Positions 1 through 64,000 of a DNA stretch of 64,000 nt are shown piece by piece. The position numbers were made by a program, and so were the translations under genes. The notes under the pieces were generated by a model that saw nothing but the letters and a program-made list of their open reading frames with translations, was not told where the DNA came from and made no database searches. Origin of the DNA: Blasia pusilla (lineage: Eukaryota); assembly GCA_050084515.1 (NCBI GenBank), contig CM114271.1, forward strand, positions 45,942,001 through 46,006,000. The letters are read 5' to 3'. Position 1 is the stretch's first letter; the number at the start of each line of letters is the position of its first letter.

Positions 1-3000
1 TAGGCCCGCAAGTGAACGACGCAGGGCCAGCAAGGCACGCAACGTTGACACTGGACTCCAGATCTCCTCGTCTGTCGGTTTGGCTCATACTCGCCTATGC
101 GATGGCACGATGTACAGATCGATCGATCGATCGATCGATCGGGAGATGCAACAAAGCACGCAGCGGAGTAATGTGAAGTGTAGTGAAGTGAATTGAAGAG
201 CGATATCGAAATGAATGGGAAATATTCCGGAATTAAGACCATTAAACGAGGCCATGAGAGATGTGGTCCCGGGCCGTTGGAGTCAGGGAAGAGAAACGAC
301 AGATTTGCAACGGAAAGTCGATGCGGGCAGTGCATTCAATGCGTGAGTCCGGATCCTGTGGGCGCGGAGGGGATGGGACGAAAATTTGTTTCCACCGAGT
401 CCGGCCCAGCCAACGAACGTACTTACTCCCCCTTCCCCACCACACCGGGCGGGCGACCATATCCGGAGCCCGCATTCAAAGAAGAAGATGGGGGCATTAG
501 TAGATTCAGTCACTGTGGGGGAGGGGAGAGCGGAACGATTGCGGGGATGACGCTGGCTTTTGACCCGGCTCGGACGATTCGTAATTTTCTTTCTTTCTAC
601 TGTAGGAACTTGGAAGGGAGAGAAGGGCCGGTAGTGTAGTGTTGGTGCTTTGCAGTACCCTACCGGGTGGAGAATATGTAGTCAGTGCGAGATGTGGGGG
701 CGGGCGGTAATGATTGAAGGAGGGCAAGCAAGCAGGCGCAGCATTGAAGGCGCTCGGTGCACGGGTGTTTCCTCTTGGCCTTCACGTGTGACCTCTCTCA
801 GTGGGCTGCTCGCTAGAGCGTGCACCCCTGCCTCTTTTCCACGTGGTCTCTTACACCGTCGACATTCCTCTTCACATTCTCGCCATTTTTTTTTCTCTTC
901 GCTCGCTGGCATTAGCTTCCCTCCTCCCTCCATCTTGCGATGATCATCACCTCCACTCTTCACGCGTAACCTCCGTCCCTCTAATTGTCCTCGTTTGGCT
1001 GCATCCGCTCGTAGGAGACACAGATAAATAAAGAAAATCGCTATTTCTCAAAAAGGAACGAAAAGCCGAATCATTTACTGTAAAAACTGCGACATTTTTA
1101 AAATTTCAGAAAATGCACTTCAAGACTTTGCCCAGGATTTTATCACGCCGTCGAGTACAAGACGCGACTACGTGACGAGAAGATTTTGGGTTGTCTAAGT
1201 GAAAATCTGAGCAGTAAACAAAACCGGAAGTTTGTTTCCCCCAGTTTCATGAAAGTGTACGCTTACTCTTCAAACTCTTCGACCGTGGCCCCGTGCATCT
1301 CTACGACGAGAAGGACGGACCGTCTTCGCTTTCAAGTACGATATCCGTGCTCGGCTAGCCCCGGATATATATATTTTTTTATTTATTTATTTATTTTATT
1401 TTATTTTATTTTCTAATGGCAAATCGCCCATCGAACTCCAGTTTTAAATTAAGGGAAACCCATAGAGTGCGAGAACTTGAGGGGAAGCCCTCAAGGTTAG
1501 CAGGAACCTCCTAAACTCCCTTCCTCCAGATATGGCTCAAGTGTTCCCGACTATCTGAGTCCCGCCTACCTTATATTTCCTTCGTTTGGGCACCCAGGTT
1601 TGCTAAGCCCCGAGAGGAGTCCTGGGAATTATGGTAATGGGTTCCCTTCGCAAGGACTGCCGCTATCTGGGACTCCGACCACAGAATTCCCGTTATGGTC
1701 GCTACTTCTCTTAACACGATCCTCTTACGCGCTATCTATATCTCCCGCCTGTCTTTCGCCATAACCCACGGCGTTCCGGCAATGTCGAAAGCCGAGGTTA
1801 CGACGGACGGACGGATGGACGGATGGATCCCGTCAATCCAGGCCCGCTCCGGCGCTCGATTTTCTCCTCGCGACAGAGAGAGTCTTCTCTGCGCCGGCAC
1901 CGAAGCGTTCAGGTGCAGCGGACCTGCTGAACCTGACGCACAGTTGGGTTCCACACGCGTCGCGCAGTTGGTCCGATAACCCCGTCGAGGACGGGGTGCG
2001 AAATCGTCACTCCCGACTGCGCCTTCGACGTAACCTATGAAGCAACGATGACAATCGAAGGACGGTTCTGGCGACGTGGTCGGTTGGCTGGAACGGATGG
2101 AAAACCCGGGCAGCGAAGGGCGGGCACGGCATGACGCAAGGCCGTAACGATTCAGCGGGCCCTTAAGAGCTCCGTCAGGAGAAGACCAAACGAGGACACT
2201 TAGACCTGTATGGGCTCTGCAGTGCCGTTAGTGCAGCCGTGCCTTTAAATGCGCTAGAGTTACGAGCCTTTATCTTCCCTTTATCTGACTCTTTAATGCC
2301 CGCCTTGACCCAGTTCCGATCTTCGTGTTCCTGTGCACACTATCTATCCCAAGTCTACACTCATCAGGCACTCTCTCTCTCGCTCGCTAGGGAGCCCTGA
2401 GTCGGCAGCTACCTCGCTCTGCTCTGCTCTGCTCTGCTCTGCTGGCCTTCGCGTACCGCGCGTGCCTGTTCCCGTTCAATGCCTGTCCGTGGCGGACTTA
2501 ACAGTCCTGTCGGTGGTTGCGCCACACACGTAATCGGATGACCGGGTTTTTTTTTCTCTCCTCCGCCCCCATTCCACCACTCACACAGTCGCGACTATCG
2601 CGACCTCGGCCGCGTGCGACGGGGCCCGAGTCATCGACATGTGGAACATCGTTCGTCGCGGGAACGAACCTCTTCTGCTCGACCCCTCCCCTCTGGATGG
2701 GTGTGAGTTGCGGTGGGTGGGTTGGTGGGTGGGTGCGTAAAATCTCTCTCTCGCTCGGTCCCGGCAGCGGACGGCTATCGACAAGAACGGTATCGCACAT
2801 TGCATGCTTTTCGTTCCCAAGGCAATCGACAAGAATGGTGCCCCATATTGCACGCATTTCGTGTTGGTGTATTATTGTGTTATTAGTCGCGCTTCACATT
2901 ATTAGCGGCACGGCGTGCCCTTCATGTTTTATGTGGATCTCCGTTTTGAAATTTGTCTTTTTTCTCGCATCCGGTATTATTAGTCGCTCTTCTTTACCTG

Positions 3001-3429
3001 TTCTTTGTCCGTCGTTTTATAAGTCCAAAAGTCAACCTTTTTAATAATAATGGACGATGCGAATGCGAAATGACAAGGTTTTGTCATTTCGGCGTGTGAA
3101 TAAACTATTTAACATTTTCATGGGATATGCCTATCATATACTACCCAGGATGAGCACACGTGGCCTCCTCATCTCCTTATGTGCGCCGTGGTTTTCTCAC
3201 TCATCTGTTTGAAAATGTCTCATGCGGCTCCCATATCATCTCCAAACTCCAACAACAATTTGAGGTCGTGATGTTACCATATGCCTCAAAATTTTCACAT
3301 CGCACTTGAATCCTCCGGATGAATGCAACCCCTCCTAGCTGCAGTTTTGAGTGTAGTGGCGACTGGAAAAACCCCTACAAATCCACACAAATAGGTTGGA
3401 TATCCACCTAACTTCTTATCTCCACTTCG

Positions 3430-4210
3430 TTACTATAACAAATGTCAAAAGAGGACAAAGAAAGATAATAATATTTCAAAAGAGGAGTCGGCAAAAAATG
3501 CATAATGAAATGTGAAAAGAAATGGCAACTACCCAATATAAATACCAACTCGACGAGTTCTACCATTGTTAACTTGAGACAAATCTAACAAGAACACTAG
3601 TGGTTAGTCAAAAGTGAACGGTCGCCTCGCCACTTCCGCACGACGTATCAATCTCAAAGCTTGTGCACGTCGTAAGGCCACTGAAATGCATTTCCGAAAA
3701 TAAATAGTGACTACGAAGAGAGAAGGACTACGCAAAGGGGCAAGGTGATGATTCTCGAGAGAGTGGTGAGCACATGTTTTCACGAAAGTATCAAAAGACA
3801 CATGTAAATTATCGAGTACTAGTGAAATGTCCGTGCCATGCACGGAAAATAAAAAAGTGTTTGAAGAGTTAATTATTGCTCGTAGCCCACACAAATTCAA
3901 ATTTCTTTTCTTGTTGCCCCTAGCATGTGAACTATTTTCTTGTTGTCCAATTGCCACTTGTCAAACATAGAGGAGTTTCCAAATCAAGAAGGCACTCTCC
4001 CATAATAATATAGATTTCCACTGCAAAACGAATGAATCCATCAGTCGCTTGTCTCACATCATAACTTAACTCCCTAACTCTTACTGCTACTTTGGTTGTC
4101 GAATCTTTGGTATGTGCGGCTTTACACACCAAGTCAAAACGTGTTCAATCAGCAACCACTACATCACCTAGTGTCCAGAATTCACCTTGAGACATAACAA
4201 GATCAACTAA
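3430..4210 (-). mobile_element. 3' fragment of CRE-like non-LTR retrotransposon (RLE domain and 3' UTR), split by a mini-Helitron
   Basis: Colinear with 8905-9500: the peptide TFVKTCAHHSLENHHLAP..ISVALRRAQAL and the shared 3' UTR motif AAAAGAGGAC..AAAGAGGAGTC. Confidence 0.85.
3819..4014 (-). mobile_element. Non-autonomous mini-Helitron
   Basis: On the minus strand it starts A|TCTATATTATTATGG and ends with a perfect hairpin CCGTGC-ATG-GCACGG (3831-3845), then 8 nt, then CTAG|T. Removing it restores the CRE sequence seen uninterrupted at ~9300-9320, with no TSD. Confidence 0.85.
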
Positions 4211-4290
4211 CTTAGCTATAAATTAAAAATTCATTGTGGATGTTATATTTTCCAATTAGTACTACCATGCTCAAAAAGGGAAATAAAATA

Positions 4291-4365
4291 TCTATCTTCT
4301 ATATTATTATTGGAGAGTGCCCTTTCATTCTTCAAACTCTTCTTCTCTTGACACTTGGAAGTCTC
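4291..4365 (+). mobile_element. Helitron 5' terminus of the same family as 3819-4014
   Basis: TCTATATTATTATTGGAGAGTGCC matches the 5' end of the 3819-4014 element in the opposite orientation. The 3' end was not located. Confidence 0.55.
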
Positions 4366-4895
4366 GGCCAATCGTATCACTCGCCTTCTGAGCCAATAGG
4401 ATCATTCGAAGTTGATTAAAAATGACGCTTCATAATTTTGAGTGCTACTTAACATTTTGGGAATTAGTTCAAACGGTGCATACCATCAGTGTACACTAGT
4501 ATGAATATATTTCTATTATGGGAGGTTACAATCCTAGAAGAAAAAATTATTGTTTTCCTCCTTTCAAAATATTTTAATATACATATCAAATCATCGTATA
4601 AGTAAATGGAATGATCCTTCTTCTCTTGACACTTGGAAGTCACGGCCAATCGTATCACTCGCCTTCTGAGCCAATAGGATCATTCGAAGTTGATTAAAAA
4701 TGACGCTTCGTAATTTTGAGAGCTACTTATCATTTTGGGAATTAGTTCTAACGGTGCATACCATCAGCGTACACTAGTATGAATATATTTCTATTATGTG
4801 AGGTTACAATCCTAGAAGAAAAAATTATTGTTTTCCTCCTTTCAAAATATTTTAATATACATATCAAATCATCGTATAAGTAAATGGAATGGTCC
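4340..4895. repeat. Tandem duplication, 2 x ~278 bp, near-identical
   Basis: TTCTCTTGACACTTGGAAGTC begins at 4343 and at 4621, and the two copies differ at only a few positions. Confidence 0.95.
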
Positions 4896-6039
4896 TACAC
4901 ACACCCATTGTTACATAATATATATCAATGTTCCCAACCGCACAATCGCACAACAGCATCATCAATCCTCATAATTTGCTGGAAGATTGGTACATCCATA
5001 TATGTATACAAAGATCATACAACCACCTAAAATGGCAATTAGGTCTATAAACTCAATATAGTACTTATCATATCGAGCATGATGTAACTCATTATTGTAT
5101 ATACATTTGGATCATCCAGTAGAAACTATGCCAAAATGAGGTATCAAGCATGACATATGTCACCATCTAACGAGCATCATAAATCAACATGGTGGTTAAA
5201 TTCCTCGTAGATCCATACAACATGCAACTCAAGCCCATACGTACAACAACCAATTTGGAAATCTTTAATCTACTCTCCCATCCACGTTTTGAACTATGAC
5301 ATAGCATACAATTATGCACATGATCCTTATAAACCATACCGCTTGCCTCTAACATAAGGACTCTAATGTAACACCTCTCGCACATACTTACATGCACAAC
5401 CTTCTAAAAGAAAATGAAAATCCTTTGAAAATTTCCTTAACAAGGCAAGTTAACTACCCACTTGCATACAAAAAAAAAAAACTTCCACTAGCTCCTCCTA
5501 CATCTTTCTCATGTAAAATCAAAGTAAAATCCATTTATACAATGAATTCCATTTTTCGATAGTACAAATCGTCATTAAGCAACATCTATCCCTATGATGA
5601 GAAAACCCGTACTCTTGCCGTACTCTAACATTATACCTCCATGCTCCTACCAATCTTATAAGGAAGAGTGTTTCTTAGGCTCAACATAAGAAATATGGCG
5701 TTTGAAGTCCATCTCTTCTTCTCACATACCCTTGAGAAGAGCCTACGATATAGTAGGACTTCCACTTTTCGACCGACTATAATGTGGCAAAGGTGATCAT
5801 GTGGATGTTATTCATATAGAATGAACTTTATGTTGGAATGTACTCTTTGATTGATATATGGCAAGTTTCAAGAAGAAAATCGGAGAAAGAGGGAGATGAA
5901 AATCTGCTAAAAATTTTTATTTGATTTCCCAAGGAAGTTGTATGGTTCATACAACTAAATTTTCCCTAATCTTAGAGCCCTAATTTAATTTGAGTTTTTT
6001 GCATGGTTTCAAATTGTGGGACAAGGCAAGTATCGTATA

Positions 6040-6364
6040 CAAGGTTGCACGGAAACGGACAATTGTGTCCATGGGATGAACATACCACTCAGGTACCAAC
6101 GGCCCGCATCCGAACCCACCTTTGAGCCTAGGGAGCCCGTTGCGTAGACCCGGGCTCGCCGAGCCCGCACCTGCGTTGTGGCCTACCGCGGGCTAGAGTA
6201 GGTTGCACGCGTGCCATAACGTGGGTGTCAGCTCGACCAGCTCGAGTCTACACGATGGGCTCGGCGGGCTCGAGTGCGGGCTACGAGAACCCAGGCTTGC
6301 ACAAACATAAGTCCGCGGACATGGACATGTCCGCAGACTCAGACTTTGTCTGTGTGCAACTCTA
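6040..6364. mobile_element. Non-autonomous GC-rich hAT-type element (MITE-like)
   Basis: Left end CAAGGTTGCAC and right end GTGCAACTCTA form an imperfect TIR. The same left end starts the transposase-bearing element at 47094, and the interior is homologous to 38641-38730. Confidence 0.7.
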
Positions 6365-6692
6365 TTAGTAGCACTCTTAAGTGGAAATGTTTGGAGGGTT
6401 TTCCCATATATCTATTTATAGAAAATAACAATTTTAGAGTCATGCCCTATTTATGTAATCTTGTGCTATAAATCATGAATAGTATTCTCTCAGAGTTGTG
6501 CATGAAATATTGAATCGTTGGACTACTTAAGAACTTCACACAAAACACAAATCTTTACAAGGTCTAAGAAAATAACCTATACCTCCTCTCATAAGGGATT
6601 TTATAAAACTTTTCTTCAAAACCAATAAAGAAGTAAGGTATGAAAAACACTCATAAATTAAAAAAATAAGTTCTCTTTTTCAAAAGAAAAAC

Positions 6693-6849
6693 TTATGATC
6701 TGAACATGTTGTATGATTTAACAACTAAATCGGAAAACAATTTTTTACGAAAATAGTTGGATTTTTCAACTACTTTTTTATAAAATGATGTCTAAATCCT
6801 TGAACTCCCACAAATTTATTGGAACGATGCAAACATGTTCAGATCATAA
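6693..6849. mobile_element. Small MITE-like element with 18-bp perfect inverted termini
   Basis: TTATGATCTGAACATGTT (6693-6710) and AACATGTTCAGATCATAA (6832-6849). The termini can be read as a TA target duplication. Confidence 0.5.
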
Positions 6850-7888
6850 TTATCAATTAATAATAAAATAGCATGTCTTTTCAATGGAACAAAATCTTCA
6901 AGAAATATACAAAGAATATATATTAATATTTCAGTTATATATAAATATTCCGTAATTTTATGGGCACATGATAGATTTGATACTTTGTTGTGATGTATAC
7001 CAAATCAGCATATTTTCTTGTCGGCCAAAAGACGTTGGTCAATTTTAGAGATGGTGGAATTTTAAAGAGAACTTCCTATAAGAATAATTTATATTTTAAA
7101 ATATAATAAATAACGAATTTCAAGTTCTAATTGCTTAAGGGAACAAGAGAAAATAATGAAATCCATCTTTATTTGTTTCTTGTAACAAAATCCTTGAATT
7201 TTACATTCCTTCCACTAGTAAAGAAGTCAAAGATTCTTGTTTCATAAACTATTCTACTATTTATCCTTTGATCGAGTACACATATTGAGGATTGTTGTCA
7301 TGGAAATTCCTTTGATTAAGTGACAAGTGAAACATCGAGAAACATTAGAATCAAATTTTTTCAACACTCCCCATATTTGTAGAATATCTATGTTGGAACA
7401 TGAACATAATACGCCAATCCCATAGTAACATGATGCACATCCATATCTCAAATCGAGATTGAGTAACGCACTACTTATCAACAACAAGGTATTTGGTAAG
7501 GGTATTGCCAAGTGAGAACTATTTGGGTTATGGAACATCCATGTGTTCTATGCATTAAAAACTCTAGCTTGTGCCCATGCTCAACACATGTGAAAGAATA
7601 GCCCTCATGAGATCTTCGATCTTCATCTTGCACACTTCTTTGTCTTAGTTAGTTAGAGGACAAGTGTCATAAGCGGAGGCCACCTAAATGGACATATGTC
7701 ATGCATAAAGATGTTTGGTGTTGAGACCGTGTTGCCAATAATAGTATAGATTGATGTGGACGGTGTTTTCCTTTTGGGTTGCATGCATGAGTTCTAGCAC
7801 TACCTCTGTTGAGGTGTACTTTAGAAAGGGTGATGAAGAAGTCTCTTTTTCTATTTTCTTCTCTCCTTGCTATGCTTACTTATGACAA

Positions 7889-8081
7889 CTAATTGGTGCC
7901 CGTGACAGACCGTGCATTGCAAGGTCCTATACACATACGCCCCTTTTCCGAAATGTATATACGCCCCGTGCATATACACCCCCTTTTGAAATACGCACCG
8001 GTTTAGAATGTATAAACCCTAGGTTTATGATGACATGTGTCATGTTCCCCACGTCAAAACCACTCCGCAAATTAATATAGA
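7889..8081 (-). mobile_element. Probable mini-Helitron
   Basis: The minus strand starts A|TCTATATTAAT and ends with a CCTTGCAATGCACGG/CACGGG hairpin-like segment, then TTAG|T (degenerate CTAG). Confidence 0.45.
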
Positions 8082-8904
8082 TTATTGCGACACAAAACTA
8101 TAGGACTAGAAAATCGAGAAGAATTCATTAAAATTCCGGGAGGTCAATGAGAAATCGCCGGAACGAGAAGGTTCTCCGTCCTCCAAGGTCGCGCTCCACT
8201 ACTGCGCTACCACGTTCTCCAACTGTATGTACCACATCCCAAGACTACTGCGATAGTAAACCGCGTCCCGTCGAGGTCGGGAGACCACGTTCTTCCAACT
8301 GCCCGCCACCTTTACTTGCGCTCGCCACTGTACCATGCCGCAAATTACTGCAGTCATAAAGGCTACGCTCCTCCAAGCTCGGGCTACCACGTAATCCTCC
8401 TGACGCACTCCATCACCACATCCCAACGCAGAAGTCGAAGAAAAGCACGCCGTTACTACTGTGGTCATAAAGACACGTCAAGTCCAACTGTGCGTTCCAC
8501 CGTGGCGTGTGCTCCGACGCCACGAACCTTATCCCAACGAATTGGAAGGATCTCCATTGGTCTGCATCCCACTGTACCGCCGTCTCTGTAAATGTTAGAT
8601 CCGGGTGACAAGAACATCCCATTTTCTTTTCATTTATAACTTGAACTTGTTTCCTTGTTTAGGGAGGGTTAGGAAGTCTATGACGGGAACGTTTTTCTTA
8701 CGTTTTCGGTATTTTGGATTAAATTGTTTTTTAAATCTAACACACGTCAATAGTAGAAGAGTTTTCAAGTGACATTGTGTAAACGTCCGAGGAAGGTTTA
8801 TCTAATCCCATCGTATGTTAATCCTATTGCGAGTCTTCCGCCTAATTTCGCCTCAAATGTTCACATCCTTTCTTGGAACGGCTTTACTAGCAATATGTCC
8901 ACTT

Positions 8905-11900
8905 TATTATAAAATAAACCTCAAAAGAGGACGAAGAAAGGTAATAACATCTCCAAAGAGGAGTCAAAAAATGCATAGTGGAATGCAAAAAGAAAATGCC
9001 AACTGGCCAACGCAAACACCGACACAACGAGCTACACGATTGATAGCGTGAAACAAATATGACAAGAACACGAGTGGTTGGTCAGACGTGAATGGACGAC
9101 GAGGCGAGCGACCCCCCACCGCCTCCGCACGACGTATCAATGCCAAGGCTTGTGCACGTTGTAAGGCCACTGAGATGCATTGCCAAAAATAAGTGGTAAC
9201 TACATAGAGACAAGGACTACGGGAAGGGGCAAGGTAATGATTCTCGAGGGAGTGGTGAGCACATGTTTTCATGAAAGTATCAAAAAACACATCTGAATGA
9301 CCGAATACTTCCACTGCAAAAGGAATAAATCCATCAGTCACATGTCTCACAACATAACTTAACTCCTTGATTCTTGTTGCAGCTTCGACCGCCAAACCTT
9401 TGGTATGTTTGGCTCGACACACCAAGTCACAACGTGTTGGATTAGAAACCACCACATCACCTAGTGTCCGGAATCCACCTCGAGACATAACAAGATCCAC
9501 TCTCCGACAAGAGGTTGCTTGTGTGGTTGAAGGTAGGACATGGAGTTGCTCTTGCCCAACGGTGTATCCTGCAGTACGAGCCACCGATGCTACCGCCTCT
9601 CTAATGATATCATGTGTGGCCGTTCGTTCTTCAACATGAGCACATCAAAGAATATGGAGACCCTTCGCATCAATGGGATCCCCGCATACATAATTCGGCA
9701 CACCTAACAGAGAAGGATGTGGAAGTCCAAGGTGTAACCACAAAACTGTCGAGAATATACTTCGAGGAAGACGAAATGGAAGAATAAGAGGATTTGCAGT
9801 AAGCCACGCCCCAACTGCGGTACCCGCACATGAACCTAGACGAGGTCGATGAGCGTCAGAGGATGACTCAGAGAGAATGTTGGAAAACTTTATTTGATGC
9901 AGATTCTCGGAGATATGCTATTGAAGTCGATCAAGCCCTTCCGTAATCAATTGACTGAAAGGGGATAGAATTTCTTGTGAAGCAAAAGGAAGAAGAACTC
10001 GTGCACATCTCAGTTGTTGTTGAATAACACGTCACCCTCCTCTACATGGGCGACATGATCCATCCAGATAGGTGTATCTCCTTGGAGAAACCTTGAAGCC
10101 ATAATTGGTGCTACCAATACCCAACTCCCCAAAGAGGCTACGGGAGCAGATGCGATTGTAGAGGAAAGTCCCACCCCTTCAAAAGAAATAGGCAAGATAT
10201 CTTGTCGTGAAGACAAGACACCATCATCTCCCTCAAATGTATTCGGGCTAAGAAGTTGACCAAAAGTTGCCAAGATAGAAGTGTCAAAATAGGCCAACCG
10301 ATGTAAGAACCTTGAAGTGGGAGGACAACTGCAAAGAAGGTAGGAAGGACGTCGTAGAAAACATTGGGAGAGAATCCCATAAGCCACTTGGGAATCCCCT
10401 AGATGAGGTAACAAATGAAGCCATTCCACGTCTTTCAAAAGGGCCTCATCCAAGAACTTTGAGACATAGTCGATGAAGCCAATTGGGACCCCAATAACCC
10501 TAACCCCTTCAATGTAGATGGGAAAATCAGGAGTAGGTGGGTGAATTTTGAGGGAAGGCATGAAGGAGACCATACTCCACATTTACTAGGTTGGACTTTA
10601 AGGTTCAAGAAAGAGAGTTGCTCCACAAAATGGATATAAGCAGGAACCACTTCAGAAGGAGGACCTATAAAGTGAGTGTCATCAACAATAGAAGGGAAAA
10701 CACAAGATGGAAATGCTTGCGCTCATGCTCGAAAGGCACAAAAATGGGCAATGGCAAAATGTAGGGCGCCCATGGGATCACCTTGATGTGTGCCACATGC
10801 CGATTATAGGATACTATATTCCCCGGAGGTAGCATGATGAGAATAGATAATGGGAGTATCATAGGCATAGAAGGAGCAAACAAATGGAATGAGACAGGCA
10901 AGTTATTCTCTTGCACAACGTAACTCCTCAAAGATGGCCGCACGAGAAACTGAATTAAATGCGTTAGCCACATCGACTTAAATTGTTACACGCTTTGGAT
11001 GAATATCAAGAGTGGAGAGAATCCTATACACCACAGCCTCACAACCTCCAGGAGTTGCCACTCCAAATTGATGAGGAAATAAGTGGGCACTAAAGTGAGG
11101 ACAAAATTGCAAGCATAGGCATCGACTAACCAAGCGATATAAAACCTCTCCAATAGCCAAAGGGCAGACATCTAAAGGAGGCTTATCCATAGCCAACAAA
11201 TGACAAGCCCCTAAGAGCCTAGAGATAGAGAATGGGAGATGGCTTGTCGTAATATGTGCACACACCTTATATAGAGAGACAAAGCCACTTGTTGAATCTG
11301 CCGGGATAAAGCAATCAAGGAGATGCTCAAAAACCATCCCTGATAGTTTGCTTGCTAATAAGCGAGGATTATGAAGAAAAGCCCTTGTGAAAACCTCCAC
11401 GTCAAGCTCCAAGTCAAGGTCTCTTGTATAGTCTTCCACAAAAGGTGGAGCATCACCACTTAAAGAAGGGTGAAGAGCTTCTAATAGAGCCAATGTTTTC
11501 GCACTTGGAACTTCCAAAGAGAGAGGACCCAATGCTCATGTTGCACGTGAAAACTCACCAACGTGCCCCAAAAGTAGACTTCGTCAAAGGCGTTGTTGTA
11601 TTGAAGGCCTCCCATGATTGGCATGTTCAATGGGATGAGCCGCATGTAAGGCCTCTCCTCGAAGTACATGCTCATTCTGAAGATTATCCCAATCCCCAGA
11701 CATAAAGCGTTGAATGCGTGTGGAGGTTTCACGACGACCCGTCGCACCACCCCTTGGAGGGAGGACTAAAACCCAATGTGGGAAGAGTAATAGGAGATAC
11801 CAAGCATTGATATATGTGGGATCACGCGCTAACCTTTCTAATGGGAAAAGAAAATCTTGTTGGGTGATGGGGCGAAGAGCAATAGGAATGCGAGTGTAGA

Positions 11901-12040
11901 GTCTAGGACGAGGACGAGGAAGACATGGATGGAAAGAGCGAAGGAGATCAACTTGGCTTAACCAGGTCTAAGCAGTTGTTGTGGGGGGAGTGCAGTAGGA
12001 GGTGGTATCGGGTTAAGGATTGAAGACCCATGCATGGATC
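8905..12040 (-). mobile_element. Near full-length decayed CRE-like (RLE-type) non-LTR retrotransposon: RT, Zn-finger remnant, restriction-like endonuclease
   Basis: RT segments PLAIGEVLYRLVSRCL, HQFGVATPGGCEAVV, QGDPMGALHF, SIVDDTHFIGP, GVRVIGVPIG and LPISFEGVGL. C-terminal H-x3-C..ERTATHD. RLE segment RRVDLV..LGDVVVSNPT..KELSY..FIPFAVEVFG. Multiple stops and frameshifts. Confidence 0.85.
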
Positions 12041-12079
12041 AACAAAACTGCTCCTCCATAGTCCTCTTCCTAGTTTTTG

Positions 12080-12132
12080 CTTGTATGTTGTTTCAAAGTA
12101 AAACAAAGGTTTACTTTGAAACAACATACAAG
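12080..12132. repeat. Perfect 23-bp inverted repeat with 7-nt loop
   Basis: CTTGTATGTTGTTTCAAAGTAAA-acaaagg-TTTACTTTGAAACAACATACAAG. Confidence 0.95.
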
Positions 12133-14452
12133 AAAATCACTTAAGATCATATAATATAAAATGGAGAGTATAAATAGAATATGTGGAGAATAGATTATGG
12201 GATTGGGCCATGTCAAGGATTTCAAATAGATATACATATAATCACTTGCTCAAGGTTTTTCATTTGGTGTCTCCTAGATTTGAGTCCCTTGAGGCTTAGG
12301 GTGAGTTTGATCTACACCTAGATAGAGTAGAGTAGGGAGGGAATGTTAGTGTATCTCCATCCCACTTTGGCAGGAATAAGGTATAGGTCTCCACCCCACT
12401 TCCTATACCTTACACATGTGGGTTAAAATATCATCAGCCTCTTCAAATATTTTTGCAAAATACCAACACTAAAAGAATTGGCAAGTCATTCGAAAATGTT
12501 GGGGATTTTCTCGTGTCCGATAATAGAAGACTCTCTGCCAAAATTTATCGTTTCTCCGCCATCATAGGATGTGTGAGAAGGAGGCAGGTTGGAGTGGCAG
12601 GGCAATGAGTTCCCATGGCGTGTTGAGTGGCGGGCTCTAATTGGATCAATTGATGCACGAGACGACAATTATTGGGGTCACAGTGGGGTTTCCTCTACTA
12701 TACAGTTACCAAAACCTCCCAAATTTATGGGACCCAATATAGGGAAGTAAAGTTTCTTAATACATGACCTTGTGGTAGAGATGCTCATATGACCCATTTT
12801 GTTACTTCTAAAACTATCCTAAATTAGACTTTTAGAGATTTTTTTGGGTAATTTTCTTTCTACCTTTGTACTAGTATTAACTCAAGAAGGGTTACTTAGT
12901 GAAGAAAGCTTCTTTTGAAAAAGTGGATTCTTTTTTCAAAAAGAAAATATAATGTGTCGTACAAACTCTTGTAGAAAGAACCTAAGATAAGGAACTAAGT
13001 TCCATATGACTAGCACGAGTACCTATTTGATGCATTAGCCTAAGTACGTACCTTCCATATTTTCCCAATTTATAACGCCATTAATTAAGATACTATATCA
13101 ATGCTAATAGCTTTTATCCACATCTCCTGGAGGCTCTTAGTTCCATTATCTCTAAAATTATACTTTGTGACTCCTTTAACCATGAGATGTTGGCAAGTAT
13201 TGAAACTCAAATATTAGTACAAATTTGCATGGATGCTAGAGGATGTTAAATCTTATAGAAACAAACGTCCATGCAAACATAATCTATCCTAATATTAACA
13301 AAAATGAACCTTCCATTTTTTAAGGGACCTTCCTTTTCAAGAAGGGCTTTACTTCTTTGCATCCTAAAAAAATAAACTCTCCTATTCATATAATGTGGAT
13401 TATGTATGAATAGAACACTAAGTAGTCACATATGATTTCAAATTGAAAGAAGGGAGATTATTGATGATGTATGAATATTTTATAGAAAGCAAAACCTCAT
13501 GATGTAATGATCAAGTATCATTCACCCTTCATAAATTTGGGAATATTTGTTAAAAAATTATGCATACTTACTATATTTACTAGTATGCAAGCACACAAAC
13601 TAGGGCGCTAAATCTAAGGATTCATTTCTATGTACTAAATGATGAGCAAATTATATGAAATTCATTTTTTTACTATTGGAAGAATCCCCAACACATGCTA
13701 GAGACCCTCAACCCACCCTAAACAACACATCACCTCACATCCCACTAAGGACGAAAAGTAATATGTCTCGTTTTGTTTGTTACTATCCAGTGGGGCATGC
13801 AAAGTCAATTTATGGACAAATTCTAGATGCATAAGAACCTCAAGATTTGTGGTCTTGGTCCCATATTCAATTCGTTCATTAAAGGGATATGAACACCTTT
13901 ACTACATTTAATACCAATAGGGATTACTTAATGCTATAAGCATCTCTATAAGAGAATCGCGGTTTTCTCTATAAAGAAAAGGGGATTAAATTATATTTAT
14001 ATTTTATAGAATATTTTTGTTTAAATGATTTTATCTTCTTGGAAATGAAGAGCTAAATAATTGTTCAAGAGTGGAACATAAATATCAAGTTTAAATAATA
14101 AACATGTGCAAATGGTACGTAAGTGCCTCACCTGTGCATACTTCATATGAGAATTAATTATGAATGAATCCAACGAACGATACATATTACCTTATTTATA
14201 AGATATAGGTTTGTACACATGCATCGTCAATAGTAGTATTGATTATAAAATAAATCCAAAAAAAGATACATATTATCTTATTATAAGATGATATTTATAA
14301 GTTTGTATAGTGCAATGGAAAACTTTACCATTGTGTGTGTTCATCAATAGATATCCTAGAATTTTTGTTCAAGGGTCCCACCTATCAAGACTTGACTTCC
14401 TATCCTAGAATCTAACTTCCCCATCAAGTAAAGGCATTTGTCTAGCAAGTTC

Positions 14453-14540
14453 CATGGTTGCACAAAAACTAACAAGTCTATCCCTAGGACGGATAAGTCT
14501 GGAGATGTCCACGGACATGGATTGCAAGAGGTGGGACCCA
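14453..14540 (+). mobile_element. Left terminus of the hAT-type family
   Basis: CATGGTTGCAC..CCCTAGGACGGA..CCACGGACATGG, similar to 47094 and 29482. Confidence 0.55.
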
Positions 14541-14654
14541 CACTTCTAGTTTAGCGGCTCCAAATTCACCTCCACTCCAACTTCATGAATCTACTCTAAC
14601 ATATATAAATTTACTAATATAATTGTCAACAAAATTGTGGGCATGAGTAGCTTG

Positions 14655-15765
14655 GGCACCTGAACATTTACAAGATTTACCAATAATATGTACACACTTG
14701 TGTGGATAAATAAGCATCACTTTCCCACACACAATTTGTGTGGATAATTTTTTTTTTGGATATTTTTTCAAAGACTTCATAAGCATAAGGTGTTGATTTT
14801 TTTGGTATGCTTCACTTGTTATAGGGAAATTTTTTTCCCTTCCCCACCTTGTAATGCTCTCGTGTTTTGTTTATAGTATAGATGAAAAATCAAAGAATCA
14901 TGGGAAGAAGTTTAAACATGTTCCCAACCCGGACTGATATGATGCTAAAATTTAAGAAACCGTATATTGGGGGGATTACTTAAACCATATATTAGGCGGA
15001 TAACTAGCAAGGGGACCTAAACATTTACAAGAGTTATCAATGATACATGCGCACTTGTGTGGATGGAATAAGCCTCACTTTCCCACATGAAATTTGTTTG
15101 GATAAAAAGGTCTGTGTGAGGACATTAGAGGGTGTCATTTTACCGGCTATCCGGAATCGCCCAGATTCGGGGGGCTGGCCCGGAAAGCCATCCGGGCTAC
15201 TTTTGGAAGAGGAGGAGGTGGGAGCTTTACAACATCCCATATACTTATGCATGTCACATGTGGCAATCCTAATTCCATGGGGGATACTCGGGAAAAAATC
15301 AAAACGGATAGGAAAGACACTGCACGGGAGCGCCAAAGCGGGGAGCTCAAGATCTGTCGAGTCTCCGTATAGAGAGTTATGGGGAAACCTAAAACCTGGA
15401 TAGCCGATTAAATTACACCCCCTATTCTATTGAATGATATGAACATTGGCCGTGTGAGATTATTTTTTCAAAACCTTCACAAGGTTTCGATTTGTTATGC
15501 TTTACTTCTTGTAGAGAAAATGATTTTTTCTCTTCCTCATCTAGATAATGCTCCCGTGTCTCGTTAATATTCTTAGTTAAATTGAAGAATTCTGGGAAGA
15601 AGTTGAAATATATTCCCAATGAGAATAATATATAGTACATAGAAAATAGGATGGGAAACCCATCACGATACAAATGAGAGGGCATAGAGAAAAAAAAATT
15701 CAAAGGACCGAAACCGGACAGATATGATGCTATAATTTAAGAAAACGTATCTAAGGGGGAGGTAC
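14655..15765. repeat. Old tandem duplication (~356-bp unit); second copy interrupted by a MITE
   Basis: ACCT(G/A)AACATTTACAAGA at 14659 and 15015. GATATGATGCTA(A/T)AATTTAAGAAA at ~14936 and ~15721. Confidence 0.8.
15126..15424. mobile_element. MITE with ~28-bp imperfect TIRs
   Basis: TAGAGGGTGTCATTTTACCGGCTATCCGG versus the reverse complement of the right end, TAGGGGGTGTAATTTAATCGGCTATCCAGG. It is absent from the first copy of the surrounding duplication. No clear TSD. Confidence 0.7.
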
Positions 15766-18269
15766 TTGATTAAAGAACCACGTGTGAGGGGGAATTATTT
15801 AGGGAAGAAACGGTAGAGGACTCCATTGATTGCAGTTGGGATGGAGGGGGAGGTAGGAGGCCACAATATTAGGCGATTATCTCCTGATGGTGAAAAGTTA
15901 GAGGGCCTGTGGCTGTAGCCAGCGATCACGGGTATTGGAACCGCTTCAAGTTCTTTATTTATTATGCGAAAAAATATAACATCTAATCTAAATCTAAGCG
16001 CATTGACCTAATCTCACGCAGAAGCCAGTAAGTAAAGCCACAGTTCATCATTACGAAAGGCCTAAGATGATGCCTTTTTCATCCGTGTAAACATGGGCGA
16101 GATATTTGGGTACAAAATATTAGTGAAGATATTAATGCACAATTAGAGCGATAAGTTGATTGCGAATGAAATCATTTGTGAACGAGGTTATGCTTAATCA
16201 TCATTACTACTTATTTCATCGTGCTATCCAAGAAGGATCCCAAAATGTCGGTCATATTTTGATTGTTCTCTATAATTTGTGATTGTAATTCGTTTGAGTG
16301 AAAGACGCTTGAACTCTTGGTAAACGTTGAGTTATGTGTGTCGTCGTCGTCGAGTGGTGGTGATATGTACGTATTTTAACATATCTTTTTTATTTATTTA
16401 GACCGTACAGATACATCTCTTGGAAATAGGGCCTTCCACAATTGTCGAGAAACCTCTACAGCGTAATTTATAATGAATTTTCTTTTTGGCCTTCAATTAT
16501 ATAGCTCATTAAATGTGTCATGTGTCGAACATCAATACACAACCATTGAAGGGTGTGGGTATTTACTACGCCCTCATAAAAGGATAAAATGAATGCTGCT
16601 GTACTGCATGTTCTTATCTATCTGTCCAGTCATCTGGTGCACTAGCGTGACAAGTCCTGTCAGCTTCACCTAAACTTTCCACTTAACAACTTAAGAAGTC
16701 ACTCACTATTTGACAAGCTGGTTTAGGGAGTGTTGATTGGATGCGATGAGACGATGTTAAGAATCCACCGCACTTTACCGCAAAAGGATAAAGGATGTCT
16801 ACGTTTAAGTAGATCTATTACGATGCCTAATTCTCGTTAATGATGACCTCGTGACAGAAGTACTGAGTATTAATAACGATTCATAGGGAGATTAGCTAGG
16901 ACAGCAGGAGTGTTTATTTAGGACTATCATTCGCACATCTGCTAAAACTAAAATAAAACCAATTGAGCAGTGGAGCTTAATCTGGGGCACATTATTATTA
17001 TTAGGTCGGATGGATGTGTATTAACTGCAGCGTCTCTACTTAATGCGACCATTAGCGGCAGACTTTACTTCCATTCCCGTCCGATGGACGTCTCGTCCTC
17101 GTCAGATCTTCACGATCTTCCACCCTCGCAACCGCCAGCTGCCCTTCGGGCATTGGGCTTCTCAGCGCGCTCATTCCTCCTTTCCATATGTATGTTCTAT
17201 TCTCTCAGATCTGCGATCCTATTAATACCCGCTGTTCAATCATTTGCCGTTCACTTTTGGAATGGAAGCGATCGTGAAAGGACTTTTATTCGCCGGTCCG
17301 TTGGCTGTACCGTTGGGGTGCTCCTTTATTAACAGAAATTATATTTATTATTTCGCGTTTCAAAAGAATTTCACCTCCCGTCGTCTTTCTCTTACTCTCG
17401 CGAGTTAAAATCTGCTTTGGCAGGGAATCTTACTACGAGAGACCCATCAAGTCGACCTTAATAATCAATTGGTTCCTCTTTCCTCTTAAGACGTCCGCCT
17501 ACCGATAAACTCTGTCTTAACACCTGCCGTAATTGCGGGCTAAATGTACTGTAAGCACGGAAAAATATTGTGTTAAGAGAATAAAACAAAATTAATTAGC
17601 ATAACATCATTTATGTGTCCAACTTGGAAAACGCAGTCCATGTAAAACTATAATTGTTATTTCCTAAGTTGTTTTCTCAGAATATCTTTAAAAAATATCC
17701 GTATAAATTTAATGTTCTTATTTATTATATATGTTATTATGAGAGAACGCATGTGGAACTAAAAGGAAAAGGAATTATTTTTAAAAGAAGAAAAAAATCC
17801 GCTTTGGCACAACCAGAGGTGTCTTAAAGAACAATAGTTTCCGGGGGTCTTTTCGACGCTTTAAGTAACAATAATTTAAGTGGGCACCTTTTAAGCAGTT
17901 TCTTATTCCTATTTAAAATGATATAATTAAGTGGATACCTCATTTAAAATGATAACATAGGTTTGGCAGGATTTCAAAATCTTTAGGAGATACTTTTCTT
18001 TGGTTTTTTAATGAAACAACGGGGGTGATGCGTGATGATTGCAGTTTACAAGGCAATTGATTTTACCAATGAAGTTGAATAAGAATAAAATAATAGATAA
18101 GTTGGTTTAAAAATTTACAAGATATGTTCATTTCATTCATGTAATTAAAATATTATTTTTCAAATTTTACTTTCGGATCAATTTAAATGGCATCTATTTA
18201 TTATTAGTTAAGAGATGGAAGAGTATTGTGTGAGGAAAGTTCCTTCTAAGAGATTTTCAAACAAGTGAA

Positions 18270-18960
18270 ATTGTGATTCAAGGGAAATGTTGTTATGTTG
18301 TGGGTGAGAGGATAGCAACTCATGATGTGGTGCGGGATATCATGATCAGTATTCTTCGAGAGAGTGGTTTCCATCTGCACAGATAGCAATACGACTTCAT
18401 GCGGGATTCCCTTATTCGCGCAGATCTTCATACGACATCAGTGGCTGAGGTGGTGGTGGCAGATGTTGTAATAACGAATCCTACGAGAGAGGCTGTGCCA
18501 GCCCAAGTGGTGGCACAAGGGAGATTGCTACAAGGAGTAGAGGCGGTGAAGAAGACCCATATCTATAGTCGACTTTATGATGGAAATCGATTCGTTCCCC
18601 TAGCCACAAAGATGTATGGGGCTATGGGGAAGAGATTTGACTCCCTCCTTACGGATTGCGCTCATCATCTCCAGTCAAGGAATGGATTGTCCTTAGATAC
18701 TGCGATTTTTTATTGTAGGCAACAAGTCTCCATAGCTTTGCAGCGTGCCTAAACTAATAGGCTTTTGTCGTGGGCTCAGACTGTGGGAGACTCTGGCGCT
18801 AGAGGCCCACTTAGTAGTAGTCATAGCTCTCGAGGTGTTACTGATATTGTCTATACTGTTGGTGATTTTAGTCAATAGGGGGGAAAGACCCTTTTTTTTC
18901 AAGGCCAGTTTTGGCCTTCCGATACACAATTCTTAAAGTCGCCCTCTTTTGTACTTCCAA
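18270..18960 (+). mobile_element. 3' fragment of a divergent CRE-like element (RLE domain)
   Basis: GERIATHDVVRD, RADL..VVVADVVITNPTR, RFVPLATKMYG and RQQVSIALQRA parallel the RLE at 8964-9650. Confidence 0.8.
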
Positions 18961-21759
18961 TGGGTTTTCCATCACCGGTTTTTATAAAGGTTCATCATTT
19001 CTTCTAAATTGAAGGGAAAACATAAGATCTCATATTATTCTCTTTGGACAGTATATTAAATGAATCACAAAATCACATATGACTATGGAATAATTTATAA
19101 TCTCATTTTATAAATGAATAAAATTAGTTATTAAATTTTCATTATTCTAAAAATGAAGTATAATAATGGAAAGATGAGATCTCCATCCTTGTAGAAAAGG
19201 GGGAGATTTTTAAAGTTTTTTGTTATTAAGAATTGGAGAATGCATTATATAAAAAAACCTAATATGTGTAAATTGAGCCTTAGTGATGTTCTTTTAAATA
19301 AAGTTCGATATTATTATCCAAATATTTTTTTTCTAAAATAAGTTAAATTTTAAATCTCTTATTCAAAACTTTCAAAACAATATTAGCCATTAAGGTATAT
19401 ATGGTTTTATATGAAAGATAAACCTAAGAATTCCATTTAATGTATTTAATTGCAAAAATAAAATGGAATTAAATTCAAATCTCATTATAAGTAATTAAGT
19501 CCCATAATAGAATAATTATGTCTTTAAATTTCTTTTTTTTGTTGGAATATTTTAAAATAAAATCATATACTATCATTATAAAATAGAGAGTTATCTCTAT
19601 ATAAATCTAACTTATGTTAATGAGATGATAATGTGTTGCATAAGCATTCTTTGTACCTTATTGGTATGTCATATGATGAAACGTTATCGAATATAGAGGG
19701 AAATTTATAAATTTTTCATGAAGGAATTCATATTTTGAAGGACATAAGTCATGATCTAATGAATCAATATTTATCTATTGAGTTTTACGGATAGTCATAT
19801 GTGGATAATATTTTGTTTCCCACACTTGCCCTAGTGTTTCATACTCTCTCATTTCTTGCTCTCTCCACCTCTATTCCCTCCCCCCTTATTGCCCCACTTG
19901 CCCTTGCCCTTGCCATATGTTCCATCATCATTGTAGCCTCCATATTGCTATAATAATTGAAGGAAAGTTCATATCAAAATTTTACCAAGATCTCAAGAAT
20001 CCAATGCCCATTTTTTTCTTTCAGCTACTGTAGATTCTGTGAATCAAATCACTATGTTTCCCTTGCCTTCTTTTTTCAAAATATCTTAGCATGGCTATCG
20101 ATAGAATAAATTGGTTAGTGTTAGAGACTTTTGCCTTGATAATTGCAAATATTGAATTTGAGGAATTCAACATTTGCGAGCGAAAAAGATATGAGTGAAC
20201 GATAATAGTGAAGAAGAAAAAGGAAAAAGGATGAGTAGAAATGGCAATGAGTATAGAGTGAGTGACCGACCTTAAAGAAAGGAAATGATGTGTTACCTTA
20301 GAGATGATGCACTAAAAAAAATCTAAGTTCCCACAATGGCGAGTGTCTATCTCGGACTAGGGTAACTAATATTAGTCACCATGGTATGGTAGTGCTGGAG
20401 GATCACAACAACCTCCTTGGATACATGTTGACTTAATCCTTCTCATTGAAACACCTTAATGTTATAGAATTGCATGTAATTAATCATGAGATGTGGAACT
20501 TGTCTTGAAGATTGGGGCAGGATATCTATTAACAAATCCTCCACCACCACATCTAACCCCTACACGTGAGAAGCCATGACCTCATCTTTCTAGTAGGACA
20601 GGCCAAGTCCAACAGATGATGCGACAATTCAAGTGGTATTTGTGCAGGTTGGAGTTATATTGTTTCTAAAGTTTCACTAATCATGCAAATGCCTCGTATC
20701 TCTTGGTACATGATACGAATTTCAATAAATCTCAAGATTTCCAAAGTTTTTGAATTGTATGTTACTTATGATCCTCATTTTGTATAACCATTTTCTATAG
20801 GAAAAAGACAAAGTAGGATCAAGCATGACTTATGGACACGCGATGTCTTTGCTCCCATGTTTCCCCTCCAATGGGTATGTTGTGCAGACCCCTAATGATT
20901 CCCTACGCATGTGGGAGTTCGGTATCACTTGCTATGCTAGTGGTTTACATATGATGGAGTTACATGTTTTTTTACGCAATTCCTTTCTAGGTCCTTTTGT
21001 TCTCATATGAGTACCCTTTTAGATGGATTGGGGACCTCACGTGGAGATGGTACCAAAGATCCAAATCAATAATTCATAAAGTCAATGAAGGGGAAATTTT
21101 CGTCACAAAGTGAAGAAGATATCAGTGTTTTTAGCGTGTTGTAAAGGAGTGTTGGATTTTTGTTTTGATGGTTTTCATTCACTAGCTTGTACTCTGTATA
21201 TTCATGAAGATCATTTGAAAATTTAGGATTACATTTTTTGTATCATGTTTAATATAAAACCCGTGGTTTCCTTGAGGAGGAAAAGTTCCACAAATAGTGG
21301 CAATGGGGCCACCATGAGGAATCCATGTAAGTATCCTATTTTCAGGAAGGCAAAGCTAATTTATGAGGTTACACTAGTGAATGAGCAAGGAAGTGAAATA
21401 CAGTCTAGAGATTACAAGAAACAAACCAAGGTAAAGCCTAAACATGTAGGTTGGTTCATTCTGCTTCCATGTTACTACATATAACTAATAATGGGTTTTT
21501 GGACAACTACTTGATGGTGTAAGACTCGTGAAAATCTCACACACGGTCTTCCACAATGGTACAATGTAGCATAGCTCAAGTGTTGAATTTTTCACCTTCT
21601 CTTTCAAAGCATGGATTGTTGTTGACTCACCAAAAAATTTTGTTTCTTGTTAACATCTACGCATTGGTGATCATGTACACCTCACTAAGCCAAAGTTGAA
21701 TAGGATGGTGCTCGGCACAAGGGTTCTATCACGATTTGGAGGAAGAGCAAAGCTTCTAC

Positions 21760-21804
21760 TTGCACCATACCTAGTGGAAAGAAATCCCACTAGGTATGGT
21801 GCAA
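21760..21804. repeat. Perfect 18-bp inverted repeat with 9-nt loop
   Basis: TTGCACCATACCTAGTGG-aaagaaatc-CCACTAGGTATGGTGCAA. Confidence 0.95.
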
Positions 21805-22419
21805 AGGGTTGAGTGAAGTCATTGATCCAACATGTGAATTATGGACACCTCACCTAGACGATGATCCACCTCAAGAGACTCTTGGCGATGCAATAGGTTG
21901 TAGCATGATCTAGGCGGAAATGCACATAAGGAAGGTTATCAATTAGACCTTTCTATGAACAAAATTTAACTCTTGAGATAGAAAGTTATTCTCATATTTT
22001 GTTCAACATGTTACTATTGTTCATTTTACATTGGATTTACAAAGTATCACAAGTTTCTTAGGCCTACTATTTTTGCTTCTTGTTTGATAGATTAGATTGC
22101 AGAATTTTGAAGCAGCTCTTTTCATGTGACAAGGTTTTTTGCAAGTCATTGATTTGACCTAGATCTCATTTTTATTTCTTATTCCTTGTGCTTTTAGTAG
22201 GCGTAACAATTTTTTTTTCATATTGAGTAACATTAGATCGCAATTGTTGGATTGATTGTGACACAAATCTATGCACATTGATTTATGTGTTGCACCTATG
22301 GCTTGCATAAAATTCTTCTCCAACAAGATCTTTGTGCCACATATTTCTTACCAAAAAATAATGGTTATAACAACCACAAATCTCTTGCATTTTGAAAACC
22401 TATCAGTTATGTATATGTA

Positions 22420-23240
22420 GTCGTGATAAAATGACTTTCTGAGTCACTATTACTTTTAGATATAATGAGATCTTGATCATTACTAAATGACTAAGACAAG
22501 AAGTAACCAGGGAAGTTATCACTTCCCTAGTCATTCTTAAATTATCTCACAAAGCATTAAAAAAATCAAATAAATACCCAATTAATCATCATATAATGAC
22601 AACACTAGTCATCTAGTCATTATTTCCTTAATCTTTGTTTTACCACTAAAGTCATTTATTCACTACTTCTTGAGTCATATTTTATGACATTGAGTCATGT
22701 GTGAGAAGCAATAACTAGCAAAGTGACTACCCATATACACTCTTTCACGACAGGTCATACTAGAAAAACTAGTGCAGTCATCTATAACCCCTTTCAATTG
22801 ATAGTTCCTCCATGTGTCTATTTTTCATTGGATAAAATGGGCGTATTTCCATGTGTTTATATAAAATAATTAGGCTAGTGATTGCATGATACAGGGCATA
22901 ATGACAATACCATTTTTTTGGTCTTTTAGTCCACATCATAAGCTGATATGTCATGATTTATTCCATGTAACCTGTTGACATGGAGCTATTCACTATTGAC
23001 ACATCATCCACGTGATGTGTTAATCAATTTTACAAGTCATCTTCATGACGTGGTAGTTATTACTATATGACTCAATCATTGGATCATTTCATATTCCACG
23101 TCAGCAAACTATTATAGTCATGCATGTCATTTAGAACATATGATTCGGCCTTCATGATTTTGCTAGTCATTAGTCATTAATAATCATTGTTCATGATAAA
23201 CGACTAATCCTAGTCATAAGAAATTCATTTTCTTCTAGTG
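22420..23240. mobile_element. CACTA (En/Spm)-type terminus with subterminal repeats
   Basis: Ends in TTTTCTTCTAGTG (reverse complement CACTAGAAGAAAA) and is preceded by many AGTCAT/ATGACT motifs in both orientations. The other end was not found. Confidence 0.65.
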
Positions 23241-23849
23241 ATCTTATCCAAATAATTCCATCTAACATTTACATAAGCATCATTGACAACGAGGATGTAT
23301 ATTTCATAGTTCAAATTCTTTACAATCATTCGTATAGCGTACATAGATTTATGTGGCTATGCTAAAAGGAATATTCTTAGCCTCTCCTATCAACTTTGGT
23401 ACTATATGCCCAACATGTTTTTTTTGTTCATGGGTCGAATATATGTAAGGCAGGACTAAGCATTCATCATCCCACAAGGCATCTTTCCAATCTCCAACCC
23501 ATATGAATGGCTCAAAATTGGATCAAAAAATGGATGAAAATGTTCCTAGCATGAAAATCGATATGAAGAACTCCACGTTTGTGGACTTTCTTTATGTTAA
23601 AAAGAAGGAAACCCACAAATTGGATGATATTTGATGCTATCATGTGACATTTGATCTTCTAGAACTCTCTTTTAACTCGCCCTTCCGTTCTTCAAGGTAT
23701 GGCTTGCTTCCATCCAATTTTCAAGGAGTTTGTCATTTCAGTATGGATAGATGGCACGTAGTGGATCCTCTACCAACCTTCCCATCATGGGAACTATTCC
23801 TCAATGTAAAAAGAAAGATGTTTGCTTTTGTTTTACATTGAGGAAAATG

Positions 23850-24002
23850 TTGGGCAGTGGTGCAGGCTAGCCGAGCCCATGTGTACTTTGTAGGCATGGC
23901 AAGCTTGAGTGCGATCCTCGAGCATTCAACCCTATACGGATATGTCCGTCCTTGGAACAAATGTAAGTCCGCAAACATGAACTTTATCTATGTGCAACCT
24001 TT
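23850..24002 (+). mobile_element. Right terminus of the hAT-type family
   Basis: AAGTCCGCAAACATGAACTTTATCTATGTGCAACCTT resembles 6310-6364. Confidence 0.55.
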
Positions 24003-25899
24003 TCTTCGCCCCCCCCCTCGTGCTTATAAGATATATGTAAGAAAATAAGGAAATAATGTTTAACACTTTTACAACATGGAAGCTATTCATAATATGATGG
24101 AGATATGTATGATGAATGATGTTGAAAGTATACATTCAATAAGAAAAAAATATTTATAGATAGGATAAAACTAATATAATAAAAGGTAAGATTGGAAAAT
24201 TATAAGAAATGAGTAATACATGTGTAGAAAAAAGAAAGAAAGAGTTGATCTACATTGATGAAATTAAATGCAATAAATATGGTTTTATTGGGATCATAAA
24301 TATTGTAGTAGTATAGGTATGTTCATGATTTTTTTGTTTTTATTTTTATTACTAATGGTGTATATAAGACAATCTTCTTTAATCTATAAAAATTAATGTA
24401 AGGAGAATTTTTCCAATATTTTAAATAATATTTGGGTATAGTGGAATGTGCATTTGCATATTCATTGCATTTTCAAAATCTATATGCAATAAAAAATAAG
24501 TTTGCATGCTCCTGAAGCATGAATTTTGCGGAAGCAAAAATGTATGTGTATTTAAATATGTGTTATTCTTTAAATTATGATCATCATTATATGTTTTATC
24601 ATAGAGTGATGATTTCCCAATCACAAGAACTCCATACCATTATGAACATCAACAACTCATGGTAGGTGGAAGTAAATATCACAAATTTGAAATAACCATT
24701 TGTTTACACCAAGAAATGTACATATAAGTTATTTAGGCTATATAGGAATAGTGTTGTATTATCAAGACTTGGTAATTTGTGTAGAGAAAAAGGAGCGAAG
24801 TTTCATTGTTCATATGTAATATATGAGCCATAAGGAATTTGACGTGAGATATATATTATTTTTAATATTAATATTTCTTATTTAGATGATAGTTTTGAGA
24901 TAATTAATACATGCTTTAACTACGACATTGAAATAATCAATGATTGTAGTTGTTGTTCACATGATTATATCAATCATATTTAATTACTGCGTCCAATCGT
25001 GGTTGCCGATTTGAGTTTTTGCATTGATTGTTTTAGTCATATACGTAACTTCATCAATCATTGTTTATTATTTCACAAGAGATAGTTAATTACTGCACCA
25101 TATAGTGTTGGCCAACCTCATTTATTACTTACGTCCAATTAGATAACTTATGTGAGTCCAAAGTTAGGGACTCTTTGTTCTTGTCTTAGCATGACTGAAG
25201 ATAAATCTATAATCAAATAACACGAAGGTAGATAAGATTTGAGACATAAGATCGATTTGAAAATATCCCTTTTGGAAAAATATTTGTTTACTGCATATAA
25301 ATCTTGAACCAATAATCAAAATAATCATATCATTATCAAGTTTATACTACCACAATATACAAGATTCAAGATTTACTATAGTCACATTTTGTAAAACATG
25401 AAAAATCCGCTAGTACAAACGAGTAAAGATGGTTTCCAAAATATAAATCAAGTCATTGATATATGGTTAGAAAATTTGAAAGCCACAAATAATATAAATC
25501 CTAATGCACGAGCTTCTTCAAATTCAACGATGGTCAGATGATCGAAGTTGCAAGCGTATCTACAAGTGTGAGTTGAGCAGGTTTATCCATTATATTATAC
25601 TCCCATACTTGATAATCAAGTTGCGTCGTATCATTTTTAACCAAACCAAGTCCAATGTCCTTTCCATGAAACTTGTCATGCCTACTCAAGCCTGAAACTA
25701 CTTCATGACCCATAACATTTTGGTTGAGTTGTGTAAGATATGCATCATCTCCCAATTTCAATTGTATGCGTGGCATTTCAATTAGGAAGTTAATTGTTAG
25801 CATAGCAATACTATACAAATTGATAAGCTAAAATATTCTCAATATCTTTGAGAAGGTCATTACCTAAGTGAAGGCCTACAAAATGAAAAGTATGCTTCT

Positions 25900-28649
<2,750 letters not shown>

Positions 28650-29076
28650 TAACCTTCTTTGCAGCCTCACAATTGTAAAGAATTTTTCGTTTGCGGCCTC
28701 TCTAATCCATAAGCTTCCAATTTTGTTCTCTCTCACACTCACATGGCCTGTCAATTAGAGCAACAATCTCTCAATCTCTTCCTCTCTTGTATTTGAAGCC
28801 TATCAAATCCGTCCACTCTGTGTATTTGTAGGATTTTAATCTCCTCTATTGTGTTCCCTCTCAACGTCTTCCTCTCTTGTGTTTATTTGGGCAACCTCTT
28901 AATCTTGACCTCTTTGTCTCCCTTGCGCTCTTGCTTTGTCAAGGTCTTTGCACCTACCTTTGAGAGTCCTTTCACGCCTTATAATGTTACCAAGTCTCTC
29001 TCACATCCAGACATCAAAACCCTTGGAAATATTTTGCAAGATAAAATAGAACAAGAAGAAGAATCTCCCAAGGCAA

Positions 29077-29151
29077 GCTAATGTCGTAGCTCATCGACTA
29101 GGAGCTCGCACGCATCTTTAGGAGACTCGGGTTCGACACTGGCTAGGAGCA
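29077..29151 (+). other. tRNA-like / SINE-head remnant
   Basis: A-box-like GTAGCTCATCGACTAGGAGC and B-box GGTTCGACAC at tRNA-like spacing. The cloverleaf stems are poor. Confidence 0.35.
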
Positions 29152-29481
29152 GTCTTTACTATTATGATTTTCTTCTATTTTTTTAAGAGTTGAGACGCCA
29201 CAACCATATTGCAAATACTTTGCGTATGTTTCATACCATATACTTTCACAACTAATCTAGCAAGGTTAGTGTCTAATTTAAATTATTTTTAAAAGTTGCT
29301 TTTCCACTTTTGATGTATTTTTCATGAAGACTTTCTGATAATAATTTTATTCAAAAGATCAAATTTATTAATTTTCTATTATATTTTTGTATAGGATTTT
29401 CTTAAATAAAACGTATGGTTTGATTATTTGGGATCCATCTTCAATTGCATTGATTATTGTTTCAATTAATTATTATTTACT

Positions 29482-29978
29482 TATGGCTGCACAAAAATGA
29501 AAAAGTTCGTCCCTAGGACGGACTTGAATTGCAAGAGGTAAGGCTCATAGTTATAGTTCATGATGAAAGGTAGGGAAAGGGAAAGTGGGTAAGGAGGAAG
29601 GAAGTGGACGTAGAAGAAGGAAGCAACGAGAAAGTATGGAACACATAGACAACTGGGGGGATTGAGAAAGAAGGGGAAGGTGTTGGATTGTCTCACCACG
29701 ACAGAGCAAAGAAAGTACGTTGCAAATTAGACTTCCAAATTCAGAAAGCAACGATGGCTTCTATCACAGTATGTTGCCAAAGTAGTTGACTTTAGTACTA
29801 GGCGGACGAAGCTAGAGGAATTGTTAGAGGTAGCTACAGATAGGAAGGATTTGATAGTGTTCCTTATGAATATAGTGAATGGGCATAGGACTGGAGCATT
29901 TGGTGGCCCATATGAACAAGTCCTCCCATAGGACATATATAAGTCCACGGACGCGGAATTTGTCCATATGTGATCTTA
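29482..29978. mobile_element. Degenerate non-autonomous hAT-type copy
   Basis: Left end TATGGCTGCAC..CCCTAGGACGGA. Right end AAGTCCACGGACGCGGAATTTGTCCATATGTG resembles the family right end. Confidence 0.45.
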
Positions 29979-30129
29979 TATTTACTTGTTATTATAAATT
30001 TTGGATTTCATAGTCTATGATTGAAAAATTAATGAATGTTCATAATTTTCTATTTATAATGAGATTGAAAATTTTAATCAATATTTAAATAAGAACTTCT
30101 CCAATTTATTTTTTAATAGATATGTGTGT

Positions 30130-30332
30130 AAAGAATGACCAAGATGATTGAACTAGTCATGGTATATGACTTATAAATGATTCATTTGTGTTACTATTTG
30201 AGGCGTTGATTTATGACTATTTGAGTTTTCTATATTATTCACAACGACTAAACCAATTGAGTCATACTTTTTTTCATTTCATTGATAAATCATTCATAGT
30301 AGAGTCATAAATTTCATAATTATCTTCTAGTG
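30130..30332. mobile_element. Second CACTA-type terminus
   Basis: Ends in TCTTCTAGTG and is preceded by AGTCAT/ATGACT repeats as at 22420-23240. Confidence 0.55.
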
Positions 30333-32740
30333 GAAATCGCCACCTAAGGGCCCTAAATTTTCTCACTTAGAGCCATGCAAAGAGAGGAAATCCTATCAAT
30401 CAAGGATTGTGAGAGCTTAAAGAAAAAAGTGAGAAGTGGAATTTCTCGAAGATACTATGGCACCAAATTGATTTGAGATCAAATAAGATCTACATATATG
30501 CTCACTTATTGGAGAAATTTTATACATAGGGTGGAACAACCGAAGATGTTGATCAAATGTGGGTGGAGAATTTCTTATGTTGAGCTCTTACAAAGATGCA
30601 AAGAAGAAGTCGCAATGGAGTCAAGGTGAACCTTGCAATTAGCCAAAATTTGGGATGTGGATATATGGACATGTGATGATCAAGCAAATTGGGTTCCTCT
30701 TCATGAATATAGTGTGATAAAAAAGAGAAAAGTATACTAATCTCTTACTTGGGAGTACATCTCAATGCACCTTTGGGCAACGAAGGGGTGGGAGGATTAG
30801 AGGAGTCGCAAGGGTACTCATAAAAAAAATTCGAAATCATTAATGTGGATGAGGCTAAGATGATCCTAACCCAAAAGAAAATCTAGTGGTGAAAATTTAT
30901 TTTAAGTGGAGGGGAAATTTTAAGAAGAAGGTAGAAAAGTAGTCAAAAAAGAAGATGAAGATATGGAAGTTGTGGAGCTAGGAAAAGATGATGCACTAGT
31001 AGCAACATTGATTTATCTCTAGTGAGATATAGTTGAAAAACCTATCCTCAAACAATTGAAAGATACTATGGGAGAATTAGAGGATCAGTGGAGAGGAGTG
31101 ATCATCAATTTGGATGCTGGAGTATTAGAAAATCACATCACGGTGCTCGAAAGTTATTAGACATTGGTGCATAGAGTAGAAACCCTTAGAATGTCATTTA
31201 AGCATGTTGAGAATGGTCGTAATAACATGGAATTTCAATAAGCTCATTTTTTGAATAGGATTATAATCCAATTATTGAACTAGAAAGGAAGACGTGTGCT
31301 TATGATGTGGATAGACTTGTCATTGGATTTTCTAATGAATGAATAATTAGAAAATCCTTCACTAGGTTGATTGAGTGAGATGCTCTCAAAGATTACCCCT
31401 AGAATGAGAAGTTAGGAGTAGTGAAGAGGTATAACTCTTCCTAGATGGAGTGGTATGAACACTAAATATTTATAGTTACAAGGGGTTTCTTTTTTTATAT
31501 GAATAAGATCAACTATACTTCTTGAGAGGGAAGACGCCTTAGGGCTTTTTAACAAATACTAGTTGATTTCTTTCCATTATCAGAATATATGTGTTTCATG
31601 CATGGGTTGATGCTACACTAGATCACTTGGTGCTCCCAATGAAGATTGAGTCATGAAGAAATAAGTGAGTGCTTGTTTGAGTCGAAGATCATTGTGAATT
31701 TTTTTTGGAAGAACGCTTGAGAAGAATTCGATTCTCCAATGTTGAAGATGGTATCCCTTATAAATATGAAGAGAATTTTATACACAAAAAAGACCAAAAA
31801 AATGTTTGGAATGTAAGAGCTTTCCAACAAGAGGGATCTTATGCTAAGACTGGAACAAAATCCGTAAGAATCGGGGAAGAACTTTGTTATCCTCTCTTAC
31901 TTATGTTTTTTCAAAGAGAAGGTCTTGGGTTCAAGGGAAAGTTTAATTCCAAAATTAGTAAAGTTTCTTGAAAGGGATAATTGCATTTTTTATTGGATAA
32001 AGAAAATAAAGAAGGAAGAATAAGGATATGATAGATAGAATAATCAAATCACGAGACATAGTTGTGATAAACTTGATTTTTTCATAATTTTCCCTTGAGA
32101 ATAAACCTATTTAAATGGAATTTGTGTTGGAATCAATTTTGGAGTGTGATAGGGACCAAATTATTGTTTTTTATCTATATGTATATATGTTGGTTGTTGG
32201 TCAATCAAGTGACAAAAATTTTGTGAGATGGATTTTTTTTTATACAATCCTATTGTATGAACTAAGTGACTCAATACATACCAAGGTTTCATATAAAAGT
32301 TATATGCTATATACACCTTTCTTTGGAGTGATGAGAAATTTTGTTTAGTCTTGTTTGTAAGGAAAATAGTATGTTATCTATATTTAAATGAAAAAATATT
32401 GCTTAATTATGTTTGTGGTTTGTGTATATGATTTTCCTGTTCATCTTAATATTCAATTTATTATAGAGACCAAGTGAATTATGAATTTTGAAGCCTCCAC
32501 AAATATTAAGTTTAGATAGAGGACTAGTCAAGTACGCGTGATATGCAATAGAATGTGATTTTTTTCAATCTATTTTGTTGACTATAATTTTATGCAACAT
32601 TTGGTATAATTGTATGGCACATGTCAACAAGGATCATCTCATGCAATTAGGACTTGTAGATTTTGTAAGTCCATCAGTCTTGTAAAGAAATTATAAATTA
32701 CATAGTTGTGATTTGGGATGTGTTGCCATGTAATCAATTC

Positions 32741-33065
32741 GGTTGGATTCTCAATATCCACTTCTATGAGCACCATTAATCTGATCGGCCCCCTTATATG
32801 AGGAGAAACCTAGATTGATGGTTCCGACTTAGCCGTTGAAGGAGTCATAGTAATATAACGTAGGTGGTTTATGGAGTAGGCTAGGTTATAAAAATAGGTT
32901 AAAAACCCTAGTTTCCCGAGTATTAAAATAGTCGAGAGCTGCAGCGGTAGCACATTCTTGTATGTCGAGTTATCTTCATGTTCAGGTTCCATCGAAGCTC
33001 TTCTGTGAGCGCACGGACGGACTAGGCCACTTTGTATCTTCAAGTTTTGTAAAGATTTCAGCAAC
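32741..33065 (+). mobile_element. Degenerate Copia-family LTR copy
   Basis: GTTGGATTCTCAATATCCACTTCT..TCCATCGAAGCTCTTCTGTGAGCGCACGGACGGACTAGGCCAC, homologous to 61198-61632 with an internal deletion. Confidence 0.85.
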
Positions 33066-33499
33066 ACAAAATATTGAAATAAGAAAAATCTTACCTGATG
33101 CATTTTGTGACATATGTCATGAATGCATGTTTAATTCACCATCTTCAATCTCTTTTGCAATTACTCGTTTTTTCTTCTTCTTTATCCATCGTTCCAAGTC
33201 TAAAGCACTATCCAAGTAGCGAAAGGGGTTTATAGTCAAAAGGATATAACACACACTACTTAATGAGTATAATATCTAGGTCCTTATTTATTTGGTATGC
33301 AAATTCATTTTTTATGTCTACATAATTTTGTTGAATTACATTTAGTACATGGAAGCAAATTGGAGATTGTCTTCTATTTATTTGAAGGCATTGATGGTTG
33401 CATTGTAGAAAAATGAAATTTAATGAAGCCACATTGGAGATCTCATAATAAAATGAACTATGAGAAATCAATGTAGGATCTTATGAAGAGAAAACATAA

Positions 33500-34380
33500 T
33501 ATTGAGGTTTAGTTGGGCAAGATATATAAGGTTTAATTATTCCTAAGCGAGGGAGTGTTCATCAAAGTAGTTGTGAACTGCAAGGCACATGATGCGAATG
33601 ACTTAGTGAGTTATTGAGTTGGAGTCTCATTCTCTAATGAGTCTTTGATCTATCTTGGTGGGCAAAATCCATTCCATAGAGGTGACAGGTAGAAATCTTT
33701 ATGAATCCCTCAAGAAAGTTGAGAATAAAGACCCCTCAAATGATGCGGGTTTGATAGTGTCTAGCATGGGCGGATAGTCACTATATATAGTAGATCCTAC
33801 TAAGTCTATCTCCTTATATCAAGAGGAGGATATTTTCATTTCGGATGCTTCGATTCTCAAACTTTAAAGGATGTGTGAATGTCACATTTATAATAAGCCA
33901 AATTGTTCCAAGTAGGAAAAATAAAGGAGGTTTATACATGGACTATAAGAACACTAATGAGAGTTAATAACATGATGGTTTGGGAAATTTGGGTGTGACA
34001 AACAATCCATCTTGACCCAATATCTTATTGATGCGATGGAGTCATTACACCACAACATGAGAATTACAATTATGGTGAATGGCTAACTAAGTGGATTTTG
34101 ACATCAAATAATATATGGTCCAAGGATGGCATTCCTTTACTTGGCCTCCTACCATTATTCCAGGTTTTTTTTAATCATTTTTTTTTGACAAATGGTGACA
34201 TGGAGGTGAATTTGTCGATGTGTGTTGAGTTAATATTTAGTTTCAAAGAGAAGTAGCAATAGTAACACCACTATGGAGTAGAACATGAGATTAGTTGGAT
34301 GACCATAAGCACCTAATTTGGTAATGAACTTGTAGGGGATAACATTTGGGATGGTCAAATGAATTGACTGCTTAATAAGG
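33500..34380 (+). pseudogene. Heavily decayed Ty3/gypsy-like RNase H/integrase remnant
   Basis: Only scattered motif shadows, e.g. HGGEF at ~34199 and an IVP..IH segment at ~33902. Confidence 0.25.
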
Positions 34381-34559
34381 CCACTTGAAGGTGAAAGGTT
34401 TGAAAAAGTTTATGTAATGTTACAACATCATATGTGAAATGAAGGTAGTTTTTCATTTTCCTAAATTGTCAATATAATATAACATGCCAAAGTTGGGTTC
34501 TAATTAGTCAAATGGGTTGGATTGGAGTTTTACACATAAGAATGTTGTAGAAGTTTTCC

Positions 34560-34850
34560 CAATGAACTGCCACACTTTCTACAATATCTGAATTTATGAA
34601 ATAAAGTGTTTAGGAACAAACATTAGATATTAACAAATATAATACTATCATCGATAATTTAGTGTGACAATAAGACTCCTATGGGTCTCTTGGATCCCAA
34701 AATATTTTCATGATAGACTGAAACTTGTCTTACTATATCAAAGTATTTTTTAAAGAGAAGGCAATTGATGGAGTAATCCATATCAAGTATTATCCAATAG
34801 AAGAGATGATATCAAAATTGTATATTCATGTGTAGTCTAAAGCATAACAT
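34560..34850 (+). pseudogene. Ty1/copia RNase H C-terminal remnant
   Basis: CDNK..FHDR..KEKAIDGVIHIKYYPIEEMI, read across frameshifts, matches the copia pattern CDN..FH.R.KHI..RE.V..G.I.L.Y.PT..M. Confidence 0.6.
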
Positions 34851-35229
34851 TTTCAACGTATTTAGATTTTTTTGGATTCATTACTACTAAATAAGGATAT
34901 ACTCATTAAGTATAAGGGTTTTAGAGTTAGTAGTTTAAATGTGAATATTAATGTATCATAAAACAAATTATGTTAAATGTACATTATGAAATTGTAACAA
35001 AATTTTGGATTCTTTTTTTAAATAAACATATTTTTTTATTGTATTTTGAAACATTTCATAGTGACATATATAAGCGACAAAATGAGCAAATAAGAACTCA
35101 TACTTACGGATTAAAAGCAATGTGATGATTGCTCGAGGCGGAAGCTCTCTACTTCACCATCACTTATATTGCAAGGATGAGATATCTTGATATTTCTCTC
35201 CATCCTCATCAAAATTTACGAGCCACACG

Positions 35230-35852
35230 TTCCATAGGATAGATTACAGATGTGGTGACTTGGTCTACAAAATGAAATGTAATTGAATCAGATTGGGATT
35301 TGAAACCAATGGCACTCCGCGAGCACCTACTAAAGAGATTTCTCACCATTCTTTGGAGTGGCTCGGGCAAAAAATAAAGTATTATCAACTTCATATTAAT
35401 CTTGTGCTTGTATATTGTGAACAAAGCTACCTACTTGCGGGGATCTCCACTTTCTTATATCATATTATCGCACGACATCAGATTGGGTTTCATAGACTAA
35501 GCATCGAGGAAGGACGATGACTCAAGATTGATAGAAGCGAACGAATTTGTAGGTTATGTGACATAAAAAGTGTTGAGAATGAAGAACATATGTTTGTTAG
35601 ATGTCCAAGATATTAAGATATTAGACTAGCTCATAAAATTGATATGAGGAATTTCTATTTTTTATTACAACTAGTGCCTTATGATTTAAGTTGTTCTATT
35701 AAGGATAACATTACTTATCGCTCAAGTGCTATAGGCATTGGCTAGGATAAGGCCTTTCGGGTCTTTTCCTCTTTTGATTTATTACTTATCATGTATTTTT
35801 TAGCCTTGTGATCCTTTGGGTCCCACGGGGTTGATTTATTTACCATTCACCA
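35230..35852 (+). mobile_element. 3' fragment of a LINE related to 48178-53141
   Basis: IARHQIGFHRLSIEEGR*..ERICRLCDIKSVENEEHMFVRC. Its 3' end GGGTCCCACGGGG..CATTCA resembles GGGGTCCCCGTGG..(ATTC)n at 53100-53141. Confidence 0.75.
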
Positions 35853-37931
35853 ATAATATGGGAAAACAAGCAAGATATTGTAAACACAACACGATGGATT
35901 GTTAGAGCCAAAACATATAGGAAGAAATTATAGTGTGTATTATAATGTAAAAGTAAGAAATTTAAATTCACAATTGAAGAATTCTTTTGGACATTGACAA
36001 TTGTAAATAGGAGATTCCAAAAGAATAGTAAACATTATGTACCTAGTTTGTCTCCTAGTATAAGAAAATTGACTGAAGATGATTAAAATTAAATGATTCT
36101 AAATAATTATTTTCAGAAAATATAAGGAAAAAATAACTTTCAGGTAAAGATAATAATAAAAAAATTTAGATAATTTTTTTTTGTGAAAAATATTAAACTA
36201 GTATGTTATTGTGAAATTACAAATCATCATTATTCTATTATGGGCGTTGGCTCGCTTTGAAAACCAATGAATGAATAACACCTATGAGAGTTGTCCATGT
36301 ACTCCGTTCATGAGTTTTTTAAATTTTACCCTATACTAAGTAGAAAACGAGAATGGGTGAGTTTTTAATAATTATTTTATTTTATTTTTAATAATTAAAT
36401 AATAATCATTTTCTCATTATAATTTTACCCCATACTAAGTAGAAAACAAGAATGGGTAATTTATATATATATATACTCAAATTCAAAAATCTTTCCCTAT
36501 GAAATCTCATAGAGTCTCTTTCATTTTTATTACCTTTTTTCATTTGAAAATTGAAATTTTTTCAAAGTTCATGCCAACGAAATTATGAAAAAATAATCAT
36601 TTAAAATTTTATTTTGAGGGAAAATTAAATTGCCTTTTGGGAAAGAATGAAAAAGAATAACAAGACACTAATGGGACAAGAATTATTCTTCAAAATAATG
36701 GAAGATATATTATTTATATATCATTTTAATTTTTAAGTTAGATTGGGAGAAAATTTTAATCCCTCTTTTGGGAAAATAAACATCAAAACATGTGATTTTC
36801 TTTTACTTATTTTAAAGATGGGATTAGAAAAGGGATAAATTATGTTTTCCACAATTAATAAAGGAGAATATATGAAAATTTGTCTTGAGCCAAGTTAGAA
36901 TGTATTACAAGAAAAATTCTCTCTTTCTTATTTTTGTCATATTTTTTAAGATTCAACTTTATTCACCGTGTGTCCACAAATTTCACATTACTATCCTCCA
37001 TATGGGAGTCTCTTCATTCCCAAGCATCTCACCCGATGCATTGCATAGGAAAAAAAACTAAACAAAACTTATTTCTATTATATGTGAGCATAAATCAATC
37101 ATATATATATATATATATGAATGAAACATGTAGACAAATATAACATAATGAACACTTGCATACAATACTAGAGAATGTTTAATGTTTGTCATAACATTAA
37201 GATATGAATATACAACAAATATTGACAACATATAATTATATTCTTGGAGAATTAACACAATGTCGAATCTGTTTGTGGAGATGATGATGATGATGGAAAT
37301 AGTTTGTAAGAGGAAGTTGTTTTATCACAAAGATCATAAGTAAGATTTCCAAAGTCGCTTCAACTTGGTATTGGAGTAATAGAGTATATATGCATGGTGT
37401 AATCTTCTAATAGGATTATGGTCGTTGTAGGTGGATTTGCTTCTAGATCAAGCAAGATATCAAGGTTTTATTCTTTCTATAATTTTTTCAAAAAGGATTA
37501 GAGATTGAGCATGAGTTAAGTAATTTAGTAGCTTTGCGAGGATGAGCATTTTTTTTTCATTCTATTAATTTCTCAAGCCTTCTTCCACTATATTATTTTC
37601 AAAGAGGTTATTTGCATTTGGTTTTATTAATGATGAGGCGTCATATTCACATGATTTGAAATCCAATACTTTTTTTTTATATCTGATATAAAGATTTATG
37701 TGAGGTAGCAAATTTTAGCTTCAAGCATACAAGTAATATAGATTTTTTTGGGAATATTGGCTCATAAATGCAAATATATAAAGAAGTAAGGAGTCCGATT
37801 TATTTGTTGCTTTTAGTAGCTTGCCTCCCTTTCTAAATTGAAGTGACTATTGTTTTTTCTTTTCCCTAATCATTCGAGACATAGCTTCTCTATTGATGTC
37901 ACATTGCCACATTGATGACATCATAATAAAG

Positions 37932-38024
37932 ATATATGCATATTAAATATGAAAAGAGGTAACACATACTTGTACCTATTCTCATATTCAATTGTATCTC
38001 TTCTCATATTTAATATGCATATAT
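37932..38024. repeat. AT-rich foldback, 30-bp arms (2 mismatches) with 33-nt spacer
   Basis: ATATATGCATATTAAATATGAAAAGAGGTA and TATCTCTTCTCATATTTAATATGCATATAT. Confidence 0.85.
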
Positions 38025-38576
38025 GAATAATGAGTCTAAGCATGTCTTTAATCATTTGGAATATTCTTTCAAAATAATCTGTGCAAAATCACTATCGGAT
38101 GTTGGGCCCTTAATGTAAGATAAAATATGACATTGGAAAATATTTGAATAAGAATGAAACTTTATATAAGAACGTTTTTGGACCGAATGTTCCATCGCTT
38201 GGTATTGGCTCTATCATAGGTTGAAGTTTGGATTCTAGAGGTGATACTCGATAGTCTTTGGAAGCAAATAAACTTATAAATTATAATGCAGTCGATTTGT
38301 CACTCTTAATAGACATTGTCTTTTGAATTGAAGTAGAGGTAGAATTATTATCTTGAATAATGGTTCATCTTGTTTTGTGATGTCCAAAATTAGATCCCCC
38401 AACCATCTATAGAAGCTTGATAATCTTAGAGAGTCTAAAGTTAAATGATTCATGAATGTCAAGGACATAAAACTCATAGTGATAGGCCATAAACTAGAAA
38501 CTCTTTGGGAGATCAATTTCCCTATAAATATAAAATTAGTTCAACATGTCACTCTAGGCAACATTACATAATTAAA

Positions 38577-39137
38577 TGTTGGATTCTAAACATCCACTTC
38601 TCATTGTGCATCATTGATCTGATCGGCCCTCTTATATGAGTAAGGTTGCACACGAACAAAGTTTGCGCCCGCGGACATGTCCATATCTGTCTGAGCCTAG
38701 ATACCCGCGGCCCACACTCGAGCTCGAGCCCGTCCCTGGAGCCTGTAGCGTGCACCTAAGTTGGTGGAGCCCACAGTGGTTTTGTGGCCTGGGACCAGCC
38801 CCGCATAGGGCCCACACATGGCACGCTCCGTGCCCATGCATGGCGAGCGGGCAAGCCCTCCATGTGTGGGCCCAACACGAGCCTAGCCATGAGCCACAAA
38901 ATCGGTGCATGCTCGGCCAGCATGGGTGCATGCTATGGGCTCGGCGAACCCACATAACGCATGTGCTGGGCTAGAGCCTGCCCAATAGGGGCCCAACCCG
39001 CCATGAGCAGGCGTGGCCACGGGCCACAAAATTGGTGCGGGCTCGGCCAGCCTGGGTGCACATATGTACTAGTCCATTTTATATCCTCAAGATTTGTAAT
39101 ATATCTGAGAATTATTTTCATAGCCTCTTTTCTCACA
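38577..39137 (+). mobile_element. 5' LTR of a Ty1/copia element, interrupted and internally deleted
   Basis: Starts TGTTGGATTCT and ends TTTTCTCACA, like 61198-61632. It is followed immediately by a PBS. Confidence 0.8.
38641..39052. mobile_element. GC-rich hAT-type non-autonomous fragment inside the Copia LTR
   Basis: TAAGGTTGCACACG.. is reverse-complement homologous to 6270-6364. Confidence 0.75.
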
Positions 39138-39147
39138 TGGTATCAAA
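39138..39147 (+). promoter_or_regulatory. Primer binding site, tRNA-iMet type
   Basis: TGGTATCA directly follows the LTR terminal CA. Confidence 0.8.
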
Positions 39148-39209
39148 ATGGTCAATTTTCTAGTATTTTGTATGTGGCGATCTAGTATGTTTGCATAAAT
39201 GCTTGAGAG

Positions 39210-40014
39210 ATGACTACTTCTTTGTTAGTTTGTGCTCATCCTTCTCCGCTAGGAGAAGGAAAGTTAGATGGGTATAACTATACATTGTGGAAGTTCAAAA
39301 TGAGAAATTTCCTCAATTATCTGGCATGGAATATTTTGAAGAATCGATATGAAATTAGGGACGAGACTCAAATTCAAAATTTGGAGAATCAACTTGCGTC
39401 CAAGAAATTTACAGAAGGATAAAGTGAGGAGCAATCTTTTACAAGGATCAAGAATCTTCAAGATTATATGACATCGGTAAGAATTTCAAAGCCTAGCAAA
39501 AATTTGGCACGTTGGTGCATAAAGTTTTTTCCTCCAAGATATGAAATTTTGGTCACAACTTTAAATACTCAAGTAAGACCTATACTGCTAAATTTTGAAC
39601 AATTTAGCGCAATGTTGGTTGAAGAGGAAATGCACTTCAAAGCAAGAGAGGGAAATGATGCCGCATTTATTGTCCACATAGAGAAAGATAGAAATCAAGA
39701 TTATAACTCAAATATCAAAAAGAAATTTCCAAAGAAAGCCTTCAAATGCTTCTATTATGGTGAAATAAGTTATCTTATCAAAGATTGTAGAAAGAGGAGT
39801 CAAGATGAGAAGGACGAGTATTTAAGACCTAGGAAGGAGTCTAGAAATTCTTTAGAACTAGAAGAACAGGAGATAGATGCTTAGATAGAAATCAAAGAGT
39901 TTTGCAAACAAGCTGAAAACCCCACCAAGTCAAAGAGTGAAGATGCATTGGTGCTCGATAGCGCAGCATCGGGACACATGATCACTCAGAAGGACTAGTA
40001 TAGCTCTTATCACA
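39210..40014 (+). pseudogene. Ty1/copia gag-protease pseudogene
   Basis: KLDGYNYTLWKFKM, PPRYEILVTTL, a decayed Zn knuckle CFYYGEISYLIKDC and protease VLDSAASGHM. It probably resumes at ~46520 (GIQGFHPIGRG) after the gypsy insertion. Confidence 0.85.
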
Positions 40015-40399
40015 TCTTTTAGGATAGATCTGTGAGATCTAGTAGAGTGCCTTGCAAGTAGTGGAGAATAGGCTCAGGAGGTTGAGAATGACATGTTGAG
40101 GCCCTGGGAAACCTGAGAGAGCAGATTTCTCCTTTGTTTCGGCTCATTTGGAGCCATATTGAGGAAGTTATTATTTGTAGGTAAGTACAATTTTGAGTAT
40201 ATGGTCAACTTTCTATTTTTGGTAAGTGGCCCTTGACCTCCTACATCAGGTCAAAAGCCAAGGAGGTGACTTGGGAGCATAGGTTACCATGGAAAGAGCT
40301 TGGGAGAAGGGAGGGGTATACCTCAAGGAGAGAGCTTGAAAGCTCATTCTCTCTTTGTTGAACCTCTTGGCATGAGGCGGCAAAACTATGGTCTTGCCC
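40015..40399 (+). repeat. 5' LTR of the gypsy element, 3' part deleted
   Basis: TTTTAGGATAGATC..GGTCTTGC is colinear with 45875-46220. Confidence 0.85.
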
Positions 40400-40989
40400 A
40401 GACAGAGGTCGCCGTAGTTGTGACGCGTGGAGTAATCGTAGAGTTGGATCCATAGCGAGGGGAAGCTAGGAAACAGACCAGGCTTCCTCAGTCTTTCATG
40501 TTGTCCAAGGCGATGAGGACCCCATCGATGGGTCCTGATCAGAGTTCTCGGAGAGTTGGTGATGTTATTGGTATGCAAGCACGGAGGAAAATGTGAGAAA
40601 TGCGTGCGACGACTCCTATTGTTGATGCTCAGGAGGAGCATGTATCGAGTACGATGTTGGGGGCGGCCACGATGGTTTACTATGCTCCACTATTTTCTAC
40701 TTCCGATGTTATGACATTGGGAGGTACGCCCGCCGAGGTGTTCCGACTAGCCGCTACGCTATGTGAGCGTGGAGTTGGAGTTCCTGCATCATGTTTAGAG
40801 GTGATTGCAGTGGAGGTGATGGACCTGCCCTTGGAGTATATGCTCGGGCCGTCCACGTCAGATTCATGGCAGGCTGCGGATGCTAGGATGGCAGAGATAC
40901 CCGCTAGAGCCGCGATAGAGCGTGCCATGGCTTTTCCTGGTGTTGTGTTGCTAGATAATTGAGGAGAGGTCTTCCAATTGGTGAGTCCC

Positions 40990-41320
40990 GGAGGTAGAGC
41001 TTTTAATCCGCAATGCGTCTTGTTGGATTCAGGAGCGCAACCCCTAATGTTGGGGAAAGCGTCATTCAGAGGATTGGGCTTGACGAGAGCCGATATGGAG
41101 TGTTGTTCATTCCGGATACAGACTTCCTTGGGTGGAGCAAGTATCACCTAATATATCACCCGACATGAGGTTGTGGTGAGGATTCGCCTGCGATATCCTA
41201 CAAATGAGTCCATGGTGCGAGCCAAGGCGATAGTGACTAATGCATGGTCCTACGACGTCTTGGTTGGTGGAGCAATGTTATACCCGATGGGGTTGTCCCT
41301 GGATTACTGGGAGGAGTCAA
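40990..41320 (+). pseudogene. Retroviral-type aspartic protease
   Basis: VLLDSGAQPLMLGK (Asp codon 41026-41028), IQTSLGG and YDVLVGGAML. Confidence 0.85.
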
Positions 41321-41739
41321 CGTCCTAAAGACCAAGATGGCAGTCAGGTGATGGGCACCTTAGCTCATTACCCGTTTGATTCACAAGTGCAGTGATCGAG
41401 CAACGACCAGGAGAGATGGAGACCTTAGCAACATTTTGCAATGCCATCACTTGGCCTAGTGATTTGATTAAGGGATATGTCCATGCAGAGGATACTCCCA
41501 TTCTTGAAATTTCTATGGAGAGGAGTGTTATGGTAGCCGCATGAGTCTGTGGAGGAGAGGTGCCGCTTTACGGCTTGACTGAGGAGCTTCGACGCTTAGC
41601 CATTGAGCATGTGCAAACCGCGTGGAGCGAGACATTTGCACAAGAGTATGACAGATCAAAGGAACCCCATGTAGGCAAGAGTGCCGCTATGACCCCTTTG
41701 GACACCACCCCCATTGAGTGGTGCATCCCAAAGGAGGGT

Positions 41740-42658
41740 ATTGGGGTGTTGGATCTTTTTGGAGGGATCAACACTAGGTTAGCTGCTGTTTTGCATGCTA
41801 GAGTGCGCATGTAGTAGTACTTGTATGTGTAGATTGATGATGTTGCGAGGCGCGCTTCACTTTACCATGTGGCGCAGTTACGCCTATGTTTTCCCAACTT
41901 ATTGTCTACGTCCGCCATTCAGGGTTACCAAAGTTCCCTACTGAGAGACATTTCATCGGTGGGGGAGCACGACTTGGAGCGGGTAGGGACCATAGACTTG
42001 GTCATTTCTCATTGGCCAAGTTAGGGCCAGTAGAGTGCTAACGGGGTAGCAGTTTAGCTGACTCTTGGTCGAGGTTGCTTTTGGAGATGATGCAGATCTT
42101 CCGACACTTGCAGGAACATCGTCCTCTAGCATACATTCTGTAGAATGTACCAATTTTGGGCGATTGGAGGTCCCGTGTGGTGACGAGTGCACATCATGTG
42201 TGTGCATGGATCGGCCCAAAAGTTTTGTTGGATGCGGCGAGTGTGGGTTCACGAGCACATTGCCTGCGTCTTTGATGGACCATTTGGTAACACACGAGAT
42301 GTTGCGGAGGGCATATGTGAGAGTGGAGCGCCCCTCTAATTTGTTGGTGGATTCTATATTGGATCCGGGCCGTCGATCACGCGCAGTGAGGCACGATGAT
42401 CGATCTCCGTTGACTATGGTCAACAGGATTGGCATGCCACGGGCAACCTTTCCCATATTGGTGATTTTTCCCGCTTCCTATGCATTCAAGGAGGCCGGAT
42501 CTGGCTTGGTTTGGGATGACCAGGTACAGAGGTTGGTGGAGCCCAACGCCGATGAGCAAGAGCGAGCAATGGGATTCCCCATTGGAGTGACCGTAGTATC
42601 GTCACTATCAGAGGCATCACGACGTCATGTCTTGGGTCAGGCGATGGATCTGAACTGA
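41740..42658 (+). pseudogene. DNMT3-like C5 cytosine methyltransferase domain within gypsy pol
   Basis: Motif I VLDLFGGI (41746-41769, same frame as the protease). II YLYV*ID. IV IDLVISHWPS*G (41992-42027). V LADSWSRLLLEM. VI YIL*NVP (42132-42152). VIII DAASVGSRAHCLRL*WT (42231-42281). IX-X EQERAMGFPIGVT..RRHVLGQAMD (~42554-42649). Confidence 0.85.
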
Positions 42659-43149
42659 TTGACATGGATTTTCAGCTTAGGAGTAGCCGAGCAACGTTGT
42701 TTGAGGATGCGACAGATCACAATAGTTGCGTTGGTGAGCCCCATGCTTACCGAGATGGTTGAGGCAGTGGCTAGGGGCGAGACCCGAGGAGATCGACACA
42801 CCAAGGGTGATTGGGAGGGACACCCTTGGACTTCTTGGGATGTTTTCACGTATGCTAGGAGATGGTAGCCACAACATTGAGCGTGGTTCCAGGTACTGCA
42901 AATGGAGATCCGATTTTGCAGTTGGCTGGAGGGGAACAATTGAGTTTTGTTGTTTGAGATGGGGTTGCACCATAGCAACCACCGACACCCGCATTGGAGA
43001 GTCCTACCATGGTCACGATGGAGACTTGGGAGCCAGATATGGGCCCTAAGTTGACAGGAGAAGAGCGGCGCCAGATAAAATAGTTCCTTAGGAGTTATAG
43101 GAGTTGTTTTGTATTTAGCATGCATGATTTGGATACGTTGAAGGATCAC

Positions 43150-44225
43150 GGATCTGCATTGAGTTATCGAGTGACACGCCAATCTTTCGAAGACCCTACA
43201 AGTACAATGATTTGGAGAGGGATAGGATTCAGAGTAGGAGCCAAGACTTGGTCAGAGCAGGACTAGTGGAGATGTCCTATGGGCAATATGCGTCTACCAC
43301 TCTCATGCCCGCCTAGAAGGATGTGCATGGCAATTGGACGGATAGGTGGATGTGTGGAGATTACCAACCTATCAATTGGTGGACAAAGTCCGATATGTAT
43401 GCCATGCCCACCCTTGAGGCAATTTGATGTGATTGGGCATGCAAAGGTATTCAGTTCATTGGATTTGCGAGCCGGATACCATCAGCTGCCTATAAGATTG
43501 GAGGATAGGCAGAAGACGACATTTTGGGGCATCGATCCTCACGGGAAGTATTGTCTGTACCAGTGGCGGTTCTTACCATTCGGGTCATGGATAGGATCTT
43601 GGCAGGTCTGGATTTTGCTAGATGTTATATTGATGTCATCGTAGTCTTTAGCGCCACGGTTGAGGAGCATGAGCAACATCTAGATGAGGTGTTTTGACGA
43701 TTGCACTTACATGGGGTGAAGCTACATCCAAGCAAGTTCAAGTTCTTCTACGACCAGATTGAGTACTTAGGTCATACGATACACCCATGGGGCCTTGGTG
43801 TGCAGCTGATGAAGGTAGAGGCTATTTCACTCATTCCACGCCCTACAGATTTGAGCCGAGTCCCTGCATTCATGGGATTGGAGAACTTCTATCCACAATA
43901 CGTCAAGGGTTTCACCTCGATTTTGAAGCCACTGATCTTGCTGACCAAGGTGGATCAGGAGTGGCATTGGGGGGATGAGCAAGAGAGTATAGCTCGTATG
44001 AGGGTGAGTGCTTGGATGCAGTGTGGGTTGTCGTACATTTCAGATGTTATCTATTCGGCAATCCCTTTACCATCATTATTGATCATTAGCCACTTAAGTG
44101 GTTGATGGAGTCCGACAAGCTCACAGGGAAGTTTGCAAGGTGGGCTCTTTTGTTGCAGGAGTATGACTTCCAGGTGGTGCATAGACCTGAGATGCTCAAC
44201 CAGGATGCAGATGGTTTGAGCCATA
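43150..44225 (+). pseudogene. Gypsy reverse transcriptase and RNase H (with deletions)
   Basis: RWMCGDYQPIN, FSSLDLRAGYHQL, YQWRFLPFG, CYID, IEYLGHTI, YEGECL and ARWALLLQEYDF..DADGLS. Confidence 0.95.
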
Positions 44226-44439
44226 ACTCATGCCCGAGTTAGCGAGATGCGAGTGGAGCTTGTTGGCATGGTGAGAGTGATGAGGAGTCGGTGCCACGAT
44301 GGCATGAGTTAGCCTTTTTGGGCTTGTTGGCTATGGAGAGCCAGATTGTTGAGACTTTGATGGCGAGGTCTGATGGAGAGTCCTTAGATCCAGAGGCCGG
44401 TGAGGAGACGATAGGTGATCGAGACATTCACGACGATGA

Positions 44440-45420
44440 AGTTCAATAGTTTGTTGTGAGATGTATGGTGTGTGATCGAATCCGAGCATCGTTCAATGCT
44501 CTCTAACTCCACAGTTGCATCCCCTTGTGATCATAGGTTTAGGTTATAGATAGAGTTTGGATTTTGCAGGACCTTTGCCTTTGACGGAGCGCCATAGTCG
44601 TTATGTGTAGGTGATGGTCGAGCACTTCTCAAAGTGGATAGAGTTGGTTGCATTGCCTGACAAAGCGAGTGAGGGAGTAGCGTATGCCTTCCTAGATCAA
44701 GTGCTGAGTCATCACGGTGCACCAGTTGAGGTGTTGATACACCAGGGTACAGAGCTTCATGGGGAGTTTCACGCCTTGTGTGATGAGGCACTGATCGACC
44801 ACCGCACCACTTCGCGAGATCATCTTGAGGCGGAAGGACTAGCAGAGAGGGTTGTGCAGACGGTGAAGATAGGATTATGCAAGTATGGCTTGTAGAGAGG
44901 TCATCTAGGATATTGGGACCTTCAGTTGGCGTGGTTGGCGATGGGATACAAATTCAGCAGGCAGACATCTTAGCGTCTTTCTCACCGTACTTGCTGCTTT
45001 ACGGCCGTGAGCTAGATTTACCTGCAACCCTTCGTGGAGATGTTGGTGAGATGTTGAACCTTGATGACCCTGATGTATGGATGAGAGCATGTTCATAAAG
45101 GGTTGAGTTGTTCCGGAGAGTGATGCCCATGACATTTGAGAACTTGGCGATTGCGCAACATCGAGACACATTGAGGTATGTGACTATTCAAGGTGTGATT
45201 ATCGACCTACTATCCGGAGGTTTCATCAAGGAGACTATGTCTACTTGGTGAGACAATACCCATGACATTGGATGTGACTACACGGTTCACCATCTTGAGA
45301 ATGCGTGAGGTTTTGCCATCACATGTTCTCTTATTGGACGGACGTGATGGTATGGTTTGGAAAGACTATGTGCGTAACTGTGGGCCGTGTCACCTTCCAA
45401 ACATTGACGGTAAAATTTAT
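44440..45420 (+). pseudogene. Gypsy DDE integrase
   Basis: CMVCDR, LDFAGPLP, VEHFSKWIE, HQGTE and EGLAERVVQTVK. Confidence 0.9.
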
Positions 45421-45453
45421 CCGAGCTTAGCAGTAGTTCTTGTAGGCTTGCGA

Positions 45454-45588
45454 TGTATGTTGTGTGGTTATGGCCGTGGTGCAGCCACTATGCTAGTCTG
45501 TGATGGATGTTCGAGAGGATGGCATATGGCATGTTTGACGCCACCTCTCACTAGGGTTCCTCAGGGAGGATGAATATGTCCCATATGT
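45454..45588 (+). pseudogene. PHD finger (C4HC3) at the integrase C-terminus
   Basis: CMLC..[32 protein letters not shown]. All eight ligands are present, and the conserved Trp position is a TGA. Confidence 0.9.
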
Positions 45589-45874
45589 ACAAAGAGTAGA
45601 TAGTTCTACATTCCGACTTATGTCTGTGATATGGATGAAAAGAAGGCGATTAATGATGGGGCCACATGAGCAACCGACCTTCTTGCTCTTAGCGTCCTAG
45701 AGATGTATGTCATGGTAGGTAGGAATAGATGGCTATCTGGAGTTAGAGGGACCTAACCATCAGCTAAGGGCGATTGGAGATATTTTGGTACTTCTTGTCT
45801 TATTTTTTGGATGCCATGAGTTAGCATGGGATAGGGCGTGTTTTGTGTGTGTGTTCGGTGACAACGATGTTTGT

Positions 45875-46475
45875 TGTTTTAGGATAGATCGGTGAGATCT
45901 AGTAGAGCGCCTTTGCGAGTTGTGGAGGATAGGCTTATGAGGTCGAAAATGACCTTCGTTTCGATTCATTTGGAGCCATATTGAAAAACTTACTATTTTA
46001 AGTAAGTACCATTTTGAGTATATGGTCGAATTTGAATTTTTGGTAAGTGGTCCTTGACCTCCTACATCAGGTCAAGAGCCAAGGAGGTGACTTGGGAGCA
46101 TAGGTTACCATAGACAGAGCTTGGGAGAGGGGAGGGGAATTCCTCAAGGAGAGATAGTTTGAGAGCTCATTCTCTCTTTGTTGAACCTCTTGGCATGAAG
46201 AGGCCAAGCTATGGTCTTGCTTGCCTTGTGTGTGTAACTGAAGACTCTCATTAGGAGAGTGGGTTTGGTTTGACATTGAGAGAGATATGTGAGAGTGCAC
46301 ACATTTGAGAGCCATGGTGTTGAGAGAGATTGGATCTCGATTTAATTGGAGATATTTTGGTACTTCTTGTCTCGTTGTTTGGATGCCATGAGTTGGCATG
46401 GGATCGTGCGTGTTTGTGTGTGTGTTCTGTAACACCGATGTATGTTGTGTAGCGATGTGTATGCGCACCACACTC
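45875..46475 (+). repeat. 3' LTR of the gypsy element
   Basis: Starts TGTTTTAGGATAG and is homologous to 40015-40399 and to the solo LTR at 54856-55501. Confidence 0.85.
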
Positions 46476-48078
46476 GTGACAGCCTATGCAGGAGCCCATC
46501 GTCGTCGGGCGTTGTCGCATGGAATACAAGGTTTCCATCCAATTGGAAGAGGTCACGAAGAAGTAGATTTCAATTTTGGATAAGGTAAAATCACAAATGG
46601 AGAGACAAAACAAGACGCTATGAGCGCTCATGGATATGGTATCTAAAGTCACTTCACTTGACATACATGGTGCATCCAAGCCAATTTTCAATAGTCTAGT
46701 TGTAGAGTCAACTCCATCCTCTGATGGAGATCCTAAATCAGGTAAGCTACTCTTATGGTTTTCTTTGTGCCATTGGGAATTCTTGGGTGGATGTTCTTTG
46801 AATGTAGTACATAACTCTTACATAGGAAACATGGTCTTCTACTCTAACTATGACTATGAAATAACACAAAATATCATGAACATCATTCAAACCACGTGTC
46901 TTCATACTTTCAAACTTTGTCATACATGTGCTATGCTACTAAATTTGGAATTATATGTAATGGATGCAAGAAAAGACAAGATTGACTCTCCTCCGATTTC
47001 TAATGCAGAAGAATGGTTAGGACTAAAGGCATGGGTTCAGCTCATAGTGATGATGATCAAGGCACTACATACTCCACACTTAAGGAGTTCAATCAAGGTT
47101 GCACGGATACGAACAAGTCCAGATATGACCACGGACATGGAAAACCGATCGTAAGCCCAATTTCTTTGGCGCTCTTGTCGACCGTGTGGGCTTAGATGAA
47201 GGGTGCGGGCTAAAGGCAAGCCACATACGCGACGTGGGCTAAGGGTGGGCTCCCTCACGTGCCTAGCGGGTTGGGAGAGGGCCTAGGGCGGGCCATGCAT
47301 GCTCAGTGGGGGCACCCGCGCGGGCTTGTGGGCTAAGGTGGGTTGAAGGCGGGCAGAGAGCGCGCCAAGTGCGGGCCTGGCGCGGTGGGGGGCGGGCCAT
47401 GCACAAGCTTGCAGGCCTAGTGGGCTGCGTACGGGCCAGACGGGCTAGAGACGGGCTTGGTGTGGGCCTCCTGTGGGTCGAGGGCGGGCTAGGGGGCAGG
47501 CCTATCACGGGATTGGCGTGCTACGTACGAGTGGAGGGCAGGTTGGGGGGCGGGCCAAGGGCGGGATGGGGGTTGGGCTTGTAGGCCTATCGCGGGCCTA
47601 GCAGTATGGGGGTTGGCCTGGCAGGCCGAGGGCGGGCCTGGTGCGGGATGGGGGGCAGGCCAAGCGCAAGCTTGTGGACCGAGGGCGGGCTAGGCGCACG
47701 CTTGCAGGTTAACAACCCACCCGTGAGTAGGGTTATTGTAGTAGAGAATATGTTAGTTAGAAATGAGATTAATTGAAAAAATGGGGATAGTATAGGTGGA
47801 GATAGGAAGGAGAAGGTTAAAATAGAATTGAATGGGGCGATTGTATTGGAAAATAGGTTAGTTGGAAATAAAAGTAGGTAAAGAAGTTAGGATAGATGAA
47901 AAAGGAATCGGATATGAACAAAAAAGTACATTTGCTAAATGCTAATTAATGGAAATGGTTTAGTAATAAATTGTAAGTGGAGGGGATAGACGATTTGGGG
48001 AGTTAGAAGGGTTCATTCTCTTCCTTCCATCCTCCCCTATATAAACTTGCTCATTTTTATATACCCTCACAATCTCAT

Positions 48079-53141
<5,063 letters not shown>

Positions 53142-53499
53142 TCTCTCTCTCTCTCTCTCTCTCGTCTTTTTCTCCATAGATAGTTGAACTTGATAAGTGA
53201 GAATATATTTTGCCATTGGATAACCTTGATAATTTAAGGTATCTCGCTTATTTAGGCTAGTATATTGATATTTCTTGTTCATATATAGTGAGTTTTCCAA
53301 GTTTGTTATTGGAGCATTCACGGATAATATTTGGTGTAATTTTCATATTACAATATTTGGTGTAATATACATATTACCGCTCGATAAATCCTACTATTGA
53401 TATTCTTATATTTTTGCGAATTATCCAAATATTGTTGGGTGGGGTTAGTGTCTGCTTGTAGTCATCACCAAGCCAGAGAACTCCAACGGATCGTGAAGG

Positions 53500-56290
53500 A
53501 ACATCGGGAAGAAGTACAAATGGAAGGTGGAACATCAAGCAAATGACAATGTAAGTTTTATTTCTATTGTATGAAAACCTATCATAGCACAGAGATGATG
53601 GAGCATTTTACACGAGAGAGACAAAAGACAAAGGATGGGAATCATAGTATCCATCATGCCAAATTATATGTGAAGGTCTTTCCTAGTGTGCAACGGGATT
53701 TCCGAAATAGGGAACTTGTGGGAAACGGAAAAAGAAGGGAAGCGAGACCCTCGAGTGAAGTGGAGGAGACAACGCCATTACAAATAGGTTCGCAACAGAC
53801 ATGACATAGTATTTATGTTATGTCAAATATTAGTGGGGTTGCGGACATACCACCGTGTGACAGTCTCGAGGAATGAAGAGGAGTTGTTGGGCCTATTCAA
53901 GGGACTAGTAGTTTTGGGAAGAAGCAAGCCAATCTGAGGGATTCTTTCAACACGCACGGAATAGAAGTTACAAATGACATGTGGGCAAAGTGTTTCTACG
54001 AATGTGGAATACCATTCAATATAGTAAGGCAAGATGCTTTCAAACATACTGTGTTGGAAATAAAAAAAGGGTTTCTCAGGTCCTAGTTACAATTCGTTGC
54101 TCACCATCCCACTTGAGAAACATATGGAGAAGGTGAAGGAAAAGGTAGATGACATATTGGATAATTTGTATTTGGGGGCCACGATCATCACGGATTCTTG
54201 GACCAATGTGAGGAGTGAGTCTTTAGTGAACATCATGGTCTCGTGTCCACAAGGTCAGATCATGAATGAAGCATACATAGCAACTTGAGTATTGTTTAAC
54301 GGACATACACACATTTCATCATACACCTACACCAGATCCATAGGTGATATTGAAGTCACTTTACAAAGGAAAAAGGGGAAAGGTGTAGTTATAAATATCC
54401 ACATTGAGATCTGAGACGAGTAGCTAGAAAAGCCCTACTCTGCCAATGAGTAGAAGCACAGTAAGGTGCAAATTATCATGTGCATCGGTCCAAAGAATGT
54501 GTTGCAACTTGTTACAGTCATTGCTAGCAATGAGCAAGCACTAGGAAAACTTATTGTAGCAAAGTTTCCTCATATTATTTGGGATGGATGCGTATCAAAT
54601 TCTTTTGATCTAGTGTGCAAAGAGCGGGGTAAATGGCCTTGGATGGACATGATTTTTGCACAAACTCGTGAGATGGTAGTATTTGTGAGGACTAGAACTT
54701 GGGTGATGGCCAAATTCATGGAAACCAATCCAATAAAGAGACAATTTTTGTTTCATATAAACACACGTTTTGCCAAAAACTTTATCATGTTGGGACGTGT
54801 CTAAGAGTTGAGGGAGGCATTCCATACTGTGGTTACCACAAATGCTTTTAGGATGTGTTTTAATGGGAGGGATGCGAGGTGTAGTGCGCATACATGTCGC
54901 AACACAATATACATCGTTGTCACCAAACATACACACAAACACGCACAATCCCATGCTAACTAATGACATCCAAACATCAAGACAATAAATACCAAAATAT
55001 CTCTAATAAATCACGTGGATATCTCCATCACAAGGTCTCACAACTCTCTCTCTCTCTCTTATGTCAAACCAAACCCACTCTACTAATGAGAATCTTGGGT
55101 TATGCACACAAGGCAAAGAGGACCATAACTCCGTCGCCTCATGCCAAGAGGTTCAACAAAGAAGAATGAGCTCTCAAGCTCTCTCTCTTTGAGGCATACC
55201 ACCTTTCCTCTCCCAAGCTCTCTCCACGGTAACCTATGCTCGTAGGTCATCTCCTCAACTCTTAACCTACTGTACGTAGTGGGGCAAGGGTCACTTTCTA
55301 TAGTGGAAAGTCAAATATACCAAAAACAAAAACTTACCCAAAATAGTAAATTACTCAATATGGCTCCAAATGAACCGAAACGAAGGGGAAATGTGCTCTC
55401 TGAGATTATCCAAGCCCTCAACCAATCATCCTCGACCTTCTAAGGCTCTCCTCCGGTATCTCCAAAGGCTCTCTACTATATCTCATCTATCTATCCTAAC
55501 AAATGTGATAGGGGCAAAGGGAGAAGGTATGAGAGATTGAGACTATTGTGGCCAATCACGATTTTTGGATAGAAGGTGAGGAGTTATTTGCTGCGGCTTT
55601 TCCAACTATTATTCTATTGAGAGAGTGTGATGGTCATAAAGAAATGATGAGGCATATTTATCGCCGTATATTTGAGATAATATAAGAGACTAGTGCTTTT
55701 CCTGTAATTCCATGGCCCGGTATGGGTGGAAGGCGTCATGGCTTTTTCTAACAATGTCCAAAGCTATAGAAATGGTTTGTGTTATTTCTCGACGGTGGGC
55801 AATTATCCACAATAAGTAATATGCAATAGGCTACATTCTCGCCCCTTATAATCTTATTGATAGTGTTCAAGATGTCACTTCAAATGCTGAAAGCATGAGA
55901 GATTTCAAACAATATCTGAAACTTTATGCAAAGGGGGTGTATGGCCTCAATGTCATCGAGGCTAATTCTTATGTTGATACTTGTTTCCGAGAGTTGGGCA
56001 ACATTGTGAACCATCAGGAACTATTTGTGGATGAGTTTGACAGGGAAGTTGTCTATTCACTTGGCCCCTCTAATTGGTGGAGCATGCATGGTGAAGGTGC
56101 ACCAACATTGGGATCTGTGGCTAAGTCCATATTACCACAAGTAGTTGCTTCTTCTTCAGTGGAGAGAATTGAAGTAGTTATGGTTTATCCACAACAAGGA
56201 TAGGAATAAATTGACAACAAGCATACCGGGGATTTGGTGTACATATACACAAAAACTCAAGGTTTTGAGACAAGGGTGTTTCTCGGAAAT
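53500..56290 (+). pseudogene. hAT transposase pseudogene (DUF659-type core and C-terminal dimerisation domain)
   Basis: CFYECGIPFN, TIITDSWTN, IGPKNVLQLVT, IIWDGCVSNSFDL, TRFAKNF and NWWSMHGEGAPTLGSVAKSILPQVVASSSVER. Confidence 0.92.
54856..55501 (-). mobile_element. Solo LTR of the DNMT-gypsy family inserted in the hAT transposase
   Basis: The reverse complement starts TGTTAGGATAG and ends AAAACA, colinear with 45875-46475. Flanks GATG/AATG. Transposase coding sequence continues on both sides. Confidence 0.88.
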
Positions 56291-56961
56291 CAAGACAAGC
56301 ACTCTTGTACGAGCAATACTTTTCTGAAAGGGATGGACAAGAACAAGCTAGATGGGTTGTAGAAGATGGTAGTGAGTCTAGCTAATTACATGCAAAAAAT
56401 AGTGATGGTAATTATGAAGATAACCTCGACTTGTAAGATGAGGACCTATAGGATTTGGATATACTATGTGGAATTTATGGCATCGAAGGAAGGCATGATA
56501 CTCATATCGGAAACACTGAAAACTTTGACTCCGAATAGGCTGGAAGAGATGAAGATGACAATGTAATGGAACATTGGATTTGAGAGCACGAGGAAGGGCA
56601 ACAATTGAAGACTTTAAGAGAAATGAATCCACCCAACACTTTTTCTAACACAACCTACGACCCTCAGATTGTCGCACCACAAGGAATTCAGAATTATTTC
56701 AGTGAGTCTAGTGAAGCTATGCGGGATTCTCCTCCATAATCGTTGAAGGTTGAAAGAGTGGACTTAGTTGATGAGCATAGTGATAATGATATTATTGTAC
56801 ATGTTGTTCCAAAATCTCAACCCATCAATCATGGCATGGATAGTTCATATATTTCCTTTGGTGATGAAGTAATTGCAATACGAAATTGTCGCCGATCCAC
56901 CCAACTTCAAGCTCTTCAGCCGCCAAATTACCGCTTACATCTTAATTCACCAGACCCAACC

Positions 56962-57408
56962 TGTTGGATTCTCAACATCCACTTCTCTAAGCACCATTAA
57001 TCTGATGGGCCACCTTGTATGACGAGAAGCCTAGATTGATGGTTCCGACTTAGACGTCAAAGGAGTCATAATAATCTGATGTAGGTGGTTTTAGGAGTAG
57101 CGCTACTAGGTTTATCTAACCCTATATTGCATCACCCGCACCCTGATGCGTCGCGGGGGTCCGACGGCGCAACCTCTGGCAAAAAAATTTCTATTAATAG
57201 AAAAAAAGAAAATTAGGTAAAAGCCCTAGTTTTCCTGAGTAGTCAAATAGTCGGGAGCCGCAGCGGTAGCGCATTCTCGTATATCGAGTTATCTCCATGT
57301 TCAAGTTCCATCGAAGCTCTTCTATGAGCGCACGGACGGACTAGGCCAATTTGTATCTCTAAGTTTTGCAAAGATTTCAGTGATTTCGTCACTTTCTATT
57401 TTCTCGCA
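56962..57408 (+). mobile_element. Copia-family solo LTR
   Basis: TGTTGG..TTCTCGCA with 5-bp TSD CAACC/TAACC. Confidence 0.92.
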
Positions 57409-57639
57409 TAACCATAGACTCAGACTAGAAGTGCAATTAGTGACTTTAGTGAAACGGATTAGTAAATAGTTATAGCAAACTTATTTTGTAAGGATTATTG
57501 TAAGAATATTATTTTGAAGAAATTCCTTTCTGTATCATTCTCACTAATAAAGCATTGATTTAACATCGACGGTCAAATTTGAAAGTGTGATTTTTTGGAA
57601 ATGAGATTTTATTTCATAGTAAGTTTTAAATATATATTC

Positions 57640-59705
57640 CATGGAACAAGATAAAAAATGGACAAGATGAAAAATTAAAAGACCGGGTTATCAATTTTTG
57701 AGCTTTTGGTCACAACTTCATTTTGCTTGAAACCTCACAATATAACTACATGCATATTTGAGATCATATGGACCAAATTTTATTTCTAGATGAGATCCTT
57801 AGACAAGATGGAAAATGAAAAGACCTTCTTTTCATTGAAGGTTTAGGCGCGGGTCAAAAAATGATCTAGCAACTTTGGGCTTTTGATCAAAACTCCATTT
57901 TTCTTGAAACTTTGCGAGATAGGTAAATGTGACTTGGGAATCATGGGTACCGAATTTCAACTCAAGATGAGATACTTGGAAAAGATGGAAAATGAAAAGA
58001 CCTTATTTTCATTGAAGGTTTAATGGAACAGGTTAAGAATTTGTAAGCTTTTGGCCACAACTTCACTTTCATTGAAAATTTTCAATACAAAAACATGCAC
58101 CTTGGGGATCATGTTAACCAAAGTTCACCTCTAGATGAGATACTAGGACAAGATGGAAAATGAAAAGATATTCTTATCATTGAAGGTTTAGGTGCTGGTC
58201 ACAAAATGACTTTGCAAATTTTAAGCTTTGGGTCACAACTCCATTTTGATGGAAACTTTGCAAGATAGCTACATGTATCTTGGGGATCATATAAACCAAA
58301 TTCAACTCAAGATGAGATACTTGGACAAGATGGAAAATCAGAAGATCTTCTTTTAATTGAAGGTTTAATGGCGCATGTTCAAAAAATGAGTTAAAAAATT
58401 TCGAGCTTTTGGTCATAATTATATTGTAATTGAAATTTTGCAAGACATCTTCATGCACCTTGGGGATTATGTTTACCAAAGTTGAGCTCTAGATAAGATA
58501 GTTAGAGAAGATGGAAATTGAGAAGTCCTTCTTTTCATGGAAGGTTTAATGGCCATGGTGTAAAAAATGAGTTAAGAATTTTTGAGCTTTTGGTCTAAAC
58601 TCCATTTTTCTTGAAAATTTTCAAGAGAGCTACATCCACCTTGGGGATCATGTGTACCAAACTTAAACTCTTAGTAAGATAGTTTGACAAGATAGAAAAT
58701 GAAAATATCTTATTTTCATTGAAGGTTTAATGGCGCGGGTTCAAGAAATGAGTTAAGAGTTTTTGAGTTTTTGAGCTTTTGAGCTTTTGGTCATAATTCC
58801 ATTTTAATTGAAACATTGTGAGATAGCTATATGCACCTTGGGGATCATGTGTACCAAAGTTTAGCTCTAGATGAGATACGTGGACAAGATGGAAAGTGAA
58901 AGGCCTTCTTTTCATTAAAAGTTTAGGCGCGAGTCAAAAAATGACTTAGGAATTTTTTAGCTTTCGGTCACAACTCCTTTTTGTTGAAACTTTGCAAGAT
59001 AGCTGCATGTACCTTAGGGATCATGTGTACCAAATTTCAACTCAAGCTGATGTGAGAAAACAGAATGTGACTAAATCATTGAAATATGTCATAAATTTTG
59101 ATACAAAGTGGCCTAGTCAGTCCGCGCTCACAAAAGAGTTTCGATGGAACTTGAATATGGAGATAACTTGACACACTAGAATGCGCTACGGCTCCGACTT
59201 TCGACTATTTTAGTTCTCGGGAAACTAGCGTTCTTTTCTTATATTTCTTCCTTTTTATTTATAGATTTTTTTTGCAAGAGAGCTACATGCATCTTGGGGA
59301 TTATGTGTACCAAAGTTCAGCTCTAGATGAAATACTTGGATAAGATGAAAAATGAAAAGATCCCATTTTCATTGAAGATTTAATGACACGTGTTAGAAAT
59401 CACAATGGTCACAAATCCATTTTGATGGAAACTTTTCCAGAGAGCAACATACACCATACGGATGAAGTGTACCAAAGTTCACGTCAAGATAAGATAGTTG
59501 GACAAGATGAAAAATGAAAAGAACCCATTTTCATTGAAGGTTTAAGGGCACATGTCAAAAAATGAGTTTACAATTTTTGAGCGTTTGGTCACAACTCCAT
59601 TTTCTTGAAACTTTGAAAGGGAGCTAAATCCAGGAGAACGATGTGTACCAAAATTCAACTCTAGATGAGATACTAGGAAAAGATGAAAAATAAAAAGACC
59701 TTATG
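57640..59705. repeat. Degenerate tandem repeat array, ~170-190-bp unit, ~10 copies
   Basis: GACAAGATGGAAAATGAAAAGA-like anchors recur at ~57661, 57802, 57980, 58147, 58324, 58506, 58686, 58883, 59340, 59501 and 59679. Confidence 0.92.
59051..59275 (-). mobile_element. Truncated Copia-family LTR inside the tandem array
   Basis: TGTGAGAAAACAGAA..GGCCTAGTCAGTCCGCGCTCACA is the reverse complement of the LTR 3' half. Confidence 0.85.
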
Positions 59706-60087
59706 TAAAATATCTATTCTCCACTCTTCTAAAAAATTCCATTCCTCAATTAAAATTTATATGAAACCCTACTCACTTAAATAATGGCACGTTTTCTAAA
59801 ATTTTTAACAATATCTACTATTTCTCCATAAAAAATAATTTTCCCGTCTTATCAAATATTAATTAAAGGAGTAAATTATAAAAATTTTATATTTTGTCTA
59901 ATTATCCCACCACTCTTATGGTACACCTTAGGATCACCCGTTATCATGTAAATTAATGAAACATCTAAATAATAAGTAATGAATACAAAAACTATAATCC
60001 GTCTTTGAAATTCATTTTCCCTACCATTTAATGTTAGTAAGGTACAAAATTCAACGATTGTGCTATTTTGTGGTAGTGTACCACGTA

Positions 60088-60930
60088 TCTATCTATATAA
60101 TAATTGGCCACCCATATGCATAATAGGACAAGATAGTGAGATAAAATGACAAAATAGACAACATGTATGAGTTTTGTTATTTGAGTTTTATTATATGGAT
60201 AGAAATAAATAAGATAGAGAAAACGGATAGAGATTTAAAAGGAATAGAAACAAATATTAATAATTAATAAATTTATTTATTAATATAATATGTGATTATA
60301 AATATTAAAATTTTGGAATAATTATGATAAATAACCATTTTTTAAATTTGCATGGAGAAGGAATATATTTGTTTTTAGTTTTATGGAAGGATAAAATTAC
60401 TTAGGGGATTAGAATATCATTTAAATTTTAATGGAGGATTTTAATTACTTAGAAGAGTGAAATTTTATTACTCTTTTAAGATTTTGGAATTTTTTAAATA
60501 ATTTAAAATAATAATAATATTATTAAAAAATAATCGTATTTATTCAAATAGGATATTTCGGGAAAGGAAAATGAATTTGAATGAAAAATGAAAAATATTT
60601 TAAATTAAAATTAACTAATAATTTAGTTAGTAAATGTTTTTTGGGAGGGAAGAGTATAATTATTTTTGTGGGGAAAAGTGGAATAGGAATACTAGTTATG
60701 TTCGAACTTTTATAGAGAAGTGAATTTATTTAGGGGAGATGCGTATTATTCAAAAGTGAAATTTTCTTACTCTTCTAAGATTTAAAAACATGGAAATTAC
60801 ATTTAAAATTTGAAATCAAATATAAATATAAAATTTAAGTATAATAAATTATTTTTATTGACACCCGTTTTTTAAGGCTCTTCTATTGAGGAAAATGTGT
60901 CACATGTGCATCGCACGAGCAACATACTAG
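60088..60930 (+). mobile_element. AT-rich non-autonomous Helitron
   Basis: 5' A|TCTATCTATATAAT. 3' hairpin TGTGCATCGCACG followed ~9 nt later by CTAG|T. The pairing of the two ends is inferred. Confidence 0.6.
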
Positions 60931-61197
60931 TTTCTCTTATTGTACATATAGGGTCTCCAACTATAACATAGATTTACAAAATATGAAAGAGATATTTTAA
61001 AATTTTGGAATTCATAATTTTCAAATCATTTTCAATATTGTAATGATTAAATAATTCCCCTTGTTCTACTTTTCACTTTAATATAGGCCCATTATCAAAA
61101 TAGACTTCTTGGATATTCATTATTTTCTAAAATAATTAATCAAATCTCCTTAGAAGTATAAGTAAACGATGTTCTACAATATGCAAACATTTTTTAA

Positions 61198-61632
61198 TGT
61201 TGGATTCTCAACATCCACTTCTCTAAGCACCATGAATTTGATCGGCCCCCTTGTATGAGGAGAAGCCTAGATTGATGGTTCCGACTTAAACGTCGAAGGA
61301 GTCATAGTAATATGACGTAGGTGGTTTGAGGAATAGCGTTACTAGGTTTATCTAACCCTATATTGCATCAGGGTACCCCGCACCCTGACGCGTCGCGGAG
61401 GTCCGAGGTGCGCAGCACCTAGTATGCCAAGAAAAATAGGTAAAAACCCTAGTTTTCCCGAGTAGTCAAATAGTCGGGAGCCGCAGGGGTAGCGCATTCT
61501 CGTATGTCGAGTTATCTCCATGTTCAAGTTCCATCGAAGCTCTTCTGTGAGCGCACGGACGGACTAGGCCACTTTGTATCTCTAAGTTTTTGTAAAGATT
61601 TCAATGATTTCGTCCCTTTCTGTTTTCTCACA
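61198..61632 (+). mobile_element. Copia-family solo LTR, 435 bp
   Basis: TG..CA termini with a perfect 5-bp TSD TTTAA/TTTAA. Confidence 0.95.
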
Positions 61633-61899
61633 TTTAATACAAAATTAAAATAATTAAATTTATATCAAACAAACCTTTCAATCATTGTACCTTCTACGTT
61701 AACCAAGGACTAATAATCCTAGAGAAAACTTTCATGCATTTCTTGAACTTACTTCATGGACAACAATCATAATTGACTCACATTCACAAGTCTCATGGGT
61801 GAAATATTTTGTACAAAAAATGAGTGGTACCCCACAAAACACCTTGATTGAGAGGAACCTCATACTTATGTACATTACAAAGATATAAATATGAACTCA

Positions 61900-64000
61900 T
61901 TCTATCTAATCTGATTCATCATCAAATATACGTAACACCGGTCCAGACGTCTCACCACCTCTTCCTTGTCTTCCCTTGGCTCTAGTCATGTGTGTCCTCT
62001 CCAACACAACATCAACTTCACCATCATCCGTTTCTTGTATTGGATGTGTTGGAAACATCTCCCAATCTCTCTTGAAGAATCCAAAGAGTTCCTGTTGCAT
62101 TCAACGAGGGTAATGGTATGGTCGAGGATATGCCCCTTCCATCCTTTGAGGAATATCTTGCCATAAGAAAGGTGGCAAGATCAATTAGAGTCTCCTCAAG
62201 ATAAGGTCATCCACCAATGGATTTTGATGATGTTTTAGCACAAGTTGTGTTGAGGGCATCCCGAACTTCTTGTGCATTCAACCCTTGAGGAAAGAAGAAG
62301 TTTTTTGCCTCTCGATTTTGGAGATCTATGGCAGTTTCGTGAATAAGGTCTCCTTGATCGTACATGTCAATGAAGTGGACCAGCCACGCTTGCATAGCCC
62401 AATCAATCCTTTGCTAACATGAGATTTTTGCGTGAACCATTCCATCTATGTTTACTTCGAGGTTGTAATTGGATCGGGGGCTACGATGTCCCAAATTGAA
62501 AGTGAATTTTTTTGCTCTTGGGTTCGCTTGTAATATGTAGGTGGTGCATTACTATCAGGAGCACAGAAAGAGATGCCAAAAAGGTGATAGAGTCTTCGTG
62601 ACACTTGTGAGATAGTAATATGGCCTTTTGAAGACAATATGGATATCAATAACAAGATTTACATGTGCTTGTCACGTAGCAACCTTCGACAACAATGAGG
62701 TTGAAGCAGATCATGCATTTGGGCTAATTTTTTGGCGTGAGGGCTCCTCCTTGAGCTAATGTGATTGTCTTCATCTAATCATGAAGATCTTGCTTTTTTT
62801 TTCTTGGATTCAAAGGTGTTGGGGCCAACATCAAAGAAGCATAGTTTGGAGCATTCGGATCCACAATATTTTCCCATGCTACGCGTAGAGCATGAGGCCT
62901 AAACTACTCGATAGGTTGAATTAAGATCAAATCAACCTCCTTCACAAGATGAACCTCAAGTAGAGTTGTCTTGGGGGTGAGTTCTCCCACGCAACCCCTT
63001 GCTCTCCATTGTAGCAATTCATCCATTACTTATTGTCATCTTGCCATGATGGATTCATATGCCCTCCTCCACCACTCCTCCATGTGATCAGCCATTACAA
63101 CTCTTTGTCTTCTATGGAGGTCATATTTGGAAATTAATTCATTCACAATCCTCTCCATCTCTTTCTTAAGTCTGGCATGCTCCTCACACAATTGTTGGTG
63201 CTTCCCCTTCAAAATGTTGAATTCCGCTTCCAAATCAAAAGTGCGTAAGGAATTTTTTATTAAACTCCCCAAGTGTGATAGATGAGACACAACCTCCCTA
63301 TTATTTGGAGCACTATCCCCACGAAAGGTTCTAGGATGAGTGCCGCTACGTACAGGGTGATAAGAATTCTCCTCGTGGCCATCAAAGCTCATATTACGAC
63401 CTACATTGAGGTCATTCAAAATATCTTGTCTATCTTCAAAATCCTCCTGGACTCACCTTCCATCTTCATTCTCGTTATGTATCTCTTGTTTCGTCATCCG
63501 ATTTTTTTATGTCGATCCAAGGAAGATAGTATGCCTTTAAGGCTTCTTGACAATCCACCTTGCCGGTATTGGCATGATGACGCTCGTGGTGATAAAGCTT
63601 CCACTCTTGGTTGTTTGATTATGGTGGTCAAGTTATACCATCATCAACTGTGGGTCTCTAATCTCTTCTCCAAGATGTGTCCTCCAAATCACCATAATGA
63701 ACCTCCATGTCCTTCATCAACTTCGCGACTTTGAGCTTGATAAATACCTTGCTCACTGACTTCCTCCTTCTTCTTGGGGAGATCCTGATAATTTGGAAGG
63801 CCATTGAATAAGGCCCAATCTTTTTTCCACTATTTTTCTTCTATTTCCTTGCAAATTCTCCAATTGCAGGCTGTAGCCACTTGAGCCGCGACTTCTTCAA
63901 TTGTGCTTCCAAAACTTGTGGGTCATGGATGTTATCCAAGTGTGCCTTCAATTTATCTTCCGTGATGAATTCTGAGACCCTCTTCTTGTTTACCTTCTCG
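61900..64000 (-). pseudogene. Decayed coding region of unknown origin (coiled coil plus Cys-rich, RING-like segment), probably transposon-associated
   Basis: Chained minus-strand ORF fragments with coding-like composition. CMIC..TCKSCY*YPYCL..KC at 62717-62601. Confidence 0.35.

Follow-up and report, generated by a model that had tools for sequence, protein, structure and literature searches.

A decayed gypsy retrotransposon of Blasia pusilla and the DNMT3-like cytosine methyltransferase that its lineage very probably encodes

The window analyzed here, a stretch of 64,000 nucleotides from Blasia pusilla, very probably contains, at positions 40008-46472, an old and dead Ty3/gypsy LTR retrotransposon from a lineage of which a DNMT3-like C5 methyltransferase, encoded between protease and reverse transcriptase (RT), and a PHD finger, following the integrase, are native parts. 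Hosts restrain transposons mainly by cytosine methylation, so it is paradoxical for a transposon to carry a de novo methyltransferase of its own. Elements of this kind are already known from KnitGypsy-Dnmt3 of Klebsormidium, described in 2018 (PMC5890265), and a methyltransferase-bearing gypsy has so far been documented in that one charophyte alga only, without demonstrated activity. To this we add gene models from Marchantia polymorpha, Sphagnum, and Calypogeia that represent elements of the same kind with intact catalytic motifs; an element family that is abundant and transcribed in the host of the window; and a conserved stop codon that would assign the enzyme to the gag portion of the polyprotein.

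The domain order of the element is protease, DNMT, RT, RNase H, integrase, and PHD finger. Its features, along with a solo LTR elsewhere in the window, are listed below (related proteins and loci are given by their P and L numbers).

40008..40397, + strand: 5' LTR remnant, part 'A' of the LTR only; 87-89% identical to 45877-46220
40396..41358, + strand: gag-protease linker and aspartic protease; aligns to residues 435-745 of P0211 and to the protease of P0033 and P0221
41359..41697, + strand: conserved protease-methyltransferase linker; aligns to P0001, P0002, and P0211; stops at 41377 and 41542
41698..42697, + strand: decayed DNMT3-like C5 methyltransferase, motifs I-X; tblastn with P0001 and P0211
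42698..42972, + strand: ORF1 C-terminal tail past the methyltransferase; aligns to P0211 up to 42844
42973..42981, + strand: conserved in-frame stop with its context, TAG CAA CCA, at the ORF1/ORF2 boundary; same position in 18 related loci
43042..43988, + strand: RT, frames +1 and +3; Pfam RVT_1 and tblastn with polyproteins
43973..44296, + strand: Ty3/gypsy-type RNase H; Pfam RT_RNaseH (58.2 bits vs a cut-off of 24.8 on 43973-44164) and tblastn
44450..45256, + strand: integrase (zinc-binding part and DDE core), several frames; Pfam rve and P0251
45454..45588, + strand: PHD finger at the C-terminal end of the integrase ORF; Pfam PHD (31.7 bits vs a cut-off of 24)
45773..45877, + strand: repeat 'B1', a copy of the LTR 3' end directly upstream of the 3' LTR; 89.5% identical to 46345-46448
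45877..46472, + strand: 3' LTR (A, middle part, B2); matches the 5' remnant and the third copy at 54875-55510
54875..55510, - strand: solo LTR of the same family; 78% identical to 45953-46476 and 40008-40379

The assignment to gypsy elements made in the initial annotation is borne out by RVT_1, Ty3/gypsy-type RT_RNaseH, and rve, which occur in that order and are flanked by LTRs. RVT_1 was matched twice: the match on 43435-43707 (22.4 bits) falls short of the cut-off of 29.6, and that on 43572-43781 (38.4 bits) exceeds it; the rve match on 44560-44814 (28.4 bits) stays below its cut-off of 32.6, and the integrase is 74% identical to P0251 of Sphagnum fallax over 135 residues. The Pfam scan of the window returned no protease family at E <= 0.1; the protease active-site motif LLDSGAQ lies near 41020-41040, in frame +1, and this part is interrupted by stops at 40453, 40594, 40960, 41149, and 41326. 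The linker that follows is predicted mostly with low confidence in the model of P0002, with two helices. A PHD domain is found at the same place in P0221, P0026, L028, and L030; the initial annotation makes no mention of the C-terminal PHD finger of the window element.

The remainder of the 5' LTR, the primer-binding region, and gag are absent, given that homology to the Marchantia polyprotein begins directly after the 5' remnant (40396). The short 5' repeat might be taken for one half of a split repeat of the DIRS type. We rejected this for the 5' end of the element, where the Marchantia homology (residue 435) starts exactly at the end of the repeat; loss of the LTR end, the primer site, and gag by deletion is the better explanation. 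In the family reads, the LTR starts with TG and ends in CA, and the joints of LTR end to LTR start and of interior to B occur in hundreds of family DNA reads and also in family RNA reads. For the element and the solo LTR, the 4-base flanks agree at only three of the four positions, and tblastn with the element proteins gave no match beside the solo LTR (54875-55510).

Motifs I, IV (with the catalytic Cys), VI (ENV), VIII, IX, and X are the motif names of C5 methyltransferases. In the window, motifs I to X follow one another in canonical order, and all those listed in the initial annotation were recovered where it had put them, with the lesions it had described. The motif VLDLFGGI occupies 41746-41769 in frame +1 (asterisks denote stops); further on are YLYV*IDD, with the stop at 41830, and DLVISHWPS*G, in which a Ser at 42019 takes the place of the catalytic Cys of the relatives and is followed by a stop at 42022. 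Past the frame change, a stop at 42141 in YIL*NV takes the place of the ENV Glu of the relatives, and SRAHCLRL*WT is interrupted at 42273; past the second frame change, ERAMGFPIG...LGQAMDLN spans 42560-42655, and a stop follows at 42656. The reading frame of the domain passes from +1 to +3 near 42030-42045 and on to +2 at 42281, and stops interrupt the domain at 41812, 41815, 41830, 42022, 42141, 42273, and 42656; for the entire protease-DNMT part of the copy, the count is about 14 stops and two frame changes. The coordinates first assigned to the domain, 41740-42658, do contain it, and its real extent is slightly wider (about 41698-42697), within an ORF1 remnant at 40396-42972. The copy is dead, as had been claimed: the positions at which the catalytic Cys reads Ser and the ENV Glu reads stop are both invariant in 46 relatives, and the window copy itself encodes no functional enzyme.

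Comparison with intact relatives puts these fragments together. The Sphagnum-cluster protein P0001 matched the window by tblastn in three collinear pieces (frame +1, E = 1e-44; frame +3, E = 4e-21; frame +2, E = 3e-21), and window positions 40396-42844 align in three successive frames to residues 435-1243 of P0211, a gag/protease/C5-methyltransferase protein of Marchantia polymorpha. The first piece of the latter alignment covers 40396-42030 (frame +1, 44% identity over 559 columns, E = 3e-111), the second 42045-42281 (frame +3), and the third 42281-42844 (frame +2, 54% identity). Collinearity of the window with the Marchantia and Sphagnum polyproteins begins upstream of the protease, continues across the DNMT, and reaches into the RT and integrase. 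The PF00145 cut-off (22) is passed by P0001 (29.3 bits), P0211 (35.6 bits), and ORF1 of L030 (51.1 bits), as well as by P0016, P0018, P0033, P0221, and L028; the copy in the window is a pseudogene derived from this family of C5 cytosine DNA methyltransferases.

In P0033, P0221, L028, and L030, the series protease-DNMT-RT-RNaseH-integrase(-PHD) is open. P0221 is a single frame of 2358 aa with the domains Asp_protease_2, DNA_methylase, RVT_1, RT_RNaseH, Integrase_H2C2, rve, and PHD; L030 consists of a 1369-aa ORF1 (protease, DNMT), a TAG, and a 1047-aa ORF2 (RT to PHD) in the same frame. Because intact relatives (P0221, L028, L030) share this order in open frames, the methyltransferase is native to the element, in agreement with the proposal that it was part of the polyprotein and not a later insertion. 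The DNMT adjoins the protease or precedes the RT, as in the window, in 34 of the 109 related proteins that are 1000 aa or longer; the close relatives with a named source come from Marchantia, Sphagnum, and Calypogeia. In the green-algal relatives, the DNMT is located between RNase H and integrase. On a FastTree tree, stricter architecture labels gave a clean split by architecture, which was confirmed on a subset; the many architecture changes that had appeared with the first labels were gone with the stricter ones and were dismissed.

In the host, the family is high-copy and transcribed. Family reads were counted at a likeness of at least 85%, for DNA in a sample of about 1% of a genomic run, and the depth of family DNA reads was about 1400-2600 over most of the element. 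Family RNA reads were 10- to 100-fold more numerous from one strand, which is the sense strand provided that the libraries follow the common stranded protocol. Reads at least 99% alike to the window copy numbered only 186 of 97,163 for DNA and 0-4 per run for RNA, and with hardly any RNA reads so similar, the family RNA must come from other copies. At 399 of the 845 listed differences, the window has A or T where the family reads have G or C, and at 165 the reverse; this A/T excess and a CpG observed/expected ratio of 0.64 are a signature of decay.

That the motifs are a chance resemblance in junk between protease and RT, where no methyltransferase was ever encoded, might be suspected from the window copy alone: its three frame pieces match no Pfam family at E <= 10, missing the PF00145 cut-off, and two of the three (pieces 1 and 2) found no match among solved structures with phmmer, the sole match of piece 3 being a marginal one to motif IX-X of DNMT3A (E = 0.09). 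The copy is too broken to be recognized without its relatives. The tblastn alignments to PF00145-bearing proteins, collinear over about 800 residues, confirm that the resemblance goes far beyond chance and refute this explanation, to which we give practically no credence. A host DNMT3 gene or pseudogene could instead have been inserted once into one copy of a family that itself has no methyltransferase, and the read depth over the DNMT core (41736-42386), which at 410-780 is two- to five-fold below that of the neighboring parts (about 2000 beside it), would fit such an event. This depth may equally mean that many family copies are without that part or simply that the core is more diverged here; the core is still covered several hundred-fold. 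A single insertion is also at odds with the open protease-DNMT-RT order in distant relatives, including Marchantia and Sphagnum gene models, and with a tree that unites the DNMT of the window and other element-borne DNMTs with an SH-aLRT support of 100%, and we regard it as highly improbable.

The nearest solved enzyme family of the element methyltransferase is DNMT3, by both sequence profile and predicted fold. Profile A1, built from 17 relatives, was run against solved structures, and the 29 best distinct sequences were all DNMT3A/B/C chains (E = 2e-24 to 3e-18), ahead of plant DRM, which was second best (E = 5e-12 to 2e-9), M.HhaI (3e-8), and DNMT2 (3e-3); no DNMT1 chain was matched at E <= 0.01. 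The predicted model of P0002 has a mean pLDDT of 78.8, and in a Foldseek search with this model, all the matches listed as far as rank 49 were DNMT3A/B/C (best E = 8.8e-18); TM-scores, taken on the target, were 0.42-0.84 overall and 0.77-0.84 for isolated catalytic-domain chains. This ranking and the motif order of I to X uphold the earlier description of the domain as DNMT3-like and non-permuted, unlike DRM, the motifs of which are circularly permuted (PMC5890265). Cellular DNMT3A/3B/3C share with the element enzyme the motif order and a similarly short VIII-IX stretch, and differ from it in sequence, at about 20-23% identity in structural alignments, and in setting, the element domain being embedded in a gag-protease ORF with no Pfam PWWP or ADD beside the catalytic domain. 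PWWP and ADD are companion domains of animal DNMT3; Pfam scans of P0033, P0211, P0221, L028, and L030 detected neither. Protist and algal DNMT3s are likewise described as being without companion domains (PMC12344493). In 46 sequences, C195 and E238 are invariant and R278, R280, and E376-E378 nearly so; conservation is 90% or higher for the motif VIII arginines and the motif IX residues, among relatives that, outside the close kin of P0002, are only 26-44% identical to it.

The DNMT had been placed inside pol. It does lie between protease and RT in the polyprotein; because a conserved TAG separates it from the RT, it is better seen as the C-terminal domain of the gag-protease ORF, upstream of that stop, than as an interior part of an obligatory pol. 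An in-frame TAG or TAA followed by CAA or CAG is present at the same place in 18 related loci, the TAG of the window being at 42973, and ORF1 of the relatives ends 79-130 residues past the DNMT block. The stop is probably leaky, as its conservation and context suggest. In 14 Sphagnum-like loci, the second codon past the stop is CCC and not YYA, and because these loci are close kin, the stop context represents about four independent lineages; in P0221 and P0033, no stop separates the DNMT from the RT.

In live relatives, the genomic RNA would probably be translated into a gag-protease-DNMT protein ending at the conserved UAG, to which occasional readthrough of the UAG (context CAR YYA) would append the domains from RT through RNase H and integrase to PHD. 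Production of the methyltransferase would then be in excess, like that of gag, and the enzyme could accompany the particle. Within the particle, it might methylate cytosines of the new element cDNA or of the landing site, a hypothesis put forward by de Mendoza et al. in 2018 (PMC5890265), which we consider plausible, if somewhat short of probable. The PHD finger may steer integration by reading histone tails, like the chromodomains of chromoviruses, a role that we find conceivable and slightly more doubtful than not. Conversely, catalysis could have been lost in the lineage, leaving a native domain that serves as a DNA- or chromatin-binding pseudo-enzyme; the KnitGypsy-Dnmt3 domain was indeed reported to be without activity in yeast (PMC5890265). 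However, the invariant Cys and ENV Glu and the retention of motifs VIII and IX across 46 divergent relatives form the pattern that selection on catalysis would keep, and we consider such a loss unlikely. A stronger contender is an enzyme that acts in trans on the host genome, or mimics gene-body methylation of the host to escape silencing, rather than acting on its own cDNA. The gag-level dose expected from the ORF1 position would suit action in trans as well; against it, K. nitens was described as having a land plant-like methylome despite its elements (PMC5890265), and we assign this alternative a minor though appreciable probability. Staying with an enzyme directed at the cDNA of the element, the most inclusive scenario is tentative and, taken as a whole, rather unlikely: one old PHD-finger gypsy lineage would have carried a working DNMT3-like enzyme across green plants, at the RNase H-integrase site in green algae and after the protease in bryophytes and the host of the window, and would still be transcribed at high copy in at least one host; the bryophyte-type enzyme would be the C-terminus of gag-protease before a programmed leaky UAG, packaged in bulk and methylating its own cDNA. 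If this holds, a transposon-run de novo methylation system could be tested in the model liverwort Marchantia.

Among known systems, KnitGypsy-Dnmt3 of the charophyte Klebsormidium nitens is the closest in kind, by its published description: it likewise has a non-permuted DNMT3-related domain with conserved key residues inside a gypsy coding region (PMC5890265). Its repeats are arranged as in DIRS elements, A-coding-B-A-B (PMC5890265); the 3' end of the window element has the same B-A-B order, its 5' end being truncated, and the related Sphagnum-like locus L026 has plain LTRs only. The relatives found here come from liverworts, mosses, and green algae, and the account of KnitGypsy-Dnmt3 in the 2018 paper reports none (PMC5890265); the passages of it consulted mention neither where in Pol the DNMT lies nor a PHD finger or leaky stop (PMC5890265). 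Among the proteins retrieved here, none bore the name Klebsormidium. According to the same account, the KnitGypsy-Dnmt3 domain produced no methylation in yeast, a result that its authors judged inconclusive, and de novo CG methylation in yeast was shown for SymbioDIRS-Dnmt3 (PMC5890265). SymbioDIRS-Dnmt3 and SymbioLINE-Dnmt of dinoflagellates are also retrotransposon-borne C5 methyltransferases; they differ in having DIRS or LINE backbones, a tyrosine recombinase or endonuclease in place of the DDE integrase, and another host lineage (PMC5890265). Retrotransposons with Dam-like adenine methyltransferases and the 'EpiLTRs' are LTR elements that also combine DNA methyltransferases with chromatin readers, and are set apart by an adenine methyltransferase or a DNMT4-related cytosine enzyme (10.64898/2026.05.21.726589); the EpiLTR preprint itself separates its elements from Gypsy-DNMT3 (10.64898/2026.05.21.726589).

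Chromoviruses are gypsy elements with a chromodomain after the integrase, so that a chromatin reader is likewise fused to the integrase C-terminus; here, the putative reader is a PHD finger.

A literature search on Sphagnum, Marchantia, and bryophytes, which covered journals other than those behind subscription, found no report from land plants; all it yielded was the 2018 paper together with work that cites this paper for 'streptophytes', and the passages of PMC9033089 and PMC11982613 consulted contain nothing relevant to this element type. The supplementary trees of PMC5890265 or PMC12344493 may already include bryophyte copies. The bryophyte elements are tractable systems for asking what role such enzymes play, and, on the practical side, comparative studies can arrive at too many 'host' DNMT genes if they count gene models like Mp_4g09160 of Marchantia.

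The segment 41740-42658 lies inside a retrotransposon, with a protease-like region on one side and a reverse transcriptase (RT) on the other, and the initial annotation had assigned to it a DNMT3-like cytosine methyltransferase belonging to a gypsy polyprotein. Alignment to related proteins located all the motifs listed in that annotation:

41746-41769, motif VLDLFGGI
41830, stop at the motif II acidic-residue position of the relatives
42019 (Ser) and 42022 (stop), WPS*G
42141 (stop), YIL*NV
42273 (stop), RL*WT
42560-42655, ERAMGFPIG...LGQAMDLN

By themselves, without the relatives, the three frame pieces of this segment are unrecognisable: Pfam returned no family at E ≤ 10, a search of solved structures gave no match for two of them, and for the third the only match was to the C-terminal DNMT3A motifs (E = 0.09). 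A word-indexed search with the first frame piece, stops being read as X, yielded 592 candidates, the sole longer protein among which was P0001 (E = 2e-33, 46% identity, 94% coverage). P0001 exceeds the cut-off of PF00145 (29.3 vs 22 bits), the family proposed at the outset as a check, which the window pieces themselves do not match. Its 90% cluster includes NCBI-named proteins of Sphagnum jensenii and S. troendelagicum, and the Sphagnum members retain PCQ, ENV, motif VIII, and motif IX-X intact. In tblastn, P0001 aligned to the window as three collinear stretches (frame +1, E = 1e-44; frame +3, 4e-21; frame +2, 3e-21). The best-matching relative, Marchantia polymorpha Mp_4g09160 (P0211, 1,278 aa), is likewise collinear across these frames, with 44-57% identity:

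40396-42030, + strand, P0211 residues 435-977 (E = 3e-111)
42045-42281, + strand, P0211 residues 983-1063
42281-42844, + strand, P0211 residues 1064-1243

On the strength of these alignments, the methyltransferase domain in the window is real. The copy is dead, as had been claimed: the three pieces contain 11, 2, and 1 in-frame stops, those at 42022 and 42141 among them, and are separated by two frame changes, and position 42019 reads Ser. The match to P0221, a polyprotein relative, runs across the whole element interior with about nine frame switches.

The family question (which METHYLTRANSFERASE) was addressed by comparing P0002, a Sphagnum protein, and then a profile of 17 relatives to solved structures, followed by analysis of the predicted fold. 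For P0002 alone, the best 29 distinct sequences were DNMT3A/B/C (E = 2e-9 to 7e-5), with DRM, DNMT2, and M.HhaI ranking after these. The profile widened the DNMT3 lead (DNMT3, E = 2e-24 to 3e-18; DRM, 5e-12 to 2e-9; M.HhaI, 3e-8; DNMT2, 3e-3) and retrieved no DNMT1 chain at E ≤ 0.01. Based on 46 sequences, the AlphaFold model of P0002 reaches a mean pLDDT of 78.8, with values above 90 across most of residues 100-430. All Foldseek matches listed for this model down to rank 49 were DNMT3A/B/C (best E = 8.8e-18), with TM-scores on target of 0.42-0.84 (0.77-0.84 for isolated catalytic-domain chains). The motif order is non-permuted. All of the 46 relatives compared keep the catalytic Cys and the ENV Glu, and among them conservation of the motif VIII arginines and of Glu-Arg-Glu in motif IX is 90% or higher. 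The element-borne enzyme is therefore DNMT3-like as judged by profile and predicted fold, in agreement with the initial reading.

A full HMMER scan with P0002 identified 2,313 clusters at E ≤ 1e-3, of which 237 reached E ≤ 1e-30, and long polyproteins were frequent among the matches. In selected hits, Pfam revealed two layouts. In type A, the DNMT domain follows the protease and precedes RT: P0033 (2,188 aa) combines, by Pfam, zinc knuckle, protease, DNA_methylase, RVT_1, RT_RNaseH, and integrase, and P0221 (2,358 aa) adds a terminal PHD finger to this order, which is that of the window. In type B, exemplified by P0026 and P0040, Pfam detects RT, RNase H, DNA_methylase, and integrase, in some cases followed by PHD. 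Type B is the commoner layout among the stored relatives of at least 1,000 aa (75 of 109, the other 34 being type A), and its named representatives include the green algae Chromochloris zofingiensis (P0137), Haematococcus lacustris (P0236), and Cymbomonas tetramitiformis (P0250). Protease, DNMT, RT, RNase H, and integrase also share one frame in five metagenome loci (L002, L005, L016, L028, and L030), with open frames in L028 and L030. Because the protease-DNMT-RT order recurs in the polyproteins of relatives and in these single-frame loci, insertion of a host gene as a one-off event is excluded, and the domain belongs to the polyprotein, as originally suggested.

Phylogenetic trees were built from DNMT segments after removal of rows under 260 residues and of rows that shared 85% identity or more with a retained one; the window row was read through, with X at breaks. 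FastTree on 152 rows separated a group of 44 (28 type A, 16 untyped) that included the window from a group of 107 (85 type B, 22 untyped), with P0252 as a lone long-branch type A outlier; this main split was weakly supported (73 and 59). In an IQ-TREE analysis (quick mode, LG+G4) of 64 rows, comprising 27 typed type A sequences and the window, 4 untyped, and 32 of the 85 type B sequences drawn at random, and leaving out P0252 and the remaining untyped rows, the split received 100% SH-aLRT on both sides for this subset. The window is sister (100%) to a clade of P0189 (Calypogeia), P0211 and P0242 (Marchantia), P0002, and P0193. In these trees, the two layouts track the DNMT phylogeny; the domain seems either to have changed place inside the polyprotein or to have been acquired on two occasions. 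Moss and liverwort copies have short branches in the IQ-TREE tree, and P0002 is 66-69% identical to Marchantia P0211, P0218, and P0219 over nearly the entire 501-residue query; this likeness is close for such old lineages and could reflect slow change or transfer between hosts.

Locus L030 consists of a 1,369-aa ORF (protease, DNMT), a single TAG, and a same-frame 1,047-aa ORF (RT to PHD); L028 is similar. GPxLT, a conserved peptide at the ORF2 start, occurred 21 times in a search of all 80 loci plus the window. In 19 of these matches, 18 from loci and one from the window, the first stop met upstream is 22-29 codons away from the peptide. Matches in L032 and L064 are unrelated and lack the stop context. 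The stop is TAG in 14 loci and the window and TAA in 4 loci, followed by CAA CCC in 14 loci, CAA CCA in L016 and the window (42973-42981), CAA TCA in L028, and CAG TTA in L029 and L030. Since the peptides on either side of it vary widely from group to group, the stop itself has been conserved in about four lineages, with the 14 Sphagnum-like loci taken as one. The 21 stored protease-DNMT proteins end 6-478 residues past the DNMT block (16 of them at 69-143), Marchantia P0211 and P0218 both at 79. DNMT runs on into RT without an intervening stop in some relatives (P0221, P0033). In the Marchantia gene models P0219 and P0242, the DNMT tail is joined to RT and the stop-bearing stretch is skipped like a predicted intron; models of this kind may enter counts of host DNMT genes. 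In plant viruses, UAG CAR YYA has been described as the type I motif for readthrough (10.1101/2024.02.08.579442). Judging from the sequence context, the stop after DNMT is probably leaky; the methyltransferase would then be made together with gag and protease, ahead of the stop, and RT to PHD only upon readthrough.

Pfam scans in three frames over 40399-45900, combined with repeat comparison, delineated the rest of the element:

40008-40397 and 45877-46220, direct repeats, 87-89% alike, the 3' LTR copy extending to 46472
43572-43781, + strand, RVT_1 (38.4 bits)
43973-44164, + strand, RT_RNaseH (58.2 bits)
44560-44814, + strand, rve (28.4 bits, under its cut-off)
45454-45588, + strand, PHD finger (31.7 bits vs cut-off 24)
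54875-55510, - strand, solo LTR, a third copy by repeat likeness

The ordered domains and the LTRs identify a gypsy element, as annotated. P0211 homology begins at residue 435, precisely where the 5' repeat ends, so the 5' LTR end, the primer-binding region, and gag, including zinc knuckles as in P0211, were lost from this copy. A 105-base copy of the LTR 3' end (45773-45877) lies immediately upstream of the 3' LTR, and reads from other copies, hundreds of them genomic and some of them RNA, contain the same end-to-start junction; the element 3' end is thus B-A-B (B, LTR 3'-end copy; A, LTR start part). This arrangement is not general, since in L026, a Sphagnum-like relative, comparison at the sensitivity used revealed plain 342-base LTRs and nothing more. 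Directly upstream of the element is an AT-rich copia-type gag with a zinc knuckle and one stop (39207-39884, + strand; Retrotran_gag_2, 28.1 bits vs cut-off 27), and the DNMT element may have landed within a copia element. The downstream ORF 46624-47154 had no family match.

We collected reads at least 85% alike to the window from one genomic and three RNA runs of the host. About 1% of the genomic run provided 97,163 reads (64,643 less than 90% alike, only 186 at least 99% alike), with a summed depth of about 1,400-2,600 over most of the element; each RNA run provided 4,163-4,837 reads. The family is accordingly abundant and transcribed, and the window copy differs from its bulk by about a tenth. 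Transcription was observed at the family level, the window copy itself having 0-4 RNA reads per run at least 99% alike. The first RNA mate fell on the minus strand 10- to 100-fold more often, which means plus (sense) RNA if the libraries are of the usual stranded kind. Across the DNMT core (41736-42386), DNA depth was only 410-780, two- to fivefold under the rest, and RNA depth 6-19, about tenfold lower than over RT to PHD (60-190); either many family copies are devoid of the core, or the core is more diverged in the window copy. The window has A/T against family G/C at 399 of the 845 variable places listed and the reverse at 165, the DNMT region being outside this listing; CpG observed/expected is 0.64, and TG+CA is 1.25. 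This bias fits decay by deamination of methylated cytosines.

Dnmt3-related domains under purifying selection were reported in the Pol ORF of a Klebsormidium nitens gypsy element, with an inconclusive yeast activity test (de Mendoza et al. 2018, PMC5890265), and later papers label the case "streptophytes (Gypsy-DNMT3)." The repeats of KnitGypsy-Dnmt3 are described there as DIRS-like, A-coding-B-A-B, compared to B-A-B at the 3' end of the window element. Beyond the 2018 report, we found no account of this element type in bryophytes, Marchantia, or Sphagnum, or with a PHD finger, in open papers, supplements aside. The window element is a dead copy of this known kind of gypsy retrotransposon, which encodes a DNMT3-like enzyme of its own; the initial annotation was right in both finding and reading, the enzymatic function in this lineage being putative. 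Added here are relatives from land plants whose motifs are intact, two domain layouts that follow the DNMT tree, the terminal PHD finger, and the conserved, probably leaky stop.

Other repeats in the window include:

26993-27766 (- strand), 49882-50328 (+ strand), and 51492-52079 (+ strand), non-LTR retrotransposon remains (RVT_1, 77.2 and 50.9 bits, and a weak endonuclease match)
57668-59562, tandem array of ~177-base units, up to nine copies, 61-78% alike
4339-4894, tandem array, two copies of a 278-base unit, 97% alike

GC-rich low-complexity stretches flank the copia/DNMT-element region on both sides, with long GA/CT microsatellites (38600-39150, 47260-47700; 48067-48200, 28400-28600). Dispersed repeats 83-96% alike (3625-4208 vs 9114-9501; 32741-33048, 56962-57367, and 61198-61590) are probably LTRs of other elements.

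Follow-up and report, generated by a model that had tools for sequence, protein, structure and literature searches.

A PHD finger at the integrase C-terminus of a decayed Ty3/gypsy element from a DNA methyltransferase-bearing family

A dead Ty3/gypsy copy that ends in a PHD finger

The window, by which we mean the whole 64,000-nucleotide stretch of Blasia pusilla DNA analyzed here, holds a dead copy of a Ty3/gypsy-type element at about 40017 to 46448 on the forward strand (Table 1). This copy is a long-dead relic with no function today; many stops interrupt it, and gag and the zinc domain of the integrase are gone. Searches with intact relatives (tblastn) recover a colinear series of domains from about 40396 to 45600, namely protease (PR), DNA methyltransferase (DNMT), reverse transcriptase (RT), RNase H, integrase (IN), a beta-rich C-terminal domain, and a PHD finger. 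The Ty3/gypsy order PR-RT-RNaseH-IN is found in the window copy by colinear tblastn alignment with the relatives P0203, P0013, and P0007. The Pfam signals for RVT_1 and rve are weak in the window copy and strong in relatives.

Table 1. Features of the decayed element and of related fragments in the window (positions count from the first nucleotide of the window)
Feature	Position	Strand	Basis
5' terminal repeat A1	40017..40397	+	blastn against 45877-46220, 79.7% over 384 columns; ends inspected
gag end and aspartic protease region, dead	40396..41400	+	tblastn with P0183 and P0203; LLDSGAQ motif
Cytosine-5 DNA methyltransferase region, dead	41700..42690	+	colinear tblastn with P0183, P0190, and P0203
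In-frame TAG followed by CAA CCA, ORF1/ORF2 junction	42973..42981	+	homology to the junctions of L030 and L037
Reverse transcriptase, dead	43128..44000	+	PF00078; P0013 residues 31-337 align (tblastn)
RNase H-like domain, dead	43985..44437	+	tblastn with P0007 residues 81-251, 53% identity
Integrase	44438..45194	+	catalytic core 44560-44814; PF00665 rve, E 8.9e-7, 29.5 bits
Integrase C-terminal beta-rich domain and CxPCHLP linker into the PHD finger	45200..45453	+	tblastn with P0007 residues 596-680
PHD finger, C4HC3, last pol domain	45454..45588	+	PF00628; eight ligands invariant in 35/35 aligned relatives
In-frame TGA within the PHD finger, conserved-Trp column	45571..45573	+	translation; family alignment
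TAG ending pol, 3 codons past the last Cys	45598..45600	+	translation; protein end ...ICPICTKS, preceded by the TGA
Short repeat B1, abutting A2	45773..45877	+	89.5% identity to 46345-46448 over 105 columns
Repeat A2, 3' copy of A1	45877..46220	+	blastn
Repeat B2 and element 3' end	46345..46470	+	blastn, sequence inspection; match to B1 at 46345-46448
Second, more decayed family fragment (end of integrase C-terminal domain and PHD finger)	5110..5400	-	tblastn with P0007 residues 637-695, E 7e-7
Solo terminal repeat, isolated A-x-B unit	54901..55510	-	blastn, 76-85% identity to A1/A2 and B1

Residues 435 to 977 of the Marchantia protein P0183 align to 40396-42030, its first ~434 gag residues remaining unmatched, and P0203, whose protease starts at residue 663, aligns from residue 644 at 40918 (both by tblastn). 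No Pfam match was obtained for the protease region when the decayed copy was scanned, and the read-through frames of the methyltransferase region yielded no Pfam family. In the latter region, motif I can still be read (VLDLFGG), stops occupy the PCQ and ENV positions, and the frame changes twice. The reverse transcriptase gives one PF00078 match at 43620-43781 (E 5.6e-10, 39.7 bits) and another, below the cutoff, at 43432-43632 (E 7.7e-6). The RNase H-like domain corresponds to the part of P0007 (residues 81-251) that carries PF17917/PF17919 in relatives. About 90 integrase residues have been deleted, including most of the H2C2 zinc domain (P0007 is unmatched from 251 to 342 in tblastn), and the rve match to the remaining core falls under the PF00665 cutoff of 32.6 bits. 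The integrase C-terminal domain has five strands with high pLDDT in the predicted model, and P98, C99, and P102 of the linker that follows it are nearly invariant in alignment A1.

The terminal repeats are split, in the layout A1 - coding - B1-A2-(gap)-B2 (blastn). The same A - coding - B-A-B layout is found in L006, an independent full-length locus, with A at 1676 and 10350 and B at 10238 and 10693. No direct repeats were found in L030 and L037, the two most intact relatives, whose contigs probably end inside the elements. Repeats A1 and A2 are only 79.7% identical and B1 and B2 89.5%, which indicates that the window insertion is old. Similarity of repeat A1 to other copies may start about 14 bases before 40017. 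The 5' flank of the element is a copia-type gag remnant (PF14223, 27.8 bits), and the 3' flank, from 46450 to 49900, contains no Pfam family in any of three frames; nesting in a copia element is thus supported on the 5' side only, and this insertion context, a single case, says little on targeting. In the second family fragment (5110-5400), most Cys codons have changed, and its DNA is 74% identical to 45280-45580.

The one-frame translation of 45199-45599 contains a C4HC3 PHD finger with all eight zinc ligands. The earlier note had claimed a complete C4HC3 pattern ending pol at 45454-45588, and the ligands lie at exactly these coordinates, with the TAG that closes pol three codons on. It had also proposed a search with the PHD model PF00628, and this search gives a match to residues 86 to 130 of P0001 (E 9.5e-9, 35.6 bits) that spans the whole model (1-47 of 47) and exceeds the gathering cutoff of 24 bits. 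The PHD finger of the window is therefore confirmed as an observation, with the proviso that the finger of this copy is broken. The tryptophan two residues before the seventh ligand is absent from the window copy, where a TGA codon takes its place. Tryptophan occupies this column in 176 of 187 family PHD segments and is nearly invariant, as W160, in alignment A1, and its absence is a property of the dead window copy, not of the family. The 85 codons directly 5' of the finger, which code for the last part of the C-terminal domain of the integrase, are stop-free and in the same frame. Farther upstream, tblastn with intact relatives shows that the frame shifts five times or more from RT to PHD, so that in the window copy the finger is in frame with the integrase only locally. 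Pol also ends soon after the finger elsewhere in the family, 1 to 24 residues past the PHD in relatives of the window type and 2 to 13 residues past it in the 20 loci whose PHD ORF is intact.

Conservation of the PHD finger across the family

The PHD finger at the integrase end is the normal, selected design of the whole DNMT-bearing family and not a quirk of one copy. When the 133-residue read-through was used as query, a word-indexed search returned 10 longer proteins (E 1e-47 to 4e-29), with named members from Marchantia polymorpha and Sphagnum fallax, and a PHD is precomputed in nine of them. An exhaustive HMMER search returned 4175 cluster representatives at E <= 1e-3, of which 570 reach E <= 1e-10. 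Among the top 150, most have alignments that span the C-terminal domain as well as the PHD, and the PHD follows rve/H2C2 in all 38 long representatives scanned. Marchantia, Sphagnum, and metagenome contigs yield intact relatives whose RT, RNase H, IN, and PHD lie in this order within one ORF. Shorter proteins preserve the end of this series, as in P0007 (728 aa; RNaseH-H2C2-rve-PHD, with its stop three residues past the finger) and in P0003 and P0009 (rve-PHD), and the 2358-residue P0203 carries PR-DNMT-RT-RNaseH-IN-PHD in a single ORF.

We surveyed copies in 80 related metagenome loci, which are not copies within the host genome. A complete PHD stretch is present in 52 of these loci by alignment; it is in frame with the preceding domain in 50 of the 52 and stop-free in 49. 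Among the remaining loci, 16 are cut by the contig end before the finger and 12 have no PHD or a split one. When a strict C4HC3 regular expression is used, all eight ligands fall within an ORF of at least 100 aa in just 20 of the 80 loci, from which we conclude that most copies are dead; the alignment-based count is the better measure of PHD presence. Among the outcomes that the earlier note had named as speaking against its proposal were a PHD that is out of frame in intact copies and one that is missing from most copies; the survey found the finger in the majority of loci and nearly always in frame. The dN/dS ratio of the PHD is 0.04 between L030 and L037 and 0.05 between L030 and L038, compared with about 0.03 for RT, RNase H, and the IN core, the ratios being rough because dS is near saturation in these comparisons. 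By this measure, purifying selection maintains the PHD as strongly as it does RT and the integrase core. What sequence comparison establishes for the finger is where it lies, that it is conserved and selected, and its family resemblance.

The finger directly follows the integrase C-terminal domain in the window copy and in relatives, which agrees with the proposal of the earlier note that it stands where chromoviruses carry a chromodomain; the replacement of a chromodomain that the note's wording implies would be a further, putative step. A scan for the chromodomain itself (PF00385) gave no match in P0001 or in 51 long relatives (38 + 13). In the ESM Atlas, the top match is a cluster of 80 IN-PHD proteins (score 0.95) for which few taxa are recorded, Mollusca being the commonest; we regard this match as a lead only.

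The DNA methyltransferase and the junction between the reading frames

A cytosine-5 DNMT is found in the same element family as the PHD finger, and the co-occurrence that the earlier note suggested checking is thereby borne out. PF00145 is present in relatives colinear with the window copy, at residues 964-1027 of P0183, 460-529 of P0190, and 953-1137 of P0203, and also in ORF1 of L030 (51 bits) and in L037. The DNMT motifs FxGxG, PCQ, ENV, and RxR are intact in intact members. In elements of the window type, the DNMT follows PR and precedes RT, with a conserved in-frame TAG downstream of it, and it is separated from the PHD by about 1200 residues that include RT, RNase H, and IN.

L030 and L037 each have one in-frame TAG between ORF1 (gag-PR-DNMT) and ORF2 (RT-RNaseH-IN-PHD). 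ORF1 and ORF2 of L030 are 1369 and 1047 aa long and share the same frame. The codons at the junction are TAG CAG TTA in L030, TAG CAA TCA in L037, and TAG CAA CCA in the window. An ORF2-start anchor was available in 49 sequences (48 loci and the window), and an in-frame stop lies just upstream of it in 46. This stop is TAG in 34 of the 46, mostly followed by CAA CCC or CAA CCA, and TAA followed by one of the same two codon pairs in 6 further sequences; the strict pattern TAG-CAR-YYA occurs in 6 of the 34 TAG sequences. The TAG-CAA junction resembles a TMV-type leaky-stop context.

In functional members, this arrangement gives gag-PR-DNMT from ORF1 and, past the TAG, RT-RNaseH-IN-PHD from ORF2. 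With the TAG conserved, the more plentiful product would have the DNMT but no PHD, and both would be present only in the predicted readthrough product. The idea of the earlier note that one mobile polyprotein combines a histone reader with a DNA methylation writer consequently holds for a readthrough product only in the window copy, in L030 and L037, and in 34 of the 46 loci with an upstream stop, where a TAG splits the two; P0203 has both in a single ORF. The broader idea that reader and writer belong to one element fares better, in that PHD and DNMT do co-occur, but the comparison with DNMT3 does not extend to their arrangement. A gap of about 1200 residues with three enzymes in between gives a geometry unlike that of the ADD-DNMT3 cassette.

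A wider, chlorophyte-type group of more distant relatives shares 40-50% identity over the C-terminal domain and PHD and has the order RT-RNaseH-DNMT-IN-PHD. Its named chlorophycean members come from Haematococcus, Tetrabaena, Chlamydomonas (including a Chlamydomonas reinhardtii protein), Volvox, Pleodorina, and Chromochloris. Among the 120 chlorophyte-type relatives listed, PF00628 is precomputed in 118 and PF00145 in 27, and the spacer between RNase H and IN is homologous to the DNMT-bearing one in 93 of 96 proteins of at least 1500 aa. These relatives have a tail of 100 to 400 residues past the PHD. We considered the possibility that this tail is the DNMT and rejected it, as the DNMT-like spacer always precedes IN. 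In eight of eight post-PHD tails of 300 to 400 aa tested, no Pfam family beyond PHD-like models was found at E <= 0.1.

The chlorophyte and bryophyte types of DNMT align over their full length, lineage-specific stretches included, an alignment that would fit one origin and later rearrangement. We can tentatively extend this to a broader scenario, which we consider possible, with the odds against it as a whole. An old Ty3/gypsy lineage of chlorophytes and streptophytes, including bryophytes, may have carried an integrase-fused PHD reader and a catalytically intact DNMT writer since before these groups split, and the DNMT alone may have moved, so as to lie between RNase H and IN in one type and between PR and RT in the other. 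A leaky UAG would set the product ratio in the bryophyte type, the PHD would place copies via the H3 tail, and the DNMT would methylate DNA to the element's advantage.

Gypsy elements with a DNMT are already known in the streptophyte Klebsormidium as KnitGypsy-Dnmt3 (de Mendoza et al. 2018, PMC5890265), and "Gypsy-DNMT3" of streptophytes is named again in a recent preprint (bioRxiv 10.64898/2026.05.21.726589). As described in the text of PMC5890265, KnitGypsy-Dnmt3 resembles our family in having a cytosine-5 DNMT inside a gypsy-type coding region, under purifying selection and with key residues kept, and in a DIRS-like A - coding - B-A-B layout, which we also find in the window and in L006. 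The host is different, being Klebsormidium there, while the relatives named here are from Marchantia and Sphagnum. The main text of PMC5890265 contains no mention of a PHD or a chromodomain, and one text supplement has none of the terms PHD, PF00628, KnitGypsy, and chromo; Figure 4c of the paper may show the domain order. A second comparison is offered by the EpiLTRs, LTR elements of Cymbomonas and Euglena with DAM, DNMT, and chromodomain (bioRxiv 10.64898/2026.05.21.726589). According to the searchable text of that preprint, these likewise join a DNA methyltransferase and a histone-reader-type domain within a single LTR retrotransposon. They differ in having a chromodomain as reader, an additional adenine methyltransferase, and a DNMT that is reported to be sister to DNMT4.

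Possible histone binding and integration targeting

The closest solved sequences to the finger, among the best 60 PDB matches (E 3e-14 to about 3e-7), are CHD4, PHF12, KMT2C/D, DPF3, ATXR5, KDM5, PHF21A/BHC80, KAT6A, BAZ2A/B, UHRF1, and AIRE; no entry for ING, BPTF, or TAF3 is among these 60. The AlphaFold model of the relative P0012, made from an alignment of 35, has a mean pLDDT of 78 and exceeds 90 over the finger. The finger of this model superposes on the PHDs of ATXR5-H3, DPF2/3, and UHRF1 at 0.7-0.8 Å, and the fold matches overall have an rmsd of 0.7-1.3 Å over 47-53 residues at 34-41% identity. Foldseek ranked the two-domain unit of integrase C-terminal domain and PHD beside the Tudor-PHD cassettes of PHF1, MTF2, and UHRF1, at an rmsd of 13-15 Å and a TM of ~0.27; these matches show a shared domain order only, not a shared arrangement.

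We take the nearest solved PHDs to be mostly readers of an H3 tail that is unmodified or not trimethylated at K4. The family resembles H3-tail PHDs such as those of CHD4, DPF3, ATXR5, PHF21A/BHC80, KDM5 (PHD1), UHRF1, and AIRE in its C4HC3 spacing, its L-L-C-D strand, and its P-x-G-x-W-x-C-P-x-C loop. Both an M-L-L/V-C-D strand and the P-x-G-x-W loop are conserved in the family PHD segments, and in solved structures this strand and loop hold the H3 N-terminus. Between the second and third Cys, the wider family has an acidic cluster, with D, D, and E at positions 8 to 10 in 92, 73, and 85 of 187 segments, respectively. Such a cluster contacts H3 R2/K4 in fingers of the DPF3/BHC80 type. In the bryophyte subfamily, including the window copy, neutral or basic residues replace it, and the ligand may therefore differ there. 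The solved H3-tail PHDs differ from the family in this loss of the acidic R2/K4 residues from the bryophyte subfamily and in belonging to host chromatin proteins, not to integrases.

Our preferred explanation, which we think probable, is that the window feature is a PHD ending the integrase of a decayed Ty3/gypsy element, from a DNMT-bearing family of the green lineage, and that in this family the PHD tethers integration to chromatin via the H3 tail. The PHD, lying directly past the beta-rich C-terminal domain of the integrase, would bind the N-terminal tail of histone H3 on nucleosomes. Once bound, it would hold the integration complex to chromatin of a particular state, in the way that a chromodomain serves chromoviruses, and so bias where new copies land. 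The ligand would most likely be an H3 tail not trimethylated at K4, as the closest solved PHD fingers belong to that class; this is the weakest step of the model. We infer both histone binding and integration targeting from the position of the finger and its family resemblance, and the steering of integration and marking of new copies put forward in the earlier note are putative in the same way.

Several reports provide a context for this model. Chromoviruses are Ty3/gypsy elements that carry a chromodomain (Gao et al. 2008, as cited in PMC6673714; bioRxiv 10.64898/2026.05.21.726589). Like them, the window family has a small domain of chromatin-reader type at the very C-terminus of the integrase, with a proposed tether to a chromatin state, but the domain is a PHD zinc finger and not a chromodomain. 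PHD domains have been noted in CR1 LINEs (Kapitonov and Jurka 2003) and REM1 (Perez-Alegre 2005), both as cited in PMC6673714 and PMC8557442, and in other Chlamydomonas transposable elements (PMC9940879, PMC8557442). The DNA transposon Ginger1-9_HM has a gypsy-like integrase with a C-terminal PHD (PMC2836005). Gypsy-7a_cRei, an active Chlamydomonas element, encodes a polyprotein with a PHD, and its new insertions are intergenic 2.6 times more often than expected (PMC9940879). In the legend of that paper the PHD stands between RH and INT and may therefore be placed differently from the PHD of our family; we compare the two by description only. As far as the searchable text of these reports goes, they have in common with our family a PHD as an accessory transposon domain, sometimes beside a gypsy-type integrase, for which the authors suggest chromatin-related target choice, and they differ in that PMC9940879, PMC8557442, and PMC2836005 mention no DNMT for the same element. 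PHDs in retrotransposons and Gypsy-DNMT3 elements are thus each already in print. We found no searchable full text in which one retrotransposon has both a PHD and a DNMT, or in which the PHD/DNMT gypsy family is reported from bryophytes; the pairing may already be drawn in figures or supplements.

Other explanations for the finger have to be weighed against integration tethering. That the stretch is Cys-rich by chance, an assembly artifact, or a host exon captured by one copy might be suspected from the state of the window copy, which is badly decayed and has a stop within the PHD, but this idea is refuted, and we give it practically no credence. The Pfam score lies above the gathering cutoff over the whole model, the independent window fragment at 5110-5400 has the same junction of C-terminal domain and PHD, and the PHD recurs in the 38 long relatives, in 52 of 80 loci, and in hundreds of database proteins (the 570 HMMER representatives). 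A zinc finger with a non-histone role, such as contact with a host protein, with nucleic acid, or with the particle of the element, nuclear import, or integrase stability, deserves more attention, and we judge it unlikely. It could account for the loss of the acidic patch from the bryophyte subfamily and for a finger in which no aromatic cage is evident; strong conservation would suit any essential function, and the conserved CxPCHLP just upstream may indicate a larger unit specific to the family. The best sequence and fold matches, however, are all PHDs that bind the H3 tail, and the strand and loop that hold the H3 N-terminus in those proteins are conserved.

In line with the reader-and-writer idea of the earlier note, the finger might instead serve the element's own DNMT, reading the H3 tail as an ADD domain does and directing or licensing methylation of new or resident copies. 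We consider this improbable. The presence in one family of the PHD and a DNMT with its catalytic motifs intact speaks for it, as does the mark that the nearest solved PHDs mostly read, H3 unmethylated at K4, which is the same as that of ADD. In the chlorophyte type, moreover, the DNMT directly precedes IN-PHD, as seen in the spacer of 93 of 96 long proteins and in the PF00145 matches of 27 of the 120 listed, so that a DNMT-IN-PHD protein is conceivable there. In the window type, by contrast, the DNMT is in ORF1 and the PHD ends ORF2, with the conserved TAG, RT, RNase H, and IN between them, and protease processing, which is usual in such elements, would part the two further. In all architectures seen, the finger stays attached to the C-terminal domain of the integrase, while the position of the DNMT varies. 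A role in the service of the DNMT is thereby weakened in the window type and less so in the chlorophyte type, and integration tethering remains the explanation that we prefer.

Family members may still be expressed in the organism of the window. Three RNA runs gave 101, 158, and 129 reads that match conserved patches of the element, almost all of them 95-99% alike. Since 80-85% of the matched reads leave the window sequence and continue in a different one, the reads stem from related copies and not demonstrably from the window locus; read depth over the bin that contains the PHD (45425-45641) is at most 1.35. TAG CAA CCA is present in one loose-end consensus of these reads. Together, the reads suggest that family members are transcribed in this organism.

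The textbook example of a transposon that chooses its landing site by reading chromatin is the gypsy element with a chromodomain. Intact members of the PHD-bearing family exist in Marchantia-like and Sphagnum-like genomes, and with the matching RNA reads this makes the idea testable in tractable bryophytes. The window result is in itself ordinary, because the locus is a dead copy. The design that this copy records is real and selected, and is best seen as a variation on kinds already known. If our model is true, the PHD finger would be a second, independent solution to chromatin reading, in elements that have their own DNA methyltransferase.

Repeat layout and surroundings of the element

The decayed Ty3/gypsy-type element in the window, whose integrase ends in a PHD finger, shows a DIRS-like split of its terminal repeats despite its gypsy-type proteins. 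We found this arrangement twice, in the window copy and in an independent full-length metagenome locus, L006. The same combination of split repeats and gypsy-type proteins is described by de Mendoza et al. (2018; PMC5890265) for KnitGypsy-Dnmt3, a DNMT-carrying element from Klebsormidium, which the window element and L006 resemble in this respect.

Two further pieces of the family lie in the window. One is a very decayed fragment, 74% identical to the main copy, with TAT at most of the Cys codons, which is the pattern expected from C-to-T decay. The other, an isolated A-x-B repeat unit, is probably a solo terminal repeat.

The gypsy-type element may be nested inside a copia-type element, a gag remnant of which lies directly 5' of it; Pfam gave no match on the 3' side (46450-49900, three frames). 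The two GC-rich stretches flanking this block may be inverted repeats of another element. Their translations appear to be mirror images of each other.

Features of the element, its relatives and its flanks
Feature	Position (window unless stated)	Strand	Details
Family fragment	5110-5400	minus	integrase C-terminal domain and PHD
GC-rich stretches	38600-39000; 47100-47700		either side of copia/gypsy block
Copia-type gag remnant	39243-40010		PF14223, zinc knuckle, LDSAASGHM protease start
Split terminal repeats	40017-40397, 45773-46470; L006 1676-1975, 10238-10805		A - coding - B-A-B
In-frame TAG junction	42973-42981; L030 5083-5091; L037 4661-4669		between gag-PR-DNMT and RT-RNaseH-IN-PHD
C-x-P-C-H-L-P motif	about 45385-45420		columns just before PHD, alignment A1
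(CT)n microsatellite, long	48060-48180		
A-x-B repeat unit	54901-55510	minus	

A conserved stop between the coding parts

In the window copy and its two most intact relatives, L030 and L037, the two coding parts share one frame and are divided by a conserved TAG, followed by CAA or CAG and then by CCA, CCC, TTA or TCA. Among the 46 loci with upstream stop, 34 carry TAG at the junction and six fit TAG-CAR-YYA strictly. This context is similar to a tobamovirus-type leaky stop. TAG CAA CCA also occurs at the junction in RNA reads from the host organism, in the loose ends of the reads.

PHD linker and chlorophyte relatives

Family-wide, across the 35 sequences of alignment A1, a near-invariant C-x-P-C-H-L-P bridges the PHD and the C-terminal domain of the integrase. 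A large chlorophyte gypsy group (P0177, P0205, P0070 and about 90 further proteins) has the domain order RNase H, DNMT, integrase and PHD, followed by a tail of 100-400 residues that matches no known family. The DNMT of P0177 contains PCQ and ENV motifs. Precomputed Pfam marks PF00145 in only 27 of the 120 chlorophyte-type proteins listed, so the DNMT of these elements is mostly overlooked by routine annotation.
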